Below, in pieces: positions 1 to 64,000 of a stretch of 64,000 bases of DNA. The first letter of the stretch is position 1. Every line of letters begins with the position of its first letter. The position numbers and the translations under genes are program-made. The DNA is from Bifidobacterium breve (GTDB taxonomy: Bacteria > Actinomycetota > Acidimicrobiia > Acidimicrobiales > Ilumatobacteraceae), in assembly GCA_945862545.1 (NCBI GenBank), contig CAMAYS010000001.1, positions 34,394-98,393 of the forward strand, in the 5' to 3' direction. The notes beneath the pieces are model-generated. The model saw only the letters and a list, made by a program, of their open reading frames with translations, had not been told where the DNA came from and did no database searches.

Positions 1-753
1 AGTTGTGGGACCTTTCACCATTGGGTTGAGTTCATCGTCAACTTTGACATCTTCCCAGTAACGCTTAGCGGCGCCGAGTGGTTTTTCCTGAGCATAGATG
101 GCATCGATTTTTTCATAATCAGCATCTGTGTAATGGGCCGCGGTAATTTCGGCATATTTGCCTTTGGCTCGTGATTGCTTTCGTTCTGTTAACACACGCA
201 GAATTCGATATACACCTAAGACTTCCCCGAATTGATTGATGGCCACATCGCGACTGACCTGAATCACCGAGCGACCGGCGAACTCTGACTGTTTGACGTT
301 CAGCGTCTCCTCACCGCGATATGAAAAGATGCGATCATCTGGCCGCAATGGTCGGTACCAATCCCATGTGCCCCCGGAGACAAATACATGTACACCCCGG
401 AACAGGCTCTTGGTTTGTTTTTGAATCTCTTCGGGGATGGGGTCCCCGTACATTGGGCTCTTGATATGACCTATCTGTGTTCCGTGACCTATCTGTGTTC
501 CCCAGCGAGTGTTGATTCCGTAGTCCTCTTCGGTATAGAGAGGATTGTCATCACCAACACCAAGGGCCCAATTGCGCAAAGCATCCGGGGTGGCGACTGA
601 GTTCAATTCACGCTGTTTGCTAGCGCTGTTGTGACCAAGGAGCAATTTGGCGCGCTCAATATCGTGGTCCGTGAGTTCATGTTCAAGAGCTTTCTGAAAC
701 TCTTTCTCAAGTTCAGCATCTACCTTGAACGCGTCATGGGTTTTATCGCTCAT
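1..753 (-). CDS. MaoC-like acyl dehydratase / (R)-specific enoyl-CoA hydratase family protein, first 251 codons (3' end lies beyond window start)
   Basis: Absent from the ORF track because it runs off the edge. The reverse-strand frame is open from ATG 753..751 to position 1 (MSDKTHDAFKVDAELEKEF...LRNWALGVGDDNPLYTEEDY...VFVSGGTWDWYRPLRPDD). AAGGAG lies upstream. ATGA start/stop overlap with the upstream ligase gene. Confidence 0.6.
   Translation of the reverse strand, partial: MSDKTHDAFKVDAELEKEFQKALEHELTDHDIERAKLLLGHNSASKQRELNSVATPDALRNWALGVGDDNPLYTEEDYGINTRWGTQIGHGTQIGHIKSPMYGDPIPEEIQKQTKSLFRGVHVFVSGGTWDWYRPLRPDDRIFSYRGEETLNVKQSEFAGRSVIQVSRDVAINQFGEVLGVYRILRVLTERKQSRAKGKYAEITAAHYTDADYEKIDAIYAQEKPLGAAKRYWEDVKVDDELNPMVKGPTT
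467..502. repeat. 18-bp tandem duplication inside the MaoC-like CDS (in-frame, GTQIGH x2)
   Basis: tgacctatctgtgttccg / tgacctatctgtgttccc; 17 of 18 positions identical, directly adjacent. Confidence 0.9.
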
Positions 754-2309
754 GTCATCTCCTTGTTTTTAGTCGCAATGAGGTACTCGTCGCGAATTTT
801 GCGCTTATATAACTTGCCGGCTTCGGTGCGTGGGAGTTCAGTACGGTAATCCCAACGTCGGGGGCATTTGTAACTAGCTAGATGTTCCTTACAAAACTGG
901 AGAAGTTCAGCGTTGAGTTCCTCACTGGCTGTGAAACCAGATTTAAGTTGCACGATTGCAACGATTGATTCTCCCCATTCAGGATCAGGGATTCCAATAA
1001 CGCCAACATCGCTGATTTTTGGATGAGTGAGAAGAACCGCCTCTATCTCGGCAGGGTACACATTGGTACCACCAGTGATAATCATGTCTTTGGCGCGATC
1101 GGAAATGAAAAGATAACCATCTGTGTCTAGGTAGCCGATGTCGCCAAGGCTGAAGCGCCGACCCTTATAGGCCGAGTCCGTTTGGTCGGGATCATTGTGA
1201 TATGAGAATCCGACTCCATTTTCTAAATAGATGTGGCCGACTTCACCAGCCTGGAGTTCGCGTCCGTCGTCATCAAGGATTGACAGTTGCATTCCGCGGA
1301 TCGCCCGCCCGACGGTTCCCGGTTTTTCGAGCCATCGATAAGGCTTGGCGATAGTGGCTGCTCCTTCCATGCCGCCGTATGTTTCCCAGATAACTGGTCC
1401 CCACCAAGCCATCATCTGTTCTTTAATCGGGCGCGGACATGGAGCGGCAGAATGCACGATGGCGTGCAAGCTTGTGAGGTCATAACGCTCTCGGATCTCT
1501 TTGGGGAGTTGGAGGAGACGATGGAATTGGGTGGGGACCATGTAACCGGTTCGAACACGGTATTTTTCAATCAGTCGCAGCGTTTGTTCGGGCTCAAATT
1601 TATCCATGATGATGAGCGAATGGCCAGCATGTAAACCACCCATATAGAAACTGTGTGATCCACCATGAAACATTCCTGTGGAGACCAACATCGGTCCTTC
1701 AAATGGGGTGAAATCGAATGCCCGACTAAAGAGAGCGCCATCATTAGCAATGGTGTCGACATCACCTGAAGGGATTGGTCGGCGAATACCCTTAGGTTTC
1801 CCTGTTGTGCCCGAGGTGTAGACAAAGAGTCCTCCAGGTTGACGCTTCTCGGGGGCAGTTGTGACATGGGTTGAGCGCGCTTCTGCGAGCGATCTAAAGC
1901 CAGCTGATAAACCCTTGACAAAGACGGTGAGTTTGAGTGCCGCGGTGTCAATCTTGTCCAGTAAATGGGTGAAACGTTCGTCGATCACCAGCACCTTGGT
2001 TTGTGAATGCTGCAAGATCATTGCTAATTCGATCTCGGTGAGATGGACATTGAGAGGGATGAAGTGGTTGCCGCCTTCGTGGCAGGCGAGCGAGCATTCA
2101 ATGATCGTGTTGCCGTTGTCCAATAGAACGCCGATGGCTGTTCCGGCATCCCCTCCAACTGAGCGAAAGAGATGTACTAATTGATGAACATTGCCCGCTA
2201 GCTGACCGTAGGTTAGGGGTCCATCAGGACTGGCGATGATTGCTGTTAGGTCTGGGTGGTCTGCGGCGATCCACCAAAAACCGAGCCTTTGATCCCATGG
2301 GCTATTCAC
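750..2309 (-). CDS. AMP-forming acyl-CoA synthetase (FadD-like)
   Basis: 519-aa ORF. AMP-binding motifs YTSGTTGKPKG and GDIGYLDTDGYLFISDRAKDMI. GTG start at 2309. Confidence 0.9.
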   Translation of the reverse strand: MNSPWDQRLGFWWIAADHPDLTAIIASPDGPLTYGQLAGNVHQLVHLFRSVGGDAGTAIGVLLDNGNTIIECSLACHEGGNHFIPLNVHLTEIELAMILQHSQTKVLVIDERFTHLLDKIDTAALKLTVFVKGLSAGFRSLAEARSTHVTTAPEKRQPGGLFVYTSGTTGKPKGIRRPIPSGDVDTIANDGALFSRAFDFTPFEGPMLVSTGMFHGGSHSFYMGGLHAGHSLIIMDKFEPEQTLRLIEKYRVRTGYMVPTQFHRLLQLPKEIRERYDLTSLHAIVHSAAPCPRPIKEQMMAWWGPVIWETYGGMEGAATIAKPYRWLEKPGTVGRAIRGMQLSILDDDGRELQAGEVGHIYLENGVGFSYHNDPDQTDSAYKGRRFSLGDIGYLDTDGYLFISDRAKDMIITGGTNVYPAEIEAVLLTHPKISDVGVIGIPDPEWGESIVAIVQLKSGFTASEELNAELLQFCKEHLASYKCPRRWDYRTELPRTEAGKLYKRKIRDEYLIATKNKEMT

Positions 2310-2314
2310 AAATA

Positions 2315-2330
2315 AAATACTAACCTATTT
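2315..2330. promoter_or_regulatory. operator-like dyad, motif 2 (AAATAGGTTAGTATTT on the minus strand)
   Basis: AAATACTAACCTATTT lies in the divergent ligase/ACAD region, 5 nt upstream of the ligase GTG start. A half-site ACCTATTT repeats at 2373..2380. Confidence 0.4.
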
Positions 2331-2387
2331 ATATGGATTGGGCAAATGAGCTTGCGCGTGGCGTGAAAAGGCACCTATTTTAGGGGA

Positions 2388-3569
2388 GTGATCTCACTTG
2401 ATGACTTGCGCGCTGAAGTGCAAGACTTTTTTACTTCTCGCTTTGCTTTGCGTGATTGTGAACTTGATGATGAGCGAGATGACATAATTTCTCGGACCCC
2501 TGAGGGCCATGGCGTTCTCGTCGATCAGGCTCGTGAGTTGCAGCGGGCTTTGGCCTCTGCAGGTTTGTCCGGTGTGCATGTACCGATTGAATATGGCGGT
2601 CGAGGTTTGACTCATGCACATGCCAAAATCATCGAAGAGGAACTTCGGCACTTTGACGCTCCATCAATTCGACCACTTGGAATTGGGATGCACCTTGCCG
2701 TGTCAACTTTGTTGTCGGCAGGATCTGAGGAGCAAAAAATCCGTTTTATACCCGCTCTGATTCGTGCCGATGAACTCTGGTGCCAACTCTTCTCCGAGCC
2801 CGACGCTGGTTCCGATTTGGCATCCTTGCGTTGTCGAGCAGTTCGTGATGGTGATGAATTCGTGATTGATGGACAAAAGGTCTGGTCTTCGTACGCTTCT
2901 GATGCCAACTTTGGAATGCTTCTGGCGCGTACTGACCCTGATGCGCTGAAACCGCAGATGGGAATCACAGTGTTTATCCTTCCAATCCACGCGAGTGGAG
3001 TGACGGTTCGTCCGCTCGTTGATATTGCTGGTGGACATCATTTCAATGAGGTGTTTCTTGAGGGCGTCCGTCTGCCCGCCAGTGCCGTGATTGGGGAAGT
3101 TAATAAAGGATGGGGCATCTCGCAAGGAACCCTTGGTGGTGAGAGATCCGGTTATATGGGTGGCTCGGGAGCGAATCGCCGTCAACGACAGGTCATCAAA
3201 GCGGCAGTCGATAGAAATCTTCTGAATGATCCCAATGTTCGTCAATTGATAGCGCGAGTTGTGACCAGTGAGAGAATTCTTGAGTGGGTACGCGATTCTT
3301 TTGTCGCTGGTCAACTGATGGATGGGCATCCAGCAGCTGGCTCAATGATGAAGTTATCGGCAGGAACACTTGAGCAATTTTCATCAGAGGTCATCACTGA
3401 CATTATGGGAGCATCTGGAATTGCATGGGATCGGGCCGAGCGAGACGGCGACATCGTGAGTCACGCGCTGAATGCGTCTCGCCAGTCGCGCATCGCTGGT
3501 GGCTCACATGAAATACAACGCAACCTTCTTGGGGAGCGCTTACTTGGTCTGCCACGTGATCTGAAATAG
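2388..3569 (+). CDS. acyl-CoA dehydrogenase
   Basis: 393-aa ORF. LFSEPDAGSDLASL, DGQKVWSS, C-terminal GGSHEIQRNLLGERLLGLPRD (catalytic Glu context). Confidence 0.9.
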   Translation: MISLDDLRAEVQDFFTSRFALRDCELDDERDDIISRTPEGHGVLVDQARELQRALASAGLSGVHVPIEYGGRGLTHAHAKIIEEELRHFDAPSIRPLGIGMHLAVSTLLSAGSEEQKIRFIPALIRADELWCQLFSEPDAGSDLASLRCRAVRDGDEFVIDGQKVWSSYASDANFGMLLARTDPDALKPQMGITVFILPIHASGVTVRPLVDIAGGHHFNEVFLEGVRLPASAVIGEVNKGWGISQGTLGGERSGYMGGSGANRRQRQVIKAAVDRNLLNDPNVRQLIARVVTSERILEWVRDSFVAGQLMDGHPAAGSMMKLSAGTLEQFSSEVITDIMGASGIAWDRAERDGDIVSHALNASRQSRIAGGSHEIQRNLLGERLLGLPRDLK

Positions 3570-3602
3570 AAGCGCTTGATATGTTTCGCCACGGCGAAGA
3601 AT

Positions 3603-4337
3603 CTAGTAATCCGAAAAGAAGATTGTTATGCGTTCTTTTGGTGAACGAGCGCTGATCGTATAATTCATTTGAGCTACCCAATGGGCCGTGGCTTTTTCAG
3701 CCTGACCAGTTCTAATCAGCTCCACCAACTTGCGGTAAGACTTGATCGCCCCATTCATCATTGCTTGATCAAGTGACGGTACGGTTCGCGCGTAGAACGA
3801 TTGCACTAGGACATGAAGAAGATGCGACAACGTCGCCAGTGTTTTGTTGCCTGAACGCTCGATCAGAGTTTCGTGAACTCCTACTACTGCTTGAACAAAG
3901 GCAGCCGCATCATTGTCATCAGATGCCACCTGTGCGAGGTCAATAGCTTTTTCCAAGGCTTTAATGTCGGCTTTGGAGTGCTTGCGCGCAAGTTGCCCGG
4001 CGATATGTGGCTCAATCACTCGCCGAGCCGCGTCCAAGTCTGCAACAGTCGTACCTTGCAACTGAAGTGAGACCGCTAAAGCAGTAGCAATAGGATCAAG
4101 ATTTGGATGGGTGACGACTGGGCCACCACCTCGTCCACGGCGAATAGCAATAAGCCCCTGGGACTCCAAAACACGAAGGGCTTCGCGCAAGGTGGTCCGG
4201 GCTACCCCCATCTCAAGCGTGAGTTCGTCCTCCGCCGGCAGGAGGTCGCCAGCCTTGAGGGTCCCGTTGACGATCTTTTCCCGAATACGGTCAGCGATCA
4301 CTTCATGGGTTTTTTGAGCCCTTTTGGTGTTCGCCAT
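3603..4337 (-). CDS. GntR/FadR-family transcriptional regulator (wHTH + FCD domain)
   Basis: 244-aa ORF. N-terminal GntR wHTH pattern LPAEDELTLEMGVARTTLREALRVLESQGLI followed by an all-helical C-domain. Confidence 0.85.
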   Translation of the reverse strand: MANTKRAQKTHEVIADRIREKIVNGTLKAGDLLPAEDELTLEMGVARTTLREALRVLESQGLIAIRRGRGGGPVVTHPNLDPIATALAVSLQLQGTTVADLDAARRVIEPHIAGQLARKHSKADIKALEKAIDLAQVASDDNDAAAFVQAVVGVHETLIERSGNKTLATLSHLLHVLVQSFYARTVPSLDQAMMNGAIKSYRKLVELIRTGQAEKATAHWVAQMNYTISARSPKERITIFFSDY

Positions 4338-4354
4338 GGTTTTGAGTATACGGT

Positions 4355-5182
4355 TTGGTTGTGGATCGTATCTTGTCGCTGAACACAGACACCGTCCACA
4401 TTGAAGTTCGCCAAAGAGTCGGGCTCATCCGCTTCAACCGTCCGGAACGCCGTAATGCGTTACACGACGAAATGTATGGCCCGATTATTGAGGCGATCCA
4501 TGCATTTTCTGACGACCCTGAGGTTGGATGCATCGTCGTCACCGGCGAGGGAGTTGGGTTTTGTGCTGGGGGCGATGTGCGCGAAGGTAGTGGGCGGCGT
4601 AGCGATGGATCGCGCCCAAGCCTTGACGAGCGGGCTGAAAATCTCGCCCGCAATGCTGAACTCGTAGTAGCGCTTCACGAAGCGCCGATTGTAACTATTG
4701 CCGCGGTAAATGGGGCAGCTGTCGGAGCGGGGATGGCCATAGCTCTTGCATGTGATGTGCGCATTGCCTCAACTTCAGCAGTCTTTATCGGTGGCTGGGC
4801 GCGTCTTGGTTTTTCCGGCGACTTTGGAGGAGCTTGGCTTTTGCGTCATCGCGTCGGTCCATCAAAGGCACTAGAGATTTTGGCCACTAACCGAACTGTA
4901 ACTGCTGTTGAGGCTTTAGAAATCGGAATGGTTGATCATCTTGTGGAGGAGAAGCTTTTCGCTGATGCGTGCTGGGATATGGCGCGATCCTTTGCCGATG
5001 GGCCGCGTTTAGCAATCAGTTTCATGAAACAAAATATTCTTGATGCTGATCGGTTAAATCTTTCACAAGCAATTTTGCAAGAGTCGCGGCGAATGGTTGA
5101 CTCAAGTCAGACGCAAGACCATCGCGAGGGAGTGCGTGCTTGGGTTGAAAAGCGCGAACCTCGGTTCGGTCTACCCGAGTAG
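4355..5182 (+). CDS. enoyl-CoA hydratase/isomerase (crotonase) family protein
   Basis: 275-aa ORF. FCAGGDV and AAVNGAAVGAGMAIALACDVRIA motifs. TTG 4355 or GTG 4361 start. Confidence 0.9.
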   Translation: MVVDRILSLNTDTVHIEVRQRVGLIRFNRPERRNALHDEMYGPIIEAIHAFSDDPEVGCIVVTGEGVGFCAGGDVREGSGRRSDGSRPSLDERAENLARNAELVVALHEAPIVTIAAVNGAAVGAGMAIALACDVRIASTSAVFIGGWARLGFSGDFGGAWLLRHRVGPSKALEILATNRTVTAVEALEIGMVDHLVEEKLFADACWDMARSFADGPRLAISFMKQNILDADRLNLSQAILQESRRMVDSSQTQDHREGVRAWVEKREPRFGLPE

Positions 5183-5198
5183 AAATTTTCCCATTTGA

Positions 5199-6551
5199 TT
5201 AGATAACTGGTAGGTGCCGCGTAGCAAGAACTCCCATCGCTGTAGCGGCGACTTGATTGCGTCGCATGGCTTGATGAGCAGCGTGGGGGAGTATCTCAAG
5301 TGGGGTAACGATGCCGAGGCGCACAAGTTCTAGCAGGATGCGATTCGCCTCATCTAGAGACTTCGGTTGTTGCTTGATCAGTTGCGAAATTTCTTCAAGT
5401 TCGGCATCGTCATGTGAATCTCCTGCTCGGTCGCATTCCTTGAGATATTTGATAACGCGAGCGAGACCTTTTAGTCGCCGAGATCCGTATGGGTCGGAAA
5501 TGTGTGGTCCCACCACGTTGAGCATTTGACTCAGAGTGGCATCGTAGAGAGCGGTTCGAGTGGTATCGGCGAGAATTGGGAGTTGAACTTCAGGAAACTC
5601 AACACCCATAGCCACAGCTAGCGCTTCGATTGTGAGTCGACGATGAAGGGCTCCGTAGATAATAAGGTTTCCAGGTTCGGTGTTATCGGATAGTTCACTG
5701 ACTTTACGTTCTGCTCCAAGCACGGCGATGCGGAGTTCAGCGAAGAGAGCGTGATAGCGAATGCGGGTAGGGTCGGGCGTGGAACCCGATGCCTGGTTGT
5801 AGACCCTGAGGAATCGAGCAAAATCAGGCACTGGTTCTTGAGCATTGCGGGTGCCGACCCAGGCAATGTCCTCCATCGGATCACCGAGATGAGCGAGCTC
5901 AAAGTCCAGAAAGGCAGTTACTTTTTGTCCATCATGAAGAAAGTTTCCTGGACCTGTATCACCCTGAACGAGGGATGGTCGCACGTTCTCAGTTGACGGG
6001 AGATTGCTACGTAGCCAAATAAAACATGCCGTGAGGACTGGGTCGGGACTCCCCGTTGCATCGAGTCGTAGTTCCCATTCGTCAAGTTCACGGATGACCA
6101 ATTCGCTGACGGTACCGACTGGCTTCAACATTGGTATGTCCATCAACTTTGGATCCGCTGCATGGAGATGGGCTAACCACGGAGCGAAATCATCAATGAT
6201 TGAGGTTTGCGACTCAGAATCTAGACGCGCAAATGCTGCTGTTCCAGGAACATATTCAAGGAGAACCGCCTCCAATTCTTCATGGACGGCAATGACTGCC
6301 GGTGACGGAATCCCCAGCGCATGAACAGCCCGATAAATCTCCGCCTCACGTCGTAGTGTGTATTTCTCTGTCACCTCGGGTTGGCTTGAGTCGCACCGTA
6401 AAAACCACTGTTGGCCGGCAGAACTACTTGCTATCCAAGCCTCGTGTCGCCCTCCGCCGAGAGTACGAGTGAGGGTGATGTGAGAGGATTTCGTGACCTG
6501 GCTGACCCAAAGAATTAGTGCTGAGGTGCGAGAATCTTGATCTGCTGCCAT
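5199..6551 (-). CDS. APH-like phosphotransferase (kinase) family protein
   Basis: 450-aa ORF. Catalytic-loop pattern GDTGPGN (D-x4-N) and metal-binding FLDFELAHLGDP (DxE). Confidence 0.75.
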   Translation of the reverse strand: MAADQDSRTSALILWVSQVTKSSHITLTRTLGGGRHEAWIASSSAGQQWFLRCDSSQPEVTEKYTLRREAEIYRAVHALGIPSPAVIAVHEELEAVLLEYVPGTAAFARLDSESQTSIIDDFAPWLAHLHAADPKLMDIPMLKPVGTVSELVIRELDEWELRLDATGSPDPVLTACFIWLRSNLPSTENVRPSLVQGDTGPGNFLHDGQKVTAFLDFELAHLGDPMEDIAWVGTRNAQEPVPDFARFLRVYNQASGSTPDPTRIRYHALFAELRIAVLGAERKVSELSDNTEPGNLIIYGALHRRLTIEALAVAMGVEFPEVQLPILADTTRTALYDATLSQMLNVVGPHISDPYGSRRLKGLARVIKYLKECDRAGDSHDDAELEEISQLIKQQPKSLDEANRILLELVRLGIVTPLEILPHAAHQAMRRNQVAATAMGVLATRHLPVI

Positions 6552-6604
6552 GGTATGAAACTAATCTATAGTTGCCTCCCCAACAAACAGAGAGCGAGTG
6601 CGTG

Positions 6605-7396
6605 ATGTCTGTATCAGTTGAAAATTTCAGCACAATTGAGTTTGATGTACTTGATCATGTTGCCACCATCACCCTCAATCGACCTGCGCAGTTAAATAGT
6701 TTCACCGAGGTGATGGCCCACGAAATGGCTGAAGCCTGGCGGGTTGTTCGAGAGACCGACGCAATACATGTGGCCGTTCTCCAGGCCAACGGTGAGAAGG
6801 CATTCTGCACTGGTATCGATATCAAAGGTGGGGCTTGGTGGGCGAACCTCAATGTTTGGAATCAGGAGGATCCAGGCGTCTTTCTTGCGCCGAAGTCAAA
6901 CAAGGTTTGGAAGCCAGTCGTCTGTGCGGTGAATGGAATGTGTGCGGGCGGGGGTCAGTATTTTGTCAATGAGAGTGACATCGTCATTTGTTCGCAGGAC
7001 GCCGTTTTCTTTGATCCCCATGCCAACGGCGGTATTGTCTCCGCTCTTGAACCGATCGGGATGTTGCAACGTGGAGTTCCATTAGGAGATGTGTTGCGCT
7101 GGGCCTTAATGGGAACAGAAGAGCGAATCACAGCAGCGACTGCTTTGCGCCTCGGGTTAGTGACCGAGGTTGTCGCAACGGTTGACTTGCGAAGTCGGGC
7201 AGCGGACATTGCTGCTCAAATCGCCGAGAGAAATCCGATTGCGATTCAAGGAACCATCCGAGCGATTTGGGAGGCCACCGAATTGTCGCCTGCTATTGCT
7301 AAACAAAATGGTATGGCTTACACCCACATTGGTAACGCCCCGGCCGTAGAGCGTCAAGGCGCAACGCGTATTAACCGTCAGCCAACCTTACGCTGA
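6605..7396 (+). CDS. enoyl-CoA hydratase/isomerase family protein
   Basis: ORF track 6572..7396. I prefer the in-frame ATG at 6605 (MSVSVENFSTIEFD...). FCTGIDI and CAVNGMCAGGG crotonase motifs. Confidence 0.85.
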   Translation: MSVSVENFSTIEFDVLDHVATITLNRPAQLNSFTEVMAHEMAEAWRVVRETDAIHVAVLQANGEKAFCTGIDIKGGAWWANLNVWNQEDPGVFLAPKSNKVWKPVVCAVNGMCAGGGQYFVNESDIVICSQDAVFFDPHANGGIVSALEPIGMLQRGVPLGDVLRWALMGTEERITAATALRLGLVTEVVATVDLRSRAADIAAQIAERNPIAIQGTIRAIWEATELSPAIAKQNGMAYTHIGNAPAVERQGATRINRQPTLR

Positions 7397-7408
7397 GATT
7401 TTTGGTTT

Positions 7409-7891
7409 TTAACCTTGTGTGGGGATGCGAGAGTTGTCCCAAGAAAGAATACGCGGATCTGCAGAGAAGGCCACCCATTTCGATCCCGATGAATATGTCT
7501 CTGCCGTTTTTGTGGGCATGGTTTTTATCGGTGTCCGTAATGCAGAGTATTTTTCGTCCATCTGTGCTCTGATCCGTGAGCGTAATTCTGCATCAATCTC
7601 CACGGTGGCAACTTTTCCGGTGAGGTGGACGGCCGTGAGCTCCGCCCACTTTTCTCCAGTCTCAACCAGAAATGAAGCACGCGCATCATGATTGATTCGG
7701 AGCAGTTTTTTCCCACGAGTATTGAGGTAGATCGTTTTGTCAATACAGGCAAACCACAATGGCAGAGATATTGGAACACCGTCACGTCGGAGAGTCGTCA
7801 TGATCCCTATCGAAGCTTTTGTCACGAAATCCCATGCTTCCTCCTCACTGAGTCGGATGGAACGCGGACTTGGTGTTTGCGATATAGACAT
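7409..7891 (-). CDS. pyridoxamine 5'-phosphate oxidase-like split-barrel protein (possible F420H2/FMN-dependent reductase)
   Basis: 160-aa ORF. N-terminal pattern EEAWDFVTKASIGIMTTLRRDGVPISLPLWF typical of the PNPOx-like/FDOR fold. 2-nt gap to the upstream ACAD gene. Confidence 0.65.
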   Translation of the reverse strand: MSISQTPSPRSIRLSEEEAWDFVTKASIGIMTTLRRDGVPISLPLWFACIDKTIYLNTRGKKLLRINHDARASFLVETGEKWAELTAVHLTGKVATVEIDAELRSRIRAQMDEKYSALRTPIKTMPTKTAETYSSGSKWVAFSADPRILSWDNSRIPTQG

Positions 7892-7893
7892 CT

Positions 7894-9141
7894 TTAAGAT
7901 CGCCTCAGTTCTTTGAATGGTGTCTCGTTGTCGTCGAATGGATCACGGGGCAGTCCCAGGGAACGCTCGCCAATGATGTTGCGTTGAATTTCATTGGTGC
8001 CGCCGCCGAGTGATGGGGCGAAACTTGACAAACCGGCGCGCTGGATACGGCCATTTTCACGGGCATCTGCACCGATCAACATTCCTTCAGCTCCAAGTAG
8101 TGACAGTGAGATATCCCGCGAGATGTGGGCAAGAAGTGCAGTACTGAGTTTGACGATTGAACCTTCAGGTCCAGGTTTGCCCCCCTTTGCGTTATCACGC
8201 GAACGTTGTCCCGTCAGACGGTGAACCTCGCTTCGAATGTAATAAGAGACAACTTTGTCTCGAGCAACGCGATCTTCAGATAAGCCGAGGTCCTTGAACA
8301 GTCGGATCATTGATTTTGCGCCGACCATAATGTCGAAGCGTTTATTTGGATCACGACTGGCTTTTTTGGCGGAATCAATGAGTTCACCAACTCGTCGGTC
8401 AAGATTGGTGCTTTGACCTCCGGCTTTTATCTCTGTCAGACCACGGGCGTATTGTTGACCGATTGAGCTACGTTCGTGTGTCAGGGTGGTACGCGCAATA
8501 TTCCAACCATCGTTGACAGCCCCTATGACGTTGGCGATGGGCACTCGTGCCTCATTGAGAAAAACTTCACAGAACTCAGCACCGCCATTCATTTGGACCA
8601 ATGGTCGAGCTTCAATCCCTGGCTGTTTCATATCGATGAGCATCCACGAGATCCCCTGATGCTTTGGTCTATCGACATCGGTACGCGCCAAGAGCATGCC
8701 CCATTCCGCTGATTCGGCGCTGGAGTTCCATACTTTTTGCCCTGTCACGATGAATTCATCACCATCTCGAATCGCCCTAGTTCCAAGACTGGCAAGGTCG
8801 CTCCCAGCCCCTGGTTCAGAGAATAACTGGCACCATAATTCCGTGCCGTTGGCGACCCCAGGAATAAAGCGTTCTCTTTGTTCATCATTGCCATGGCTAA
8901 AAATCGTTGCGGCTCCCATATTTGGAGCGATGCCTGTTGGCGCGCCAATTGTGCCCGCCTCGCCGAGCAGGCGATGGATTTCGCGCGTCTGACTAACGGT
9001 GGACCCCAGCCCTCCGAAGTTCTTCGGCCAAGCGGGGAATGCGTAACCAGAATCGGCGAGACGCTGCCACCATTCACGCAGGGTGAGATCTAAGTTCCAA
9101 TTGTTCGTGATCCAACTTTGCACTTCATCGTTGAAACCCAT
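7894..9141 (-). CDS. acyl-CoA dehydrogenase
   Basis: 415-aa ORF. LFSEPGAGSDLASL, GQKVWNS, GGTNEIQRNIIGERSLGLPRDP. Confidence 0.9.
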   Translation of the reverse strand: MGFNDEVQSWITNNWNLDLTLREWWQRLADSGYAFPAWPKNFGGLGSTVSQTREIHRLLGEAGTIGAPTGIAPNMGAATIFSHGNDEQRERFIPGVANGTELWCQLFSEPGAGSDLASLGTRAIRDGDEFIVTGQKVWNSSAESAEWGMLLARTDVDRPKHQGISWMLIDMKQPGIEARPLVQMNGGAEFCEVFLNEARVPIANVIGAVNDGWNIARTTLTHERSSIGQQYARGLTEIKAGGQSTNLDRRVGELIDSAKKASRDPNKRFDIMVGAKSMIRLFKDLGLSEDRVARDKVVSYYIRSEVHRLTGQRSRDNAKGGKPGPEGSIVKLSTALLAHISRDISLSLLGAEGMLIGADARENGRIQRAGLSSFAPSLGGGTNEIQRNIIGERSLGLPRDPFDDNETPFKELRRS

Positions 9142-9175
9142 GTCACTTTCCTTCCTGTCCAGATGTGACCATTAT

Positions 9176-9199
9176 AATTAAATAGGTTACTATTTAATT
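9176..9199. promoter_or_regulatory. perfect 10-4-10 palindrome AATTAAATAG-GTTA-CTATTTAATT containing motif 2 (AAATAGGTTACTATTT)
   Basis: Read directly. Lies in the AT-rich divergent region between ACAD 7894..9141 and the HAD::ligase gene. A half-site AATAGGTCA is at 9227..9235. Confidence 0.5.
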
Positions 9200-9298
9200 G
9201 GTCTTAAATAACCAACAAACTTGTGCAATAGGTCAGGGTTCTATTTCGGGTCTTATCGGCTTGAGGGTTTGTGGCACTGAACGTTGGGTTGGCGGTAC

Positions 9299-11167
9299 AT
9301 GATGGCGGTTTGGATTTTCGATGTTGACGGGACACTCATTGGTTCAATTCGCAGTGAGATAACGCGTCCTGGGGCATTGGAACTGTTAGAGGCCCTCAGG
9401 GATCGCGCGGAGACTTGCCTTTGTTGGAGCGCCGGGGGAGATACGTATGCCCGAGAGATGATGCAACAACATGGTTTAGCGGAGTTTTTTGAGGGTTTTT
9501 ATTCGAAACTGAACCGTAATTCGCAAAATCATTACTCGTTGGACCATATTCCCGATCGTCACAGGCCTGACATTTTCGTTGATGATTCGCCCGTTGATCT
9601 TCTCCCTGATCGCGAAATCGTCTCCGTATCGCAGTTCATGGGCAACAATGTCGCTGACCGTTCCCTTTTTGACATCCGTGATTCTCTTGATCTCCCTCGA
9701 CGACTTGTGAGACAGAGGTTGGAGACTTTGTTTCATCGATACCCCGAAGAGCAGTCGATTCAGTTTGAAGATAGTTGGGTGAAATGGGGCGAGATTGGAA
9801 ATTTTGCAGAGTCACTCTCTGAAGTTTTGATAAGTCACGGAATTCCAGAAGGAGTAGGGCTTTCAATGTTGATGCGTCAGCGACCTGCGATGCTGGTATC
9901 TCAACTAGCCGTGCTCGCACTTGGACGGACAGCGATTTTGGTTTCTCCCTTGCAGTCTGATTCTGAACTGATTTCAGAGGTATCAGACTCTGACACCGCC
10001 GTACTCCTGGTTCACCACAAAGATTGGGGGCGCCCCGGGCTTAAGGATGTTGCGCTTAAAGCATGCTGTGTCGTGATCATTGTTGATGACATTTTCCAGA
10101 TGAGTGTGATCCGGGGAAGCGCGAATATCCCTCATGTCAAGCAGGTTGATACCGCAGTGACCGTTTTGACGAGCGGAACAACTGGTCGGCCAAAACGACT
10201 ACCAGTTAACTGGAAGTCATTTGTTGAAGTTGGTGGAGGTGCATCCGAGAATATTTTGCGGCCAGTCGTGTCAGGACGCGGAGCGTTGATTCTCTCCTTG
10301 CCCCTAGTAACTCTTGGAGGACTTCTGAGTATCTCACGTCTTATTTTTGGGGGGCGCCCGCTATCAATGATGGAACGTTTCGATGTCCATGTTTGGGCAA
10401 GTCTTGTACAGCAGCATCGCCCGAAGGTGATTGGTGCTCCACCTGCCGTTCTTCAGATGATCCTTGATGCTGGTTTCGAAGCAGATTATTTTTCTGGAGT
10501 TACTGCCTTTGTCACTTCGTCTGCTCCACTAAGGCCCGAGATAGCTCAGGCCTTTGAAGAAAAATATCACATTCCGGTGCTACTCAGTTATGGAGCAACG
10601 GAGTTTTTGAACAGTGTGACTGGATGGTCAAATGATCTCTGGAGAGAATTTGGTGCAAGAAAGTTGGGCAGTGTCGGTCGTGCTTCAGCGGATGTAAAAC
10701 TGCGTATTATCGATGTGAGGGATGGGTCAGAAGTAGCGATTGGTAACGAAGGAATACTGGAAGTTGATCCCCCTCAGCGAGCTGGCGGCCTAGCGCCGGG
10801 ATGGCTGCGAACGAACGATCTTGCACGAATTGACGCCGACGGCTTCCTGTGGATTTTGGGCCGCACTGATGACGTGATTATTCGCGGTGGCTTTAAAGTA
10901 GATCTACGTCAGGTTGAAGATGTTTTACGGCAACACGGCAAGGTAATTGATTGTTGTGTTCTTGGTGTTGATGATTCACGCCTCGGAGAAGTGCCTCGGG
11001 CCGTTGTCGTTGGTCTGGGCGTCGGGATTGAAGAGCTCAATGTATGGATGAAGGAGCGGGTTGCTGTGTATGCAGTTCCAGAACGCATCGTGCTCGTTGA
11101 CTCGATACCAGTCACTGCGAACTTTAAAGTTGATCGTGTAGCAGTTCGAGTTATCCTTCAGCGATAA
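9299..11167 (+). CDS. fusion protein: N-terminal HAD-superfamily phosphatase-like domain + AMP-forming acyl-CoA/acyl-AMP ligase
   Basis: ORF track 9284..11167; likely start at the ATG ATG at 9299/9302. HAD motif I FDVDGTL, motif II-like CWSAGG, motif IV-like FVDDSP in the first ~125 aa. Then LTSGTTGRPKR, YGATE and TNDLARIDADGFLWILGRTDDVIIRGGFKV of adenylate-forming enzymes. Confidence 0.8.
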   Translation: MMAVWIFDVDGTLIGSIRSEITRPGALELLEALRDRAETCLCWSAGGDTYAREMMQQHGLAEFFEGFYSKLNRNSQNHYSLDHIPDRHRPDIFVDDSPVDLLPDREIVSVSQFMGNNVADRSLFDIRDSLDLPRRLVRQRLETLFHRYPEEQSIQFEDSWVKWGEIGNFAESLSEVLISHGIPEGVGLSMLMRQRPAMLVSQLAVLALGRTAILVSPLQSDSELISEVSDSDTAVLLVHHKDWGRPGLKDVALKACCVVIIVDDIFQMSVIRGSANIPHVKQVDTAVTVLTSGTTGRPKRLPVNWKSFVEVGGGASENILRPVVSGRGALILSLPLVTLGGLLSISRLIFGGRPLSMMERFDVHVWASLVQQHRPKVIGAPPAVLQMILDAGFEADYFSGVTAFVTSSAPLRPEIAQAFEEKYHIPVLLSYGATEFLNSVTGWSNDLWREFGARKLGSVGRASADVKLRIIDVRDGSEVAIGNEGILEVDPPQRAGGLAPGWLRTNDLARIDADGFLWILGRTDDVIIRGGFKVDLRQVEDVLRQHGKVIDCCVLGVDDSRLGEVPRAVVVGLGVGIEELNVWMKERVAVYAVPERIVLVDSIPVTANFKVDRVAVRVILQR

Positions 11168-12222
11168 TTACGCATTTCGCGCAACATTCGAGCGAAGTGA
11201 TCGGCGCGCCAGCCATCTTGGTCCTCGCCCCATCCAACACGCCCCTCAAAGTCCCATTTCATTGAGGCATTCGATCCGGCCCCGCCTTCACACATATGAC
11301 TAAGAGCAGTTCCCTCGGCTTGCATAGTGCGCCCACTTCGGTCAACAAGCTCAACTTCCATGTGCGAACTCCATCCAGTATTTGGATCTCGATAATTGCG
11401 CATACGACTCAGCGATTTATCGAGACGTTCAAAGCGTCCATCCTTCAACAACCAACCCATATTTAATGGGGACCAGCCGTTCTCATCGCCATCTTGCACT
11501 CGAACAAATGAAAGAAATCCGCATTGATCGCGGTCATGTCCAAAGATGTATTGAATTCGCCCGCGACCTCGTTCACGTTCCACCTGTCTCCAGGAAGGGC
11601 CACCTGGGTGTAAAACCCGGTTTCGTTGTGCAACTTCTGCATTTGGTGTTATCGCGTGTGAGTGATGTCGGCTGCGCGGACCCCATGTGCGGTCCCGTAT
11701 GGAGTAGCAGTCAATAGAAATACGTTCTCCATTAAGGACAAGTTCTCCGATGAGATGGCCTAGTTGGTCTAGATGAGGGTTGTGAAGTGCAGGAGCTTCA
11801 CCGGGGGTGAAGCGATGAGGCGGATGTACGCTGCGATGTTCAAACTCAATTGAGAATCGATTCTCTAGATCGCCATATGCAATGTGATAGTCCATCAGCG
11901 GTTTGAGCATCTTGACGCTGAATCCACCGTTTGGGAAACAAATATCACGAAGATCAACATCTTTATTAATAGGTACATCAGAGACAATCTTGAAATAGGG
12001 TAAGCGCCCAGGATCAGCTCCAGATGGGTCCCAGAGGAATACTCGCCATGTCACCGTGCCATTATTGGTGTGGCGACCAGCATGTAGCCATCCACCGATA
12101 CGGCGTTCAGGCACGTTGAAGGACCACCACGTCGTCTCAAACCAAAGTGGATCATCTACCGTGGGTTGATGATATAAATCATCTTCTGGGGTAAAAGGTG
12201 TGTCTTCAAAAATTTGATTCAT
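11158..12222 (-). CDS. conserved hypothetical protein, Trp-rich, probably beta-rich; function unknown
   Basis: 354-aa uninterrupted ORF in operon position upstream of the amidohydrolase gene. No catalytic motif recognisable by eye (WFETTWWSFNVPERRIGGWLHAG...). Its 3' end overlaps the convergent ligase gene by 10 nt. Confidence 0.6.
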   Translation of the reverse strand: MNQIFEDTPFTPEDDLYHQPTVDDPLWFETTWWSFNVPERRIGGWLHAGRHTNNGTVTWRVFLWDPSGADPGRLPYFKIVSDVPINKDVDLRDICFPNGGFSVKMLKPLMDYHIAYGDLENRFSIEFEHRSVHPPHRFTPGEAPALHNPHLDQLGHLIGELVLNGERISIDCYSIRDRTWGPRSRHHSHAITPNAEVAQRNRVLHPGGPSWRQVERERGRGRIQYIFGHDRDQCGFLSFVRVQDGDENGWSPLNMGWLLKDGRFERLDKSLSRMRNYRDPNTGWSSHMEVELVDRSGRTMQAEGTALSHMCEGGAGSNASMKWDFEGRVGWGEDQDGWRADHFARMLREMRNYR

Positions 12223-12237
12223 TGTTGTTCTTCGCTT

Positions 12238-13164
12238 TCAGTTGAGTTGGTAAGTCCTTAGTGCAGTGTTACAGAAAAGATCGTCGCGTTCAGATTGGCT
12301 GTAATCGGAACTGATGAGATCAAATGTTGCCCAAACAGTGACATAGTCAAGCGAAAAACGATCGACCGGAAAATTGCTCTCAAACATGCAACGAGATGGT
12401 TCGAATGTCTCGATACACCAGCGAATTGGTTCGCCCCAGGCGACTGCGACTTCTTGAGAAGTCGGTTGCGAGTCTTGCTTATGCCATTGTTGGCCGTAAA
12501 GAGGCATCCCAATCCCGCCGATTTTGAGAACAACATTGGGGCACTTGGCAACTTGGCTCATCAGCGACCGCCATTGAGTCAAGACAACTTGTCGATCTAG
12601 ATATGGCCCAAGAACAATTGGACCTCCGAGATGATTGAGAATAATTTTTGTCTCCGGGAAAGTTTGTGCCAAATCTACGATGTCGAGAAGTTGTGGGAAG
12701 TAAACCCAAGCATCGAAAGTAAGCCCGCGTTGTGCCAACAAACTGAATCCATCGCGAAACCGCGGATCAAGTAAAAGTTGTGGCCCAGCATGGGGTGGCA
12801 AGTCCTTGATGAGATGACTTGGATCCCATGTGGCACGCTGGCGTATGCCGCGTAATCGGTCTCCTGCTGCATCACGATGGGCATCAAGTGATTCCTCGGT
12901 CAGTGATCCCAAGCGAAGATCTGTCTGCGCCACAATCCCAGTAATGATATCCGTGGCACAATTGGCCACCCATTCGGTTTCGCCAACGGAACGCAGATGC
13001 TCTGGACCCGTTGGTCGATACCATGCATCACACTCAACAAAGATGGTGCTCTTCACTTGAGGCACTGTCGTGAGATCCTCAAGAAGTGAACTCAACACAT
13101 AGCGCGAAGAGACGATGTCCCACAGGTGATGATGTGGATCACAAATTCGGTCTGGAAGAGTCAT
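12238..13164 (-). CDS. amidohydrolase_2 (TIM-barrel metal hydrolase), lactonase-like subgroup
   Basis: 308-aa ORF. N-terminal CDPHHHLWD (D-x-H-x-H-x-W, as in COG3618 LigI/fuconolactonase-type enzymes). ATGA overlap with the upstream LLM gene. Confidence 0.8.
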   Translation of the reverse strand: MTLPDRICDPHHHLWDIVSSRYVLSSLLEDLTTVPQVKSTIFVECDAWYRPTGPEHLRSVGETEWVANCATDIITGIVAQTDLRLGSLTEESLDAHRDAAGDRLRGIRQRATWDPSHLIKDLPPHAGPQLLLDPRFRDGFSLLAQRGLTFDAWVYFPQLLDIVDLAQTFPETKIILNHLGGPIVLGPYLDRQVVLTQWRSLMSQVAKCPNVVLKIGGIGMPLYGQQWHKQDSQPTSQEVAVAWGEPIRWCIETFEPSRCMFESNFPVDRFSLDYVTVWATFDLISSDYSQSERDDLFCNTALRTYQLN

Positions 13165-14243
13165 GCCGGTGTCTCTCGATTAATCAACTTCACGAGTTCA
13201 AGAACTCTTGCCAATGAGTCAAGTTTTTCAGTGGGCGTTCGCCCTATTGGATCAAGACGCAAATTGGTCACACCTGCATCGCGGTAGGCACGTATCCGAC
13301 TCGTGACTTCTGCATCATTGCCCATCAGGCTGGTGCCGATTGCTAGTTCATCGGGCACTGCCTTCATCGCTTCATCCCGCTTTCCTGCGATCCAAAGTTC
13401 TTGTACACGGTGCGCTGGCTCGGCAAATCCGATCTGTGAAAATGCATTATTGTAAAAATTTGTTTCTGCTGATCCCATAGCCCCGAGTTGAAAGGCGAGA
13501 GCTTTCTTGCGTGCCAATAGCGGGCGCTCTATATCGTCGGTGAAGGCAATTGGTCCTCCAGCAGTGATTTCAAGGTCTTCTATTTTTCGACCCGTAGATT
13601 GAGCACCAGCACTCAGATGTTCGAAGTAATACTTTGATTTCTCGGGGACAAAGCAGGTCCCAACCCAACCGTCTGCGACTGCCCCCGTGTACCGCAAGGC
13701 ACGAGGTCCGAGCGTTGCCAAATAGATCGGGAGATTGGGTCGTGCCGGTTGGCCAATGCGGATCGCCTTACCTTGGCTGTTCGCAAGCGGCAAGTCAATC
13801 TGTTGACCGTGGTATTCAACCTTGTTCCCAGCTAGAGCGATACGAATGACATCAACAGTTTCACGCAGTCTTTCGAGTGGGCGTTCGTACCGTTGACCGT
13901 GCATCCCCTCAACAACCTGGGGGCCGCTCACCCCGAGTCCGAGTATGAAGCGCCCGTTTGAGACATGGTCAAGGGTCATTGCGGTCATTGCGGTCATTAC
14001 TGGAGTACGGGCAGAGATTTGTAGGATGCCAGCCGCTATCTTGATCCGAGAAGTGAGGGCGGCTACGAAGGCAAGCGGAACGACAGCGTCGGTGCCCCAT
14101 GCTTCAGCTGACCAAACCATGTCAACACCGAGATCTTCAGCATCGACTACATGTTGCGCTACAGAGTGAAAATCTGAAGACGAATCAAAAACAAAATCAT
14201 TCATTGAAATTGATGTTTGTATCTGCGGACGTTTGACCGTCAT
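13161..14243 (-). CDS. luciferase-like monooxygenase (LLM) class, probably F420-dependent, oxidoreductase
   Basis: 360-aa ORF. LLM pattern (DMVWSAEAWGTDAVVPLAFVAA..., RFILGLGVSGPQVVEGMHG). Confidence 0.8.
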   Translation of the reverse strand: MTVKRPQIQTSISMNDFVFDSSSDFHSVAQHVVDAEDLGVDMVWSAEAWGTDAVVPLAFVAALTSRIKIAAGILQISARTPVMTAMTAMTLDHVSNGRFILGLGVSGPQVVEGMHGQRYERPLERLRETVDVIRIALAGNKVEYHGQQIDLPLANSQGKAIRIGQPARPNLPIYLATLGPRALRYTGAVADGWVGTCFVPEKSKYYFEHLSAGAQSTGRKIEDLEITAGGPIAFTDDIERPLLARKKALAFQLGAMGSAETNFYNNAFSQIGFAEPAHRVQELWIAGKRDEAMKAVPDELAIGTSLMGNDAEVTSRIRAYRDAGVTNLRLDPIGRTPTEKLDSLARVLELVKLINRETPA

Positions 14244-14245
14244 GA

Positions 14246-15052
14246 TTAAGTGCCCGTAAATTGTGGTGGGCGTTTTTTCGCAAAAGCAGTCATGCCTTCT
14301 TTGAAATCGTTGGAGCGAATGGTGAGTTCAACTGCCATAGATTCGTCGTGTAGAGCACCAGTAAGATCGGAGAGAGCACCGGCATTCAGTAGACGCTTAG
14401 AGGCGGCGATTGCTTGAGTAGCCGAGTTCGCTAATTTTTGAACTAGTTCAAGAGCCGTGGCTTCAAGTTCTGCGGGAGCTACCAGTTCCGTCACTAGGCC
14501 CCATTCGCTAGCCCGCAACGCATCAATGTCTTCAGAAAGATAAATCATCTGTTTGGCGCGACTGATTCCGATGAGGCGCGGCAATAACCACGAACCGCCA
14601 CTATCAACATTGAAACCCCTTTGCGAAAATGGTTCACTAAAAATTGCAAGAGAGCTACAAATTGTAAAATCAGTGGCAAGTGCTAAATGACAGCCAAAAC
14701 CCATGGCCCGACCTTGGATCGCGGCGACGGTCGGAACTCGGCAATGAAAGAGTGATTCGATCAGGCGATGATGATTTTTCGCCAAGTTTCGAACCATGTG
14801 TCCGATCACGGGCTTGTCATCGCCGTGGGGTCCGCCTAAGGCCGCTCCAGTACAGAAGTGCTTTCCATTACTGCGAAGTAGCACTGCCCGAGTGGTGTTG
14901 TTCCCCAATGACACTTCATCGAGAATGTCCGCCAACGCACTGGCGGCACTTCCCGTTAATGAGTTTCCTCGATCAATGGCATTCAGGGAGATGGTCAGTA
15001 TTGAGCCATCCTGATGGATCTCGAACTCGGATGAGATACTTGTGTTCATCAC
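14246..15052 (-). CDS. enoyl-CoA hydratase/isomerase family protein
   Basis: 268-aa ORF. FCTGAAL and AAIQGRAMGFGCHLALATDFTICS. Confidence 0.85.
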   Translation of the reverse strand: MMNTSISSEFEIHQDGSILTISLNAIDRGNSLTGSAASALADILDEVSLGNNTTRAVLLRSNGKHFCTGAALGGPHGDDKPVIGHMVRNLAKNHHRLIESLFHCRVPTVAAIQGRAMGFGCHLALATDFTICSSLAIFSEPFSQRGFNVDSGGSWLLPRLIGISRAKQMIYLSEDIDALRASEWGLVTELVAPAELEATALELVQKLANSATQAIAASKRLLNAGALSDLTGALHDESMAVELTIRSNDFKEGMTAFAKKRPPQFTGT

Positions 15053-15114
15053 ACGAATATAGGTGAAGATTTAATGGATTGCTAGCGACGGACCGAGCAT
15101 GACCAGTTACATTT

Positions 15115-15729
15115 TTAGGCTCTATGGCCCAGGGCGCGCAGAACAAAGGCCAAAGTTGCCCTCTGGTCGTGTTGTTCGAGATGAATTAATGGCGTTGAAA
15201 TTCCTGCAGCGTGCATCACAGCAGAACCGACCAGCGAGACCACTGTTGTCGAATCCTCAAAATGAAATTCACCTGCGGCGAGCCCAGAATTAATGGCTTC
15301 CCGTAAAGGCGCAATGAGGAGATCGCGTCCAACGGTGACTGCGTTCCCAAAAGCAGATGATGTGTAGCCAATGATTGATCCGAGGACCATGACTCGTTCA
15401 GCGCGACGTCCCGAGCGTAGAAAGCTAAAAATCTCGTCCACCCAAGCAGTGACTGCTTCAAGGGAGGATGCTGTAGCACTAAGGCGAAGCACTAGGCGAT
15501 CTGCCGCTTTTTGGGCATCACCTAGGTACATCGCTGCAAGCAAAGAATCCTTCGATTCAAAGTGTCGGTAAAAGGTGCGTGTTGAAACATTTGCGCGGAG
15601 AAGAATATCTGAAATTGTGAAGTCAATACCTTTATCGCGCAAAGCAGTAAAGGCAGCATTCAAGAGAAGCCCTCGCTCTATTTCAGGGTCATGGAGTCTC
15701 GGCCGACCGACCGACCGATGATCTGTCAT
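15115..15729 (-). CDS. TetR-family transcriptional regulator
   Basis: 204-aa ORF. N-terminal HTH LLNAAFTALRDKGIDFTISDILLRANVSTRTFYRHFESKDSLL. Only 9 nt downstream of the preceding gene, so probably co-transcribed. Confidence 0.85.
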   Translation of the reverse strand: MTDHRSVGRPRLHDPEIERGLLLNAAFTALRDKGIDFTISDILLRANVSTRTFYRHFESKDSLLAAMYLGDAQKAADRLVLRLSATASSLEAVTAWVDEIFSFLRSGRRAERVMVLGSIIGYTSSAFGNAVTVGRDLLIAPLREAINSGLAAGEFHFEDSTTVVSLVGSAVMHAAGISTPLIHLEQHDQRATLAFVLRALGHRA

Positions 15730-15738
15730 AGTAAAAGA

Positions 15739-16896
15739 CTACGCGAGCATCGTTGAGTGTTGTTCGACACCAGGGAAGAGCTCGTTAAATGAGCCTGTCG
15801 TTATTCTCGCCTGCGTGGCAGCGTCAACGCCGTCAAAGAGGTGGTGCAGAGTCTCTTGAGTGTGTCCGTAGGTTCCTTCCAAATGTGGATAATCGCTTCC
15901 CCACATAACATTTTGGTAACCCATTGCCGTCACCGCAGCGATCGCGGTTTCGTCATGTTGGAATGATGCGAACACCTGGGAGTAGAGAATTTCCTTGGGA
16001 GTGCGAGACAATTTGGGACGCACCATCATGGCGTGTTGACGATAACCCTCAGTCATTCTGTCAGCGAGGAATGGAACCCAAGTGGCACCACCTTCGCTGA
16101 CGAGTACCTTGAGATTTGGGTGGCGATCAAGAGCCCCCGAAGCGACCATCTTCATCGTCGCACGTTGCCCAGAAAAAGTTGTTTCGGTGTAATTGAGTAA
16201 GGCTCCTCCGGGTCCGCGATAGGCAATGCCAATGACCTCCCCAGCCATCATGTCCACCGGATCAGTACCGATATGAAAGGCGATCACCATCTTGGCCTCG
16301 GCAGCGGCTGCCCAAAAAGGTTCCCATTCATCATGGTTGTAATCGGGGGTACTCGCAGGGGGAGTCGTGGGAAGAAATACTGAGCGGAACCCCATAGATG
16401 CCGTGCGCTGGAGTTCGGCGATGGCGTCAGTAATTGACAGCATCGAAACTTGCGCGGTCGCAAGCAGGCGCGGTGAGATATCCATGATCTCGCTTTTGGC
16501 CCAGTCATTGCTGACCGTGATGGCTGCCCGCAAAGCCTCAGGGTTTCGAAAGGAAGCGTTCCACAAGCCGAGGCTAGGGAACACGACCTCGGCCCAAATT
16601 CCCTCATGGTCGAGATCTACGAGACGAAGGCGGGAATCATTGGAGCCGGGAGCGCGTTGTGAGGCTCCGAGGAACTCCTGCTGTGTCTGACCAGGTAACT
16701 TGCGCCGAAAGGATTGACCGTCGACGTGCACAGTTTCCCATCGTCCATCTGGATCCTTGACAGCGTAGGGCATGAGATCGGCGTATTGCTTGGGGACATT
16801 GTTGCGCCACAGATCATCTGGTTCGATAAAATGTGAGTCGCCCGAGTTAGCCCAGATCTTGGTTGTCGGGGTTTGAGATGTGATAACCGAACTCAT
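15739..16896 (-). CDS. amidohydrolase_2 family protein
   Basis: 385-aa ORF. ANSGDSHFIEPDDLW N-terminus, later FHIG and WGSDYPHLEG motifs typical of ACMSD-like amidohydrolases. Confidence 0.8.
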   Translation of the reverse strand: MSSVITSQTPTTKIWANSGDSHFIEPDDLWRNNVPKQYADLMPYAVKDPDGRWETVHVDGQSFRRKLPGQTQQEFLGASQRAPGSNDSRLRLVDLDHEGIWAEVVFPSLGLWNASFRNPEALRAAITVSNDWAKSEIMDISPRLLATAQVSMLSITDAIAELQRTASMGFRSVFLPTTPPASTPDYNHDEWEPFWAAAAEAKMVIAFHIGTDPVDMMAGEVIGIAYRGPGGALLNYTETTFSGQRATMKMVASGALDRHPNLKVLVSEGGATWVPFLADRMTEGYRQHAMMVRPKLSRTPKEILYSQVFASFQHDETAIAAVTAMGYQNVMWGSDYPHLEGTYGHTQETLHHLFDGVDAATQARITTGSFNELFPGVEQHSTMLA

Positions 16897-16957
16897 TACG
16901 ACACTCTATATCTCGTTGGCTAATTTGGCAATGACATTCTCAAACTAAGAGATTGGC

Positions 16958-18496
16958 TTAAGCCTGTGGCCAATATTGCGAGCGAATCTGGCGTTTGAGC
17001 AATTTCCCAGTGGGTAGTCGTGGCAGTTCTTCGACGAAATCAACTGACACTGGACACTTGAAATGGGCGAGGCGAGAGCGGCAATATTCAATCAGTTGGA
17101 GGGCCAGTTCGGGTCCAGGAACGCTCCCTGCTGCAGGGATGATAATGGCCTTTACTTCTTCGCCTAAATCGGTATTAGGAACCCCAATGACAGCTACGTC
17201 ACTCACGCTCGGGTGCATCGTTAGTTCGTTCTCGACTTCTTGTGGGTATATATTCACCCCACCTGAGATGATCATGTGCGAGGCTCGATCTGTGAGGTAA
17301 ATAAATCCATCGGAATCAAGATGACCGATGTCGCCAAGTGAACTCCAACCACGATCGTTGTAGGCACTCGCAGTCTTTTCTGGATCATTGTGATACTCAA
17401 ACTTGGCTTCTGTTTCAAACCAGATCTGTCCGGTCTCTCCAATCGTCAGTTCTTGACCGTCCTCCCCGCAGATGTGGACAACTCCCATCACGGGAAGTCC
17501 AACTGAGCCTGGATGGGCTAACCATTGTTCGGTATTGATCGCGCAGAAGCCATTGCCCTCACTTCCGGCGTAATACTCATTGATGATCGGCCCCCACCAC
17601 TCAATCATTTGTCGTTTGACGTCAACGGGGCAAGGTGCTGCTGCATGCACGACCATTTTTAAACTTGATGTGTCATGGGCGAGACGAATACCAGACGGAA
17701 GTTTCAGCATCCGGACAAAATGAGTAGGCACAAACTGGACGTGTGTGACTGAGAACTTCTCAATCGCTGCTAGGCAATCAACAGGATCAAACCTCTCCAT
17801 CACTATGACGGTGGCCCCGATGCGTTGGGCGGCTGTCGACCAACCCAGTGGAGCTGCATGATAGAGCGGAGCGGGGCAAAGATAGGTGGTGTTGCCAGTA
17901 AAGCCGTACATCACCTGAATCAGCGAGATGAGCGCTCCACCACCGGATCCATATGGTTGCACATTGACCTTGGGCTTGATGCCTTTAGGACGTCCAGTCG
18001 TACCGGACGAGTAAAACATGATTGAGCCCTCGGATTCATCGCTGAGTTTTTCTGCCGGGTACCGAGCGATTGTCTCCTCATAGGCCTGATAGCCGGCCAC
18101 TGTGCCGTCCATCATGAGCCGCACTTTGACATTGCTGAGGAAGGGTTCAAGTTGCGAGGCGACTCCCTTCATGGAGATTGAGGTAAAAAATGCCGTAGCG
18201 CCGCAATCCTTCAAGATGTATCCAGCCTCATCAACTTTGAGATGCCAATTGATTGGCGTGATATACAGCCCAGCGCGTTGCGCGGCCCAAAAAATCTCAA
18301 AGTATCGGGGGTGATTTTCCAACATGATCGCCACGTGGTCCCCCGCCCGTAAGCCAGCAGCATGCAACATTTGGGCGACTCGTCGGGACCGTTCTTCAAG
18401 TTGACCGAATGAGACCGTCTCGCCAGTTCCAGACATTATTACCGCGGGGATATCGCGATGTGTGTCGAGATGTGCTCCTGGATGAAAGTTGCTCAT
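16958..18496 (-). CDS. AMP-forming acyl-CoA synthetase (paralog of 750..2309)
   Basis: 512-aa ORF. YSSGTTGRPKGI, AAPCPVDVKRQMIEWWGPIINEYYAGSEG, GDIGHLDSDGFIYLTDRASHMI. Confidence 0.9.
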   Translation of the reverse strand: MSNFHPGAHLDTHRDIPAVIMSGTGETVSFGQLEERSRRVAQMLHAAGLRAGDHVAIMLENHPRYFEIFWAAQRAGLYITPINWHLKVDEAGYILKDCGATAFFTSISMKGVASQLEPFLSNVKVRLMMDGTVAGYQAYEETIARYPAEKLSDESEGSIMFYSSGTTGRPKGIKPKVNVQPYGSGGGALISLIQVMYGFTGNTTYLCPAPLYHAAPLGWSTAAQRIGATVIVMERFDPVDCLAAIEKFSVTHVQFVPTHFVRMLKLPSGIRLAHDTSSLKMVVHAAAPCPVDVKRQMIEWWGPIINEYYAGSEGNGFCAINTEQWLAHPGSVGLPVMGVVHICGEDGQELTIGETGQIWFETEAKFEYHNDPEKTASAYNDRGWSSLGDIGHLDSDGFIYLTDRASHMIISGGVNIYPQEVENELTMHPSVSDVAVIGVPNTDLGEEVKAIIIPAAGSVPGPELALQLIEYCRSRLAHFKCPVSVDFVEELPRLPTGKLLKRQIRSQYWPQA

Positions 18497-18507
18497 GGCT
18501 GATGCCC

Positions 18508-19365
18508 CTAACGATTAATGGATTTATTCACGCGCAGTTCAGCATTGAGTCCTTCAAATACTGGTGCACGTTTTTCAATGAAGCTAAAAACACCCTCGGC
18601 GAAATCGGGTCGTGTCCCGGCTTCAGACATCAGGACGAGTGAGCGGAGCCGTGATTCTTCTGCGGTGAGATCCCAATCAGAGAGAAGTTGATGTTTGATA
18701 TCTGCCATCGCGCAAGGTGAGCAATTAATGGCTATCTCACGGGCGTAACTCAGCGCCGCAGAAAGCAGTTCATCGGGTGTGACTAAACGATTGATCAAAC
18801 CTATGGAGAGAGCTTCTGTGGCATCTATGACTCGTGCTGACAACAACAGATCAGCTGCATGACCTGATCCGATGAGTCGCGGCAGAATCCAAGAGAGCCC
18901 GTTTTCAGCAGGCAGACCGCGCCGACTGAATGCGGTGGTGAATTTAGCTACATGCGAAGCGAAGCGAATATCAGTACTGACTAATTGTACAAAGCCAATT
19001 CCGGCACATGCCCCATTGACTGCGGCGATAACCGGCTTGGGAATGAGTCGCGCAAGTGTCATCGGCCACCGACGCGGGTATTGCCCAACTGGCTCACCTT
19101 TAGCGCGAGATTCAAGTGTCGAGATATCCACCCCTGGACAAAAGGACTTGCCGACACCAGTAACCACGATGACCTTGACGTTGGGATCGTTGGCGGCGGC
19201 GATGAGGGTGCCAAAGTATGCATCTTCGATTTCTTGGCACCATCCATTATTACGTTCGGGGCGATTCCATGAAACCAAGAGGACCCCATGTTCATCGAGT
19301 TCACGAAGGACCGAGGTTGATTCTGGGTATACAGCAGGTGGGTTCCGTGGATCTGTGGATGTCAT
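18508..19365 (-). CDS. enoyl-CoA hydratase/isomerase family protein
   Basis: 285-aa ORF. FCPGVDIS and AAVNGACAGIGFVQLVSTDIRFAS. Confidence 0.85.
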   Translation of the reverse strand: MTSTDPRNPPAVYPESTSVLRELDEHGVLLVSWNRPERNNGWCQEIEDAYFGTLIAAANDPNVKVIVVTGVGKSFCPGVDISTLESRAKGEPVGQYPRRWPMTLARLIPKPVIAAVNGACAGIGFVQLVSTDIRFASHVAKFTTAFSRRGLPAENGLSWILPRLIGSGHAADLLLSARVIDATEALSIGLINRLVTPDELLSAALSYAREIAINCSPCAMADIKHQLLSDWDLTAEESRLRSLVLMSEAGTRPDFAEGVFSFIEKRAPVFEGLNAELRVNKSINR

Positions 19366-19387
19366 CGTGAACTATCGTGCCACAGTG

Positions 19388-20365
19388 ATGCGTTGTGTTG
19401 TTTGCCGAGAGCACGGTTCTGTGGATTATTTGGTCATTGAGGATCGCCCAGAACCTATGTGCGAACCCCATCAGGTGGTGGTTGACATCGCATACGCAGC
19501 GGTGAACTTCCCTGATGTCCTAATTATCGAGAACAAGTATCAGGTTTCAGTACCTGCGCCGTTCGTCCCAGGCAGTGAGTTCTCGGGCGTGGTGTCCCGT
19601 TTGGGTGACAGCGTGGAGAATATTCGTCTGGGAGACCATGTCTCGGGGGCAACGATGAACGGCGCATTTGCTGAGAAAATCGTCGTTGACGCGTCGACTC
19701 TACGGGTCCTTGACCCGTCCATCGCTCTTGACAAGGCGGCTGCATTTTGGGTCGCACACGCTACGGCTTATCATGCTCTACGTTCGGTCGCTGAGGTGCT
19801 CCCTGGGGAGAAGGTTCTGATCCTAGGGGCCGCTGGGGGAGTCGGCTTGGCGGCAGTAGAGATCGCTGCTCTGAGGGGAGCCGAAGTGATAGCAGCGGCA
19901 TCGAGTGATGACAAATTGACTGTCTGCATTCAACGCGGGGCACGACACACGGTGAATTATCTTGCTTCTGATTTACGTGATTCATTGCGCTTGATCTCGG
20001 CACATGGGGTTGATGTCGTTATTGATCCAGTTGGTGGCCCGTTGGCAGAGAAGGCATTGCGAACATTGCGTTGGAAGGGTCGCTTCGTAACGATTGGGTT
20101 TGCCTCGGGGGAGATTCCCCGGATTCCTTTAAATCTTGTGCTACTCAAGGGATGCGTGGTGAAGGGTTTTGAAATTCGAACATTTGCTGAACATGAACCA
20201 ACGTTGGCTGCGCGCGATGAAACTGAACTATTAAATCTTTTCCGTACTGAACAACTGAGTCCGCACATTTCATCGGTTTACGAGATCGACAAAGTTGCAG
20301 ATGCATTGCATGAAGTGACATCACGCCGTTCAATCGGCAAGGTGCTTCTTCGGCTCGGGGATTGA
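19388..20365 (+). CDS. NADPH:quinone oxidoreductase / zinc-type alcohol dehydrogenase-like (MDR) protein
   Basis: ORF track gives 18872..20365, but the first 172 codons are antisense to the crotonase gene. The in-frame ATG 19388 gives MRCVVCREHGSVDYLVIEDRPEP... with the Rossmann motif LGAAGGVGLAAVEIA. Confidence 0.85.
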   Translation: MRCVVCREHGSVDYLVIEDRPEPMCEPHQVVVDIAYAAVNFPDVLIIENKYQVSVPAPFVPGSEFSGVVSRLGDSVENIRLGDHVSGATMNGAFAEKIVVDASTLRVLDPSIALDKAAAFWVAHATAYHALRSVAEVLPGEKVLILGAAGGVGLAAVEIAALRGAEVIAAASSDDKLTVCIQRGARHTVNYLASDLRDSLRLISAHGVDVVIDPVGGPLAEKALRTLRWKGRFVTIGFASGEIPRIPLNLVLLKGCVVKGFEIRTFAEHEPTLAARDETELLNLFRTEQLSPHISSVYEIDKVADALHEVTSRRSIGKVLLRLGD

Positions 20366-20389
20366 ACGATTATCTCTGTCAAGTTAGTG

Positions 20390-20418
20390 GCGATGTGACT
20401 AACTTTTTGTCACATCGC
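20390..20418. terminator. 10-bp perfect stem-loop between convergent genes (GCGATGTGAC - 9 nt loop - GTCACATCGC)
   Basis: Read directly. The T-rich loop/tail reads TAACTTTTT on the plus strand. It overlaps the last codons of the minus-strand amidohydrolase gene and follows the quinone oxidoreductase stop (20365). Confidence 0.45.
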
Positions 20419-21685
20419 GGCTTGCTAGCGCTGCCAGTTCGCGCGCAGTGAAGGGTGTTCCCTTTGGACGACCCATACTACGAAGAGCAATATCAACATC
20501 TGCGCCTTCGGCTTTTAGTGCACCTACGGTGCACAGCTCGCGAGGACGAACCTTGAAGGGGTCAAAGGAATATAAGCGCATCGCATTGAGATGAGTCATT
20601 TTATTTATTTCATCGTCGGGTATACCCTCCAGCGAATGGGACAATAAATCTGCCGAATGTGGCCAGGTTGAGTCCGAGTGTGGGTAATCACATTCCCAAG
20701 TGATGCGATCAATTCCGACTGTGTGACGAAGTGCCAAACCTGCTCGGTCGTCAATAAAACAAGTACTGATGTTGCGGTGGAAAATATCAGTTGGAGTTAA
20801 ACCACCAAAGTCAGCGCCGGTCCAGGCTCGGTGATGGCTGTAGGTGTAGTCCATGCGTTCGAGAGCGTAAGGAACCCAACCTATGCCACCTTCGGACAAG
20901 GCAATAATCATTTTCGGAAACTTGCGGAAAATCGGAGTCCACATCAAGTCGTTGAGCGCTAGGAAGGAGTTCATCGGTGTAATGGCAATACTCACATCGG
21001 CTGGGGCATCAAGTGATGTCACTGTCATCGATGATGAAGAACCGATATGCATGCATACGACGGTGTTGGTCTCCTCGCATGCTTGAAAGAATGGATCCCA
21101 GTGAGTTCCGTGAAGGCCAGGTAGCCCCAATTTTTCCGGATTTTCTGAAAAGGTCACTGCATGGCAGCCCTTGCTGGCGGCGCGACGAATTTCCTTCGCC
21201 ATCAGTTGTGGGTCCCAAAGTGGCATGATCGTCATCGGGATAAAGCGGTCTGGATAAGAGCCAGCCCATTCATCAATATGCCAGTCGTTATATGCGCGAA
21301 CACAGTCAAGCGCTAAATCTTTATCTTGTGCTCGTAAAAAAAGTTGTCCACAGAAGTGAATGAAGGTTGGGAAGTTTAAGGATCCAAGTACACCATTGGC
21401 ATTCATGTCACGAACGCGTTCATGTACGTCCCAACATCCTTTGCGCATCTGGTCAAATCGAAGTGGATTCAGACCGTACTCATCGGGTGGACAACCGGCA
21501 ACTGCGTTGAGACCCATGTTCTGGGCTCGCTGGCCCTCAAATAACCAGTACTGACTGCCACTCTCGTCTTCCATGATTTTTGGTGCTTGGTCGCGATATT
21601 TAGCGGAGATATGAGCATCAAACATGGTCGGTGGTTCGATGACGTGATCATCAACGCTAACCAAGATCAAATCGTTAGTTTCCAT
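20399..21685 (-). CDS. amidohydrolase_2 family protein (paralog of 47629..48885)
   Basis: 428-aa ORF. VSVDDHVIEPP, HERVRDMNANGVLGSLNFPT, CMHIGSS, ECDYPHSDSTWPHS. Confidence 0.85.
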   Translation of the reverse strand: METNDLILVSVDDHVIEPPTMFDAHISAKYRDQAPKIMEDESGSQYWLFEGQRAQNMGLNAVAGCPPDEYGLNPLRFDQMRKGCWDVHERVRDMNANGVLGSLNFPTFIHFCGQLFLRAQDKDLALDCVRAYNDWHIDEWAGSYPDRFIPMTIMPLWDPQLMAKEIRRAASKGCHAVTFSENPEKLGLPGLHGTHWDPFFQACEETNTVVCMHIGSSSSMTVTSLDAPADVSIAITPMNSFLALNDLMWTPIFRKFPKMIIALSEGGIGWVPYALERMDYTYSHHRAWTGADFGGLTPTDIFHRNISTCFIDDRAGLALRHTVGIDRITWECDYPHSDSTWPHSADLLSHSLEGIPDDEINKMTHLNAMRLYSFDPFKVRPRELCTVGALKAEGADVDIALRSMGRPKGTPFTARELAALASRDVTKS

Positions 21686-21707
21686 ACTTTCTCCTTTGTA
21701 AGTAATC

Positions 21708-21721
21708 TGACATTACTGTCA
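21708..21721. promoter_or_regulatory. motif 1 dyad TGACATTACTGTCA
   Basis: Perfect TGACA-N4-TGTCA, 22 nt upstream of ATG 21685 (amidohydrolase). Confidence 0.45.
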
Positions 21722-21725
21722 AGTA

Positions 21726-22466
21726 TCACTCGTGTCCAATAATAAAGTCAGAAACTAATCGGGGGAATGCCAGCCGGTCAGCCTTGAAAATGTCGTGGGA
21801 GGAGTTTGGAATCTGCGCCACGACGGCATTTGGAAGATGCTCCTGTAAGGTACGGACGTAGACCTCATCAACGAGGCAGCCCTCAAGGCTTCCGATTGCT
21901 AACAACAGCGGGATTTTGGTGTTGACGACATCTTCAAGTAGGTCTCTATCCACCGAACTGGCGAATACTTGTTTGATGACGGTGGGGTCTATGCGGTCTT
22001 TCATCGCCTTGCCTCGAAAGCGAGTGGCCATGAATGTCGCAGAGTAATCCTCTGCGATGGCATGCTCTCTAGCCCAATAGTCGCCAATTGAAAGTGAGAT
22101 AACTCGCTCTGGTATTTCGAGCATCATGTCCAGTGCCCAGGTCGTACCGCGGGAAAATGTCATGAGGTGAAACTGTTCAAAGCCGGCTTGAGCGACAGCT
22201 GCCTTCAGGTCTTTGGCATGGTCAACCGAGCGATATCCACTGGTTGGGATTTCGCTACGGCCTCGACCACGTACCTCAACAACGATCATTTGTCTGGGTG
22301 CAAAAAATTGCAGCATCTCAACATATTCATCGGCGAAGTCGGTCATGCCGGGAGAAAAGACAATCGGTAAACCAGTCGGTGATTCGGGAGCATTGTCAAG
22401 GAATCGAATCCGTATACCGCTGTCTTTGGTCCAGCGTTCAACGATTTCACTGTGCCGAGGTGCCAT
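21726..22466 (-). CDS. alpha/beta-fold hydrolase
   Basis: 246-aa ORF. Nucleophile-elbow-like LMTFSRGTTW and late SSHDIF (His). Start overlaps the AKR stop by 1 nt (TAATG). Confidence 0.7.
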   Translation of the reverse strand: MAPRHSEIVERWTKDSGIRIRFLDNAPESPTGLPIVFSPGMTDFADEYVEMLQFFAPRQMIVVEVRGRGRSEIPTSGYRSVDHAKDLKAAVAQAGFEQFHLMTFSRGTTWALDMMLEIPERVISLSIGDYWAREHAIAEDYSATFMATRFRGKAMKDRIDPTVIKQVFASSVDRDLLEDVVNTKIPLLLAIGSLEGCLVDEVYVRTLQEHLPNAVVAQIPNSSHDIFKADRLAFPRLVSDFIIGHE

Positions 22467-23371
22467 TAGGCTCTGGCTGCTTCGTCAATACGGGCAATGT
22501 CAGAGTCATCCAGAGTCAGCCAAGCAGCGTTGATGTTGTGCTCGGCATGGATCACATTGGAGGTGCCAGGAATCGGCAGAACATTCTTTGAACGCTGTAA
22601 GAGCCATTGAAGTGAGATCTGCTGAATGCTCATTCCACGGTTTTGGGCAATGTCAAGGAGAACGCGATTGACACCGCTAGCACCCACCAAGATTGGAGCC
22701 CATGGAATGAAGGCGATACCTTCTGCTCGACAAGTTTCGACGACGGTATCACTTGAGCGATCGCCAGCGTTGTAACGATTCTGTACCGAGACAACTCGAC
22801 ACAGTGTTTGGGCGAAACGCAATTGCTCAAGAGTCACATTAGAAATTCCGATGTGTTGAATCTTGCCCTTATCTTGTAATTCAACGAAAGCTCCGATTGT
22901 CTCGTCGTAAGGGATGCTTGGGTCAGGCGTATGTATTTGGTAGAGATCAATTTTGTCCACGCGTAGGCGCTGAAGACTGCGGTCACATTCGATCTTGATC
23001 TGATCAGGATGTCCTGATGGTGGCAATGTGATGTGACCTCGAAGTATTTTTGATGGATGGAACCCTGCCTTGGTGGTGATCACAAGGTCACTCGGATATG
23101 GGTATAAGGCTTCGGCAATGATTTCTTCAGATTCTCCGTAACCGTAGATATTCGCAGTATCAATGAAGTTGGTGCCACGATCAATGACGGTACGTATCAG
23201 CCGATGGGCTTCTGTGCGGTCGCGCGCACCTTCGCCATTACGGGCGCTTGAGATTCGCATCGCACCGAATCCAAGTCTGCGTACTGGGAGATTGCCACCA
23301 ATAATAAATTCACTCACCGGTGATGAGGCAAGATGTTGCGATTTACTTGACTTCGGAGCATCCATCACCAT
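22466..23371 (-). CDS. aldo/keto reductase
   Basis: 301-aa ORF. GTNFIDTANIYGYGESEEIIAEAL and the IPGTSNVIHAEHN C-terminal pattern. Confidence 0.85.
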   Translation of the reverse strand: MVMDAPKSSKSQHLASSPVSEFIIGGNLPVRRLGFGAMRISSARNGEGARDRTEAHRLIRTVIDRGTNFIDTANIYGYGESEEIIAEALYPYPSDLVITTKAGFHPSKILRGHITLPPSGHPDQIKIECDRSLQRLRVDKIDLYQIHTPDPSIPYDETIGAFVELQDKGKIQHIGISNVTLEQLRFAQTLCRVVSVQNRYNAGDRSSDTVVETCRAEGIAFIPWAPILVGASGVNRVLLDIAQNRGMSIQQISLQWLLQRSKNVLPIPGTSNVIHAEHNINAAWLTLDDSDIARIDEAARA

Positions 23372-24535
23372 TTAACCCTTTTCGCTACTCAAAATTGTAA
23401 TTGCTGAAACAGCTGTAGGTCCACCGACATTGTGTGCCAGACCGTAACGCGCACCATCTACTTGGTTCGTCGATTCGCCGCGCAACTGTTCAAATATTTC
23501 GACACATTGGGCAATGCCTGTTGCCCCCGGTGGATGCCCTTTTGATTTTAAACCACCACTCGGGTTGACTGGGATCCGACCGCCTACATAAGTAGCACCT
23601 GACTCAATCAGTTTGTCGGCGCCAAACTTTTCGCAGAAGCCCAAATCTTCATAGTTGATCAACTCAACTCCAGTGAAACAGTCGTGCACCTCGGCGACAT
23701 CAATATCGGCAGGTCCGATTCCAGCCATCGAATAGGCTTGTTTTGCAGCCTTAATTGTGGGTGGGAAGGAAGTCATATCGCGTTTATGCTGATGCATTAC
23801 TCGATCAAGCCCAAGGCCAGTACCGCGCACCCACACGGGGTTATCGGTGTACTTGTAGGCAAGTTCCTCGGCGACAAGGAGCACAGCAGCTGCTCCGTCA
23901 CTCTGTGGGGTGCAGTCAAATAGACCGAAAGGGTCAACGACCATTGGGGCATTTAAGACTTGTTCAATAGTGATCTCGTAGCGTAATTGAGCCTTGGGAT
24001 TGGTCACTCCATGCTTATGATTTTTAACTGCGACCATAGCCAAATGCTCGCGGGTTGCTGTGGGTGATTCGTATAGATAGCGCGCCACATGTAGAGCAAA
24101 ATTTGCGGGGGCAACGAGACCAAGTGGGAAATCCCAAGCCGCGTCGCGTGTCATCCCCATCCAATCCCAAAAAGTAGTACGCGTGGAGGTTTCGCGTACC
24201 TTGTCTGCGCCAACTACCAACACCACGTCATACATGCCGCTCGCAATAGCCATTGTTCCGTGACGTACCGCATCATTGCCAGTAGCACAAGCATTTTCCA
24301 AGCGTGAAACGGGGATGTCGAGCAGCCCGCATGTATCGGCCAAAATTCCAGTGGCGAATCCGTCAGTTGTGACAAGCTCACCGAACCAGGCAGCTTGGAT
24401 ATCGGCACGATCAAAGCCTTTATTGACGCTGGCGACGGCTTCACTTACTGCCATTGGCACCATATCTTTAATACCGAGATGAAAGAGTTCGCCGAACTCG
24501 GTCATGCCAGCACCGATCATCGCCACGCGTTTCAT
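23372..24535 (-). CDS. SCP-x / nonspecific lipid-transfer-type thiolase (Cys nucleophile retained)
   Basis: 387-aa ORF. LENACATGNDA (nucleophilic Cys), EVHDCFT, NPSGGLKSKGHPPGATG. ATGA overlap with the upstream gene. Confidence 0.85.
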   Translation of the reverse strand: MKRVAMIGAGMTEFGELFHLGIKDMVPMAVSEAVASVNKGFDRADIQAAWFGELVTTDGFATGILADTCGLLDIPVSRLENACATGNDAVRHGTMAIASGMYDVVLVVGADKVRETSTRTTFWDWMGMTRDAAWDFPLGLVAPANFALHVARYLYESPTATREHLAMVAVKNHKHGVTNPKAQLRYEITIEQVLNAPMVVDPFGLFDCTPQSDGAAAVLLVAEELAYKYTDNPVWVRGTGLGLDRVMHQHKRDMTSFPPTIKAAKQAYSMAGIGPADIDVAEVHDCFTGVELINYEDLGFCEKFGADKLIESGATYVGGRIPVNPSGGLKSKGHPPGATGIAQCVEIFEQLRGESTNQVDGARYGLAHNVGGPTAVSAITILSSEKG

Positions 24536-25740
24536 AGAGCCTCCGTTAGATGAGTTGCTGATTCGGGGATAAAGCCGTATCCATAGTCGGGGACACCCAT
24601 GCGCACGGCTACGAGTCGCAAGGCGAGACGTCCCTTATCGCCGATTTTGACGGAACCCGGCGGGGCTGCGGTAAGGCGGACCATCGTGCGAACTCCGGAG
24701 TCCCCAAGATCAACAATGACTACGGTGTAAGGGCCGATTAATCCAGGTACTGGAACGCGAATGGTAGCCATGCTGTAAATTTCGCCATCTCGCGGTAAAG
24801 CTGTATTGGTGGTGGGCTCTTCAGATCCACAGTTGATACACCTTCGGCGTCGCGGATACGAGAGTGATCCACACGCTGAACATGCAGCAGCCTCGAGTCG
24901 TAGTTTGAATTCGAAGGCCCTGTCGTAGGCGGACAAGGAAATGGAGACTGAAGATCCTGGTGCTTGTTTTGAGTTGGGTAAAGGCTGGGCTGACGGCTCA
25001 TCGCGTGTTATCCGAACTGCACCCGCTTGGAGCTCGGCCAAACTGAGTGTGGCCTGTTCGGCAGCCAGCACCGTTCCTGTCGTGTTATCTGAGATGAGCG
25101 CCGCCAGTAAAAAACCAACTGAGGCTGCTCCAGTGGTCGGAAGTGTGATTGTGGATCGACCACATATTGCTGCGCTATCGCGAGCATCAAGTCCAGCGGT
25201 GGCCACAGGGATCGGGGATCCAATTGACTCAAGTGAGACACCGAGTCCGCTGACGCGTAATAGTCGGGCGTCGGAATAGTCGCTGGTGTTACCAAATGAG
25301 TCGCGGGTTGTCACCGGCATACTGCGGGTGATTCTTTCTAATGCCACGAGGGCGGCGCCCTCTGTTCCGACAAAAATAGCGCTAGCGGCTGCCGGATCCC
25401 CAGGCTCGGAGCCAATGATGAGGGTTCCTGCCTCGGCTGAAGTGATGGAGTCAAGAACAACAGGGGCTCCTCCGACCACTTCACGAATCATGGTGCTATT
25501 ACTTAATCCCAGTCCAGCCAAAAGTGCAGCACTATTTCCACCTTCAAGAAGGGGAAAATTGCGAGTCACAAAAATCACGCAGCGAACCTGTGTCGGGTGA
25601 ACGTTGTCTAGTGCCGCCAAACCGGCAGCTACTGCCATAGTCACAGCGTCTTCGTCGTGGCCACTGAGGCGACGTGTTGAGTTGCCCCAAGTTGGTAGGT
25701 AGGTTCCGATCGCTGTGATGATGGCCACGGGCTGGCTCAC
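24532..25740 (-). CDS. fusion: degenerate HMG-CoA-synthase/KAS-III-like domain + C-terminal DUF35 (Zn-ribbon + OB-fold)
   Basis: 402-aa ORF with a GTG start in a GTGA overlap with the VOC stop. N-terminal AIGTYLP...HDEDAVTMAVAAGLAAL resembles archaeal-type HMGCS, but the nucleophile position reads VVGGAP (no Cys). The C-terminus has CSACGSLSYPRRRRCINCGS followed by an OB-like segment. Confidence 0.7.
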   Translation of the reverse strand: MSQPVAIITAIGTYLPTWGNSTRRLSGHDEDAVTMAVAAGLAALDNVHPTQVRCVIFVTRNFPLLEGGNSAALLAGLGLSNSTMIREVVGGAPVVLDSITSAEAGTLIIGSEPGDPAAASAIFVGTEGAALVALERITRSMPVTTRDSFGNTSDYSDARLLRVSGLGVSLESIGSPIPVATAGLDARDSAAICGRSTITLPTTGAASVGFLLAALISDNTTGTVLAAEQATLSLAELQAGAVRITRDEPSAQPLPNSKQAPGSSVSISLSAYDRAFEFKLRLEAAACSACGSLSYPRRRRCINCGSEEPTTNTALPRDGEIYSMATIRVPVPGLIGPYTVVIVDLGDSGVRTMVRLTAAPPGSVKIGDKGRLALRLVAVRMGVPDYGYGFIPESATHLTEAL

Positions 25741-26663
25741 CGGAAGGCCGAACGCGGGCGTTGGACAAATTCGTAAGCAATGCTGTCTGGATCGCTAATG
25801 AAAGTGATCCACATATCTGGTACGGGCGTACCGCTTAACTCAACTTGCATGGGAGGGCGATCAAAAATGGCACCGTTTGAACACATTTCCTCATAAGTGG
25901 ATCGGGTGTCATCGACACCCAGTGCGACGCGAAAGATTCCTCGGTGGAAAGGTTCTTTGTAGTGCTTTCCATTTGCAGTCGGTTGTATCCATTGAACGAG
26001 TCGCAACTCAAAGGGCTCATCAGGGAGGCGAAGCCGAACGAACTCTCCCTCAACTGGTGTGGTGATGCCAAGGAATGCCCCGTCATTAATTGCACCCCGT
26101 GAAAGCACGACGAAGCCGAGATTCTCATAGAAAGGAAGAGAAGTCTCGATGTCAGTGATCGTGAGTCGAAGATGGTGCATTTGAGTGTCAGTAATCGGCA
26201 GTTTCTCATCCTCAACAATTTCAAGCGTCACATCATTGGGATCGATGACGGAAGCAACCTTGGTATCAAAGACTGAAGCAGAACGAGAAAGAACACGACA
26301 ACCGGCTGAGATCAGCGAGTTAAGAGCGGCCTCGATGTTTGGGACTGAAAGACCGAGTGATTTAATGCCGATACGAAAGGGGTCGGTTGATGGTTGACCG
26401 ACAGGGGCCGGGTCAAACCAACCTTGAATCTCAATTGCTGGACTGGTGCGTGGGCCTCGCTGGTCATAAACAAATGAACCTACTGATCGGACATCGCGGT
26501 CAATACCAAGAATCGCTCCGGAACTGTATTGGTCTGTGGTGCGCATGGTGTTCTTCATCTTGAAATTGTTGACAAAGAAGTCGGTCACAATACTGGCATC
26601 ATCGCAGCAGTAGCAAACATGAAGAAAACGTCGGGCGGGCAGTTCGGCCACAGAATCAGTCAA
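25737..26663 (-). CDS. two-module VOC (glyoxalase/bleomycin-resistance/extradiol-dioxygenase) superfamily protein
   Basis: 308-aa ORF. Two repeats of the beta-alpha-beta3 pattern (FLHVCYCCDD..., MHHLRLTITDIETSLPFYENLGF). TTG start preceded by GGAGGTG. Confidence 0.65.
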   Translation of the reverse strand: MTDSVAELPARRFLHVCYCCDDASIVTDFFVNNFKMKNTMRTTDQYSSGAILGIDRDVRSVGSFVYDQRGPRTSPAIEIQGWFDPAPVGQPSTDPFRIGIKSLGLSVPNIEAALNSLISAGCRVLSRSASVFDTKVASVIDPNDVTLEIVEDEKLPITDTQMHHLRLTITDIETSLPFYENLGFVVLSRGAINDGAFLGITTPVEGEFVRLRLPDEPFELRLVQWIQPTANGKHYKEPFHRGIFRVALGVDDTRSTYEEMCSNGAIFDRPPMQVELSGTPVPDMWITFISDPDSIAYEFVQRPRSAFR

Positions 26664-26704
26664 CAGACACCTCCAGAGTTTGGGTAATTTTGCAAAGTAT
26701 AACT

Positions 26705-26718
26705 TGACGAATAAGTCA
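26705..26718. promoter_or_regulatory. motif 1 dyad TGACGAATAAGTCA
   Basis: Perfect TGAC-N6-GTCA, 41 nt upstream of the TTG start 26663 of the VOC gene. Confidence 0.4.
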
Positions 26719-26880
26719 ACTCTGAAGTCCGGGGTTGATCTTGGTGTTCCACCCTTGGTGCTTCAGGTATTTTGCGTTCTTTGGAGGAAGAATTGGGTTT
26801 ATCCCATGAGGTAGCGGACACTGGTATTTGAGGAACCTTGGGTATTCCCTACTTGATACTCGGCGGTATAGAGTGCAAGT

Positions 26881-26894
26881 TGACGATTGTGTCA
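26881..26894. promoter_or_regulatory. motif 1 dyad TGACGATTGTGTCA
   Basis: Perfect TGAC-N6-GTCA, 39 nt upstream of ATG 26934 (crotonase/Rieske operon). Identical 14-mer to the one at 35220. Confidence 0.45.
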
Positions 26895-26933
26895 GGTGGA
26901 ACCCCCATCGGCACCCGAGAGATGGAGATCTGA

Positions 26934-27707
26934 ATGGCCTATGCACCGACGCCACATGTGATTGTTGAACGCGAGGGTCCTTTAGCGATCATCACCTTAA
27001 ACAACCCCGACATGATGAACGCCTTCCTGGACGATATGCACGAAGCGATGCGGGAGATCTGGTGGGACCTCGCGGAAGATGATTCGGTGCGCGCTGTGGT
27101 GCTTACCGGCGCGGGTAAAGCTTTCTCCGCCGGTGGAGATATCCCCAGTTTCATTAAAAGTTATGAGGATCCCGATTATCGTCGTCGCTCTCTACGTGGC
27201 GCAAAGCGCTTGATGGAAGCTCAAGCAGAATTTCCCAAGCCAGTAGTGGCAGCAGTTAACGGAGCCGCAGTTGGACTTGGATGCAACGTGGCTTTGTGCT
27301 GTGACATCGTATTTATGGCCGACACTGCTTTTCTAGCTGATACGCACGTCAGTATCGGCCTGGTCTGTGGTGACGGTGGTGCAGTCTTTTGGCCGCTACT
27401 TATGGGTCTTTTGAAGTGTAAGGAATATTTGTTGACTGGTGACCGCATCCCTGCTGCAAAAGCGCTCGAACTCGGACTAGCCAATCGTGTCGTTCCGAGA
27501 GATGAGTTGATGGATCAAGCAAAGGCGTTTGCGATGAAGTTGGCTGCCCAGCCCCATCAGGCAATTCAAGAAACTAAGCGCGCTCTCAACCTCCATTTGC
27601 AAGAAATGATTTTGCGGGTAGCCCCTTTTGCCCTCTCGGCCGAAGCTGAATCATTCGCAACTGCAGATATAAAAAAGACCATTGACGGTTTTAAGAATAA
27701 AAAGTAA
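26934..27707 (+). CDS. enoyl-CoA hydratase/isomerase family protein
   Basis: 257-aa ORF. AFSAGGDI and AAVNGAAVGLGCNVALCCDIVFMAD. Confidence 0.85.
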   Translation: MAYAPTPHVIVEREGPLAIITLNNPDMMNAFLDDMHEAMREIWWDLAEDDSVRAVVLTGAGKAFSAGGDIPSFIKSYEDPDYRRRSLRGAKRLMEAQAEFPKPVVAAVNGAAVGLGCNVALCCDIVFMADTAFLADTHVSIGLVCGDGGAVFWPLLMGLLKCKEYLLTGDRIPAAKALELGLANRVVPRDELMDQAKAFAMKLAAQPHQAIQETKRALNLHLQEMILRVAPFALSAEAESFATADIKKTIDGFKNKK

Positions 27708-27795
27708 AGAAATCTTGACTTAGTCGGTGGACTTTGTGATGCGCAATCGCGCGCTATTCCAACAAATTTTTGCAAATCAGAAGGTGGAAAACGAG

Positions 27796-28788
27796 ATGAA
27801 GGTTCCGTTTACTTGGAGACCAACGGGCTGGTTCATGGTGGCATGGAGCGCGGAAATTGCTCCTGGAGGTGTGAAGGCCCTGCAATATTTTGCTGGCCAT
27901 CAGGTGGCTTACCGGACGTTGGAAGGGGAGTTGCATATCCTTGACGCCCACTGTCCTCATCTTGGTGCTCATCTTGGTCATGGCGGCAAGGTGGTCGATG
28001 ACTGTATCCAGTGCCCATATCACGGATGGGGTTACGGACCTGATGGTGTGAATCGGTTCATTCCTTATGAAGATTCTCCAAATCTCTCGCACCGCTTACG
28101 CAAGTGGCATGTTGACGAGCGACATGAGTGTGTTTTTATGTGGCATGACCCAAAAGGCGGTGCACCGCGCTGGGAATTACCAGATATATGGAACGTTGTT
28201 GAGGGCACCGAGTCGGCGCCGGGGAAGAATTACCGGGCTTACCCTGAACTTTCAATTAAATATGAACGCGAGTTAGTTCATCCTCAAATCACTTTGGAGA
28301 ATGCTCCAGACAGTGTGCACTTCAAGTTCGTACATGGGGCAACGGTGACTCCGGTGTTGATGGAGTGGAAAATTGAAGGACCTTTATATATTGCCACGTC
28401 GGGTTGGCCGGTTATGGCGAAAGATGGAGAGCAGCGTCTGGCGTTGATTAACACATCAATATCTTGCGGAGTTGGTGGGGCAATGGCATTTATGCGCGGG
28501 GCTCATCCATATCGTCTTATCTTTTTCACAACACCGATTGATGATGAGTCATCGGCAATGTTCTATTCAATCTGGTGGCCCAAAATGGATGGTGATGAAA
28601 GTGAGATCCCACCGCAGAGCGTTCGTGACACTGTTCAGCGGGACTTTCTAACGACCCTTGAAGAAGATCTTGGGATCTGGAGGAATCAGGTGTATGTCGA
28701 GACCCCAGCGTTCGCTAAGCAGGATGCCAAACCATATGGTGCGATGCGCAAGTGGGCGAAACAGTTCTATGAAGTCGGTGAGAAGTGA
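27796..28788 (+). CDS. Rieske [2Fe-2S] non-heme-iron oxygenase, KshA-like terminal oxygenase component
   Basis: ORF track 27727..28788. I prefer ATG 27796 (AAGGTGGA upstream). Rieske motif CPHLGAHLGHGG...CPYHGW. Mononuclear-iron motif ENAPDSVHFKFVH (E-x3-D-x2-H-x4-H). Confidence 0.85.
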   Translation: MKVPFTWRPTGWFMVAWSAEIAPGGVKALQYFAGHQVAYRTLEGELHILDAHCPHLGAHLGHGGKVVDDCIQCPYHGWGYGPDGVNRFIPYEDSPNLSHRLRKWHVDERHECVFMWHDPKGGAPRWELPDIWNVVEGTESAPGKNYRAYPELSIKYERELVHPQITLENAPDSVHFKFVHGATVTPVLMEWKIEGPLYIATSGWPVMAKDGEQRLALINTSISCGVGGAMAFMRGAHPYRLIFFTTPIDDESSAMFYSIWWPKMDGDESEIPPQSVRDTVQRDFLTTLEEDLGIWRNQVYVETPAFAKQDAKPYGAMRKWAKQFYEVGEK

Positions 28789-29615
28789 CTCAATTAGAGG
28801 TCGACGACAGGTTTGAAGATGTACATCGATCGGGACTATTTGTTCACGAGATCAATCTTGGAGCTCCTGGGGCAAAAGTGATCCTTGTTCATGGTGCTCC
28901 AGATCGAAGCAAAAACTTCGCAAGAGTTTTAGATGAACTCGGTCTTGCATCTCCGGTCACTATTTATGATCGTCGTGGCTATGGGCGCTCAATGGATGCA
29001 GGTGCTTTGGGTGGAGGTTTCACCCAGCACGCTGAGGATTTGATTGACATTATTGATCAGCAACCAGCCATCGTCATTGGCCAAAGTGCTGGAGGAGCGA
29101 TTGCATTGCAAGCGTCAATTATGGCACCCGATAAATTTTTAGCGCTCGGGGTGTGGGAGCCGCCGATGGTGGCCCATGAATGGTGGGGGGGCCGTTCTGA
29201 ATGGCACCGCACTCAAGCCTGGGTGGCCTACAGCGACATGGAGCGCGTGGGTGAAGATATCAACCGTTCAATCATCGGCAATGAACGATGGGATTCACTG
29301 ACGGCAGAGACGAAGGATCTACTTCGTAGCGAGGGTCGAGCCTTTTGGGCAGATATGGAATCTCAAACGATCCCCTTGTTCAACCCAGAGCAAGTAACGG
29401 TTCCAGTGATCGTGGGCAAAGGGACTGTGCACAGTTTTGAGCACCTCGGTGTCGCTCATCGGCGATTGTCGGAACGATTGTCGGCTCCGTTATGGGTTGG
29501 CGAAGGAGCCTCGCACGCGGCGCATGTAACGCATGCTCCAATATGGGCTGACTTTACGCGTGAAGTCATTCATCTCGCAAGGTCGCAGAGTGGGGTGCAA
29601 GTTCGGTGGCGCTAG
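28785..29615 (+). CDS. alpha/beta-fold hydrolase
   Basis: 276-aa ORF. GTGA overlap with the Rieske gene. HGAPD oxyanion region and GQSAGG nucleophile elbow. Confidence 0.8.
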   Translation: MTQLEVDDRFEDVHRSGLFVHEINLGAPGAKVILVHGAPDRSKNFARVLDELGLASPVTIYDRRGYGRSMDAGALGGGFTQHAEDLIDIIDQQPAIVIGQSAGGAIALQASIMAPDKFLALGVWEPPMVAHEWWGGRSEWHRTQAWVAYSDMERVGEDINRSIIGNERWDSLTAETKDLLRSEGRAFWADMESQTIPLFNPEQVTVPVIVGKGTVHSFEHLGVAHRRLSERLSAPLWVGEGASHAAHVTHAPIWADFTREVIHLARSQSGVQVRWR

Positions 29616-29724
29616 GGGATGATGGACGCAGATTCTTTGAAAAGACACTTGTGGTAGGTGAAAGATGCGTGAGATGCTCTTACTACGCGAAGAGCTTTCA
29701 TGCTGGCGCTATGGGGGTACAAGA

Positions 29725-31998
29725 ATGTTAGAGCAAGCAATGTTGAGCGGTCTTCGCGTGCTAGATCTCGGTGGAAGCAAAGCTTCGGCGATTGCCACCA
29801 TGGTGTTGGCTGATGCCGGTGCCGATGTGGTGATGGTTGAACCAAACTCGGGTGACTCGGTGCGTGGTGAGCATGGCTTTATTACCTGGGGTCGCAACAA
29901 GCGCAGCATCAGAATCGATGTCATGTCTGCATCAGGTCGAGATGAACTGGACGAACTCTTGTCTCGAGTGGACATTTTGGTTCATTCATTAAATCCGACA
30001 ATCGCAAAAAGTTTGCGACTTGACGATGCCTCGCTCAGTGCACATCATCCCCATCTGATCGTCTCATCAATATTGGGTTGGCCCATCAATCATGATCAAG
30101 CCGATGCTCCTATCGACGATCACATCGTTTTGGCACGTCTCGGTGTACTTGACGAACAACTCGGTCGCCGTGAGGGCCCAATTTATGTTCGCTTTCCACT
30201 CGGTACGTGGTCAGCGGCGTGGTTAGCAGTGATTGGCATAATGGCGCGCGTCGTTTCACGCGATCGCGGTGGCGTAGTCGGGCCAGCGCATACAAGTTTA
30301 GCGCAGGGAGCTCTCGTGCCGATGATGATGCATTGGTCACGAGCTGAGACTCCTTCTCAAATGCTTGCAGTGGGCATGCCAAAAGATCGGATGAGAGCTT
30401 CACTCTTTGAATGTGCTGATGGTCGTTGGGTACATGTCATGCCCCCTGCCCCCGACAACACTCCGTTAATGCAAGAAGTATTTGCTGAGATGGGTCCAGC
30501 ACTTATGGCTGAAGCGAATGAACGACATAACGCCGGTGGTGTCCCTGGGTGGGTGAATTGGGGTGCGCTGATTGAAGCCTTTAAAAGACGCGACTCAAAT
30601 AGTTGGTTAGAGAATATGTGGGGTAACGATATTCCGGCACAGCCAGCCGTTGCTCTTGGAGAAATTCTTGACGATGAACAGGCGCTAGATAATGATTATG
30701 TCCTTGACGTCGCCGTACAAGGTTTGGGCCGTGTGCGAACTGCTGGTCTACCAATTACTCTTGATCCAGCGGCATCGGTACGTACTATGCCACCTGAACT
30801 CGGGGAACATGACGCCGAGCTGCGTGCGACTTGGCTAGCAGCGCCAGTCAAAAAAATTGATATGTCAAGAGCACGACGTTTGCGGCATCCGTTAGAGGGT
30901 TTGAAGGTCGTTGACTTCGGAAATTTCCTTGCTGGTCCGTTGGGTCCGATGTTGTTAGCTGACCTTGGAGCGACTGTGGTCAAGGTTGAGGCGCACACTG
31001 GTGATCCAATGCGGTTTGCGGATTGGCCATTCGCAGGATGCCAGCGTGGTAAGAGGGCGGTCGCCCTCGACATTAAGTCGCCGGACGCGAAACCGGCACT
31101 TGAGGCAATTTTGAAATGGGCCGATGTCGTGCATCACAATCTTCGACTACCTGCAGCTAGACGATTGGGGTTGGACGGCGATGCGGTTCGAGCAGTTAAT
31201 CCACAGGTAATTTTTTGTCATGTAAGTTCGTATGGACCCAAAGGTAAACGGGCTGACTGGCCTGGATATGACCAGCTTTTCCAGTCAAGTTGTGGTTGGG
31301 AAGTGGCAGGTGCTGGTCAGGACAATCCTCCGATGTGGCATCGCTTTGGCTTTATGGATCACCTATGTGCGATGGCATCAGCGGCTGGAACCTTGATGGC
31401 ATTACACCATCAACATCAGACTGGTCGCGCAACAAACGTTGCAACATCGTTGTTAGGTACGGGGGTGCTGACAAATAGTGAGACCTATGTGACTTCCGAC
31501 GGGACTCTCGCCTCGGTTCCGATTTTGGATTCCGAGCAAATGATGATTAGTCCGGGTCGACGTTTGCTGAAGATGGCTGATGGCTGGTTAGCTATGTCAG
31601 CGACGTGCGACGAACAGGTGGAGGCATTCTGTCAAATGACTGGCACGAGTGATGCCGATGCAGCAGCAGCAGAAATGAATACTCTGACAGCAGCTGATGG
31701 GCTCAGTCGTCTGCAAGCACTTGGTATCCCTGCAGAATCGGTTCGGCGCGGACAACAAGGACCCTTCTTCGATGACCCATCCCACCTAGCGGCTGGATTG
31801 GTGGCATCTTATGATCATCGTGATTGGGGACGACTCGAACAGCCAGGAGCTATGTGGTGTCTCGGTGAGCAATCAACTCGTCTAGAACTGGCACCTCCAG
31901 TTCTTGGTGAACACACGGTTGAGGTCTTACTGGAAGTTGGTCTAGGCCAAAATGAAGTTGACGCGTTAATTGCCTCTGGGGTCGCTGTGGCTCGTTGA
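29725..31998 (+). CDS. tandem-fused family III (CaiB/BaiF) CoA-transferase, two complete domains
   Basis: ORF track 29665..31998; likely start ATG 29725 or 29740. Domain 1 begins LSGLRVLDLGGSKASAIATMVLADAGADVVMVEP. Domain 2 begins LEGLKVVDFGNFLAGPLGPMLLADLGATVVKVEA. Confidence 0.8.
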   Translation: MLEQAMLSGLRVLDLGGSKASAIATMVLADAGADVVMVEPNSGDSVRGEHGFITWGRNKRSIRIDVMSASGRDELDELLSRVDILVHSLNPTIAKSLRLDDASLSAHHPHLIVSSILGWPINHDQADAPIDDHIVLARLGVLDEQLGRREGPIYVRFPLGTWSAAWLAVIGIMARVVSRDRGGVVGPAHTSLAQGALVPMMMHWSRAETPSQMLAVGMPKDRMRASLFECADGRWVHVMPPAPDNTPLMQEVFAEMGPALMAEANERHNAGGVPGWVNWGALIEAFKRRDSNSWLENMWGNDIPAQPAVALGEILDDEQALDNDYVLDVAVQGLGRVRTAGLPITLDPAASVRTMPPELGEHDAELRATWLAAPVKKIDMSRARRLRHPLEGLKVVDFGNFLAGPLGPMLLADLGATVVKVEAHTGDPMRFADWPFAGCQRGKRAVALDIKSPDAKPALEAILKWADVVHHNLRLPAARRLGLDGDAVRAVNPQVIFCHVSSYGPKGKRADWPGYDQLFQSSCGWEVAGAGQDNPPMWHRFGFMDHLCAMASAAGTLMALHHQHQTGRATNVATSLLGTGVLTNSETYVTSDGTLASVPILDSEQMMISPGRRLLKMADGWLAMSATCDEQVEAFCQMTGTSDADAAAAEMNTLTAADGLSRLQALGIPAESVRRGQQGPFFDDPSHLAAGLVASYDHRDWGRLEQPGAMWCLGEQSTRLELAPPVLGEHTVEVLLEVGLGQNEVDALIASGVAVAR

Positions 31999-32015
31999 GA
32001 GGGATGAGTTGGAAA

Positions 32016-34250
32016 TTATTTTGAGATAGTGGCGAAGAGTTCATCAGCACCTCGTTCAAAAACGATTCGCCCCAGGCGCCGCCGCCAACTTTGGGTGCCT
32101 CCGACCTCATGGCGCCATGACCACAAGCGACGCGTGAATTGGTGCAGTGAATACTCGCGTGTCACACCCATTGCGCCGTGGGCTTGATGAGCAGCACGTG
32201 TGCCGAGAGCGATTGCATCGTCAATCACGATCCGAGCGGCAGCGATTTCGATTTCAAATGAACCATCATTGAGCGAACCCAAGGCGACGTCCACGGCCAT
32301 TCTGGCTTGAACAGCCGATTGCGCGATGGTGACTAGATGATGTTGGACTGCTTGGAAACTGGCGACCGGCTTACCAAACTGGTGCCGGCTATGCGTGTAG
32401 TCGAGGGTCATTTGCAAGATTGTTTCTAAGGCGCCTGCTGACATAATGAGTCGAGCCAAGACCGCCCGTGCTTCTAATTCGGATAGGGCTTGTTCCAGTT
32501 CTGGTCCGCTAGGCAGGTGAACGGTGCGGATTGATGTGATCTCTGCATCAATACATACTGAGTCAAGAGCCTCGCCAGCGAGGTTGCTCCCTACGGTGGT
32601 GACAAAGTTTTCTGAATCAATCGCCAAGATGAGTAGCCCATTATCAGTGCGCAGATTAAGAACTAATGTCTCACAGTGGCGAGCCCAGGGAACCTGCGCA
32701 CTGACTTTGATACGACCGTTGCTGATCGACGCCGTGGTCTGTGCACTGTTGGTTGGAATCAAGGCCATCGGACCATGCGCTAATGGCAATCCAAAACGGG
32801 TCAACCACCATCCAGCGATAAATCCGGTTTCAGCGACTGGTACGGGTGCTGCACTGCGACCAAGAGCGAACAGGACAGCAGCCATGTCTTGTGTCGTTCC
32901 TCCGCTACCTCCATGAGACTCATCAATGCCGACCCAGGTGAAGCCAGAAGCGCACAGTGCATTCCAAATAGTCGATGACCAACCTGTTTGTTCAGCGTTT
33001 TCAATTTCTTGGTGTGTTGCTAACGAGGCCAGCAAGCGGTCCACAGTCTCAATAAGTATTGGATCAACTCCGGAGATCGGTCGTACGTCGCCGTGTTGCA
33101 ACCCTTTGGAAATAACGGAGCGGAGAATTTCGTTGGTGCCTCCGCGAATCGTGAATGATGGCTGGGTGAGAGCACTCGTGACTAACAGTTGGTTAAAGAT
33201 TGAAGAATCCGAGATATTGGGGACTTGATCTACATGAGACAAGACAGCAAGAACGACATCCTGCTCAAAATGCGTTCCGAGTTCTTTGACAAGCGAAGCT
33301 TCGAGAGCAGGAGCACCACCGTTATCAATGGAGCGGGCGACTGAAATTGAAAGGTGGTGAAGAATCCAATAGTGAGCCACACAACTTCCTAGTAGGTCAA
33401 GAAGTTCTGTCGGCACAGATTCTGAATCGAAGCGTTCTGTTTCTTGGCGAAGTAGTTCTTCAATCAGCAAATACGAACTGAGCCAACGATCTGGCCCGCC
33501 TCTTTCGTAAGCCAACTCTGAAGTGTTCTGACTCCAACCCTGACCAATTTCTCCTAAAACAAATTCGTCAGGGACAAAGACTGAGTCAAACACAACTTCA
33601 CAGAAATCAGCCGTGCCATCAATAAATGGGACTTGGCTAGTGGTGATTCCGGGGGATTTCAGGTCCACGATTAATTGCGACATTCCATTTCGCTTGTCGC
33701 TCACTTGATCGCTCGGTGTTGTGCGACACAGGACGATGATCCAGTCATTCTCATGAGCCGCGGTCGTCCAAATCTTGCGCCCCTCAAGTACCCAGCCTCC
33801 GTCGATTCGAGTGGCTTTGGTGGAAAGTGAGGCGAGGTCACTTCCACTTTCAGATTCGCTCATACCAATGCAAAAAGACAATTCACCACTGCAAATTCTT
33901 GGGAGAAATCGTCGTTTTTGCTCTTCGGTTCCGAATTTGTTGATGACTGGACCTGATTGACGATCGGCAACCCAATGATGTCCGATTGGGGCACCCCAGC
34001 GCAACAGTTCTTCAACAATGATGAATCGTTCAACGGCTGATCGATTATGGCCTCCGTAAGCGACGGGTAGACCCATTCCTAGCCACCCACGTTTGCCGAG
34101 TTCACGGGAGAAACCTGGATCTTTGATTGCATTCATGCCAAGCCCAGGCGTGAAACTATGTCGTGGCAATGCGCTGTTGAGAAATGATCGGATATCGTCG
34201 CGCAGTTCGCGTTCACCGAGAGTGAGATTGACTGCTTCAAAGTTCATCAT
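32016..34250 (-). CDS. fused double acyl-CoA dehydrogenase (alpha-like N-half + beta-like C-half)
   Basis: 744-aa ORF. The N-half has MSESESGSDLASL, GRKIWTT, GGTNEILRSVISKGL. The C-half has a second ACAD C-terminal helical domain (HSRHQFGKPVASFQAVQHHL..., GAMGVTREYSLHQFTRRLW). Confidence 0.8.
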   Translation of the reverse strand: MMNFEAVNLTLGERELRDDIRSFLNSALPRHSFTPGLGMNAIKDPGFSRELGKRGWLGMGLPVAYGGHNRSAVERFIIVEELLRWGAPIGHHWVADRQSGPVINKFGTEEQKRRFLPRICSGELSFCIGMSESESGSDLASLSTKATRIDGGWVLEGRKIWTTAAHENDWIIVLCRTTPSDQVSDKRNGMSQLIVDLKSPGITTSQVPFIDGTADFCEVVFDSVFVPDEFVLGEIGQGWSQNTSELAYERGGPDRWLSSYLLIEELLRQETERFDSESVPTELLDLLGSCVAHYWILHHLSISVARSIDNGGAPALEASLVKELGTHFEQDVVLAVLSHVDQVPNISDSSIFNQLLVTSALTQPSFTIRGGTNEILRSVISKGLQHGDVRPISGVDPILIETVDRLLASLATHQEIENAEQTGWSSTIWNALCASGFTWVGIDESHGGSGGTTQDMAAVLFALGRSAAPVPVAETGFIAGWWLTRFGLPLAHGPMALIPTNSAQTTASISNGRIKVSAQVPWARHCETLVLNLRTDNGLLILAIDSENFVTTVGSNLAGEALDSVCIDAEITSIRTVHLPSGPELEQALSELEARAVLARLIMSAGALETILQMTLDYTHSRHQFGKPVASFQAVQHHLVTIAQSAVQARMAVDVALGSLNDGSFEIEIAAARIVIDDAIALGTRAAHQAHGAMGVTREYSLHQFTRRLWSWRHEVGGTQSWRRRLGRIVFERGADELFATISK

Positions 34251-34275
34251 CTCATGTGCGCGATCACTCTTGATG

Positions 34276-35175
34276 TCAGCTGACTTCGGACATCTTGGTA
34301 CGCGGTTTTGCTTGGGCTAACAAAGAACGAATCACACCATCAATCTCCAGTGGGTCAAGTGGCGGATCTGTGATATGCGGTCCGCGTGTCCAGCCTTGAG
34401 CGATTCCGAGTAGTTGTCCGGAGGATTCAATGACTTGACCAGTGACATCAGATGACTGAGACGAGGCCAGCCAAGCGATGACTGGGGCGACCCACTCGGG
34501 TCCAAAGCGCTCAAGCATTTCTGACGGGAGTGCTAAGTCTTCAGTGAGGCGGGTGAGTGCACCTGGAGCGACAGCATTGCAAGTCACGCCGTAACGGACT
34601 AATTCTTCGGCAGCGATCAGAGTGAAAGTCGCGATGCCAGCTTTAGCGGCCCCGTAGTTGCTTTGCCCTGGATTGCCGTACAGACCCGAGACTGACGTTG
34701 TGTTGATGATTCTGGCATCGTTCTTGAGACCCTCTTTGGAGCGATTGCGCCAATACTCCGATGCCACTCGACTAGATGCCCATGTGCCCTTAAGGTGCAC
34801 CTTGATGACCATATCCCACTCTTCTTCGCTCATTGAGAACAACATCCGATCGCGCAAGATACCAGCGTTGTTCACCACGACATCAAGACCACCGAATGTG
34901 GAAATGGCTAATTCGACCATGGCCGTGGCATCGGCGAGAGAACTGGCATCACCTAAGTGCGCTACAGCCTGACCACCACTCGCAGTTATCTCGTCAACGA
35001 CGTCTTGGGCGGGGTTGCTTCCATGTGTCGCTGTGCCGTCGCGGGCTCCACCAAAATCGTTGACAACGACTTGGGCTCCCTGATTGGCGAGCAGTCGAGC
35101 ATATTCACGCCCGATACCACGCCCAGCACCCGTGATAGCAACTATTCGTCCTTGGCATATTTTGTTATTTGTCAT
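34276..35175 (-). CDS. SDR, MFE-2/Hsd4A-type (3R)-hydroxyacyl-CoA dehydrogenase-like
   Basis: 299-aa ORF. ITGAGRGIGREYA, VVVNDFGGARDG, NNAGILRD, YGAAKAG. Confidence 0.8.
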   Translation of the reverse strand: MTNNKICQGRIVAITGAGRGIGREYARLLANQGAQVVVNDFGGARDGTATHGSNPAQDVVDEITASGGQAVAHLGDASSLADATAMVELAISTFGGLDVVVNNAGILRDRMLFSMSEEEWDMVIKVHLKGTWASSRVASEYWRNRSKEGLKNDARIINTTSVSGLYGNPGQSNYGAAKAGIATFTLIAAEELVRYGVTCNAVAPGALTRLTEDLALPSEMLERFGPEWVAPVIAWLASSQSSDVTGQVIESSGQLLGIAQGWTRGPHITDPPLDPLEIDGVIRSLLAQAKPRTKMSEVS

Positions 35176-35219
35176 GATCCGACCCTATTCGCCAACAGCG
35201 CTCATTTTGAAGCCGAACA

Positions 35220-35233
35220 TGACGATTGTGTCA
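35220..35233. promoter_or_regulatory. motif 1 dyad TGACGATTGTGTCA
   Basis: Identical 14-mer to 26881, 44 nt upstream of ATG 35175 (MFE-2-type SDR). Confidence 0.45.
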
Positions 35234-35261
35234 AGTCCAGCGCAATGGTTCAGTCAGTTGG

Positions 35262-36095
35262 TCAGGCACTGCGCTGACGGATGCTCTTGTGCTGCCTCAT
35301 GACCGATGTTTGGCTTACATTTCCGAGCAACGTTCCGCTCTCTGACCACAGACTTGCGCTGCCATGGCCAAAACCGTTAGCGACTTGATGAACCCGTATG
35401 GAGATCAATACCCATTCAGTGGGGACGAGAGTGCCGATGCGAATTGTGTTGTCAAGACTATTGCCAGCGAATGGGGCACCAATAGCATCAGCGAATCCGA
35501 GTGGCATGAAGTCACCGATAAAGGCAATGTCGGAAGATGTCACCATTCGAGATCCTTCCCAGCACTTGACCCACAGGGCGAATGAGCCATCACCTTTATT
35601 CTTTGATATAGCGATGTCATCAAGTTGTCGGCCATGAGCAAGACGGAAATCACTGAGGTCACCTAGATGTCCAGCCCCCCGTTCGAAAAATCGGTAGCGC
35701 GGGCAGTCATTGGGAGCAGCGACGGTGAGCGGTTGGTCCCATTGGTCATCCATGGTGGTGTCACGACTACCCATGGCCGCGTGGGTAGTCAAGATTTCTT
35801 GGCCTGATCGGGATAAAACGCAGCGCACCTGGCTTGTGTTATAGCCACTCACTTCAACGTTGACATCGATGTTCAGTGATTCAGTTCCTGGAGCGAACGA
35901 CAGGTACTGTGCCGTGGCCCAGATAGTTGGTCGTCCAGTAACAATTTCCATAGCGGCTGTTGTTGCTCCGAGACCAGCGCCCCCTTGCAAGGTACCCGCT
36001 GGCGTGAGAAGCACCGAGGCCGGGGTCCAATGAAATCGCTTGCCACCATCGGGGAGGTCATCGACGGTATCAAAATTGAAATGATCAATAGCCAT
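35262..36095 (-). CDS. acyl-CoA thioesterase II (TesB)-like double-hotdog protein
   Basis: 277-aa ORF. Pattern LQGGAGLGATTAAME... and C-terminal HQVANGFGHGSASLWSESGTLLG resembles TesB-type thioesterases. Assignment by eye only. Confidence 0.6.
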   Translation of the reverse strand: MAIDHFNFDTVDDLPDGGKRFHWTPASVLLTPAGTLQGGAGLGATTAAMEIVTGRPTIWATAQYLSFAPGTESLNIDVNVEVSGYNTSQVRCVLSRSGQEILTTHAAMGSRDTTMDDQWDQPLTVAAPNDCPRYRFFERGAGHLGDLSDFRLAHGRQLDDIAISKNKGDGSFALWVKCWEGSRMVTSSDIAFIGDFMPLGFADAIGAPFAGNSLDNTIRIGTLVPTEWVLISIRVHQVANGFGHGSASLWSESGTLLGNVSQTSVMRQHKSIRQRSA

Positions 36096-36101
36096 ATTGT
36101 G

Positions 36102-36785
36102 TCAACGTGGCGTGGAATTGGAAGATGTGCTTCGGGGGCTTGACCAGATCACCTGTGCGGCCTGCTCGATTGCATCTGCACGCGCGATGCGCCCATCATA
36201 GAGACCCGAGTAAAACCACAATCTTTCAAGAAGTGCAACAATTGTCAAGCCAAGTATTTCTGGTTGCTCAAGCGTTTTGTTAGAGGCTTTTGAGAGCGCG
36301 CCGGAAAGTGAACGACATATTTTGAGGTGACGCTTCATTCCCGCAAGACGAATTTCTTCGTCATTCTGCGCGGCTTGAGTCCAGGCAAAAGCGAAAGCTC
36401 CGTGGACATCTAGAAAGGAGAAATATTTGCTCACCCATTGGGTCGTTCCGATGCGCGTGCGACCTAAGTCAGCGAGCTCATCAATCAACGCTGTGACTTC
36501 TTGAGCGCTATGTGCCCCTACGGCTAAAAGCACCTCGCGTTTTGTGGGGAAGTAGGTATAGAACGAAGCACGTGATACCTCGGCGATACGAGTGATCTCG
36601 TCAATGGTCGTTCCTGCATAGCCGTGGGTCAGGAAGACCTCTCGCGTGGCTTCAACAATTCGCATAATCGTATGCTGAGCACGGGGTCCTAACTCTTGAG
36701 CCGGCTGGCGCAAAGAGGCTGGAGGAAGAAATGCTCCGATTCCATTGGTTATTGATTTCTCTACAGACTTTTGGGCTCTGACCAT
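36102..36785 (-). CDS. TetR-family transcriptional regulator
   Basis: 227-aa ORF. HTH IMRIVEATREVFLTHGYAGTTIDEITRIAEVSRASFYTYFPTKREVL. A near-consensus TGAC-N6-GTCA dyad lies 6 nt upstream of its ATG. Confidence 0.85.
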   Translation of the reverse strand: MVRAQKSVEKSITNGIGAFLPPASLRQPAQELGPRAQHTIMRIVEATREVFLTHGYAGTTIDEITRIAEVSRASFYTYFPTKREVLLAVGAHSAQEVTALIDELADLGRTRIGTTQWVSKYFSFLDVHGAFAFAWTQAAQNDEEIRLAGMKRHLKICRSLSGALSKASNKTLEQPEILGLTIVALLERLWFYSGLYDGRIARADAIEQAAQVIWSSPRSTSSNSTPR

Positions 36786-36791
36786 AGTTAT

Positions 36792-36805
36792 TGACGATAC
36801 TGTTA
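36792..36805. promoter_or_regulatory. motif 1 dyad, one mismatch (TGACGATACTGTTA)
   Basis: 6 nt upstream of the ATG (36785) of TetR gene 36102..36785. Confidence 0.35.
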
Positions 36806-36868
36806 AGTGGCTGATAACCCACTAAAGAGAGCGCCGATTATCGTCGAATTGAAGTGACCGTTGATGAC

Positions 36869-37213
36869 TTAGGTATTCGGTACTTTGTATTTGGATCCAT
36901 CCCAGTAATCGCGATTCGCGCATATTTTGCCTTCGGCCAATGAGCCAATAGAAACGCCGGCTACACCCATGGGGTGCATAATCCATTCAATTGCATAATC
37001 AGTGTCAGTGCTGTGGTGCCCGATGTATTCGAAGCGTGCGTCGGGGACGTTGTGAAACGAGGCTTCAATGAAACGACGCATATTTTTAGCTCCCTTAGCG
37101 CCGTGACCGATGGTTGTGTCATGGTATTCAATATCGTCGGTAAAAAAAGCCATTACTTGATCAACATCAAGGGTCTCCCATGATGCAAGGTATTCGCTGA
37201 AAAAGTTAGACAT
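36869..37213 (-). CDS. NTF2-like / SnoaL-like (ketosteroid-isomerase-fold) small protein
   Basis: 114-aa ORF. Size and pattern (YLASWETLDVDQVMAFFTDDIEYHDTT...RDYWD) typical of the SnoaL/NTF2 fold. Confidence 0.6.
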   Translation of the reverse strand: MSNFFSEYLASWETLDVDQVMAFFTDDIEYHDTTIGHGAKGAKNMRRFIEASFHNVPDARFEYIGHHSTDTDYAIEWIMHPMGVAGVSIGSLAEGKICANRDYWDGSKYKVPNT

Positions 37214-37246
37214 ATGCCCCCCGTTGTTTAGTTGTTTAATACTAAG

Positions 37247-38461
37247 TCACGGCTCTTTAGGTAAACCGAGAATATTTTCGGCGATGATATTGCGTTGAAT
37301 TTGTGATGTTCCTGCATAGACCGTTCCGCTTCGAGCATTCATGAGGGTGACATCGATCCAGGAGTTGCTGGAGTTTGCTGCACCAGGTTCGTCGGCTCGA
37401 AAGTGTTTTAATGGCTTACGCCCTTCGCGAACCATGGCCCGTGCACCTAGTAACTCCAAAGCTAGATCCGCTGCCCTTTGGTGATATTCACTCCAATAAA
37501 GTTTTGAAATGGAGGCAGCTGGTCCAATTTTCCCTTCATGGATAATCTGCGTGAGGATGCGATACCCAAGAAAGCGCATCGTCTCCACCTTCATGTGACA
37601 CCAAGCGATACGGTCTCTGATGACTGGGTCATTGATCCGCCCTACCTCGCGCGCTAATGAAATGATCCGATCAAGTTCAGCTCGGAAAAATATTGGATTA
37701 GTAGCGGCCTCTTCACCTCGTTCAAGACCGAGAAGACTATTGGCCACCTTCCAGCCTTCATTTATCGGACCCAACGTATTCTTTATTGAAACGCGGGCAT
37801 TGGTGAAGAAAACCTCACAGAACTCGTCGTCCCCAGTGAGGGTTCGGATTGGGCGCACTTCAACGCCGGAATGCGGCAGCGGACAGAGTATGAAGGTGAT
37901 GCCACGATGTTTCGGGGCATCGGGATCTGTTCTTGCCAAAAGAAAAATGCCTGTGCCTTGTAGACCGCAGGATGTCCATATTTTCTGACCGTTAATCACC
38001 CATTCATCTCCGTCACAAACGGCATGAAGTTTGATGCTTGCCAAATCAGATCCCGAGTCAGGTTCGCTGTACCCCTGCACCCAGGTGTCCTCGCCCGAGA
38101 CGATACGTGGTAAATACTTAAGCTTTTGTTCTTCGGTCCCCCAATGAACAAGGGTATTTCCTAACATTTTGACGCTGGTGGTATCTGGGACACGATAAAC
38201 AGGGACTCCAGCTTTAGCGAACTCTTCGGCAAGTACCACTTGTTCAATTTTTGAGCGTCCTTGCCCGCCGTATTCCTTGGGCCATGTAATGCCGATCATT
38301 CCATTCTTGGCCAGAACGTCGCGCCAGTGCTCTATGAAGAGATACGAATCTTGGCGTTCAAGCGCTCCCAGCCCGTGCCAGTCGGCGGGAAGATTGGCCT
38401 TGAGAAATGCGCGCACCCGAATGCGAAACTCCTCTGCTTCGGGGGGAAACTTCAGATCCAT
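37247..38461 (-). CDS. acyl-CoA dehydrogenase
   Basis: ORF track 37247..38542. ATG 38461 avoids overlap with the upstream gene (MDLKFPPEAEEFRIRVRAFL...). YSEPDSGSDLASI, GQKIWTS, GTSQIQRNIIAENILGLPKEP. Confidence 0.85.
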   Translation of the reverse strand: MDLKFPPEAEEFRIRVRAFLKANLPADWHGLGALERQDSYLFIEHWRDVLAKNGMIGITWPKEYGGQGRSKIEQVVLAEEFAKAGVPVYRVPDTTSVKMLGNTLVHWGTEEQKLKYLPRIVSGEDTWVQGYSEPDSGSDLASIKLHAVCDGDEWVINGQKIWTSCGLQGTGIFLLARTDPDAPKHRGITFILCPLPHSGVEVRPIRTLTGDDEFCEVFFTNARVSIKNTLGPINEGWKVANSLLGLERGEEAATNPIFFRAELDRIISLAREVGRINDPVIRDRIAWCHMKVETMRFLGYRILTQIIHEGKIGPAASISKLYWSEYHQRAADLALELLGARAMVREGRKPLKHFRADEPGAANSSNSWIDVTLMNARSGTVYAGTSQIQRNIIAENILGLPKEP

Positions 38462-38483
38462 AGTTTCGCAGCTTGCTGCAGTT

Positions 38484-39434
38484 TCATAGGGCACCAATTC
38501 GAGGAACCACTCGAGTCGCTTGGAGGCGATCTCCGATTTCATGTTCTAAGGTACGCCAATCTCCGAATTCGCGATCGAGGATATAAACCCGTCGGAGATA
38601 TCGGTGAAATTCGTGTTCCCAGGTAAAGCCGATCGCTCCGTAACATTGCTGAACTTGTGTGCAAGCATTTTCGGCGGCACGACCGGCGAGACATTTAGCC
38701 ACTAGGGCGGTCCATTCGTCCCCTTGTTCGGCCGCTTCAGTAGCCAAGTTTCCCGCGCCGACAACAAGGCAATGAGCGCTCGCCAAACGATGTTGTAGAG
38801 CCTGAAAAACGCCGATCGGTTTTCCGTACTGAACGCGCTGGGCGGTGTATTCGACGGCCGAGGCAACGACATGTCGTCCAATACCAACGAGTTCGGCGGC
38901 GATCATTCGACGTCCTGCTGCAACAACGGCAGTACTCGCTTCGGTGCTCAGTCGTGCGACAGATGCAATGGGCACCTCACCGTGGACAAGTCGGCGATTT
39001 GCCGAATCATCGGTTCCTTGCAGCGGCGAAATAGTTAGATGAGATGAGGCACAGGTGGACAACTGTTCGCCGGTGAAAAATATGACCTGTGACCCGAGAT
39101 TCGTTGCGCTCGTGACACCTTCAACTTTGACGGTATCTCCCGAAGTCCGCGGATTGCTCAAAGGAGAGGGAAGCAAAATGCTGTGATTAGGCCCAACACT
39201 TGGGTCAGTGAGTGAAGCCACTCGTACCAACTCTGGTCCTAAAGCATCCACGCTTGAGAGTGTTTCACCTTTGATTTCAAATAGCACTCGAAGAGCTGTG
39301 GCTGCGTCAACCTTGAGGACCTCTTCCCATCCGAGTTCTTCAAGGCGCCTGACGAATGACTCGTTGTGCCCTTCGCGCATGAGGGCATGGAGGCTAATGC
39401 GCAACATATCGAGGGTGTCCTGATCAAGTTTCAT
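38484..39434 (-). CDS. acyl-CoA dehydrogenase beta-like subunit (no obvious catalytic base or N-terminal FAD motifs)
   Basis: ORF track 38484..39551. ATG 39434 lies 5 nt after the stop of the upstream ACAD (MKLDQDTLDMLRISL...). C-terminal ACAD helices QRVQYGKPIGVFQALQHRL and GAIGFTWEHEFHRYLRR. Confidence 0.75.
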   Translation of the reverse strand: MKLDQDTLDMLRISLHALMREGHNESFVRRLEELGWEEVLKVDAATALRVLFEIKGETLSSVDALGPELVRVASLTDPSVGPNHSILLPSPLSNPRTSGDTVKVEGVTSATNLGSQVIFFTGEQLSTCASSHLTISPLQGTDDSANRRLVHGEVPIASVARLSTEASTAVVAAGRRMIAAELVGIGRHVVASAVEYTAQRVQYGKPIGVFQALQHRLASAHCLVVGAGNLATEAAEQGDEWTALVAKCLAGRAAENACTQVQQCYGAIGFTWEHEFHRYLRRVYILDREFGDWRTLEHEIGDRLQATRVVPRIGAL

Positions 39435-39439
39435 CACGT

Positions 39440-40576
39440 TTAACCTCTCGGCATTCCAAGAACGCGCTGCGCGACTAGGGTTCGCTGAATTTCTTGCGAA
39501 CCACCATAAATTGGTGCTGCGCGGCTGAACATGAAGTCGTGCCTCAGCCAATCCAAGCTTGGGTCAACTTCAAAACGTTCGCCGAGGTGATATCTAATGG
39601 CATCCCACGCTGCTAGTTCAGCGTCAATGAGTAACAGTTTGTCGACTGAAACTTCGGGACCGAGGGACTCTTCGCGAGCAAGACATTCGACGGTGTGGCG
39701 TGTCTGTAATCGTAAGGCTGACATCAACGCATAAGCAGCGCCGATATCGGCCGAGTGACGCGGATTAGAGGAAGCGTTTTGGAGTGCTTGTTCCAACCTT
39801 TTGTGAAAACGACCTTGCTGCAACCAGCCCCAAGCACCGCGTTCCCATTGCAGCATGTACATCGCAACTTCCCACCCCTGACCGAGTTGGCCGATCACAC
39901 GATCTGCAGGAACGAAAGCTCCATCAAGGAAAATTTCTGAAAAATGATTCTCACCATCCTGTGCTGTGATCGGTCGCACCTCGGCACCTTCTTGATCTAC
40001 GTCAACGAGGACCATAGTGAGTCCTTTATGCCCTGGTCCGCCAGAACGTGCGAGTAAGACTGATCGATTTGATAAGTGCCCGAGAGTGGACCAAACCTTT
40101 TGACCGTATAGCCGATATCCATCTCCATCAGGCTCAAGGCGGGTTCGCAAACTAGCTAGGTCACTGCCAGCGTCGGGCTCGGAAAAGGCTTGCGACCAGA
40201 TGTCGTCGCCGCGGAGCAAACCGGGTAGCAATGTCTCGGCAAGATGCGGTGAGTACACCAACAAGACGGGTACCAGAATCTCGAGCGTGGTGTATGGCTC
40301 GGGGATCTGAATATCAAGGTCCCATAGCGTTTGAAACATGGCCGCGCGAAAGCGCGGGTCACCACCAAATCCACCGGCCTTCTCGGGCCAGCCGAGTCGT
40401 GACCAACCTGAATCAAAAAGTAAGGATTGCAATCCAGAGAGGTGTTTTGTGGAGGCTTCAAGACTTGGCGTGTGGTAACCGATGTAGGGAGTAGCTAATG
40501 GTTCTTGACTGAGAAAAATACGAAGCGCGTCACCATAAGCAGAAGGTGAATCAAACATTGACGCGTCGGGAATCAT
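39440..40576 (-). CDS. acyl-CoA dehydrogenase alpha-like subunit
   Basis: 378-aa ORF. FSEPDAGSDLASL, GQKVWSTLGH, GGSQEIQRTLVAQRVLGMPRG. Confidence 0.85.
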   Translation of the reverse strand: MIPDASMFDSPSAYGDALRIFLSQEPLATPYIGYHTPSLEASTKHLSGLQSLLFDSGWSRLGWPEKAGGFGGDPRFRAAMFQTLWDLDIQIPEPYTTLEILVPVLLVYSPHLAETLLPGLLRGDDIWSQAFSEPDAGSDLASLRTRLEPDGDGYRLYGQKVWSTLGHLSNRSVLLARSGGPGHKGLTMVLVDVDQEGAEVRPITAQDGENHFSEIFLDGAFVPADRVIGQLGQGWEVAMYMLQWERGAWGWLQQGRFHKRLEQALQNASSNPRHSADIGAAYALMSALRLQTRHTVECLAREESLGPEVSVDKLLLIDAELAAWDAIRYHLGERFEVDPSLDWLRHDFMFSRAAPIYGGSQEIQRTLVAQRVLGMPRG

Positions 40577-40588
40577 GTAAATCTCCTT

Positions 40589-41488
40589 TTAAGAACTGAG
40601 GTATGTCTGAGCAAACTCTCCAATGAAATTGGCAGCCATCGGATGGGGGCCTCGGGGACCAGACAACACCATCCAAGTCGCTCCGAGTTCAGCAATTCGT
40701 CCGAGTGTGTCACGGTGGCGTTCGACCTCCACTGAGGTTTCATAGATTGACGAATCCGAGTACGACAGAACGATGTCAAGGTTTGTAAATCGATCCCCAG
40801 CGAGTCGCTTGAGCATGTGTAATCGATCAACCACATCATCAACTGAAGTCATCGATGGAGAGCGCACGGTAGAGAACATCCCTTCGGGTCCGATCAGTGG
40901 CATCCATCCTTGAGCTCGTTCCGCAACACGACGAATCGTCAGTGAAGCATTGCCACCAATCCAGATTGGAATGGGTTGTTGTACCGGTCGCGGAAGACCG
41001 ATGGTGTCACGGCAACTGAAATGTGTACCTTGATAGTCAAAAGGTTTGCCTGCCCAATGCAGTGGCAAGACGTCAAGAGCTTCATCGAAAAGTACATTGC
41101 GTTCTTCAAAGTCCACGCCGAGAGCAAAGTATTCGGCTTTGAGATAACCGGTGCCCACCCCGAGGATAAAGCGACCGTTAGATAATTTGTCGACAGTGGC
41201 AGCGGATTTCGCTAGGGAGAGAGGGTTGCGGTAGGGGAGAACTGCCAGGTATGTGAGTAACTTCAGGCGACTGGTCACGGCGGCGACATGCGCCAGGGCA
41301 ACAAACGGATCGAGGCTTTGGTGACCACCAGTAGACAACCATTTTGCGGTCGGTGCTGGATGCTCGGTGAAGGAGAAGCCATCCCAGCCATGTGCTTCGG
41401 CCAAAATAGCGAGTTCTGATACTGGTCCAGCATCAAGCATGTCACCTTCTAAGCCGTTGAAATCGGGGTATTGAAAGATGAACTTCAT
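40589..41488 (-). CDS. LLM-class (probably F420-dependent) oxidoreductase
   Basis: 299-aa ORF. GWDGFSFTEHPAP, RFILGVGTGYLKAEYFALGVDFEERN. Confidence 0.8.
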   Translation of the reverse strand: MKFIFQYPDFNGLEGDMLDAGPVSELAILAEAHGWDGFSFTEHPAPTAKWLSTGGHQSLDPFVALAHVAAVTSRLKLLTYLAVLPYRNPLSLAKSAATVDKLSNGRFILGVGTGYLKAEYFALGVDFEERNVLFDEALDVLPLHWAGKPFDYQGTHFSCRDTIGLPRPVQQPIPIWIGGNASLTIRRVAERAQGWMPLIGPEGMFSTVRSPSMTSVDDVVDRLHMLKRLAGDRFTNLDIVLSYSDSSIYETSVEVERHRDTLGRIAELGATWMVLSGPRGPHPMAANFIGEFAQTYLSS

Positions 41489-41502
41489 AGAGAAACCTTA
41501 CT

Positions 41503-41516
41503 TGATACTTATGTCA
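41503..41516. promoter_or_regulatory. motif 1 dyad, one mismatch (TGATACTTATGTCA)
   Basis: 14 nt upstream of ATG 41488 (LLM/ACAD operon). Confidence 0.3.
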
Positions 41517-41601
41517 AGTTCTTCCTCGCCGAAGCTAGGTGAATGGCTTCAACCTGTTATTTTAAATTCACCATCGTGAAGTTGAGCGAAGTCTGTCGCC
41601 C

Positions 41602-42507
41602 TCAAGAAGGGGGTGGAGATCTGTAGTGCTGTAAAACCGATGATGGCAATATGTTGGAAAACCCCTCATCAGGCCAATTCAGCCAACCAGCTGAAGCGAA
41701 GGTACCACCGTCGGGATGCAAAGTCATTCCCGTCATATAGGACGATAGTCCTGATGCGAGGAAAATGACGGCGTTGGATATATCAGAGGGCGTTCCTAGT
41801 CGCCCCATGGGAACAGAAGTGTGAATATTTATTGGGTTAAGCATCGGATGACTTGACTCGGTGCTGCCGATACCCAGCATATTTGGAGTTGGTGCTAGGT
41901 CTGGTGCAACATTGTTGACCCGAATCCCCTCGGGTGCTAACTCAATAGCCAATGAACGCGCAAACTGAGCGACCGCTGCTTTAGCTGCCGAATACACGGC
42001 GAAGTTTGGTGCAGCGCGGTAACCCTCAATCGTTGTGATATTGATGATGCTCCCTGCGCGACCGCCGGCACGCATGGCAGGCACAGCGCGCGATGTGGCT
42101 TGGAGAACATGTGTCAGATTGGTGCGAATGAGAGCATCCCAGGCACGTTCACTTTGTTCGGTGAAAGCCCCCTTGAAGGTTCCGCCGACGACATTGACGA
42201 GTATGTCGAGGCGCTTCCATTTATCGGCGACAGCCTCGAAAAGGGCGTCAAGGTCATCTGATTTGTGGACATCTCCAGTGTGCACAATCGCCTCAACGCC
42301 GCGTGAAATGAGTTCTTTGGAAATACGCTTTGTGGCAGCCTCGTCGCGGTCAATAAGCGCGATGTTCACGCCGTTACTGGCCAGGTCAAGGGTAATAGCT
42401 TCACCAAGACCTCCAGCGCCCCCAGTGATGATCGCTGTCTTGCCGATCAGATTGGCGCGGTCCAACCACCATCGTCCCGATCGATCCTCTGCATCAACTT
42501 GGCTCAT
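41602..42507 (-). CDS. SDR family oxidoreductase
   Basis: ORF track 41602..42687. ATG 42507 is preceded by AGGAG (MSQVDAEDRSGRWW...). ITGGAGGLGEAI and YSAAKAA. Confidence 0.85.
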   Translation of the reverse strand: MSQVDAEDRSGRWWLDRANLIGKTAIITGGAGGLGEAITLDLASNGVNIALIDRDEAATKRISKELISRGVEAIVHTGDVHKSDDLDALFEAVADKWKRLDILVNVVGGTFKGAFTEQSERAWDALIRTNLTHVLQATSRAVPAMRAGGRAGSIINITTIEGYRAAPNFAVYSAAKAAVAQFARSLAIELAPEGIRVNNVAPDLAPTPNMLGIGSTESSHPMLNPINIHTSVPMGRLGTPSDISNAVIFLASGLSSYMTGMTLHPDGGTFASAGWLNWPDEGFSNILPSSVLQHYRSPPPS

Positions 42508-42540
42508 ATCCGGACTCCTATTCGTCTTCCTTTGGCATTC

Positions 42541-42554
42541 TGACATAATTGTCA
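42541..42554. promoter_or_regulatory. motif 1 dyad TGACATAATTGTCA
   Basis: Perfect TGACA-N4-TGTCA, centred in the 83-nt region between divergent SDR genes (ATG 42507 and ATG 42591). Confidence 0.45.
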
Positions 42555-42590
42555 AGTACAAAGATGAACAGCATTCGTTGGAGGAGAGAC

Positions 42591-43382
42591 ATGGACTTAC
42601 AGATGCGTGGCAAAAGGTTTCTGGTTGTGGGTGGAACAGCAGGCATTGGGCTCGCGGCAGCATCGGTCCTAGCCGCGGAGGGGGCAAGTATTGCTGTGAT
42701 TGGACGAAATCAGCAGCGACTTGATGAAGCAGTGGAGCATCTTTGTGTTGGGGCGACTTCAGAGGTATTCGGGGTGCGGGGTGATGTCAGCACTCATGCT
42801 GGAGCGCTCGATGCGGTTAATCGAGCGGTTGAATTTTTGGGAGGGCTTAACGGGGTGGCCATAACAACTGGTCTGATTGGTCATGAACCGATTGCCATTT
42901 CCGATGCTCGGTGGGTTGAAGTTTTCAGCGATGTTTTCATGGGTACCGTTCGCGTGGTGGAAGCTTGTCTGCCATATCTTGTGAGTACACAAGGCTCCAT
43001 TGTGACTACAGCCGCCTATTCAATTCGAGCACCAGAGATAGCTCGTCTTCCCTATGCATCAATGAAAAGCGCGGTCGCAACATTTACCAAGGGCATCGCC
43101 AAGGCCTACGGTCAGGAGGGTGTACGCGCTAACTGCGTGGCTCCTGGAGCGATTGAAACAGCATCCCTGACTGCTTTACGGCGCCATGTTTCAGAGACAA
43201 AAGGCATTCCGTATAACGAGGCCTTGGAGCGAGTGATGGTTGATGAATGGCATCTTGATATTGCGTTACAAAGACCAGGTCGCGCAACTGAGGTAGGAAA
43301 TCTCATCGCATTTGTTTTGTCTGATCTCGCCGCTTATATGACTGGAACATTGATCAATATTGATGGTGGGACAAACTTTTAA
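42591..43382 (+). CDS. SDR family oxidoreductase
   Basis: ORF track 42549..43382. ATG 42591 is preceded by GGAGGAG (MDLQMRGKRFLVVGGTAGIGLA...). YASMKSA. Confidence 0.85.
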   Translation: MDLQMRGKRFLVVGGTAGIGLAAASVLAAEGASIAVIGRNQQRLDEAVEHLCVGATSEVFGVRGDVSTHAGALDAVNRAVEFLGGLNGVAITTGLIGHEPIAISDARWVEVFSDVFMGTVRVVEACLPYLVSTQGSIVTTAAYSIRAPEIARLPYASMKSAVATFTKGIAKAYGQEGVRANCVAPGAIETASLTALRRHVSETKGIPYNEALERVMVDEWHLDIALQRPGRATEVGNLIAFVLSDLAAYMTGTLINIDGGTNF

Positions 43383-43425
43383 TCACTTCCAAGGCAAAGA
43401 TTATGAATAAGTCTTGCGTGATTAT

Positions 43426-44688
43426 TTAGAAGGTGATTTCTCGTTGGGTGGCTAACATCGCCCGATGCTCGGGAGCCGCAATATTGATCAGCCGACGGGA
43501 GCGTTCGGCGTCATTGATATCGCGAAGGTCTGCGACCCCGTGTTCGGTGACCACAAATTGAATATCGGATCGTGCTGTGGAGACGACCTCACAACGATTG
43601 ACGATGTTGGATATGCCGTTGGCGGTGGTTGATCGAACGGCAATAATTGACATGCCGCCGACTGATCGTGAGGCACCAGTACAGAAGTCGGCATGTCCGC
43701 CGAGGGGAGCGATAATACGCCCGCCAATTCTTTCGACATTGACGTCTCCATCTAGCGATACCTGCAAGGCCGTATTGCAACTGACGAAACGTGGCTTAGA
43801 CGACAAGATGGTGAGATCATGTGTTTCAGTGACCGAGACAAGGCGCAACATCTTGCTTTGAGCAAGGTGTAGCAATCCATCTGCGCCCCAGGCGTAGGCC
43901 GCTGTGATGGGACCAGTGAGGAGACCTCTGGTGTTCAATTGAGCCATTGATTCGGTGGCGAGTCCCGACCAGATCGATATCGGTCGCTGAATTGAGGCGG
44001 CGATACCATCGCCAAATCCCCCCGAACCGAACTGCATTGTGGGTTCATCGGGGAGAAGTTCGACGACGCGTTTGCCGATCAAAACATCAATGTCGTCGGG
44101 AGGGCGCGCCGTCACACTTTTGGTCAATCCCGCTGGTGGGCGCGATATGGTGGCGATGATATTGCCCTCGATCAGTGGACCGCCGAGGTCGGGAGATTCA
44201 TTGTCAACCTCAATGACAACTAATCGAGAATGACGGGCGAGAACGTCGTTGGATCCTACGCTCGCTCCGTGTGCGTAGCCAGATCCGCGTGGGACACCAG
44301 AGATGAGAGCGATGTCTGGTGGGTTCGCTTCAATGAAAGGTCCGATGGCCGAAAGTCGCATCGTGAGTGCGACAACGCGACCTTCGTTGATGGGTTTGGT
44401 CAGCGCATACCCAGCTACAAGTGTGGTCCCCTTGAAGTTGGGCTCTTGCAACCAGGAATGTGGTTCGATAGTCCAACCGAGGAAGATCTCATGGGCGGTA
44501 TCGGAAGGATACCCAGCAGCCAATAAAAGTAATTTTGGTGGGGTGCGAGGCGCGCCTGGACCATCAGCGTAGAAAATACGCAATGGTCGATTCATCTTCC
44601 TGGTGCTCTCGGAGTCATGCCCCGTGAAGTATTCATCCGCTGGATTTCCTTCGCTTGGTACGAATAAGACTGTACTGTCGTCTCCCAT
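43426..44688 (-). CDS. acetyl-CoA hydrolase/transferase (4-hydroxybutyrate CoA-transferase-like) family protein
   Basis: 420-aa ORF; an alternative in-frame start is ATG 44595. C-terminal pattern SLDGDVNVERIGGRIIAPLGGHADFCTGASRS...VVTEHGVADLR typical of the family. Confidence 0.7.
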   Translation of the reverse strand: MGDDSTVLFVPSEGNPADEYFTGHDSESTRKMNRPLRIFYADGPGAPRTPPKLLLLAAGYPSDTAHEIFLGWTIEPHSWLQEPNFKGTTLVAGYALTKPINEGRVVALTMRLSAIGPFIEANPPDIALISGVPRGSGYAHGASVGSNDVLARHSRLVVIEVDNESPDLGGPLIEGNIIATISRPPAGLTKSVTARPPDDIDVLIGKRVVELLPDEPTMQFGSGGFGDGIAASIQRPISIWSGLATESMAQLNTRGLLTGPITAAYAWGADGLLHLAQSKMLRLVSVTETHDLTILSSKPRFVSCNTALQVSLDGDVNVERIGGRIIAPLGGHADFCTGASRSVGGMSIIAVRSTTANGISNIVNRCEVVSTARSDIQFVVTEHGVADLRDINDAERSRRLINIAAPEHRAMLATQREITF

Positions 44689-44705
44689 GTACGCGGGATA
44701 CTGCT

Positions 44706-45533
44706 ATGCAACTTGAGGGAACTATTTGTGTTGTAACTGGCGGTGCCAGCGGTATCGGTCGTGCTCTCGCTTTTGAGTTCTCGCGTCGTGGTGCCGCTGG
44801 AGTAGTAATCGCTGATATTGATGGAGAGTTGTGTGCCAAGGTCGCCGAACGCATCGAACCTGTCGTACCAACACTTGCGGTTACCTGTGATGTTGGCGAT
44901 CCGTTAGCAGTTCAGGATCTTGTGGATCGTTCGATGAAACATTTCGGTCGCATTGATGTCTTCTGCTCAAACGCCGGATATTCCGATCCTGTGACATGGG
45001 ACCTTTCTTCTCCGATTGAAGTCTTTGAGAATGTCACGCGAGTTAATTTGATGGCTCATGTATCTGCCGCTCAGGCGGTGCTCCCGAGCATGGTGGAACG
45101 CGGGTCTGGCTACTTACTACAGACGCTCTCATCAGCCGCACTGATTTCTGGTCCAGCTGCTGCGGGCTACACCTTAACGAAATTCGGTGCTTTGGGCTTC
45201 GCCGAGTGGATCGCCATACATTATCGGCAGCATGGGGTTCGCGTTTCGTGCATTTGTCCGAACGCTGTTTATACCGCCATGTTCGGTCGATCAAAGGATC
45301 TTGACACTCCGGTTGTTTTACCAGTGTTAGATGAAATAGGCGAGATGTTATTACCTGAGGATGTGGCGGCGATGGCGGCAGATGTTATGGAAGGCGAGGA
45401 AACATTTCTGATACTTCCACATGATCGTGTTGGTAAATCTTTTCAACGTAAAGCTAATAATTATGACCAATGGATTGAACGTACCGCATCAAGAATCACG
45501 TCCTTGCGCCCTAATGATCCCGGTTTGAGGTGA
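44706..45533 (+). CDS. SDR family oxidoreductase
   Basis: ORF track 44655..45533. ATG 44706 gives MQLEGTICVVTGGASGIGRAL. YTLTKFG. Confidence 0.85.
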   Translation: MQLEGTICVVTGGASGIGRALAFEFSRRGAAGVVIADIDGELCAKVAERIEPVVPTLAVTCDVGDPLAVQDLVDRSMKHFGRIDVFCSNAGYSDPVTWDLSSPIEVFENVTRVNLMAHVSAAQAVLPSMVERGSGYLLQTLSSAALISGPAAAGYTLTKFGALGFAEWIAIHYRQHGVRVSCICPNAVYTAMFGRSKDLDTPVVLPVLDEIGEMLLPEDVAAMAADVMEGEETFLILPHDRVGKSFQRKANNYDQWIERTASRITSLRPNDPGLR

Positions 45534-45537
45534 AACG

Positions 45538-47091
45538 TTGAAAGATTCATTGCACCAAATTCCCCTGATTGGTGAATACCAGAACATGGGTGATGCATTC
45601 GTGGCGGTAGCTCAGCAGTTCCCTGAGGTGCTTGCATATGTTGAGGGTGATCAGCGGATGACTTTTGCTGAGTGGTTTCGACGATCGGACGCGCTGGCTA
45701 CAGATCTCTTATGTGGGGGCCTGCAAGCGGGCGATGTGGTTTCAATACTCCTGCCGTCTTCGATTGATTACGCCGTGATGTTTGGTGCATCTGTACTTGC
45801 GGGCGCTGTGGTGACGGGATTGAATACGCGCCTCGGGGTCAAAGAAGTAGAGGCGATCTTGGGTCAACTTCATTCGCACACAATTGTGGTGGATCCCGAT
45901 TCGTTCAGTTTCCCCGTTGTTGATTTCGCGCAACGAGCGCCGCATCAGCGAATCCTGCTGCGTGCGCACATGAAGACTTCAAGAGGCGGGGAGGAGACTC
46001 AATACCATCGGGTTCTTCGCAAGAGTGATGATCCCGTTGTCATCATCTGGACAAGCGGTACAACTGGGATACCAAAGGGAGCATGGTTTGATCATCGTTC
46101 AATGCTTGCTGCTGTCGCCAGTGCGGGAGTGATGAGCCGTGGCTTCGACGTCAAATTAGTAAGCACACCATTTGCTCACGCGGGTTATATGGCTAAAATG
46201 TGGGATCAAATCGCTTGGGTCACAACGGCGGTGATTAGTCCTCAGCCCTGGTGCGCCGCAGATATGTTGCGTCTCCTGATTGATGAACGGGTGACGGTGG
46301 CCGGAGGTGTACCCACACAATGGGCCAAGCTCTTGCAAGAGCCGGGGATTGATTCTGCAGACCTTTCGCATCTCCGACTGGGTTTGGTTGCGACTGCTCC
46401 GGCATCTCCGGAACTCATTGAGCGGGTTGCAGCAACGATCGGTTGCCCGCTAGTGGTGAGGTACGCGATGACAGAGTCGCCGAGTATCACTGGGACGCAA
46501 CCGCATGATGACCCTCAAGTCCAGACGCGAACGGTGGGTCGAGCGCAGTTTGGGATGTCAGTGCAAGTGATTGATGGGGATGGTCATCAAGTGCCAGTTG
46601 GTTCTGTCGGACGAGTGCGGGTTCGTGGATCTTGTGTTATGCGGGGCTATTGGAATAACCCAACCTTGACAACAGCGTGTCTTGACACAGAAGGTTGGTT
46701 GACTAGTACCGATCTCGGGCGTTTTGATGCATTGGGTAATCTTGTATTAGTTGGACGGACAAACGACATGTACATCAGGGGTGGGTACAACGTGTATCCC
46801 GTGGAAATCGAGAATTTATTGGCTGAGCACCCAGCGGTTGATCGGGCAGCTGTGGTCGGTGTCCCGGCGGCGGTGATCGGTGAAATGGGGGTGGCCTTTG
46901 TCGTGCCCGTTGATTTTCAATCTCCACCGACGCTCAACGATGTGAGGTTTTGGGTTAGTCAGCACCTCGCTGATTACAAGATGCCTGATCGTTTAGAAAT
47001 CGTTAGCGAACTCCCGCTAACTGCCATGATGAAGGTGGACCGTCAGGTCTTAATTGAACTCGCAGAAGGTACCGGGGGGTTTCTCCAATGA
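45538..47091 (+). CDS. AMP-forming acyl-CoA synthetase
   Basis: 517-aa ORF (TTG start). WTSGTTGIPKG, YAMTES, TDLGRFDALGNLVLVGRTNDMYIRGGYNVYP. Confidence 0.85.
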   Translation: MKDSLHQIPLIGEYQNMGDAFVAVAQQFPEVLAYVEGDQRMTFAEWFRRSDALATDLLCGGLQAGDVVSILLPSSIDYAVMFGASVLAGAVVTGLNTRLGVKEVEAILGQLHSHTIVVDPDSFSFPVVDFAQRAPHQRILLRAHMKTSRGGEETQYHRVLRKSDDPVVIIWTSGTTGIPKGAWFDHRSMLAAVASAGVMSRGFDVKLVSTPFAHAGYMAKMWDQIAWVTTAVISPQPWCAADMLRLLIDERVTVAGGVPTQWAKLLQEPGIDSADLSHLRLGLVATAPASPELIERVAATIGCPLVVRYAMTESPSITGTQPHDDPQVQTRTVGRAQFGMSVQVIDGDGHQVPVGSVGRVRVRGSCVMRGYWNNPTLTTACLDTEGWLTSTDLGRFDALGNLVLVGRTNDMYIRGGYNVYPVEIENLLAEHPAVDRAAVVGVPAAVIGEMGVAFVVPVDFQSPPTLNDVRFWVSQHLADYKMPDRLEIVSELPLTAMMKVDRQVLIELAEGTGGFLQ

Positions 47092-47122
47092 ATTGGCACA
47101 ACACCGAGAACGGAATCAGATA

Positions 47123-47527
47123 ATGGCTCACGAGCGCGAACTGCCAGTCGTGGAGGAAGAAACGCGTCCCTATTGGGAGGCGGCCAAACAGGGACGTTTG
47201 TTGATCAAAAAATGCAATGACTGTTCCGAAGTGCACCATTATCCACGACCCTTTTGTCCCACTTGTTGGAGCGAAAATGTGGGATGGTTGGAGACCAGTG
47301 GCCGCGGTGTGCTGTACACCTACTCCGTAGTCTTTAGAAATGATTTAGCGCCTTTTAATGAATGGGGGACCTATGTTCCGGCAATTGTGGAACTTGCCGA
47401 AGGACCCCGTTTGATGACAAACATCATCGACTGCGAGCGAGACAACCTTTTCGTCGGAATGCCTGTTCAGGTGGCTTTTCGTGATCTCAACGAAGAATGG
47501 GCTGCTCCAGTCTTTCGTCCGATCTGA
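47123..47527 (+). CDS. DUF35 protein (rubredoxin-like Zn ribbon + OB-fold), thiolase-partner type
   Basis: ORF track 47054..47527. ATG 47123 avoids overlap with the ligase (MAHERELPVVEEETRPYWEAA...). CNDCSEVHHYPRPFCPTCWS. Confidence 0.8.
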   Translation: MAHERELPVVEEETRPYWEAAKQGRLLIKKCNDCSEVHHYPRPFCPTCWSENVGWLETSGRGVLYTYSVVFRNDLAPFNEWGTYVPAIVELAEGPRLMTNIIDCERDNLFVGMPVQVAFRDLNEEWAAPVFRPI

Positions 47528-47582
47528 CCCCTGACCCCGAACGACTCTGTGAAATAGAAGTAAATTGACGGCTATATTTGGG

Positions 47583-47596
47583 TGACAGTAGTGTCA
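47583..47596. promoter_or_regulatory. motif 1 dyad TGACAGTAGTGTCA
   Basis: Perfect, 32 nt upstream of ATG 47629 (amidohydrolase paralog). Confidence 0.45.
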
Positions 47597-47628
47597 GAAG
47601 TAGCAAGTTGCCGACGATGGGGAGTGTT

Positions 47629-48885
47629 ATGAAGATTGAAGACATGATCATGGTCAGTATTGATGACCATGTGATCGAACCACCGGATGTGTTTGAGAAT
47701 CACATGCCCGAAAAGTACAAGGCCGATGGTCCAAAATTTGTGCGTCTTGAAAATGGGCTAGATCAATGGGTCTTCCAGGGTGAGGTGATGGGTACTACGG
47801 GTCTCGGAGCCGTGGCTTCATGGCCCCGAGATGAATGGAGTTTTGAGCCAGTCGGTCACGCAGAGATGCGTCCCGGTTGTTATGACATTCACGAACGCAT
47901 ACGCGACATGAATGCCAATGGAGTGCTTGCCTCAATCAACTTTCCAACTGCTTCAGGCTTTGCCGGCGCATGGTTAGCGGGCAAACCGGATAAAAAACTT
48001 GGAGCAATCGCGGTATCGGCATACAACGATTGGCAGATTGATGAGATCGCTGGACAGTATCCGGGACGAATAATTCCCATGGGCGTCGTTCCCCTTTGGG
48101 ACACCGATGCGTGTGTGCGTGAACTTGAACGCATCGCTGCTAAGGGATGCACCACTGTTTCATTTCCAGAAACTCCTTATTCCAATGGCTTGCCTGGTTT
48201 TTATGGAGATCACTGGGATTCTGTTTTGGAAGCGGCCGAGCGATTGGGCATTGTTTTGTCAATGCATATTGGTGGAGCATTTGGTTTGATCCAACGTCCC
48301 GAAGGTGCGCATATGGATCAACTGATCGTTTTATCAGCGCAGTTGTCTGGAATCGCGGCCACTGACTTGATCACTAGTGGCACGTTCAAAAAGTTTCCAA
48401 ATCTCAAGATCGCTCTCTCAGAAGGTGGCTTCGGGTGGGTTCCATTTTTGCTTGACCGCATGGATAAGCATATGTGGAACCAGTCATGGACCCATCTTGA
48501 TATTGGGGCCGAGACGGCCACGGAGATTTGGAAGAAGAATTTCTTGGCCTGCTTCATTACTGAGCCAACGACCTTGAGGGTATTAGATCGAATCGGTGTG
48601 GATACGGTCGCTTGGGAATGTGATTACCCGCATTCAGATTCAACCTGGCCGCATTCACCCGAAACTTTGATGAAAGAACTCGTAGCAGCAGATATTTCGG
48701 ATGAAGTTATCAACAAACTCACATGGGAAAACGCGTGTCGCTTTTACAACTGGGATCCGTTTAAAAATACGCCTCGCGAGTTGGCAACGGTGGGCGCGTT
48801 GCGCGCGCTGGCGACTGATGTAGATGTTTCAGAAACTCGCAAGGCTGTTTACCGCGAAAAGTATGCAGTGAAGATGGCTGGCTGA
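47629..48885 (+). CDS. amidohydrolase_2 family protein (paralog of 20399..21685)
   Basis: ORF track 47578..48885. ATG 47629 is preceded by GGGGAG. VSIDDHVIEPP, HERIRDMNANGVLASINFPT, MHIGG, ECDYPHSDSTWPHS. Confidence 0.85.
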   Translation: MKIEDMIMVSIDDHVIEPPDVFENHMPEKYKADGPKFVRLENGLDQWVFQGEVMGTTGLGAVASWPRDEWSFEPVGHAEMRPGCYDIHERIRDMNANGVLASINFPTASGFAGAWLAGKPDKKLGAIAVSAYNDWQIDEIAGQYPGRIIPMGVVPLWDTDACVRELERIAAKGCTTVSFPETPYSNGLPGFYGDHWDSVLEAAERLGIVLSMHIGGAFGLIQRPEGAHMDQLIVLSAQLSGIAATDLITSGTFKKFPNLKIALSEGGFGWVPFLLDRMDKHMWNQSWTHLDIGAETATEIWKKNFLACFITEPTTLRVLDRIGVDTVAWECDYPHSDSTWPHSPETLMKELVAADISDEVINKLTWENACRFYNWDPFKNTPRELATVGALRALATDVDVSETRKAVYREKYAVKMAG

Positions 48886-48887
48886 AC

Positions 48888-49778
48888 TTAGCGCAACCAG
48901 CCGCGCTGACCTAGTTCGGGGTGAAGAACATCAGCATCCCAAAGTAATTGGCCAGTCGTTGTATCGGCTTTCATGAGCGCTACCCGAATCGTTGCTTCAG
49001 CAAAATCTTCGGGGCTCGCCCAATCGGTATTTCCTGCCATGGCGTAAAGATTCCCTGGTGTCATGATTGGCTCCGAAGGCGACAGCACATTGACAGATAT
49101 CGAATGGATCTGCATTTCTTGAGCTACGCACTGGGTGAGATGGTGGAGGGCTGCTTTGTTCCCGCCGTAAGCGATCGGTCCTGGTGTCCCCGCGGCAGCA
49201 TACGGCCCTTCGCCTGGTAGCAGTCCGGCAATTGAACTGATGTTGATGATTGAGCCAGCACGTTGAGCGATCATGTCAGGTAGGACAAGTTGCATCAGCC
49301 GATAAGCCGCGAAAAACCCGACATTCATGTGGCGTTGAACTCCCGAAATCGGAAAATCTACAAATGAACCAAAGGGACCCCGCGGCTTAGATTTCATCGC
49401 TGATGTGCCTGAGTCATTTCGCCCACTGTCACTAGCTTTGGGCGGACGACCAGGAACTGTGATAGCTGCGTTGTTGACCAAGATGTCAATACTTCCGAAG
49501 GCTTCGACGGAGTGCTGATAAGCGAGTTCTACTTCATCAGGATTGCCGAGATCAGCTGGTATTGCCACGGCTCGCCCACCAAAACTCGTAATTTCCGCCA
49601 CTGTTTCGTGAATTGTTCCCGGCAACTTTTCGTTCCACTGGCTTTCACTTCGGGCGACAACTGCCACATTGGCACCCTCTCGAGCAAACGCAATTGCTAT
49701 CGCCTTACCCATGCCACGACTTGCCCCTGTCACTATTGCCACGCGGCCGCTCAGCCGAAGATTTGGATTGTCCATCAT
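48888..49778 (-). CDS. SDR family oxidoreductase
   Basis: ORF track 48888..49841. ATG 49778 follows the stop of the upstream gene (MMDNPNLRLSGRVAIVTGASRGMGKAIA). YGGNKAA. Confidence 0.8.
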   Translation of the reverse strand: MMDNPNLRLSGRVAIVTGASRGMGKAIAIAFAREGANVAVVARSESQWNEKLPGTIHETVAEITSFGGRAVAIPADLGNPDEVELAYQHSVEAFGSIDILVNNAAITVPGRPPKASDSGRNDSGTSAMKSKPRGPFGSFVDFPISGVQRHMNVGFFAAYRLMQLVLPDMIAQRAGSIINISSIAGLLPGEGPYAAAGTPGPIAYGGNKAALHHLTQCVAQEMQIHSISVNVLSPSEPIMTPGNLYAMAGNTDWASPEDFAEATIRVALMKADTTTGQLLWDADVLHPELGQRGWLR

Positions 49779-49788
49779 GAATATCCTT

Positions 49789-50943
49789 TTAGATGCCCAG
49801 AAGCATGGTTCCGTTGGAACAGAACCAACCACCAGTACCACTCACGCAGGCGATCTTGGCGTCAGGAACTTGTATTGCTCCGGCTTGTCCGCGTAGTTGA
49901 CGTGTGGCCTCAACGATTAAAAAGAGTCCGCGCTGACCAGGATGGCAAGCCGACAGTCCACCACCATCTGTATTCGTCGGAAGTGAACCTCCGCGCCGTA
50001 GATGTCCTTCGGCGACGAATGGTCCACCTTCACCCTTCGCACAGAACCCGAGGTCTTCAAGGGTGATCAACAACATGTAGGTGAAAGCGTCATACAGTTG
50101 GCAAATATCAACATCAGCAGGTGTCAGCCCAGCGCGTTGAAAAGCCATTTTGCCAGCAATGGCTGCTGGACCAGTCGTGAAGTCTGCCCACTGGCCCATT
50201 GAGATATGCGAGGTTGATTCGCCTGTCCCGAGAATCCACACTGGCTGATTTTTTAGATCTGGTATTCGATCTTCGGCAACTAAAATGACGGCTGCTGCTC
50301 CATCTGAGCGGATGCAACACTGCAGTTTGGTGAAGGGATCGGCAATCATTGAACCCGATAAAACATCATCGATCGTGATTGGCTGACGTTCAAGCGCTTC
50401 AGGATTCAGTTCAGCATTAAAGCGCGCTGAGACCGCGATTTCAGCGAGCTGCTCAATGGTCGTGCCGTACTCGTGCATATGTCGTCGCGCAGCCATCGCA
50501 TATTTTGAAATCAAAGTATGCCCGTACGGTGCTTCCCACTGCATAGGACCGCGTGCGCCCCAGTCAAGATTGGCAGTTCGGAGGTTATTTTTTAGGTCTG
50601 CGCGTGCCGTCGAACCGTAGGCCAGGATGATGACATCGGCATGGCCGGCGCTGATGGCGTCAGCGGCATGTGCAGCCATGATTTCCCAGGATGATCCTCC
50701 GACTGCGGTGGAATCAACCCAGCGAGGCACGATTCCCAAATACTCAGCGACATCAACAGGCGGCATGGTGCCCAGACCAGTTGATGCAAAACCGTCGATG
50801 TCTTGTGGCTTGAGCCCAGCATCTGCGAGTGCACGGCGACAAGCTTGAGCAATCAGGGCGTAAGGGGTGAGATTGTCAATTTTTCCCACATCAGACAGGG
50901 CCACGCCAGCGATTGCTACGCGTCGACCAGAAGTACGACTCAT
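49789..50943 (-). CDS. thiolase-fold protein lacking the nucleophilic Cys (Ltp2-like, possible retro-aldolase)
   Basis: 384-aa ORF. Where SCP-x thiolases have N-A-C-x-x-G this protein reads STAVGGSSW. The HDCF motif is replaced by LYDAFT. C-terminal NTDGGGLSACHPG. Confidence 0.75.
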   Translation of the reverse strand: MSRTSGRRVAIAGVALSDVGKIDNLTPYALIAQACRRALADAGLKPQDIDGFASTGLGTMPPVDVAEYLGIVPRWVDSTAVGGSSWEIMAAHAADAISAGHADVIILAYGSTARADLKNNLRTANLDWGARGPMQWEAPYGHTLISKYAMAARRHMHEYGTTIEQLAEIAVSARFNAELNPEALERQPITIDDVLSGSMIADPFTKLQCCIRSDGAAAVILVAEDRIPDLKNQPVWILGTGESTSHISMGQWADFTTGPAAIAGKMAFQRAGLTPADVDICQLYDAFTYMLLITLEDLGFCAKGEGGPFVAEGHLRRGGSLPTNTDGGGLSACHPGQRGLFLIVEATRQLRGQAGAIQVPDAKIACVSGTGGWFCSNGTMLLGI

Positions 50944-51088
50944 AGTGCAAACCTAGTTGACGGCGTTAGTGATTGATGCATATCTGTTTTCTCAAGAACG
51001 AAACGCTAAAGAAAGGTCTGCGTGAGCGCCTATGATTCGCAGAGTCAATATCGTTGTTCTGGATCGAATCAATCTTTGAGGAGCCGTT

Positions 51089-51856
51089 ATGGCAGGACGT
51101 TTAGAGGGTCGTATAGCCTTGATCTCGGGGTCGACACGCGGTATTGGTCGTTCGATTGCCGAGTTATTTGCAGCCGAAGGTGCCAAGGTTGCAGTCACGG
51201 GACGCACCGTGGATAAAGGCGAGAAAGTGGTTGCGGGTATTCGTGACCGCGGGGGACAAGCGGAGTTCTTTGCGCTTGATATCTCTCGTGAAGAAAGCGT
51301 CCGTGAGGTGATGGAGGCAGTGGCTGCGCGGTTTGGCGGATTGACAACGCTCATCAACAATGCCGCACCGACATCTGAGGTTGCCAACACTGTGAAGCCG
51401 ATTGTTGAATACACAACCGAAGAGTGGAATTCGATCGTGACCGGCACCTTGACGGGGAATGTCTTTTGGGCCAGCAAATACGCATGGCCATTTCTTCGAG
51501 TTTCCGATGGGGCGGCGATCGTCAATATCTCCTCAGGTCAATCAATGCGAGGCTTCACCGGATTTGGGGCATACGGTGCTGCAAAAGGAGCCATGAATAG
51601 CCTCACGCGCACTCTCGCCGTTGAGGGGGCTCCGCTTGGTATTCGGTGTAACTGCATAATTGTCGGTCGGGTTGTATCTGGTCGGGGTGATTCAGGCGTC
51701 GGAATGGCCGCTGGCAAACCATGGGGAATTGGTCACCCTATGCAGATCGCCTCAACTGCTCTTTTTCTGGCATCCTCGGAGTCAAGCTTCATCAACGGTG
51801 ACCTCATCACGGCTGATGGCGGAGTGATCATGGATGGGGATGTTTATACCCAATGA
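51089..51856 (+). CDS. SDR family oxidoreductase
   Basis: 255-aa ORF. ISGSTRGIGRSIA, NNAAP, YGAAKGA. Confidence 0.85.
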   Translation: MAGRLEGRIALISGSTRGIGRSIAELFAAEGAKVAVTGRTVDKGEKVVAGIRDRGGQAEFFALDISREESVREVMEAVAARFGGLTTLINNAAPTSEVANTVKPIVEYTTEEWNSIVTGTLTGNVFWASKYAWPFLRVSDGAAIVNISSGQSMRGFTGFGAYGAAKGAMNSLTRTLAVEGAPLGIRCNCIIVGRVVSGRGDSGVGMAAGKPWGIGHPMQIASTALFLASSESSFINGDLITADGGVIMDGDVYTQ

Positions 51857-51895
51857 TTTTTCGAAAAGTCGCGATTTGAAATTTGAACTTTTAGG

Positions 51896-51909
51896 TGACA
51901 CTTGTGTCA
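51896..51909. promoter_or_regulatory. motif 1 dyad TGACACTTGTGTCA
   Basis: Perfect, 10 nt upstream of ATG 51920 (thiolase-crotonase operon). Overlaps a -10-like CAGAAT at 51908..51913. Confidence 0.45.
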
Positions 51910-51919
51910 GAATGAAGAA

Positions 51920-53095
51920 ATGACCGAAGCTTTCATCGTTTCCGCTGCCCGCACCCCGATTGGTCGGGCTCACAAAGGTTCTCTGATAGATGTTGATGCC
52001 GCCCAGTTAGCGATGGTTGCTTTGAGTGGGGTGATTGAGCGCTCGGGTGTAGATCCCAAACTTATTGATGACATTGTATTGGCCGAGTCAATGCAAGGTG
52101 GCGGGGTCATAGCACGGTATGTGGCTAATAAACTTGGCCTCACGGATGTTCCTGGCTTGGCCAACAATCGCCATTGTGCTGCCGGCTTGAGTGCGATTCA
52201 GATTGGCGCCGCAAGTATTCGCGCCGGGATGGACACAATCGTCCTTGCTGGTGGAACTGAGAGTATTAGTTCGACTCCGATGCTGATGAAATCGGTTCCG
52301 GCATCTTCTCGTAATCCACAACAGTGGGCACCTGAATCTCATCCTGATTCACCGCAAGCGCCAGCATGGGATATGAGCATCACTGTTGGTGAGAACACGG
52401 CTCGCGAAGCTGGTGTGACACGCCTCCAATCAGACGAGTGGGCATTTCATTCGCATCAAAGGGCATTCGCTGCGGCCTCTAGTGGTCGGTTTGATGATGA
52501 GATTGTGCCCGTGGAAATTAGTGATGGTGAGGGTGGCACCAAGATGTTTCGACGCGATGAGCATCCTCGTGGTGATACAACCATGGAGCGACTAGGTGCA
52601 TTAAAACCCTTACACCCCGAGATCCCCAATGCGACGGTCACCTCTGGCAACTCTTCTGGGCTTAACGACGCGGCTGCTGCAGTCATGATGATGAGTGATC
52701 AAGCCGTTCGTGCGCATGGCATCAAGCCGCTGGCACGAGTGGTTTCATGGGCCTCTGTCGGGATTGACCCTGTGTTGACAGGGTTGGCTCCAACCCGTGC
52801 CATTCCCAAGGCTTTGATGCGCGCTGGCATGGAACTTGGAGATATCGACCTTTTTGAAATCAATGAGGCTTTTTGCTCTATGGCTGTTGCTTCAACGCGC
52901 ATCCTTGGCATTGATCACTCGATTGCTAATGTCAACGGCTCGGGGTGTGGGCTTGGTCATCCGATCGCTGCTACAGGCGCGCGGATGGTGGTGAGCATGA
53001 TCCACGAATTACAAAAGCGCGGTAAAAGTGTTGGTTGTGTTGCTATGTGTGCTGGCGGTGGAATGGGTTCCGCTCTTGTTCTGGAATTGTTATGA
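51920..53095 (+). CDS. acetyl-CoA C-acyltransferase (classical FadA-type thiolase)
   Basis: ORF track 51902..53095. ATG 51920 gives MTEAFIVSAARTPIGRAHKGSL. NRHCAAGLSA (Cys nucleophile), NGSGCGLGHPIAATG, CAGGGMG. Confidence 0.9.
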   Translation: MTEAFIVSAARTPIGRAHKGSLIDVDAAQLAMVALSGVIERSGVDPKLIDDIVLAESMQGGGVIARYVANKLGLTDVPGLANNRHCAAGLSAIQIGAASIRAGMDTIVLAGGTESISSTPMLMKSVPASSRNPQQWAPESHPDSPQAPAWDMSITVGENTAREAGVTRLQSDEWAFHSHQRAFAAASSGRFDDEIVPVEISDGEGGTKMFRRDEHPRGDTTMERLGALKPLHPEIPNATVTSGNSSGLNDAAAAVMMMSDQAVRAHGIKPLARVVSWASVGIDPVLTGLAPTRAIPKALMRAGMELGDIDLFEINEAFCSMAVASTRILGIDHSIANVNGSGCGLGHPIAATGARMVVSMIHELQKRGKSVGCVAMCAGGGMGSALVLELL

Positions 53096-53868
53096 CAGTG
53101 GCCGATGACATCGGTCGCCACGACGCCGACGGCATTATCACCTTGACTTTCACAAGAGATCAAAAGTTGAATGCGGTAACTGACGAGATGCTCGATGTCA
53201 TTCGCCAAGCAGTTCGGGACCTTGGAGATTGGGAATCGAATCGGGCCCTCATTATTACTGCTCAGGGTCGTTACTTCACTGCCGGTAAGGACATTGGTGA
53301 AATGGGAGCACAACCCGAATCTGGGGTCGCACTGCGACACAACTATCGTCGCCTGCACGAACTCTTTGACGAAATGGAACGACTTGAAAAGCCTGTCATT
53401 ATTGCCGCTCAGGGACCATGCCTCGGCATTGGCGTAGAGATGGCCTCATCATGCGATTTCAGATTTGCGAGTGAAAAAGCCATCTTTGGATTGCCCGAGG
53501 TGGCAAATCTTGCAGTATTGCCTGGTTCGGGGGGCATCAGCAGGTTTACGCGTCTCGTGGGACCACATTGGGCTCGTTGGGTTGCTGTGGCCGGAGAAAA
53601 CGTTTCTGCAGAATTGGCGCTGACGATGGGATTTGTTCATCAGGTATTGCCCGAAGAAGGTTTTCACGAAACAGTGCAGGCTTGGACGCGAAAGTTGATT
53701 TCCTTTTCTGCCGAGGCAATTGGCCTCGGCTTTATTGCTATTGATGCTGCTGTTGACAGTGATCGCCGGACTGCGCGACACATTGATCGGATGGCTAACA
53801 CTCATTTGATGCACACCCAAGAACACCTCGATAAAATTGCGAAGTTTCAAAAGCGAGTGGCGCGCTAA
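53092..53868 (+). CDS. enoyl-CoA hydratase/isomerase family protein
   Basis: ORF track 53035..53868. ATG 53092 forms an ATGA overlap with the thiolase stop. YFTAGKDIG and IAAQGPCLGIGVEMASSCDFRFAS. Confidence 0.85.
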   Translation: MTVADDIGRHDADGIITLTFTRDQKLNAVTDEMLDVIRQAVRDLGDWESNRALIITAQGRYFTAGKDIGEMGAQPESGVALRHNYRRLHELFDEMERLEKPVIIAAQGPCLGIGVEMASSCDFRFASEKAIFGLPEVANLAVLPGSGGISRFTRLVGPHWARWVAVAGENVSAELALTMGFVHQVLPEEGFHETVQAWTRKLISFSAEAIGLGFIAIDAAVDSDRRTARHIDRMANTHLMHTQEHLDKIAKFQKRVAR

Positions 53869-54917
53869 CCCCTAAAGGATGCCACAGTGGGCCCCAGTAA
53901 CTCGGGTGCCGAACCGTGAATCACGATCTCATCTGCGCCGTGTGCAAGATAAGTATGGAGTTTTGCTGCGCACGCGCTGGAAGAACCCACTGCGGATGCC
54001 TCATACAACCAGTTTCGAGGGATGCTTCGGCCGACCTCGGCTAGTTGATCTTTAGAGAACAAATTATCAGCGGCACCTTTGAGGTTCGCCAGCATTGGAT
54101 GAGCTCGCAATGTTGCAAGGTCTGCAACATCCCAACCATTAGTTCTCGCCAGCAACTCTCCAAAGTGAGGGATTTGATAGTAGGTGACGGCGCGCCCTCC
54201 GACGATTTTGAGCTCGTCTTCTTCGGGGAGGTCGGGAGCAGTGACAACAGTGGCAAAGATACGTACTGAGCGTGGATCACGCCCTGCCTGACGCGCTGCC
54301 TGGCGAACGATTGCGCTTGATCGTGAGACGGCAGCGGGAGTGAGAAACGGGTGCAAAAGCACGCCATCAAAATGCGCGCCAGCAATTTGCAGAGTTTTAG
54401 GACCAATGGCGGCAAGCACAAGGGGTGGAATTGCGACATCAGGGATATCGGGCAATCTCATTGCTGGAAAACGCCCAGCCGGCCCGTCGTAAGATACTTT
54501 TCGTCCGGCGCAAAGCTCACGATGGATGCGGGCTGAGTCAATCAATGCCTGATTGGTCATATTTGGCAGACCCGCCGATCTCCACGCGTATTCCACGGAT
54601 CGTCCAACTCCTAAGAGAAAACGCCCGTTACTTATTGCCTGAGTGGTCATCGTCATACTTGCAAGAACGAGAGGGTGGCGAAACAGGAAATGGCTAATTC
54701 CAGTGGCAATTTGAATGCGCGAGGTTATTGCGGCGATGGCCCCGCTGAGTACGGCGAGGTCCTTGGTGCCGTAGCGCTCGCTCAACCAAATAGTTTGTAG
54801 GCCCACCCTCTCCGCTGTTCTGGCTTGTTCAAGTGCCGGCATGGGATCGTTGACTCGACCCGGCAGGGCATAAGCGCCGAGTTGATTTGTGTTCACCCTC
54901 TGGCTGGTGTCGGTCAT
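53865..54917 (-). CDS. LLM-class (probably F420-dependent) oxidoreductase
   Basis: ORF track 53865..54956. I prefer ATG 54917 (MTDTSQRVNTNQLGAYALPGRV...). RFLLGVGRSVEYAWRSAGLP. Its stop overlaps the convergent crotonase stop. Confidence 0.8.
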   Translation of the reverse strand: MTDTSQRVNTNQLGAYALPGRVNDPMPALEQARTAERVGLQTIWLSERYGTKDLAVLSGAIAAITSRIQIATGISHFLFRHPLVLASMTMTTQAISNGRFLLGVGRSVEYAWRSAGLPNMTNQALIDSARIHRELCAGRKVSYDGPAGRFPAMRLPDIPDVAIPPLVLAAIGPKTLQIAGAHFDGVLLHPFLTPAAVSRSSAIVRQAARQAGRDPRSVRIFATVVTAPDLPEEDELKIVGGRAVTYYQIPHFGELLARTNGWDVADLATLRAHPMLANLKGAADNLFSKDQLAEVGRSIPRNWLYEASAVGSSSACAAKLHTYLAHGADEIVIHGSAPELLGPTVASFRG

Positions 54918-54927
54918 AGGGCTATTC

Positions 54928-54941
54928 TGACAGATATGTCT
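54928..54941. promoter_or_regulatory. motif 1 dyad, one mismatch (TGACAGATATGTCT)
   Basis: Overlaps ATG 54936 of the kinase-like gene, in the 18-nt divergent gap with the LLM gene. Confidence 0.3.
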
Positions 54942-56036
54942 ACCGCTATTCCCCAACGTGATCCAGAAACGACAGCATTGCTACTTCGAGAATGGCTTTC
55001 TGTGAAGTTGGTTGGGGCTGGAACCGTTATGGCTGAGGATAGTCAAGCGGTCAAGATCATCAACTTGGATGTTCCCAAGGCCGGCTTCTCCAACGAGACG
55101 ATTTTGGCAACTGCGCAGTGGAGGACTCCTTTGGGAGAAATCCACGAAAGAGAAATTGTCTTGCGCATTGAACCAACACGTCACCAATTGTTTCTTGCTC
55201 CCGACGCCTTGCGTCAGGCTGCTGTCATGAATGTTCTACAACCTTATATTCGAGTTCCTGAGGTTTTATTTGCTGAATCCCGAGCAGATATTTTAGGGGC
55301 ACCCTTCTATGTCATGCAGCGAGTGCGCGGCAAGGTCACCTCCGATGTGCCGAGTTGGCATTCGCGAGGTTGGGTTACCGAACTTAGTGAGGTTCAGCGA
55401 TCTGAATTGCATGACAATGCACTGCGTGAATTAGTCAAGCTTCACCGCGTTGATACCTCGGACCATGCCTTTGATTTTCTCCGTACCGAGGGCAATGTCA
55501 ATGACTTACAGCACTATGTCTATTGGTTGGAACAGATGTATCAGTGGTGCGAACCAGTACGTGTTCATAGCACCGATGTGATTGAGATGGCGATGCGTTT
55601 CATCACTGACGAGATACCAGACGACCCTCGGAGCGGATTGGTTTGGGGTGATGCGCGCATGGGAAATATCTTGTTTGACGATTCTCGAAAAGTAGCCTCC
55701 ATGCTGGACTGGGAAGGAGCCACCCTGGGGCCTTGCGACATTGATGTGGCTTGGTGGGCTTTGTTCGATGAGTTCTTGTGTGAGTCTTTAGGGATTACTC
55801 GGCTGAGTGGAATTGTTCCGCGTCGCGAAATGTATCTGCGCTACTGCGACTTAGGTGGAGAGATCTCCCCTGCTATTGGCTATTTTGAAGTCTTAGCGGG
55901 TCTGCTATTTACCCTCATCAATAGCCGTTTAGCGCATCTTTTAGTGGAGTCCGGAGCATCCACTGAGACCTTCGCTGCCAGCATCGTTGACCGTGCCGCC
56001 AAGCTGACGCGGCAAGCAATTGAGCGACTTTCGTGA
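54936..56036 (+). CDS. APH-like phosphotransferase (kinase) family protein
   Basis: ORF track 54825..56036. ATG 54936 gives MSTAIPQRDPETTALLLREWL. LVWGDARMGNILF (D-x4-N) and MLDWEGATLGP (DxE). Confidence 0.75.
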   Translation: MSTAIPQRDPETTALLLREWLSVKLVGAGTVMAEDSQAVKIINLDVPKAGFSNETILATAQWRTPLGEIHEREIVLRIEPTRHQLFLAPDALRQAAVMNVLQPYIRVPEVLFAESRADILGAPFYVMQRVRGKVTSDVPSWHSRGWVTELSEVQRSELHDNALRELVKLHRVDTSDHAFDFLRTEGNVNDLQHYVYWLEQMYQWCEPVRVHSTDVIEMAMRFITDEIPDDPRSGLVWGDARMGNILFDDSRKVASMLDWEGATLGPCDIDVAWWALFDEFLCESLGITRLSGIVPRREMYLRYCDLGGEISPAIGYFEVLAGLLFTLINSRLAHLLVESGASTETFAASIVDRAAKLTRQAIERLS

Positions 56037-56119
56037 TCCGAATGACATTGAAAGAAATATTGACCGATTTTTAGTGACAACCCTGTTCCATGGTGCTACT
56101 GTCGCTCTTAGGCGATTTC

Positions 56120-56133
56120 TGACACTGATGTCG
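56120..56133. promoter_or_regulatory. motif 1 dyad, one mismatch (TGACACTGATGTCG)
   Basis: 104 nt upstream of ATG 56238 (ABC substrate-binding protein). Confidence 0.3.
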
Positions 56134-56237
56134 CCAATAAAAAGGGGGACGGAAGTGGCAACTTTGGGCGTTCTATTGGTCTTGGTACCAGGCGCCTTCT
56201 TGCCATTTTTCCACCATGACTGAAGGGAATGATTTAG

Positions 56238-57602
56238 ATGAAAAGCATTAATTTTCGTAAAGGATTAGCAGCATTAGTGGCTTTTGGCTTTCTGGCGGCG
56301 GCCTGCGGAGGAAGTGATTCGGGTTCAACTACTGAGGCACCTACTACTGAGGCACCTACCACTGAGGCACCAGTCACTGAGCCGCCAGTCACCGTGGACT
56401 ACACCGCAATGGGCTTATGGAACGACGGTCCATGCGATGCAACCAAAGAAGAATTAGTCATTGGTTTGCAGACGGTGTTTGAGTCAGCGGTTTTGACATT
56501 GAAGGACCAAGCACAATCTCTTGAAGCGACTGCCGTGGGATTCAATAGTCGTGGTGGCGCTAACGGTCACTGCATCAAGATCGTTACCTGTGACGACGGA
56601 GCTGACCCAAACAAAGCAGTCGAATGTGTACGCACACTTGACGACGCTGGCGTTTCGGTTACCCTGAACGACACTACGTCAGTAGCTGGGAAAGATGTCT
56701 CAGCAGGTTATGCAGCTGCTGGAATTCCTCGCTTTGCTCTGAGCCCTGGGCAAGACGATTACCCTGACACAAACAGCTATCCATTTGGTGGTGGCGGTAC
56801 CGGAACAACCTTAATGATGCCGAAGGCTCTTATCACCGCTGGTCTCAAGAAGATAGCGATCATCCGCGTTGACATCCCAGCTGGTTCAGCATTACTCGGA
56901 TTGTTCACCACCCTGTACACCAAGGATGGCGTCGAGTTTGTCGCCGACTTACCGGTGCCCGCTGGAACTACCGATTACAGCCAGTTCATCATCGCTGCTC
57001 AAGATGCAGGTGCTGAGGGAATTGTGATGCCGCTCGGTGGCCAGGAGGCAATTCAGGTGGTCAATGCGGCCAAGCAACTTGGTAGCACGATTAAGATTTC
57101 AGGCTCAATGGGAACATTCCCATTGTCTGACATTCGTTCCTTAGGCGATTATGCAGCAAACGTTATTCTTAACTCGGAGAACACTCCGATCTATGAGAAC
57201 GATGATGTTTCAGCTGTTGCTCGCGCTGACCTTGAGTCAACTGGTGTTGCCGAATTAGCGGGAGCAAATATCAAGAACAGTCCATACCGTTCATGGATCG
57301 GTATGTACGCGTTGTTGTACATCTTGCGCCAAGCTCAAACTGAGGATTTCAGTCGTGCGAATATCAAGGCTCTGATTGAGGCGTCGGGAGCCATCCCGAT
57401 GTTAGGTATCACCGCTGACTGGACCCCAGTGACAGATCATCCTGGTGCTTGGCTACGGCTTGGCAACGGTGACTACCGGTTCTACCAATTGGATCCCACA
57501 ATCACGGACACCTTTGATGGTGAGCCGGGTGCGTTTGTGAAAATTGGTGCAGCCGATATGGATGAGTTGCTTTGCGGCACTCTCGGCGGACCTTGCGCCT
57601 GA
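56238..57602 (+). CDS. ABC transporter substrate-binding lipoprotein (LivK / Peripla_BP_6-like, HAAT family)
   Basis: 454-aa ORF. Signal peptide plus lipobox FLAAACGG, then a TTEAP-repeat linker, then a type I periplasmic-binding-fold-like body. Confidence 0.8.
   Translation: MKSINFRKGLAALVAFGFLAAACGGSDSGSTTEAPTTEAPTTEAPVTEPPVTVDYTAMGLWNDGPCDATKEELVIGLQTVFESAVLTLKDQAQSLEATAVGFNSRGGANGHCIKIVTCDDGADPNKAVECVRTLDDAGVSVTLNDTTSVAGKDVSAGYAAAGIPRFALSPGQDDYPDTNSYPFGGGGTGTTLMMPKALITAGLKKIAIIRVDIPAGSALLGLFTTLYTKDGVEFVADLPVPAGTTDYSQFIIAAQDAGAEGIVMPLGGQEAIQVVNAAKQLGSTIKISGSMGTFPLSDIRSLGDYAANVILNSENTPIYENDDVSAVARADLESTGVAELAGANIKNSPYRSWIGMYALLYILRQAQTEDFSRANIKALIEASGAIPMLGITADWTPVTDHPGAWLRLGNGDYRFYQLDPTITDTFDGEPGAFVKIGAADMDELLCGTLGGPCA
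56328..56393 (+). repeat. 15-bp tandem repeat (about 4.4 units) encoding the TTEAP/VTEPP linker of the lipoprotein
   Basis: actactgaggcacct x2 (identical), accactgaggcacca, gtcactgagccgcca, gtcacc. Confidence 0.9.
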
Positions 57603-57620
57603 TAGTTAGTCATTGAAGTT

Positions 57621-57660
57621 GTTTGGGGTCGACTCCTTTGGGGTCGACCCCAAACTTTAA
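57621..57660 (+). terminator. rho-independent terminator-like hairpin after the substrate-binding protein gene
   Basis: GTTTGGGGTCGAC (57621..57633) pairs with GTCGACCCCAAAC (57643..57655). The perfect 18-bp palindrome TTTGGGGTCGACCCCAAA at 57637..57654 offers an alternative fold. Followed by TTTAAA. Confidence 0.55.
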
Positions 57661-57858
57661 ACTGGCGCTGATTTTACGAGTAGTGATGTGATGTGGTGCA
57701 TGTTTGGCAAGGTAGAAATTGTGTGCAGATCAAATCATTTCGCGGGGCTCATTTTTGAATGCTGTAACCTCGCAGAGACCAATAGTGATTGAAGGCTGGG
57801 TCATGGCGATATATGTTGGTCTGCGGCGAATTTCCCGAGAGCTTCAGGGGAGGGAATA

Positions 57859-60591
57859 ATGAGATCTTTGATTCAGTTCATCATTCTTGGGCTTGGTTCT
57901 GGTGCCACCTATGCTTTGTTTGCCCAAGGAGCAGTACTGATTTATCGGGGCTCAGGATTAGTAAATTTTGCCCAAGGCGCTCTTGGGATGTTCGCTGCGT
58001 ATTTCGGCTTTCTTGAACTCAAAGAAAAACACGATTTGCCGACAGTGGTTTCGCTGACATTGGCCGTCTTGGCGGCGGGGCTCGTTAGTTATGTGTTCCA
58101 GATGATCGTTCTTCGCCGACTTCGTCGAGCTGCCGCCATTGTGCGTGTTATCTCAACGATTGGTCTGCTGGCTTTAATTCAGTCGATAGTGGAAAAGCGT
58201 TTTGGGGCAGCGAACCGTCCCATTGAGCAGTATCTCCCGCACCGAGTTTTTGATGTTGGTGGGGTAATTATTCAAGAAGAGCGTATTTATATTGTTGTTA
58301 TCTCGGTCTTAGTCACCACTGCGTTATGGGCTTGGACTCGATTTACTCGAGTTGGTTTAGCGATCAATGCCTCTGCACAGAACGAGCGAGCCGTTCAGAC
58401 GCTCGGTTGGAGTCCCGATCGTTTGGCGGGTTTGACATGGGCGCTGGGGGGTGCATTGGCTGGATTAGCGGCCGTATTAGTGGCGCCGTTGACAGGCTTA
58501 TCACCGAGCACTTTTACACTTGTGGTCACTATTTCTGGTCTGGGAGCCGCACTGCTTGGAGGCTTTCACTCTTTCCCAGTGACTTTCATAGGCGGTCTCA
58601 TTATTGGGCTGACTGAATCATTAGCAACTCGCTACAAAGGTGATGTGCAGAACTGGTTAAACCAGTCGCAGATAACCGGTTTGAACCGCGCTCCAGCCTT
58701 CATTGCGATTTTGTTAGTGCTGGTTGTCAGAGGCAGGGGATTACCTTTACGTTCTCACATTGCCGACCGACTACCTAAGCTTGGCTCAGGAGTTTTAAAT
58801 CTGCGCGGATTGGTGCTTTCCGCACTCATCGTGCTTGCTCTGCTCTTTGGTGTGATGGATGAGAATTGGGCTCGAGCAACCTTCGTCTCATTGTCGGTTG
58901 GTGTGATGATCTTGTCGATCGTCGTTCTGACTGGATTTGCCGGCCAGTTGTCGCTTGGGCAGTACGCCATTGCGGGTGTTGCAGCATTGATTGCTGGCAA
59001 GTTTGTGCACGGAGGGATGACTCCAGAACTAGCAATCTTGTTGAGTGTTGTGATGACTATTCCGATCGGACTTCTGTTCGCCCTGCCCGCTTTACGAACG
59101 CGTGGAGTGAATCTCGCAGTGGTGACTCTCGGGCTTGGATACACGGTTTCTGAGGTGGTGTTCGCCAATGCCAATTATCTAGGACCTCCGATTGATGGTG
59201 GTACGAATATTGGCTTGATCAAACTTTTTGGTATTGAGGTGGATGCCTTTAGCCATCCTCATCGTTGGGCAGTGGTATGTCTCATTGCCTTTGTATTAGT
59301 GAGTTTGGTGGTGGCTAATCTGCGGCGGTCGGATACTGGAAGAAGGTTGATCGCCGTACGTACCAATGAACGAGCTGCCGCTTCTTTGGGCATCAGTGTG
59401 TTTACCGTTAAACTTTTCTCTTTCGCTGTTGCTGCAGGTATCGCGGCTATTGGTGGAATTCTGATTGGCTTTAGGTCGCAGAACATTCAGTACGGAGGCT
59501 TCAATGTCTTCGAATCCATTAGCATCGTGGGTTTTGCCGTTACGGGTGGGATTGGTTTTGTTTTAGCGGGGGTCTTTGCTTCCCCAAACGCTTCTGGTGG
59601 TCTTGGGACGCGCGTCATTGAAGATTGGATCGGTCTCGAAAATCGCTGGGATGTTATTTTCGGTGGGGTATTAGTTCTCGTTATCTTGATTGTGCAGCAA
59701 GACGGTATTGCGGCTGCTGTGACGGATCACGCCAAGCCATTACTTCAAAAGTTGCGACTTGTCGGCAAGAAAACTCCGGTTCTTGCCTTACCGGAGTTGA
59801 ATATTGAGCGAGTACCACCAAGAACCTTGGTGATCGCTGAACTGACAGTTCGCTTCGGTGGAGTGACGGCGGTTGATGCTGCAAGTTTTGAAGTCCGCCC
59901 AGGGGAAGTGGTCGGACTTATTGGTCCAAACGGAGCCGGCAAAACCACGATTATCGATGCGGTCTCAGGTTTCGTTAAGCCCAGTTTTGGGGGTTTGAGT
60001 ATTGATGCGCAAGAAGTCAATACGTGGTCAGCCTCCCGTCGAGCACGGGCTGGCTTACGCCGCTCATTCCAGTCGCTTGAACTTTTTGAGGACCTCACAG
60101 TTGAAGCGAATATTCGTGCTGGAGCCGATGTGAGTCGTCATTCACGCTGGTTAACCGATTTGTTTTGGCCCCATAAGCAAGATTTATCTTCGGCTTCGGT
60201 GGCAGCTATCCGAGAATTTAACCTGGTCGATGAACTTGATAAATTCCCAGGGCAGTTGTCTTACGGGCGCCGGCGTCTCGTTGGCATTGCCCGTTCGGTG
60301 GCGTCGGGACCTTCATTACTCATGCTAGACGAGCCCGCCGCTGGGCTTGATGAAGTTGAGAGTAAAGAATTAGCTCGATTGGTTCGTCGGCTTGCTAGTG
60401 ATTGGGGCATGGGAGTTTTGCTCGTTGAGCATGATGTCGGTCTAGTGATGTCAACGTGTGATCGAATTGTGGTGATTGAATTCGGGCGTGTCATTGCGAC
60501 TGGCACCCCCGCAGAAATCCGAGTTAATGCGCGAGTAAAAGCCGCCTACCTAGGCGACGATAGTGACGAAGAGGCGGGAGTATCGGCGTGA
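57859..60591 (+). CDS. triple-fusion ABC transporter protein: LivH-like permease + LivM-like permease + LivG-like ATPase
   Basis: 910-aa ORF. N-terminal LivH pattern (ILGLGSGATYALFAQGAVLIYRGSGLVNFAQGA). Central LivM pattern (GQLSLGQYAIAGVAALIAGKF). C-terminal Walker A GPNGAGKTT, signature LSYGRRRLVGIARS, Walker B LLMLDEPAAGL. Confidence 0.85.
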   Translation: MRSLIQFIILGLGSGATYALFAQGAVLIYRGSGLVNFAQGALGMFAAYFGFLELKEKHDLPTVVSLTLAVLAAGLVSYVFQMIVLRRLRRAAAIVRVISTIGLLALIQSIVEKRFGAANRPIEQYLPHRVFDVGGVIIQEERIYIVVISVLVTTALWAWTRFTRVGLAINASAQNERAVQTLGWSPDRLAGLTWALGGALAGLAAVLVAPLTGLSPSTFTLVVTISGLGAALLGGFHSFPVTFIGGLIIGLTESLATRYKGDVQNWLNQSQITGLNRAPAFIAILLVLVVRGRGLPLRSHIADRLPKLGSGVLNLRGLVLSALIVLALLFGVMDENWARATFVSLSVGVMILSIVVLTGFAGQLSLGQYAIAGVAALIAGKFVHGGMTPELAILLSVVMTIPIGLLFALPALRTRGVNLAVVTLGLGYTVSEVVFANANYLGPPIDGGTNIGLIKLFGIEVDAFSHPHRWAVVCLIAFVLVSLVVANLRRSDTGRRLIAVRTNERAAASLGISVFTVKLFSFAVAAGIAAIGGILIGFRSQNIQYGGFNVFESISIVGFAVTGGIGFVLAGVFASPNASGGLGTRVIEDWIGLENRWDVIFGGVLVLVILIVQQDGIAAAVTDHAKPLLQKLRLVGKKTPVLALPELNIERVPPRTLVIAELTVRFGGVTAVDAASFEVRPGEVVGLIGPNGAGKTTIIDAVSGFVKPSFGGLSIDAQEVNTWSASRRARAGLRRSFQSLELFEDLTVEANIRAGADVSRHSRWLTDLFWPHKQDLSSASVAAIREFNLVDELDKFPGQLSYGRRRLVGIARSVASGPSLLMLDEPAAGLDEVESKELARLVRRLASDWGMGVLLVEHDVGLVMSTCDRIVVIEFGRVIATGTPAEIRVNARVKAAYLGDDSDEEAGVSA

Positions 60592-61283
60592 GCACACCCT
60601 TGATTGAATGTCGCAACTTGGTGACTGGCTACGGTGATCTTGCTGTTGTTCACGGTCTTGACCTACATGTCAATGCAGGCGAGGTAGTAGCTCTTATTGG
60701 AGCTAATGGTGCGGGCAAGTCCACGACTTTGTTGACGTTGGCTGGGGAGGTTGCTCAGATGAGTGGCGATGTTCTCTGGAAAGGTGAGGCCACCAAGGCG
60801 CCAATGCATGTTCGTTGCAAAAATGGCATGGGTTATGTCACAGAGGAACGTTCGGTTATCATGAACCTCACAACGCAGGAGAATTTGCGCTTGGCAAATG
60901 TGTCGGTCTCCGTAGCAGTCGATCTTTTTCCTGCCCTCTCGGTTTTACTAGATCGCAAGGCTGGACTTTTATCGGGTGGTGAACAGCAGATGTTGTCACT
61001 GGCTCGGGCGTTGGGTCGGCGCCCAGAAGTATTGCTCCTTGACGAACTATCGCTTGGTCTTGCCCCGCTCATCGTGACGCGTCTTCTTGAAACCGTACGT
61101 CGGGCTGCTGATACCGACGGCGTTGGGGTGTTGCTCGTCGAACAACATGTCAGACAAGCGTTGAAGATTGCTGACCGTGTTTATGTTCTTGAACGCGGAA
61201 ATATTGCCCTGACGGGCACGTCCAGCGAGGTTCGGGGTCGACTTGAGGAAATTGAGGTCGCATATTTGTCATCCAATGGCTAG
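60588..61283 (+). CDS. ABC transporter ATP-binding protein (LivF-like)
   Basis: 231-aa ORF. GTGA overlap with the upstream gene. GANGAGKST, LSGGEQQMLSLARAL, LLLDELSLGLAP. Confidence 0.9.
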   Translation: MSTPLIECRNLVTGYGDLAVVHGLDLHVNAGEVVALIGANGAGKSTTLLTLAGEVAQMSGDVLWKGEATKAPMHVRCKNGMGYVTEERSVIMNLTTQENLRLANVSVSVAVDLFPALSVLLDRKAGLLSGGEQQMLSLARALGRRPEVLLLDELSLGLAPLIVTRLLETVRRAADTDGVGVLLVEQHVRQALKIADRVYVLERGNIALTGTSSEVRGRLEEIEVAYLSSNG

Positions 61284-61336
61284 CCCCTTGTTGTTTTGTT
61301 TCTGCAAGATGGGCACTCATTGAGCATAAAATAAAT

Positions 61337-61352
61337 AAATAGGTCAATATTT
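61337..61352. promoter_or_regulatory. operator-like dyad, motif 2 (AAATAGGTCAATATTT)
   Basis: Third copy of AAATAGGTYANTATTT, immediately upstream of the candidate -35 of the SDR/ALDH operon. Confidence 0.4.
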
Positions 61353-61372
61353 CTTGACGGAATATTTCTGAC
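61346..61372 (+). repeat. direct repeat AATATTTCTTGAC / AATATTTC-TGAC in the promoter region
   Basis: Two adjacent copies at 61346..61358 and 61361..61372. The first carries the candidate -35. The second carries the left half of a motif 1 dyad. Confidence 0.6.
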
Positions 61373-61382
61373 AATCTAGTCT
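61354..61382 (+). promoter_or_regulatory. candidate sigma-A-type promoter (TTGACG - 17 nt - TAGTCT)
   Basis: -35 at 61354..61359 and -10 (TANNNT) at 61377..61382, about 70 nt upstream of ATG 61453. Sequence-only prediction. Confidence 0.35.
61369..61382. promoter_or_regulatory. motif 1 dyad, one mismatch (TGACAATCTAGTCT)
   Basis: Overlaps the spacer and -10 of the candidate promoter upstream of the mycofactocin-type SDR. Confidence 0.3.
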
Positions 61383-61452
61383 TATAAATAGTGTCGTGGA
61401 AGTCAGTCAATGGCCTTACACGATGTGAACATCAATAACGAAAGGCGCACTT

Positions 61453-62310
61453 ATGAACGGACGTTTGGCAGGAAAAGTTGCATTTATTACTGGGGCTGCA
61501 CGCGGCCAAGGTAAGAGTCACTGCATTCGATTAGCTCAAGAGGGTGCAGCAATCATTGCTGTGGACCTCTGCGAGGACATGGATTCGGTCAATTATCCAC
61601 TTGGCTCTCCCGCTGATCTAGCTGACACTGTGGCACAAGTGAAAGCAATCGGCGGTCGCATTATTGCTTCAAAGGCTGATGTGCGAGAGCGTTATCAACT
61701 TCTTGCGGCTGTCGAAGAAGGAGTTAAGGAATTTGGTGGACTGGACATTGTCTGTGCCAATGCCGGAATTCTGCCGATTAAGAATCAAGACCCGATGTCT
61801 TTTGTTGATGCTCTTGACGTTGACCTCGGGGGAGTTCTTAATACCGTGGCCGTAACCCTTCCTCACCTCGGCGCAGGCGCATCAATCGTTCTCACGGGAT
61901 CGACAGCGGGTCTCATGCCAAACTCAGTCAGTAATCCGGCGCTTGGTCCAGGCGGCGTGGGCTACGGCATGTCAAAGAAGTTCATCGTAGAATATTGTGA
62001 GATCTTGGCCGTTATGGTTGCACCGCGAATGATCCGCGTCAACGCGATACATCCAACAAACTGCAACACCAACCTGTTGCATAACGATGATCTATATCGT
62101 ATCTTCCGTCCTGATATAGAAAAGCCAAGTCGTGATGATGTGATGCCCGCTTTTAATCACTTTCAGGCACTGCCGATCCCATACGTTGAGCCCGTCGATA
62201 TTTCGAATGCCGTTCTTTGGCTTTGCTCCGATGAAGCTCGCTATGTGACTGGTGTCAACCTCCGTGTTGACGCTGGTTCTTTTATTAAATGGCCAAATGG
62301 CCCTCAGTGA
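61453..62310 (+). CDS. mycofactocin-coupled-type SDR (carveol-dehydrogenase-like nicotinoprotein subfamily)
   Basis: 285-aa ORF. Hallmark N-terminus GKVAFITGAARGQGKSHCIRLAQEGAAIIAVDLCEDM... and C-terminus IRVNAIHPTNCNTNLLHND...PIPYVEPVDISNAVLWLCSDEARYVTGVNLRVDAGS closely resemble mycobacterial members of this subfamily as I remember them. Confidence 0.75.
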   Translation: MNGRLAGKVAFITGAARGQGKSHCIRLAQEGAAIIAVDLCEDMDSVNYPLGSPADLADTVAQVKAIGGRIIASKADVRERYQLLAAVEEGVKEFGGLDIVCANAGILPIKNQDPMSFVDALDVDLGGVLNTVAVTLPHLGAGASIVLTGSTAGLMPNSVSNPALGPGGVGYGMSKKFIVEYCEILAVMVAPRMIRVNAIHPTNCNTNLLHNDDLYRIFRPDIEKPSRDDVMPAFNHFQALPIPYVEPVDISNAVLWLCSDEARYVTGVNLRVDAGSFIKWPNGPQ

Positions 62311-62323
62311 TGGGTTCTCAATC

Positions 62324-63796
62324 ATGACTTCTTTGAACTTCACACCTGAACATCGGATGCTGATTGACGGTAAGTTAGTTGACGCCGACAACGGCAAGAC
62401 CTTTAATAATATCAATCCGGCAACCGAGGAAGTATTAGGTCAAGTTGCTGACGCATCAGCTGCTGAAATGGGTCGAGCAATCGGGGCCGCACGTCGCGCC
62501 TTTGATGAGACAGATTGGTCAACAAACAAGGAGTTACGTAAGCGTTGCCTGCAACAATTGCACGAGGCAATTGTTGCAGAAAAAGAAGAAATGCGCGAGG
62601 AGATCATTGCCGAGGTCGGATCACCGCGAGCGCTCACCTATATGGCCCAAGTTGAAGGCCCGCTTGCCGATGCATTGTTATGGCCAGCTGAAATGATTGA
62701 CAAGTTCGCTTGGGAGCGTAATCTTCCCAATAGCGATGCATTTGGAATGAAGTCCAAGCGAGCCGTCTTTAAAGAGCCACTTGGAGTCATCGGTGCAATC
62801 ACACCTTGGAATTATCCCTTTGAAGTGACAATCAATAAAATCGGTCAGATTCTTGCCACGGGAAATACCATGGTGCTCAAGCCGGCGCCCGATACTCCTT
62901 GGAATGCCACACGACTCGGTCGGTTAATGTTGGAAAAGACGGATATTCCACACGGCGTGGTGAACGTTGTGACATCTAGTGATCACCTAGTGGGTGAGGA
63001 ACTCACATTGTCGCCTCTCGTTGACATGATTTCCTTTACTGGTTCCACCGTCATTGGTAAACGGATCATGGAAAAGGGAGCGGCGACATTGAAGCGCGTA
63101 TTCCTTGAGCTTGGTGGAAAGTCAGCGATGATCGTGCTTGATGACGCCGACTTTGAATCTGTAGTTCCTGCAGGAGCGGCCGTGTGCGCGCACGCTGGTC
63201 AAGGTTGTGCGATGCAGACGCGGATGCTATTGCCCCGGGCGCGCTATGAAGAAGGTATTGAGTTAATCAAAGCTGGTATGAGCATGATGCCATACGGCGA
63301 CCCCAACGACATGAGTAACTTCATGGGTCCGCTTATCAGCGAGAGGCAACGTACTCGAGTTCTCAGTTACATTGAGACTGGTCAGAAAGAAGGAGCAAAA
63401 CTCATTCTCGGTGGCGGTCGCCCAGCGCATCTCCCGAAAGGTTGGTATGTCGAACCAACCTTATTTATCGACGTTGATAACGCAATGACCATTGCTCAAG
63501 AAGAGATCTTTGGACCAGTACTTGCGGTTATGCCTTATGACGACGATGACCATGCCATTCGCATCGCCAATGACAGCACGTACGGACTAGCCGGAGGAGT
63601 CTTTGGTAGTCATGATCGTGCTACCGCAGTGGCACGACGCATTCGAACTGGAGCGATCGGGGTCAATGGCGGTGTTTGGTACGGAGCGGATTCCCCCTAT
63701 GGTGGCTACAAGACGAGTGGTATTGGACGCCAGAACGGAATTGAAGGTTTCGAGCAGCACTTGGAGACCAAAGCCATCGCTTGGTCATTGGCTTAA
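62324..63796 (+). CDS. NAD(P)+-dependent aldehyde dehydrogenase
   Basis: ORF track 62252..63796. ATG 62324 avoids overlap with the SDR (MTSLNFTPEHRMLIDGKLVD...). FTGSTVIGKRI, ELGGKSA, GQGCAMQTR (catalytic Cys). Confidence 0.9.
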   Translation: MTSLNFTPEHRMLIDGKLVDADNGKTFNNINPATEEVLGQVADASAAEMGRAIGAARRAFDETDWSTNKELRKRCLQQLHEAIVAEKEEMREEIIAEVGSPRALTYMAQVEGPLADALLWPAEMIDKFAWERNLPNSDAFGMKSKRAVFKEPLGVIGAITPWNYPFEVTINKIGQILATGNTMVLKPAPDTPWNATRLGRLMLEKTDIPHGVVNVVTSSDHLVGEELTLSPLVDMISFTGSTVIGKRIMEKGAATLKRVFLELGGKSAMIVLDDADFESVVPAGAAVCAHAGQGCAMQTRMLLPRARYEEGIELIKAGMSMMPYGDPNDMSNFMGPLISERQRTRVLSYIETGQKEGAKLILGGGRPAHLPKGWYVEPTLFIDVDNAMTIAQEEIFGPVLAVMPYDDDDHAIRIANDSTYGLAGGVFGSHDRATAVARRIRTGAIGVNGGVWYGADSPYGGYKTSGIGRQNGIEGFEQHLETKAIAWSLA

Positions 63797-63803
63797 GAAC
63801 AAT

Positions 63804-64000
63804 ATGGCCTCGGCCATTGACCTATCGGGGCGCTGTGCCCTCGTTACTGGAGCCGGTCAAGGTATCGGGGAAACAATTTCTGCGATGTTGTCGGCGGCCG
63901 GGGCCTCGGTTTTGGTGAATGACATTGATCATCAACGCGCTGCGATGGTGGTCGACAGGTTGCGACATTCTGGTGGCGTCGCAGAGATGGCCATTTTTGA
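63804..64000 (+). CDS. SDR family oxidoreductase, N-terminal fragment (continues beyond window end)
   Basis: Open frame from ATG 63804 to the window end: MASAIDLSGRCALVTGAGQGIGETISAML... (TGxxxGIG motif). Not in the ORF track because it runs off the edge. Confidence 0.7.
   Translation, partial: MASAIDLSGRCALVTGAGQGIGETISAMLSAAGASVLVNDIDHQRAAMVVDRLRHSGGVAEMAIF

What the first reader, a model, noticed from the sequence alone, without database searches (positions are those of the whole stretch)
23372..25740. Degenerate HMG-CoA-synthase-like domain fused to DUF35 and translationally coupled to an SCP-x thiolase: a PhlACB / archaeal thiolase-HMGCS-DUF35-like complex with a pseudo-enzyme subunit
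ORF 24532..25740 starts like an archaeal-type HMGCS/KAS-III condensing enzyme (AIGTYLP, HDEDAVTMAVAAGLAAL). Where the nucleophilic Cys should be, it reads EVVGGAPVV, and the domain is short (about 270 aa). Its C-terminus is a DUF35 module (CSACGSLSYPRRRRCINCGS plus an OB-like segment). An ATGA overlap couples it to a thiolase that keeps its catalytic residues (NACATG, HDCF, GHP). The same trio (condensing-enzyme-like subunit, SCP-x thiolase, DUF35 scaffold) forms the archaeal acetoacetyl-CoA-channelling complex. It also forms the Pseudomonas PhlACB C-acyltransferase, where the thiolase-like subunit carries the active Cys. A covalent HMGCS-like::DUF35 fusion with an apparently dead condensing site, embedded in a catabolic operon with a VOC protein, an AKR and a hydrolase, is not an arrangement I know to be characterised. 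It could be a C-C bond-cleaving or acyl-transfer machine for a bulky (aromatic/alicyclic beta-keto) substrate.
Basis: partly seen in the sequence, partly recalled or inferred. Interest (0 to 1): 0.65.

Follow-up and report, generated by a model that had tools for sequence, protein, structure and literature searches.

The report
Thiolase with fused dead HMGS-DUF35 partner
A freshwater actinobacterium encodes an intact thiolase coupled to a partner protein made of a catalytically dead HMG-CoA-synthase-like domain fused to a DUF35 scaffold; this two-gene design was first characterised in Pseudomonas in 2026, and here it appears in a shrunken form that is widespread in Actinomycetota and has an unknown substrate.

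Summary
ORF 24532..25740(-) encodes 402 aa. Residues 1-~250 form a compact thiolase-superfamily fold (AF2 pLDDT 89.6; Foldseek top hits are FabH, HMGS and the archaeal complex HMGS, E~1e-10). The C-terminus is a DUF35 zinc ribbon plus OB fold. Among 160 family members, no N-domain column conserves Cys or His, so the HMGS E-C-H-N tetrad is gone. An ATGA overlap couples it to an SCP2/archaeal-type thiolase with Cys83, H284-D-C-F and G333-H-P (best PDB match 6ESQ_A, 2.8e-67).

The pair is adjacent in 78 of 80 genomic loci across Acidimicrobiia, Mycobacterium, Nocardia and Rhodococcus. Nat Commun 2026 (PMC12960953) characterised a P. fluorescens ACAT plus fused, tetrad-less HMGS-DUF35. That complex cleaves acetoacetyl-CoA and makes no HMG-CoA.

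The window family aligns over its full length with 470-483-aa fused proteins of Proteobacteria and Haloarchaea (hhalign 97-99.5%). It is about 80 aa shorter and invisible to Pfam PF08541.

Most likely it is a degradative heteromeric thiolase in which the pseudo-HMGS::DUF35 chain is a scaffold and pocket-forming subunit. The substrate is unknown; the context suggests bulky or branched acyl-CoA. Verdict: new member of a known kind, moderate interest.

The parts
24532..25740 (-). Fused pseudo-HMGS::DUF35 protein, 402 aa, GTG start
   Evidence: ORF and translation. Same gene call in other assemblies. More than 313 homologues of about 400 aa. AF2 model pLDDT 89.6, pTM 0.90.
24955..25740 (-). N-terminal minimal thiolase-superfamily (HMGS/KAS-III-like) domain, aa 1-262, without a catalytic tetrad
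   Evidence: Foldseek top hits are FabH, HMGS, OleA and 6et9_I/6esq_J, E 1e-10 to 1e-8. A profile against the PDB hits MucA, PhlA and HMGS over positions 14-122. No Pfam hit. No column has Cys above 44% or His above 13% in 160 sequences. The nucleophile-equivalent columns 88/89 are Q/V/R and L/I/V.
24817..24900 (-). DUF35 rubredoxin-like zinc ribbon (aa 281-308; C287, C290, C301, C304)
   Evidence: Pfam zf-ChsH2, 7e-07. The four Cys are 97% conserved.
24565..24801 (-). DUF35 OB-fold (aa 314-392)
   Evidence: Pfam OB_ChsH2_C, 6.5e-10. PDB hits: 6ESQ_E DUF35 at 1.1e-13 with the family profile, ChsH2 DUF35 6OK1_B, BbsA 7PXP_A and PhlB.
24532..24535 (-). ATGA stop/start overlap between the fused gene and the thiolase gene; GGAGG lies at 24540-24544
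   Evidence: Read directly from the sequence.
23372..24535 (-). SCP2/archaeal-type thiolase, 387 aa. Cys83 is at 24287-24289, His284 of HDCF at 23684-23686, His334 of GHP at 23534-23536.
   Evidence: Pfam Thiolase_C_1 (2e-42) and Thiolase_N. Best PDB match is 6ESQ_A, 2.8e-67. C83, H284, D285 and G333-H334-P335 are invariant in 78 orthologues.
25737..26663 (-). VOC (glyoxalase/dioxygenase superfamily) protein, coupled upstream by a GTGA overlap. It is linked to the pair only in Acidimicrobiia-type loci.
   Evidence: Pfam Glyoxalase, 3.5e-10. Present upstream in L001-L003, L006 and L008 only. No PDB relative at E<=1e-3.
22466..23371 (-). Aldo/keto reductase, directly downstream in the same operon
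   Evidence: Pfam Aldo_ket_red, 2.4e-64. Found downstream of the pair in L001 and L003.
21726..22466 (-). Alpha/beta hydrolase in the same operon
   Evidence: Pfam Abhydrolase_1, 1.8e-09. Found in L001 and L003.
20399..21685 (-). Amidohydrolase_2 family protein, last gene of the co-directional block
   Evidence: Pfam PF04909, 9.3e-33.

Best explanation
The two overlapping genes most likely encode a heteromeric, degradative 3-oxoacyl-CoA thiolase.

The 387-aa SCP2/archaeal-type subunit would carry all the chemistry. Cys83 is the acyl-accepting nucleophile. The H284-D-C286-F loop supplies the catalytic His, and in this sub-clade also the acid/base Cys. G333-H334-P335 forms the oxyanion hole.

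The 402-aa partner would be a non-catalytic subunit. Its DUF35 zinc ribbon and OB fold clamp the thiolase, as in the archaeal, PhlACB, BbsAB and Ltp2-ChsH2 assemblies. Its shrunken HMGS-like domain has lost Glu, Cys, His and Asn. It would supply the second wall of the shared CoA/acyl-binding chamber and keep the thiolase soluble and correctly shaped.

What is shown: the domain identities, the loss of the tetrad, the retention of the thiolase residues, the translational coupling, and strict co-occurrence of the pair across Actinomycetota.

What is inferred: physical complex formation, the thiolytic direction, and the substrate. The substrate is probably a bulky or branched (terpenoid- or steroid-like, alicyclic) 3-oxoacyl-CoA.
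For: Domain identities:
- Thiolase-superfamily fold of the N-domain.
- DUF35.
- Thiolase closest to the archaeal complex thiolase 6ESQ_A at 2.8e-67, ahead of BbsB (9e-49), PhlC (2e-40) and Ltp2 (9e-38).

The N-domain is catalytically dead by canonical chemistry:
- No conserved Cys or His in the N-domain among 160 members.
- E. faecalis HMGS Cys111 aligns to V89.
- The bridging haloarchaeal fused protein has E82->T, C114->T, H238->Y and N270->D relative to 6ESQ_I.

The thiolase is intact: C83, H284, D285 and GHP are invariant in 78 orthologues.

The two genes belong together:
- The thiolase lies immediately downstream in 78/80 loci. It is 63-90% identical, against 44-63% for the fused partner, as expected for a catalytic subunit and a scaffold subunit.
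- ATGA overlap.

Precedent: P. fluorescens ACAT plus fused, tetrad-less HMGS-DUF35 cleaves acetoacetyl-CoA, makes neither HMG-CoA nor acetoacetyl-CoA, and depends on the HDxF His (PMC12960953).

Homology to that class: hhalign of the family against PF08541-positive fused proteins of Paraburkholderia (96.9%) and Novosphingobium (98.3%), and against the haloarchaeal fused protein (99.45%, E 4e-22).

Catabolic context:
- In the window: acyl-CoA ligases, ACADs, ECHs, CoA-transferases and a KshA-like oxygenase.
- In Mycobacteriales: P450/Fdx/SDR/ALDH/CoA-transferase upstream and a YrbE/Mce transporter downstream.
Against:
- The N-domain is more conserved than a pure spacer needs to be. It has invariant D29-E30-D31, Y155, D157, R159 and R162, so a ligand-binding or even catalytic role is not excluded.
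- In most Mycobacteriales orthologues the Cys of HDCF is Phe or Tyr. The acid/base chemistry may therefore differ between sub-clades.
- The sequence of the assayed P. fluorescens protein was not available, so homology to it is shown only through other proteobacterial fused proteins.
- The precedent assay used acetoacetyl-CoA only. No physiological substrate is known for any member.
Confidence: 0.65

Rival explanations
1. PhlACB/MucABC-like C-acyltransferase. The Cys of the thiolase-like subunit is acylated and passes the acyl group to a carbon nucleophile of an aromatic or enolic acceptor (Friedel-Crafts-type), with no CoA thiolysis.
For: The assembly has the same three-module ancestry. Weak profile hits of the N-domain go first to MucA (9vbo_A, 0.008) and PhlA. 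PhlB and PhlC are among the PDB hits.
Against: The window thiolase keeps HDCF, invariant H284-D285. According to PMC12960953, loss of HDxF is what distinguishes PhlC/MucB from true thiolases. No PKS or NRPS genes are nearby. PhlC is a much weaker match than 6ESQ_A (2e-40 against 2.8e-67).
Confidence: 0.07
2. The N-domain is not a pseudo-enzyme. It has gained a new active site built from the invariant Asp, Arg and Tyr residues (D29-E30-D31, Y155, D157, R159, R162). It would catalyse a step next to thiolysis, such as hydration, retro-aldol cleavage, decarboxylation or isomerisation of the acyl-CoA, channelled through the shared CoA site.
For: The N-domain has strong, family-specific conservation: motifs RSLPVxTRD and DYxDPRLLRERG, and 28 invariant N-domain columns in 39 sequences. 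The archaeal parent complex is a channelling device (PMC12960953).
Against: Several of these motifs are inherited HMGS-family structural motifs. DEDxxTMA is shared with HMGS and PhlA. I also recall that DYxDPR resembles the HMGS YDFWRP loop; this is from memory and was not tested. The P. fluorescens complex showed only thiolase activity. The N-domain evolves faster than both DUF35 and the thiolase (47% against 60% against 63-90% identity).
Confidence: 0.12
3. Biosynthetic Claisen condensation. The thiolase runs in the condensing direction, forming acetoacetyl-CoA or a longer 3-oxoacyl-CoA, as in the archaeal mevalonate complex.
For: The closest solved thiolase is the archaeal biosynthetic one. 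SCP2-type thiolases are reversible; this is established thiolase enzymology.
Against: The exergonic HMGS step that pulls the reaction forward in archaea is absent, because the tetrad is lost. The P. fluorescens analogue made no acetoacetyl-CoA from acetyl-CoA. The neighbours are catabolic and no mevalonate genes are present.
Confidence: 0.08
4. Ltp2/Sal-type retro-aldolase acting on a 3-hydroxyacyl-CoA, with DUF35 as the staple.
For: DUF35 plus an SCP2-type thiolase-like protein is the Ltp2-ChsH2 design. 6OK1 chains are among the hits. In Mycobacteriales orthologues the HDxF x position is Tyr or Phe.
Against: Ltp2 lacks the nucleophilic Cys, whereas Cys83 and His284 are invariant here. DUF35 is fused here to an HMGS-like domain, not to a MaoC hydratase domain. 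The window has a separate Ltp2-like candidate at 49789..50943 with no Cys and with YDAF.
Confidence: 0.05

Closest known systems
P. fluorescens PfACAT/HMGS-DUF35 complex (Nat Commun 2026;17:2196, PMC12960953)
   Same: It has a single polypeptide with an HMGS-like domain lacking the E-C-H-N tetrad, fused to DUF35. Its partner thiolase keeps Cys, HDxF and GHx, and there is no PKS/NRPS context. The window family aligns over its full length with PF08541-positive fused proteins of other Proteobacteria (hhalign 96.9-98.3%).
   Different: The window protein is about 80 aa shorter (402 aa against about 480), mostly in the C-terminal half of the thiolase fold. It is not detected by PF08541, the probe used to define that class. 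It forms its own Actinomycetota clade, with only 297 clusters at 50% identity. The P. fluorescens sequence itself could not be compared. Activity here is untested.
[quoted passage not shown]
   Same: The thiolase is the best solved-structure match (2.8e-67), with the same Cys, HDCF and GHx. DUF35 is the best match for the C-terminus (1.1e-13). The HMGS chain is among the top fold matches.
   Different: In archaea the HMGS is active and there are three separate chains serving the mevalonate pathway. Here the HMGS-like part is dead and trimmed, it is fused to DUF35, and the context is catabolic.
PhlACB (PpATase) and MucABC (SmaATase) C-acyltransferases (PDB 5M3K/5MG5, 9VBO/9VBT)
   Same: They combine a dead HMGS-like subunit, a Cys-bearing thiolase-like subunit and DUF35. 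MucA and PhlA are the first sequence-profile hits of the N-domain.
   Different: PhlC and MucB lack HDxF and transfer acetyl groups to carbon acceptors. They have three separate chains and a secondary-metabolite context. The window thiolase keeps HDCF.
BbsAB benzoylsuccinyl-CoA thiolase (PDB 7PXP)
   Same: It pairs a DUF35 protein with an SCP2-type thiolase carrying HDxF, and performs degradative thiolysis of a bulky 3-oxoacyl-CoA. NCBIfam and PDB hits to BbsA and BbsB were found.
   Different: BbsA is a stand-alone DUF35 of about 145 aa with no HMGS-like domain. The hits are far below the equivalog cut-offs (41 against 250 bits; 196 against 750 bits).
Haloarchaeal plasmid-borne thiolase + 470-aa 'HMG-CoA synthase'/'zinc ribbon domain-containing protein' pairs (e.g. 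Haloarcula sp. JP-L23 QIO24974/QIO24975)
   Same: This is the closest full-length relative found outside Actinomycetota (hhalign 99.45%, E 4e-22, 31% identity over aligned columns). The tetrad is also lost. It is also paired with an overlapping SCP2-type thiolase gene in catabolic surroundings.
   Different: The gene order is reversed, with the thiolase first. It has a full-size HMGS-like domain of about 340 aa. As far as I could find, it is uncharacterised.

Membership tests
Fused inactive HMGS-like::DUF35 + active SCP2-type thiolase (PfACAT/HMGS-DUF35 class, PMC12960953) | One polypeptide with an N-terminal HMGS/KAS-III-type thiolase-fold domain and a C-terminal DUF35 (zinc ribbon + OB fold) | tested here: met
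   Pfam DUF35 domains. AF2 model plus Foldseek.
Fused inactive HMGS-like::DUF35 + active SCP2-type thiolase (PfACAT/HMGS-DUF35 class, PMC12960953) | The HMGS E-C-H-N catalytic tetrad is absent | tested here: met
   No conserved Cys or His in the N-domain of 160 members. The Cys-equivalent column is L/I/V or Q/V/R. Relatives that bridge to HMGS show E->T, C->T, H->Y and N->D. Exact residue equivalences for Glu, His and Asn in the window protein are inferred, not structurally aligned.
Fused inactive HMGS-like::DUF35 + active SCP2-type thiolase (PfACAT/HMGS-DUF35 class, PMC12960953) | The adjacent thiolase retains the catalytic Cys, the HDxF motif and the GHx motif | tested here: met
   C83, H284-D-C-F and G333-H-P are present. 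C83, H284, D285 and G333-H334-P335 are invariant in 78 orthologues; the x position is variable.
Fused inactive HMGS-like::DUF35 + active SCP2-type thiolase (PfACAT/HMGS-DUF35 class, PMC12960953) | The HMGS-like domain is detected by Pfam PF08541, the probe used in the paper's genome mining | tested here: not met
   No PF08541 hit at E<=0.01. Proteobacterial fused relatives do hit it, and they are homologous to the window family by hhalign.
Fused inactive HMGS-like::DUF35 + active SCP2-type thiolase (PfACAT/HMGS-DUF35 class, PMC12960953) | Forms a complex and cleaves acetoacetyl-CoA thiolytically, with no HMG-CoA synthesis | not testable with these tools
   This needs biochemistry. The P. fluorescens sequence and the paper's supplements were not held.
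Archaeal thiolase/HMGCS/DUF35 mevalonate complex | Catalytically competent HMG-CoA synthase subunit | tested here: not met
   The tetrad is lost.
Archaeal thiolase/HMGCS/DUF35 mevalonate complex | Thiolase of the archaeal/SCP2 type with Cys, HDCF and GHx | tested here: met
   Match to 6ESQ_A at 2.8e-67 with the motifs aligned.
Archaeal thiolase/HMGCS/DUF35 mevalonate complex | Mevalonate-pathway context | tested here: not met
   Every neighbour identified across the 64-kb window belongs to acyl-CoA catabolism or transport.
PhlACB/MucABC C-acyltransferases | The thiolase-like subunit has lost HDxF while keeping Cys and GHx | tested here: not met
   HDCF is present and H284-D285 are invariant. 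The criterion comes from PMC12960953.
PhlACB/MucABC C-acyltransferases | Embedded in a PKS or NRPS-PKS biosynthetic cluster | tested here: not met
   No PKS or NRPS domains among the neighbours.
BbsAB-type DUF35 + SCP2 thiolase | Equivalog-level similarity to BbsA and BbsB | tested here: not met
   NCBIfam BbsA 41 bits against a cut-off of 250; BbsB 196 bits against a cut-off of 750.
Ltp2-ChsH2(DUF35) / Sal-Shy steroid aldolases | The thiolase-like subunit lacks the nucleophilic Cys, and DUF35 is fused to a MaoC hydratase | tested here: not met
   Cys83 is invariant. There is no MaoC domain.

The most novel reading that the evidence does not exclude
The Actinomycetota clade may be more than an 'evolutionary intermediate without a job'. 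It could be a dedicated thiolase for a specific bulky, branched or alicyclic (terpenoid- or sterol-derived) 3-oxoacyl-CoA, in which the minimised pseudo-HMGS domain forms the acyl pocket and so sets substrate specificity. In Mycobacteriales it would be the end-point of a conserved import and oxidation route made of an Mce transporter, a P450/ferredoxin, an SDR, an ALDH and a CoA-transferase. In freshwater Acidimicrobiia it would work with a VOC protein, an AKR and hydrolases.
Probability: 0.3. Interest if true: 0.55.

Novelty: new member of a known kind. Interest (0 to 1): 0.4.

Why it matters
The finding extends a recently recognised design to Actinomycetota: an active thiolase that depends on a dead HMG-CoA-synthase-like subunit fused to DUF35. 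In this phylum the design is common. At least 333 genomic loci were found, including Mycobacterium, Mycolicibacterium, Nocardia, Rhodococcus and Gordonia, plus abundant freshwater Acidimicrobiia.

These genes escape current domain-based mining. RefSeq annotates them only as 'OB-fold domain-containing protein' plus 'beta-ketoacyl synthase N-terminal-like domain-containing protein'.

The trimmed N-domain of about 250 aa marks out the minimal part of the HMGS fold that the complex still needs. The conserved link in Mycobacteriales to an Mce transporter and a P450/ALDH/CoA-transferase block offers a concrete way to find a physiological substrate. No member of the class, including the P. fluorescens example, has one yet.

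Tried and rejected
- **Pfam and NCBIfam on the N-domain.** These gave nothing usable; the only hit was HMGS PRK04262 at 19 bits.
- **N-domain-only profile against the PDB.** Hits were only marginal (MucA 0.008, HMGS 0.3-0.5). The link to HMGS therefore rests on the fold search and on bridging through haloarchaeal and proteobacterial fused proteins.
- **Position of the nucleophile.** Three alignments place the Cys-equivalent at slightly different residues: I85 or a gap, V88, or V89. I did not force one. None of the candidate columns holds Cys or Ser.
- **Exhaustive HMMER search with the N-domain profile.** It found only 297 clusters, all family members or fragments among the 150 listed, and no bridge to canonical HMGS.
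- **Sequence of the assayed P. fluorescens protein.** The paper's supplements are not held, and Vogeli et al. 2018 is not held.
- **Shared VOC and amidohydrolase neighbours between the window and Novosphingobium pLA3.** The similarity is at superfamily level only (VOC E 0.047; amidohydrolase 23% identity). I rejected it as evidence for a common pathway.
- **VOC protein against the PDB.** No hit.
- **Literature search for the Mce/P450/DUF35/thiolase cluster.** It returned only steroid Ltp2/ChsH2-type systems, which are a different family.
- **Metatranscriptome support.** Coverage is sparse: seven short contigs, and DNA carry-over is possible. I treat it as weak.


Full report
**1. Observation**

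The two ORFs exist as described. ORF 23372..24535(-) encodes a 387-aa thiolase with NACATG (Cys83), HDCF (284-287) and GHP (333-335). The genes overlap by ATGA at 24532-24535, with GGAGG just upstream. A GTGA overlap at 25737-25740 couples the preceding VOC gene. Gene callers on independent metagenome assemblies give the same 402-aa product and the same overlaps.

**2. Domain identities**

Pfam recognises only the C-terminus: zf-ChsH2 at residues 281-308 and OB_ChsH2_C at 314-371, which together are DUF35. It finds nothing in residues 1-270. NCBIfam gives an HMGS hit of 19 bits.

A family alignment of 39 sequences gave a confident AF2 model (pLDDT 89.6, pTM 0.90). It has two beta-alpha-beta-alpha-beta-alpha-beta-beta halves in residues 5-247. 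Foldseek against the PDB returns 412 hits at E<=1e-3. They are led by FabH/KAS-III, HMG-CoA synthases and OleA, and they include the HMGS chain of the archaeal thiolase/HMGS/DUF35 complex (6et9_I at 7.8e-10; 6esq_J with TMt 0.57, rmsd 4.0).

Family profiles hit MucA, PhlA and HMGS weakly but consistently over profile positions 14-123. The DUF35 part matches 6ESQ_E (1.1e-13), ChsH2-DUF35, BbsA and PhlB.

The thiolase is closest to the archaeal complex thiolase 6ESQ_A (2.8e-67). It ranks ahead of SCP2-thiolases, BbsB, PhlC and Ltp2.

**3. Is the condensing site dead?**

- In 160 full-length family members, no N-domain column has Cys above 44% or His above 13%. The four zinc-ribbon Cys are 97% conserved.
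- E. faecalis HMGS Cys111 (EACYGA) aligns with V89 of REVVGGAP, and Glu79 aligns with N61. Other alignments shift the Cys-equivalent to V88 or to a gap beside I85. No candidate column holds a nucleophile.
- A haloarchaeal fused relative bridges to genuine HMGS. It matches 6ESQ_I at 4.9e-17 and PhlA at 5.9e-17, and it shows E82->T, C114->T, H238->Y and N270->D.

The domain is not decaying, however. D29-E30-D31, Y155, D157, R159 and R162 are invariant or nearly so.

**4. Distribution and linkage**

The family has more than 313 members in the 90%-clustered protein set. They are nearly all about 400 aa, and sources name them only 'OB-fold protein'. The exhaustive profile search found only 297 clusters at 50% identity, so the clade is narrow.

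A scan of one genome per species found at least 333 loci. They fall in Acidimicrobiia, Mycobacterium/Mycolicibacterium, Nocardia, Rhodococcus, Gordonia, Williamsia, Amycolatopsis and Pseudonocardia.

In 78 of the 80 loci kept, the thiolase lies immediately downstream. It is 63-90% identical to the window thiolase, against 44-63% for the fused protein. Cys83, His284, Asp285 and GHP are invariant. The x of HDxF is Cys in the window sub-clade but Phe or Tyr in most Mycobacteriales.

Everything else varies. VOC, AKR and the hydrolase accompany the pair only in Acidimicrobiia-type loci. In about 60 of the 80 loci, mostly Mycobacteriales, the pair follows an ALDH and a family III CoA-transferase. 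It sits opposite a P450 (nearest PDB matches P450cin and CYP125), a ferredoxin and an SDR. In about 33 loci it precedes a YrbE/Mce transporter operon. On the M. branderi plasmid, RefSeq names the pair 'OB-fold domain-containing protein' and 'beta-ketoacyl synthase N-terminal-like domain-containing protein'.

**5. What is already known**

PMC12960953 (Nat Commun, Jan 2026) solved the MucABC acyltransferase. It mined 1,030 bacterial loci using PF08541, PF00108 and PF01796. It also expressed a P. fluorescens 'PfACAT/HMGS-DUF35' complex, which has the following properties:
- a fused HMGS-DUF35 chain lacking the E-C-H-N tetrad;
- a thiolase that keeps Cys, HDxF and GHx;
- no HMG-CoA or acetoacetyl-CoA formation;
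- thiolytic cleavage of acetoacetyl-CoA, abolished by H294Y.

The same paper states that the acyltransferases PhlC and MucB have lost HDxF.

The window family would have escaped that mining, because its N-domain has no PF08541 hit. It is nonetheless homologous over its full length to three groups of fused proteins:
- PF08541-positive fused proteins on a Paraburkholderia plasmid (483 aa; hhalign 96.9%);
- the equivalent on a Novosphingobium plasmid (481 aa; 98.3%), whose adjacent thiolase is 38% identical to the window thiolase and carries CATG, HDCF and GHP;
- 470-aa haloarchaeal fused proteins (99.45%, E 4e-22).

The window protein is about 80 aa shorter, with the loss mostly in the C-terminal half of the fold.

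**6. Mechanism**

The best-supported reading is a degradative heteromeric thiolase. The SCP2-type subunit does the chemistry. DUF35 staples the complex, and the pseudo-HMGS domain completes the CoA/acyl chamber. This matches what structures show for the archaeal, PhlACB and MucABC assemblies, as described in PMC12960953.

Complex formation, reaction direction and substrate are inferred. The surroundings point to a bulky or branched acyl-CoA. The 64-kb window is one large acyl-CoA catabolic island, and the Mycobacteriales orthologues sit in the Mce/P450 context described above.

The rivals are less likely but not excluded. They are a Friedel-Crafts acyltransferase, a neo-functional N-domain, biosynthetic condensation, and an Ltp2-like aldolase. 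The conserved polar residues of the N-domain are the main open point.

**7. Source organism and expression**

The sequence is near-identical in many lake and freshwater metagenomes. The exact protein occurs in 69 assembly blocks. Two lake metatranscriptomes contain short contigs that span both gene junctions (24322-24560 and 25595-25828). This is weak support for co-transcription.

**8. Verdict**

The feature is real and the structural interpretation was largely right, but the design is no longer new. It is a divergent, size-reduced Actinomycetota member of the fused pseudo-HMGS::DUF35 plus thiolase class. The physiological substrate is unknown, as it is for the whole class. Interest is moderate.

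Noticed in passing
window 49789..50943 (-) and 47054..47524 (+): There is a second SCP2-type thiolase-like gene (Thiolase_C_1, 3.8e-62). It lacks the nucleophilic Cys motif, has YDAF in place of HDxF and CHP in place of GHP, which makes it an Ltp2/Sal-type retro-aldolase candidate. A weak stand-alone DUF35-like ORF (E 2.9e-4 against the family DUF35 profile) lies 2.3 kb away.
   Followed up: partly
window 1..64000: The whole window is an acyl-CoA catabolic island. It holds at least 5 AMP-dependent ligases, at least 7 acyl-CoA dehydrogenase genes (including a fused double ACAD at 32016..34250), 7 enoyl-CoA hydratases, 5 amidohydrolase_2 genes, 4 luciferase-like monooxygenases, a KshA-like Rieske oxygenase (27727..28788) and a tandem-fused family III CoA-transferase (29665..31998). 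It also holds TetR and GntR/FCD regulators and a branched-chain-type ABC importer (56238..61283).
   Followed up: partly
loci L009-L080 (Mycobacteriales), e.g. L064 4262..18736: In Mycobacterium, Nocardia, Rhodococcus and Gordonia the pair sits in a conserved block. A P450 (nearest PDB matches P450cin and CYP125), a ferredoxin and an SDR lie on one strand. An ALDH, a CoA-transferase III, the fused protein and the thiolase lie on the other, often followed by YrbEAB and six Mce genes. I found no description of this block in the searched literature.
   Followed up: partly
thiolase orthologues in L001-L081, column of window residue 286: The Cys of the HDCF loop is the acid/base residue in SCP2-type thiolases (from my own knowledge of the trypanosomatid enzymes). 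It is Cys in only 19 of 78 orthologues, including the window, Acidimicrobiia and some Nocardia, Amycolatopsis and Pseudonocardia. It is Phe in 47 and Tyr in 12. This suggests two mechanistic sub-clades.
   Followed up: no
L083 2839..5429; L082 4464..5873; L089 4989..7629; L088 4001..5452: Fused tetrad-less HMGS-like::DUF35 proteins of 470-483 aa, paired with SCP2-type thiolases, are common on haloarchaeal megaplasmids (including Haloferax volcanii and H. mediterranei). They also occur on Sphingobium, Novosphingobium and Paraburkholderia plasmids. Annotations vary: 'HMG-CoA synthase', 'ACP synthase', 'zinc ribbon domain-containing protein', 'OB-fold domain-containing protein'.
   Followed up: partly
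window 23372..25740 in public runs: The locus is held at 88-100% of sampled words in 16 lake or freshwater metagenome runs from at least seven studies. The source is therefore a widespread freshwater planktonic actinobacterium, probably Acidimicrobiia, with about 51% GC.
   Followed up: partly
window 18872..20365 (+): The listed 497-aa ORF for a zinc-type alcohol dehydrogenase overlaps the ECH gene on the opposite strand (18508..19365). The Pfam domains start only at residue 199, so the true start is probably near 19400-19470.
   Followed up: no

Follow-up and report, generated by a model that had tools for sequence, protein, structure and literature searches.

A recurrent 14-bp dyad as the putative operator core of a TetR-family regulator in an acyl-CoA catabolic gene cluster of Acidimicrobiia

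Dyad sites and the units they precede

The window, by which we mean the whole 64-kb stretch of DNA that was analysed, carries repeated copies of the inverted repeat TGAC-N6-GTCA. Twelve of these had been listed in an earlier note; their coordinates and sequences were all confirmed, and their distances to start codons, given there as 5–105 nt upstream or overlapping, were measured as 6–104 nt upstream or overlapping in 12 of 12 cases. Unless stated otherwise, the scores quoted below come from an independent matrix that was built from the sites of other genomes only and then applied to the window.

The putative operator TGACATTACTGTCA (21708–21721; exact dyad, score 24.7) lies 22 nt 5′ of the ATG of an amidohydrolase gene (20399–21685, − strand). 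Two further exact copies, TGACGAATAAGTCA at 26705–26718 (score 21.5) and TGACGATTGTGTCA at 26881–26894 (score 24.4), are predicted operators of, respectively, a − strand unit for VOC, DUF35-thiolase, SCP-x thiolase, AKR and hydrolase proteins (26663 to 21726), which begins 41 nt away, and a + strand unit for an enoyl-CoA hydratase, a KshA-like Rieske protein, a hydrolase and two CaiB proteins (26934 to 31998), which begins at a distance of 39 nt; orthologues of the VOC gene are preceded by sites in two loci of other genomes. TGACGATTGTGTCA recurs as a candidate operator at 35220–35233 (exact, score 24.0), 44 nt 5′ of a − strand unit consisting of an SDR gene (34276–35175) and a fused ACAD gene (32016–34250). 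A copy with one mismatch, TAACAGTATCGTCA in gene orientation (36792–36805; score 16.3), stops 6 nt short of the ATG of a TetR-family gene and is a putative autoregulatory operator. Another with one mismatch, TGATACTTATGTCA at 41503–41516 (score 20.7), is embedded in the near-perfect 20-bp palindrome ACTTGATACTTATGTCAAGT and would serve a − strand unit 14 nt downstream that encodes an F420-type LLM, three ACADs and a SnoaL protein (41488 to 36869); it scores 20.8 with a matrix trained without that site and equals the exact sites in quality. The remaining strong candidates are exact copies: TGACATAATTGTCA (42541–42554; score 20.8) in the divergent gap between two SDR genes (41602–42507, − strand; 42591–43382, + strand), TGACAGTAGTGTCA (47583–47596; score 12.1) 32 nt 5′ of an amidohydrolase gene (47629–48885, + strand), a 79% identical orthologue of which has a site 30 nt upstream in another genome, and TGACACTTGTGTCA (51896–51909; score 14.8) 10 nt 5′ of a + strand unit of a thiolase (51920–53095) and an enoyl-CoA hydratase.

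Three copies, each with one mismatch, are weak or doubtful. The first, TGACAGATATGTCT (54928–54941; score 6.4), is a weak but probable operator in the 18-bp gap between an F420-type LLM gene (53865–54917, − strand) and a kinase-like gene (54936–56036, + strand), whose ATG it overlaps; it scores 13.3 with a window-trained matrix and is supported by a perfect site in the orthologous gap of another locus (LLM 57%, kinase 47% identical). The weak possible operator TGACACTGATGTCG (56120–56133; score 5.4) lies 104 nt 5′ of the gene for an ABC substrate-binding protein (56238–57602, + strand) and receives some support from five loci in which homologues of that protein, 40–46% identical in four and 25% in the fifth, are preceded by sites. 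The doubtful one, TGACAATCTAGTCT (61369–61382; score 1.0), stands 70 nt 5′ of an SDR gene (61453–62310, + strand), and its main support is a flank, the exact 10-mer ATTTCTGACA, that it shares with the site at 56120. By score alone these three fall within the background, yet they exceed all site-free promoter gaps (best score at most −1.9). Of the ‘at least 12 promoter regions’ proposed in the earlier note, nine are robust, and the sites at 54928, 56120 and 61369 are degenerate. Its description of the regulon as spanning the whole supercluster is too broad, since sites are present from 21.7 kb onwards whereas the promoter gaps of the first 1–21.6 kb hold nothing like the site (best scores −2 to −15). 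Within the stretch that has sites, two divergent gaps (44689–44705 and 50944–51088) also lack one.

Over-representation and conservation of the palindrome

The repeated 14-bp dyad is a genuine feature of this DNA. The exact dyad occurs 11 times in the 64-kb window, where about one chance match had been estimated and where 100 dinucleotide shuffles gave 1.29 ± 1.04, none of them reaching 11. In an unbiased count over all 4-mer dyads with spacers of 0–12, it ranked first (11 versus 1.9 expected, Poisson p = 5.6e-6). After refinement of start codons, seven of the 11 exact copies lie in promoter gaps; these are the seven intergenic copies that had been listed correctly, and the four missed from that listing are within coding sequence (10617, 17188, 49475 and 60659). 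What emerges as the full site is the 20-bp palindrome ACTTGAC-R-n-T-A-n-Y-GTCAAGT, of which the dyad is the 14-bp core. In the coding copies neither its inner R..Y bases nor its flanks are present. The matrix from other genomes gives these copies at most 8.3, whereas it recovers nine sites in promoter gaps with scores of 12–25. At a score of at least 12 the window has 10 matches, nine of them in promoter gaps, versus 0.57 in shuffles, and at 20 or above it has six versus none.

Conservation was assessed in 80 loci from other genomes (GC 60–71%), which were fetched via homologues (35–63% identical) of the TetR-family protein encoded at 36102–36785. These loci contain 185 exact dyads versus 25.0 ± 5.6 in shuffles. 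A similar density inside coding DNA, which would have spoken against a regulatory site, was not seen: homologue-supported coding cores make up 53% of the DNA, yet contain only 10 of the 185 dyads. In an unbiased, spacer-controlled scan the dyad came out on top in all its registers (TTGA-N8, CTTG-N10, ACTT-N12) and in each of three identity bins. The sites recur before the same targets in about 80 other genomes, with counts of 24 for orthologues of the TetR gene, 19 for those of SDR 34276–35175 (up to 80% identical, the site typically lying ~2.3 kb downstream of the TetR start), 16 for the enoyl-CoA hydratase (53–82% identical), 12 for the LLM, 11 for the ACAD and 9 plus 22 for the amidohydrolases, the nine being orthologues of 20399–21685. 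In ten population variants that are 99.1–99.9% identical, 59 of the 60 copies of the sites show no change; we do not count this as evidence because the divergence is too low and the genomes are too closely related. Taken at the level of sequence comparison, the data support a dyad that acts like the operator of one regulon.

A TetR-family protein as the candidate regulator

The proposed binder of the dyad is a TetR-family regulator of 227 residues (36102–36785, − strand; Pfam TetR_N, PF00440, 3.9e-14, residues 43–89). It has more than 400 homologues, all in Acidimicrobiia or Actinomycetota MAGs, among which the helix-turn-helix, including the recognition helix, is nearly invariant. Its AF2 model comprises nine helices (pLDDT 86), and a fold search of the PDB with this model returned 82 TetR-family structures at E ≤ 1e-3; in the family model search no curated family reached its cut-off. 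Three general features of TetR systems are present, namely a TetR_N helix-turn-helix joined to an all-helical ligand domain, an inverted repeat in promoter gaps and a site at the regulator's own promoter. The next gene, which starts 6 nt after the TetR stop codon, encodes an acyl-CoA thioesterase-like protein (35262–36095, − strand; Pfam 4HBT_3C, 2e-14); 15 of the 80 loci contain homologues of this gene, which is probably co-transcribed with the TetR gene.

In the reading that we consider likely, this TetR protein binds a 20-bp operator with the dyad as its core and thereby switches a cluster for acyl-CoA breakdown. A dimer would occupy the palindrome with one helix-turn-helix per half-site. 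Bound there, it would lie on or directly beside the core promoters of nine or more transcription units in the stretch from 21.7 to 52 kb; two or three additional units, reaching to 61.4 kb, are probably under the same control. The regulated units would comprise ACADs, enoyl-CoA hydratases, SDRs, thiolases, F420-type LLMs, Amidohydro_2 enzymes, the KshA-like Rieske oxygenase and CoA-transferases, and perhaps also the ABC importer. Since a site lies 6 nt before the start codon of its gene, the TetR protein would shut off its own synthesis along with the adjoining thioesterase gene. If KstR, KstR2, FasR and FadR are a guide, the repressor would be released by an acyl-CoA that arises as a pathway intermediate; the suggestion that the ligand is an acyl-CoA is in keeping with the fact that every putatively regulated unit handles CoA thioesters.

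That this TetR protein, rather than another factor, binds the site is the most likely reading, and the evidence on the point comes from several sides. The earlier note had named three regulators as candidates, the others being a second TetR protein (15115–15729) and a GntR protein of the GntR-FCD type (3603–4337); if one of these, or a factor encoded outside the window, bound the dyad, the TetR gene at 36102–36785 would merely be one of its targets. The site constantly accompanies the TetR family in the 80 loci, but these were fetched through the TetR gene, so the co-occurrence is in part built in by design; moreover, a site immediately upstream is missing from about one-third of the TetR orthologues, and palindromes resembling TTGAC-N6-GTCAA adjoin unrelated TetR genes, none of which matches a curated family, in four metagenome contigs. 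Against this, homologues of the other two candidates are rare in the motif-rich loci (the second TetR in 4 of 80, GntR in 2 of 80), and in the window scan neither gene has a site nearby, nor do the surrounding 21 kb. The favoured TetR gene, by contrast, has a site 2–8 nt before its start codon in at least 13 loci with an exact dyad (for example, actTGACAGTATCGTCAagtccATG), a number that rises when one mismatch is tolerated. This placement is kept over 40–63% protein identity, and an own-promoter site is the classical signature of autoregulation that was used to assign KstR2 (PMC3068626). We therefore regard a different regulator as unlikely, and prefer the TetR protein at 36102–36785.

The position of the sites also bears on what the protein would do there, and points to repression rather than activation. 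Most strong sites are 6–44 nt from start codons and several cover part of a −10- or −35-like hexamer or of the start codon, so that a bound dimer would occlude RNA polymerase; in addition, the known catabolic TetR regulons of KstR and KstR2 are repressed and negatively autoregulated (PMC3068626). An activator acting as FasR does on fas would be more in line with the sites at 56120 and 61369, which stand 70–104 nt 5′ of start codons, and with the fold search, in which FasR–DNA is the best structural match, FasR also being the best, if far sub-threshold, NCBIfam match; we nevertheless judge activation to be quite improbable. The palindrome might instead act as RNA, its extended form folding into a hairpin with an 8-bp stem and a 4-nt loop in a 5′ leader (for processing, protein binding or attenuation), and several copies do lie between plausible promoters and start codons. 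Yet over the 185 sites, pairing between mirror positions (107, 71 and 80) is no more frequent than for independent halves (114.8, 77.3 and 80.4), the commonest combination at positions 5 and 10 includes an A–C mismatch, and the stem bases are invariant and show no covariation; mirror positions that vary independently favour a DNA site over an RNA hairpin. Further, the divergent-gap sites at 42541 and 54928 serve both strands, and the copy at the TetR gene, 2–8 nt before the start, leaves no space for a ribosome-binding leader, which makes an RNA element highly improbable. We give as little credence to the idea that the copies are promoter elements, whether as paired −35-like hexamers or as a by-product of the AT-rich composition of intergenic DNA. 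TTGACA is the sigma-70-type −35 hexamer, and a half-site with its flank (cTTGACA) reproduces it, while the central TAnnGT is similar to a −10 element of actinobacteria. However, both halves and their exact 6-bp spacing are kept in unidirectional contexts in genomes of 60–71% GC, the dyad outnumbers the same half-sites at all other spacings (z = 13–31), the promoter gaps of 1–21.6 kb contain nothing similar, and a −35 element could not stand 2–8 nt before a start codon.

For the preferred repressor, the arrangement at its own gene suggests a leaderless mRNA whose −10 element (TAnnGT) would lie inside the operator. An overlap of sites and promoters is read from actinobacterial TANNNT elements, picked out by eye, and from the central TA, which is present in 20 of 29 start-proximal sites versus 46 of 116 others, a modest enrichment among phylogenetically non-independent sites. 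A scan of 21.5–41.4 kb for E. coli-type promoters and terminators gave 11 promoter-like matches versus 16.4 in shuffles, none of them correctly oriented at the sites. More tentatively, and with some doubt, we raise the possibility that the TetR family is a lineage-wide master switch of an uncharacterized acyl-CoA pathway of uncultured Acidimicrobiia, its operator at the same time supplying TAnnGT as the −10 element of leaderless promoters. If so, the pathway would combine F420-dependent LLMs, Amidohydro_2 enzymes, KshA-like oxygenases and ACADs, with a substrate that may be alicyclic or terpenoid-like rather than a sterol; the 20-bp operator would mark out the full pathway in each genome; and repressor and sigma factor would compete for the same six base pairs, both at the TetR gene and in front of several ACAD and LLM genes.

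Relation to known regulators and use of the operator

The closest parallels are KstR and KstR2, the TetR repressors of cholesterol catabolism in Mycobacterium and Rhodococcus (PMC5348764, PMC3068626). As in these systems, the TetR gene is part of an extensive cluster for lipid/acyl-CoA catabolism, many promoter gaps of which, including the regulator's own, contain a 14-bp inverted repeat, and motif and regulon are kept throughout an entire actinobacterial lineage. There is also agreement in enzyme classes (ACAD pairs, enoyl-CoA hydratases, an SCP-x thiolase with DUF35, a KshA-like Rieske protein and F420 LLMs), and KstR is among the best fold matches. The differences lie in the host, which belongs to Acidimicrobiia and not Mycobacteriales, and in the operator sequence. 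In agreement with the earlier note, which had set the dyad apart from both steroid operators, the KstR operator TnnAACnnGTTnnA (as quoted in PMC5348764) has two chance matches in the window, both in coding sequence, versus 0.79 expected, and the KstR2 operator AnCAAGnnCTTGnT (PMC3068626) has none. The TetR protein itself scores 18.1 bits with the KstR model against a cut-off of 280 (NF033703), and the regulated enzymes fall below the equivalog cut-offs of the canonical steroid pathway (EchA19, 168 versus 400; IpdE2, 85 versus 450; steroid thiolase, 231 versus 515). Judged from these sequence features, the TetR protein and its operator most likely work as KstR does, and would form a previously undescribed example of an ordinary kind of switch.

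FasR is the activator of mycobacterial fas. With FasR (6o6p/6o6n), the FadR proteins of Bacillus (3whb/3whc) and Thermus (3anp), and EthR, it provides the best fold and sequence matches, the nearest solved folds being FasR–DNA, KstR and FadR. The ligands of FasR, FadR and EthR, long-chain or steroid acyl-CoAs, suit the chemistry of all the regulated units. At 17–23% identity (20% for 6o6p) and TM 0.6–0.7, however, these matches are generic for TetR proteins, and in sequence only the N-terminal, DNA-binding half is similar; scores with the FasR model (41.7 bits versus a cut-off of 330, NF053731) and the FadR model (25.5 versus 200) are far from assigning either identity.

Two operators of other regulons resemble the dyad in outline. 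RutR of E. coli regulates pyrimidine metabolism through the box TTGACCAnnTGGTCAA, which shares the outer frame TTGAC-N6-GTCAA but has CA..TG as inner bases where the present site has R..Y; the TetR protein scores 26.6 bits versus 368 (TIGR03613) and 20.1 versus 230 (NF011584) with the RutR models. McbR of Corynebacterium glutamicum controls sulphur metabolism and responds to S-adenosylhomocysteine. Like the protein considered here, it is an actinobacterial TetR regulator with a multi-operon regulon, and its operator, quoted as TAGAC-N6-GTCTA (PMC2723105), has the same GAC-N6-GTC geometry and 5-bp half-sites (here TTGAC-N6-GTCAA). The resemblance, as far as the quoted operator goes, is one of operators only, with A in McbR replaced by T here on the 5′ side of GAC and with different flanks. 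Literature searches for the motif strings in several notations returned no TetR operator, only papers on plant WHIRLY/ERD15, CopR and GraR.

Although the mechanism itself will not surprise TetR specialists, the operator may prove useful. Acidimicrobiia, most of which have not been cultured, abound in sea water, lakes, glacier-fed streams and soils, and sequence alone does not suffice to place the paralogous acyl-CoA enzymes of their large clusters in pathways. An operator conserved in this way offers an independent, sequence-readable guide to which ACAD, enoyl-CoA hydratase, SDR and amidohydrolase paralogues act together, a purpose that the KstR motif served for the mycobacterial cholesterol genes. 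The proposed regulator–operator pair is directly testable with one protein and a 20-bp oligonucleotide, and could serve in a screen of candidate acyl-CoAs as ligands, through which the substrate might be identified.

A metagenome scan for CTTGACNNTANNGTCAAG (CTTGAC-NN-TA-NN-GTCAAG), informative on the spread of this palindrome class rather than on its specificity, matched at least 120 stretches from all kinds of taxa, at 22–76% GC, so such palindromes are evidently used by many other factors. Among the matches listed, the TetR 36102–36785 family is represented in one stretch only (220 bits), in which the site lies upstream of an SDR orthologue; the other 119 are other systems or chance matches, and many of those listed are of a RutR-like TGACC..GGTCA type.

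The dyad and its reach in the window

The excess of the 14-bp dyad TGAC-N6-GTCA, the proposed operator, is confirmed. The twelve copies listed in the earlier note, seven exact (21708, 26705, 26881, 35220, 42541, 47583 and 51896) and five with one mismatch (36792, 41503, 54928, 56120 and 61369), were all recovered with the positions and sequences it had reported. All 12 lie in promoter gaps, where they overlap a start codon or precede one by 6–104 nt; start codons were refined against paralogues before distances were measured. The window (51% G+C) contains 11 exact dyads, compared with 1.29 ± 1.04 in dinucleotide-preserving shuffles, none of which reached 11; permitting one mismatch gives 57 matches against 30.5 expected. 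The four exact copies missing from the list are within genes (10617, 17188, 49475 and 60659). As a control for bias, all 4-mer dyads at spacers 0–12 were counted rather than just the proposed pattern: TGAC with spacer 6 ranked first (11 versus 1.9 expected, p = 5.6e-6), and the runner-up, GACA-N4-TGTC, is a shifted register of the same dyad.

The approximately 56 densely packed genes of the window serve CoA-thioester chemistry. They encode AMP-ligases, acyl-CoA dehydrogenases (ACADs), enoyl-CoA hydratases (ECHs), SDRs, thiolases, SCP-x-type thiolases with DUF35 partners, type III CoA-transferases, Amidohydro_2 enzymes, F420-type luciferase-like oxidoreductases (LLMs; TIGR03619 and TIGR03857 pass cut-offs), two kinase-like proteins, an ABC importer, a KshA-like Rieske oxygenase and a VOC dioxygenase-like protein. 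Regulators are a GntR-FCD protein (3603–4337), a first TetR (15115–15729) and TetR2, a second TetR-family protein (36102–36785, minus strand).

The symmetry of the aligned sites reaches 20 bp, about ACTTGACA-N4-TGTCAAGT. With a matrix trained on the seven exact intergenic copies alone, 41503 scores 20.8, within the range of the training sites; the top non-training matches are then 36792 (13.4) and 54928 (13.3), while 56120 (11.6) and 61369 (10.7) are inside the shuffle range (mean maximum 13.7). An independent 22-bp matrix, refined on 220 sites from other genomes only (consensus AACTTGACAGTACTGTCAAGTT), scores nine operators at 24.7 (21708), 24.4 (26881), 24.0 (35220), 21.5 (26705), 20.8 (42541), 20.7 (41503), 16.3 (36792), 14.8 (51896) and 12.1 (47583). 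Apart from these and one coding match, the rest of the window stays at or below 8.3. Ten matches score at least 12, compared with 0.57 in shuffles, and six at least 20, compared with none. The coding match (21923–21936, gtgtTGACGACATCTTCAagta, one mismatch, score 12.9) is inside an alpha/beta-hydrolase gene (21726–22466, minus strand), ~215 bp from operator 21708; it is either an auxiliary site or the one false positive to be expected.

Best scores per gap are bimodal, at least 12 or at most −1.9, with the exceptions of 54928 (6.4), 56120 (5.4) and 61369 (1.0); because of these intermediate scores, the three are degenerate at best. Site 54928 is supported by locus L076, whose orthologous divergent gap between LLM and kinase contains a perfect site, and 56120 by upstream sites at binding-protein homologues in other genomes (40–46% identical in L037, L038, L060 and L061; 25% in L064). 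Sites 56120 and 61369 have the exact 10-mer ATTTCTGACA in common, and their flank, tTC-TGACA, is frequent in half-sites of this species and rare in other genomes, so that the independent matrix under-scores both. At 54917–54936, the start codons of an F420-type LLM gene (minus strand) and a kinase-like gene (plus strand) are just 18 bp apart; therefore, either both genes are leaderless or their promoters lie within each other's coding sequence. Degenerate operator 54928 covers the kinase ATG, and L076 displays the same arrangement. In the independent-matrix scan, no promoter gap between 1 and 21.6 kb has anything resembling the site, and the divergent gaps 44689–44705 and 50944–51088 likewise lack it. 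The earlier claim of a cluster-wide regulon with at least 12 promoters is right in kind but too wide in extent: nine promoters are firm, up to three more are weak, and the leftmost third of the window has none.

Conservation and the choice of regulator

Alignment of TetR2 homologues was used to fetch 80 loci (L011–L090), each up to 20 kb, from genomes of other species (G+C 60–71%). These loci (1.21 Mb) contain 185 exact dyads, compared with 25.0 ± 5.6 in shuffles, and the flanks match the extended consensus of the window (A at −2, C/G at −1, T at 0, R at 5, TA at 7–8, Y at 10). Homologue-supported coding cores, defined by BLAST labelling of open reading frames against the window proteins, hold only 10 of the 185 dyads, although they make up 53% of the DNA. 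Dyads lie upstream of homologues of TetR2 (24), Amidohydro_2 enzymes (22 and 9), the SDR of site 35220 (19), the ECH of site 26881 (16), the LLM of site 41503 (12), ACADs (11) and the ABC binding protein (7), mostly 5–90 nt from the predicted start. Conservation at orthologous promoters, which the earlier note had named in advance as a test, is clearly present, because the palindrome ranks first in all three bins of TetR identity (≥55%, 46–55% and <46%) in a spacer-controlled scan, as TGAC-N6, TTGA-N8, CTTG-N10 or ACTT-N12 (z 13–31).

Synteny with the TetR in other genomes is most frequent for the central block of the cluster, 32016–42507, comprising SDR, fused ACAD, thioesterase, TetR, SnoaL, three ACADs and F420-LLM. 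The LLM is present in 38, the SDR in 35 and the fused ACAD in 33 of the 80 loci, and outer units vary; the regulon thus combines a core that is conserved with a periphery that is specific to the species.

At E ≤ 1e-10, over 400 homologues of TetR2 were found. Apart from one 98% cluster, the best 120 are 53–65% identical, and all those named among them are Acidimicrobiia, Ilumatobacteraceae or Actinomycetota MAGs; many metagenome contigs from this species also encode the exact protein. Site 36792, TAACAGTATCGTCA in the direction of TetR2, ends 6 nt ahead of the TetR2 ATG. Sites also precede the orthologue starts in L011 (actTGACAGTAACGTCAtgtctATG), L020 and L030 (cCGACAGTATCGTCAagtccATG), L031 (TGACAGTATCGTCAacttgATG) and L040–L042 (TGACACTAACGTCAtgtcatcATG), and at least 13 loci have an exact dyad separated from the start by 2–8 nt, a number that rises when one mismatch is permitted. 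About one-third of TetR2 orthologues lack an upstream site and are apparently inside operons. No site was found near the first TetR or the GntR-FCD gene in the window, and their homologues occur in 4 and 2 of the 80 loci, respectively. KstR2 was linked to its motif by reasoning of this kind (PMC3068626). Such reasoning does not prove that TetR2 binds the dyad, because TetR2 itself served to collect the loci.

Almost invariant among 36 aligned homologues are the helix-turn-helix, GTTIDEIARVAxVSRASFYTYFPSKREVL, and a short N-terminal RQPAxxLGPRAQRT. The latter belongs to a near-invariant stretch before the helix-turn-helix (residues 19–40, F-L-x-P-A-x-x-R-Q-P-A-x-x-L-G-P-R-A-Q-R-T), preceded by a variable, disordered leader (residues 1–18, pLDDT below 50). 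The stretch could be a DNA-contacting arm that accounts for the conserved bases beyond the 14-bp core. In L082 (68% G+C), binned as Gammaproteobacteria, a 40% identical TetR homologue is encoded, and a perfect TGACGTTTCTGTCA (5222–5235) precedes the residue that aligns with the query start by ~95 nt; either the contig is mis-binned or the family extends beyond Actinomycetota.

Probable DNA site and proposed mode of action

The palindrome could also fold as an 8+4+8 hairpin and act at the RNA level. However, the conserved bases are invariant, without covariation, and the variable mirror positions of the 185 sites are pairable no more often than expected of independent halves (107 versus 114.8 expected, 71 versus 77.3, 80 versus 80.4 and 124 versus 120.7), with A5 + C10 among the commonest mirror combinations. 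This pattern of invariant bases and independent halves is consistent with a symmetric dimer that reads two half-sites.

Strong sites and start codons are 6–44 nt apart. When the actinobacterial −10 rule TANNNT is applied by eye, a −10 or −35-like hexamer lies within or next to several operators. TAnnGT is necessarily present on both strands of any consensus site with a TA centre. Promoter-like pairs were read at 21708 (TTGGAC-N18-TAATGT), 47583 (TTGACG-N18-TAGTGT) and 61369 (TTGACG-N17-TAGTCT); an E. coli-type consensus scan gave no support for promoters at the sites. TetR2 has no space for a ribosome-binding site, and the hexamer TATCGT ends 6–8 nt ahead of its start codon, as would be expected if the transcript were leaderless and its −10 element lay inside the operator. 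The central TA occurs in 20 of 29 sites within 10 nt of a start and in 46 of 116 others (p = 0.006, the cases not being phylogenetically independent). Because a dimer bound at such start-proximal positions would block RNA polymerase, repression is the likely mode of action. All regulated units handle CoA thioesters, and a thioesterase gene directly follows TetR2. The TetR2 model, a confident one (pLDDT 86), best matches the folds of FasR–DNA, KstR and FadR proteins, which are acyl-CoA sensors, but at only ~20% identity and TM 0.6–0.7.

Known systems and further palindromes

RutR, whose box TTGACCAnnTGGTCAA has an outer frame matching this operator's, is ruled out as the identity of TetR2 (26.6 versus a cut-off of 368), as are KstR (18.1 bits versus 280), FasR (41.7 versus 330) and FadR, MftR and BetI (all far under cut-offs). 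Among solved structures, EthR is the nearest by sequence, with similarity confined to the N-terminal half. The view that the dyad is neither the KstR nor the KstR2 operator also stands: the KstR2 pattern is absent from the window, and the KstR pattern gives just two chance matches, both within coding sequence. TetR2 with its proposed operator is nevertheless a new, uncharacterised example of a well-known kind of system; KstR/KstR2 likewise combine a TetR repressor in a lipid-catabolic cluster with a lineage-conserved 14-bp inverted repeat at many promoters and their own (PMC3068626). Its practical value is a lineage-wide, testable regulator–operator pair that delimits an acyl-CoA pathway in uncultured Acidimicrobiia, so far without assignment.

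In the papers searched, no notation of the motif that was tried led to a bacterial TetR operator with this sequence. The McbR operator, TAGAC-N6-GTCTA, has the same GAC-N6-GTC geometry (PMC2723105). TTGAC-N6-GTCAA palindromes occur in many unrelated systems in a metagenome scan, and the motif is diagnostic only when the R..Y inner bases, flanks and genomic context are taken together. Four metagenome contigs (L130 and L141, both 480–497; L165, 1108–1125; L180, 357–374) carry a near-identical palindrome, (A)TTCTTGAC-R-n-TA-n-Y-GTCAAG, directly upstream of different, mutually related TetR genes (MVGARQFDEQEVIA...). These genes score just 17–22 bits with the TetR2 profile and fall in no curated family, so the operator class seems to be shared by a second TetR clade.

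In the part of the window without the dyad, a perfect AT-rich 22-bp palindrome, ATTAAATAGGTTACTATTTAAT (9177–9198), is overlapped by another, TATTTAATTGGTCTTAAATA (9191–9210), both in the divergent ACAD/HAD-AMP-ligase gap. A 10-mer of this element, AAATAGGTTA, recurs exactly on the other strand at 2321–2330, in the divergent AMP-ligase/ACAD gap; it has two exact occurrences and five with at most one mismatch, compared with 1.4 expected, and 61337–61346 was also noted for this element. The element is a second candidate operator, unrelated to the dyad, and may be a site of the GntR-FCD protein or of the first TetR.
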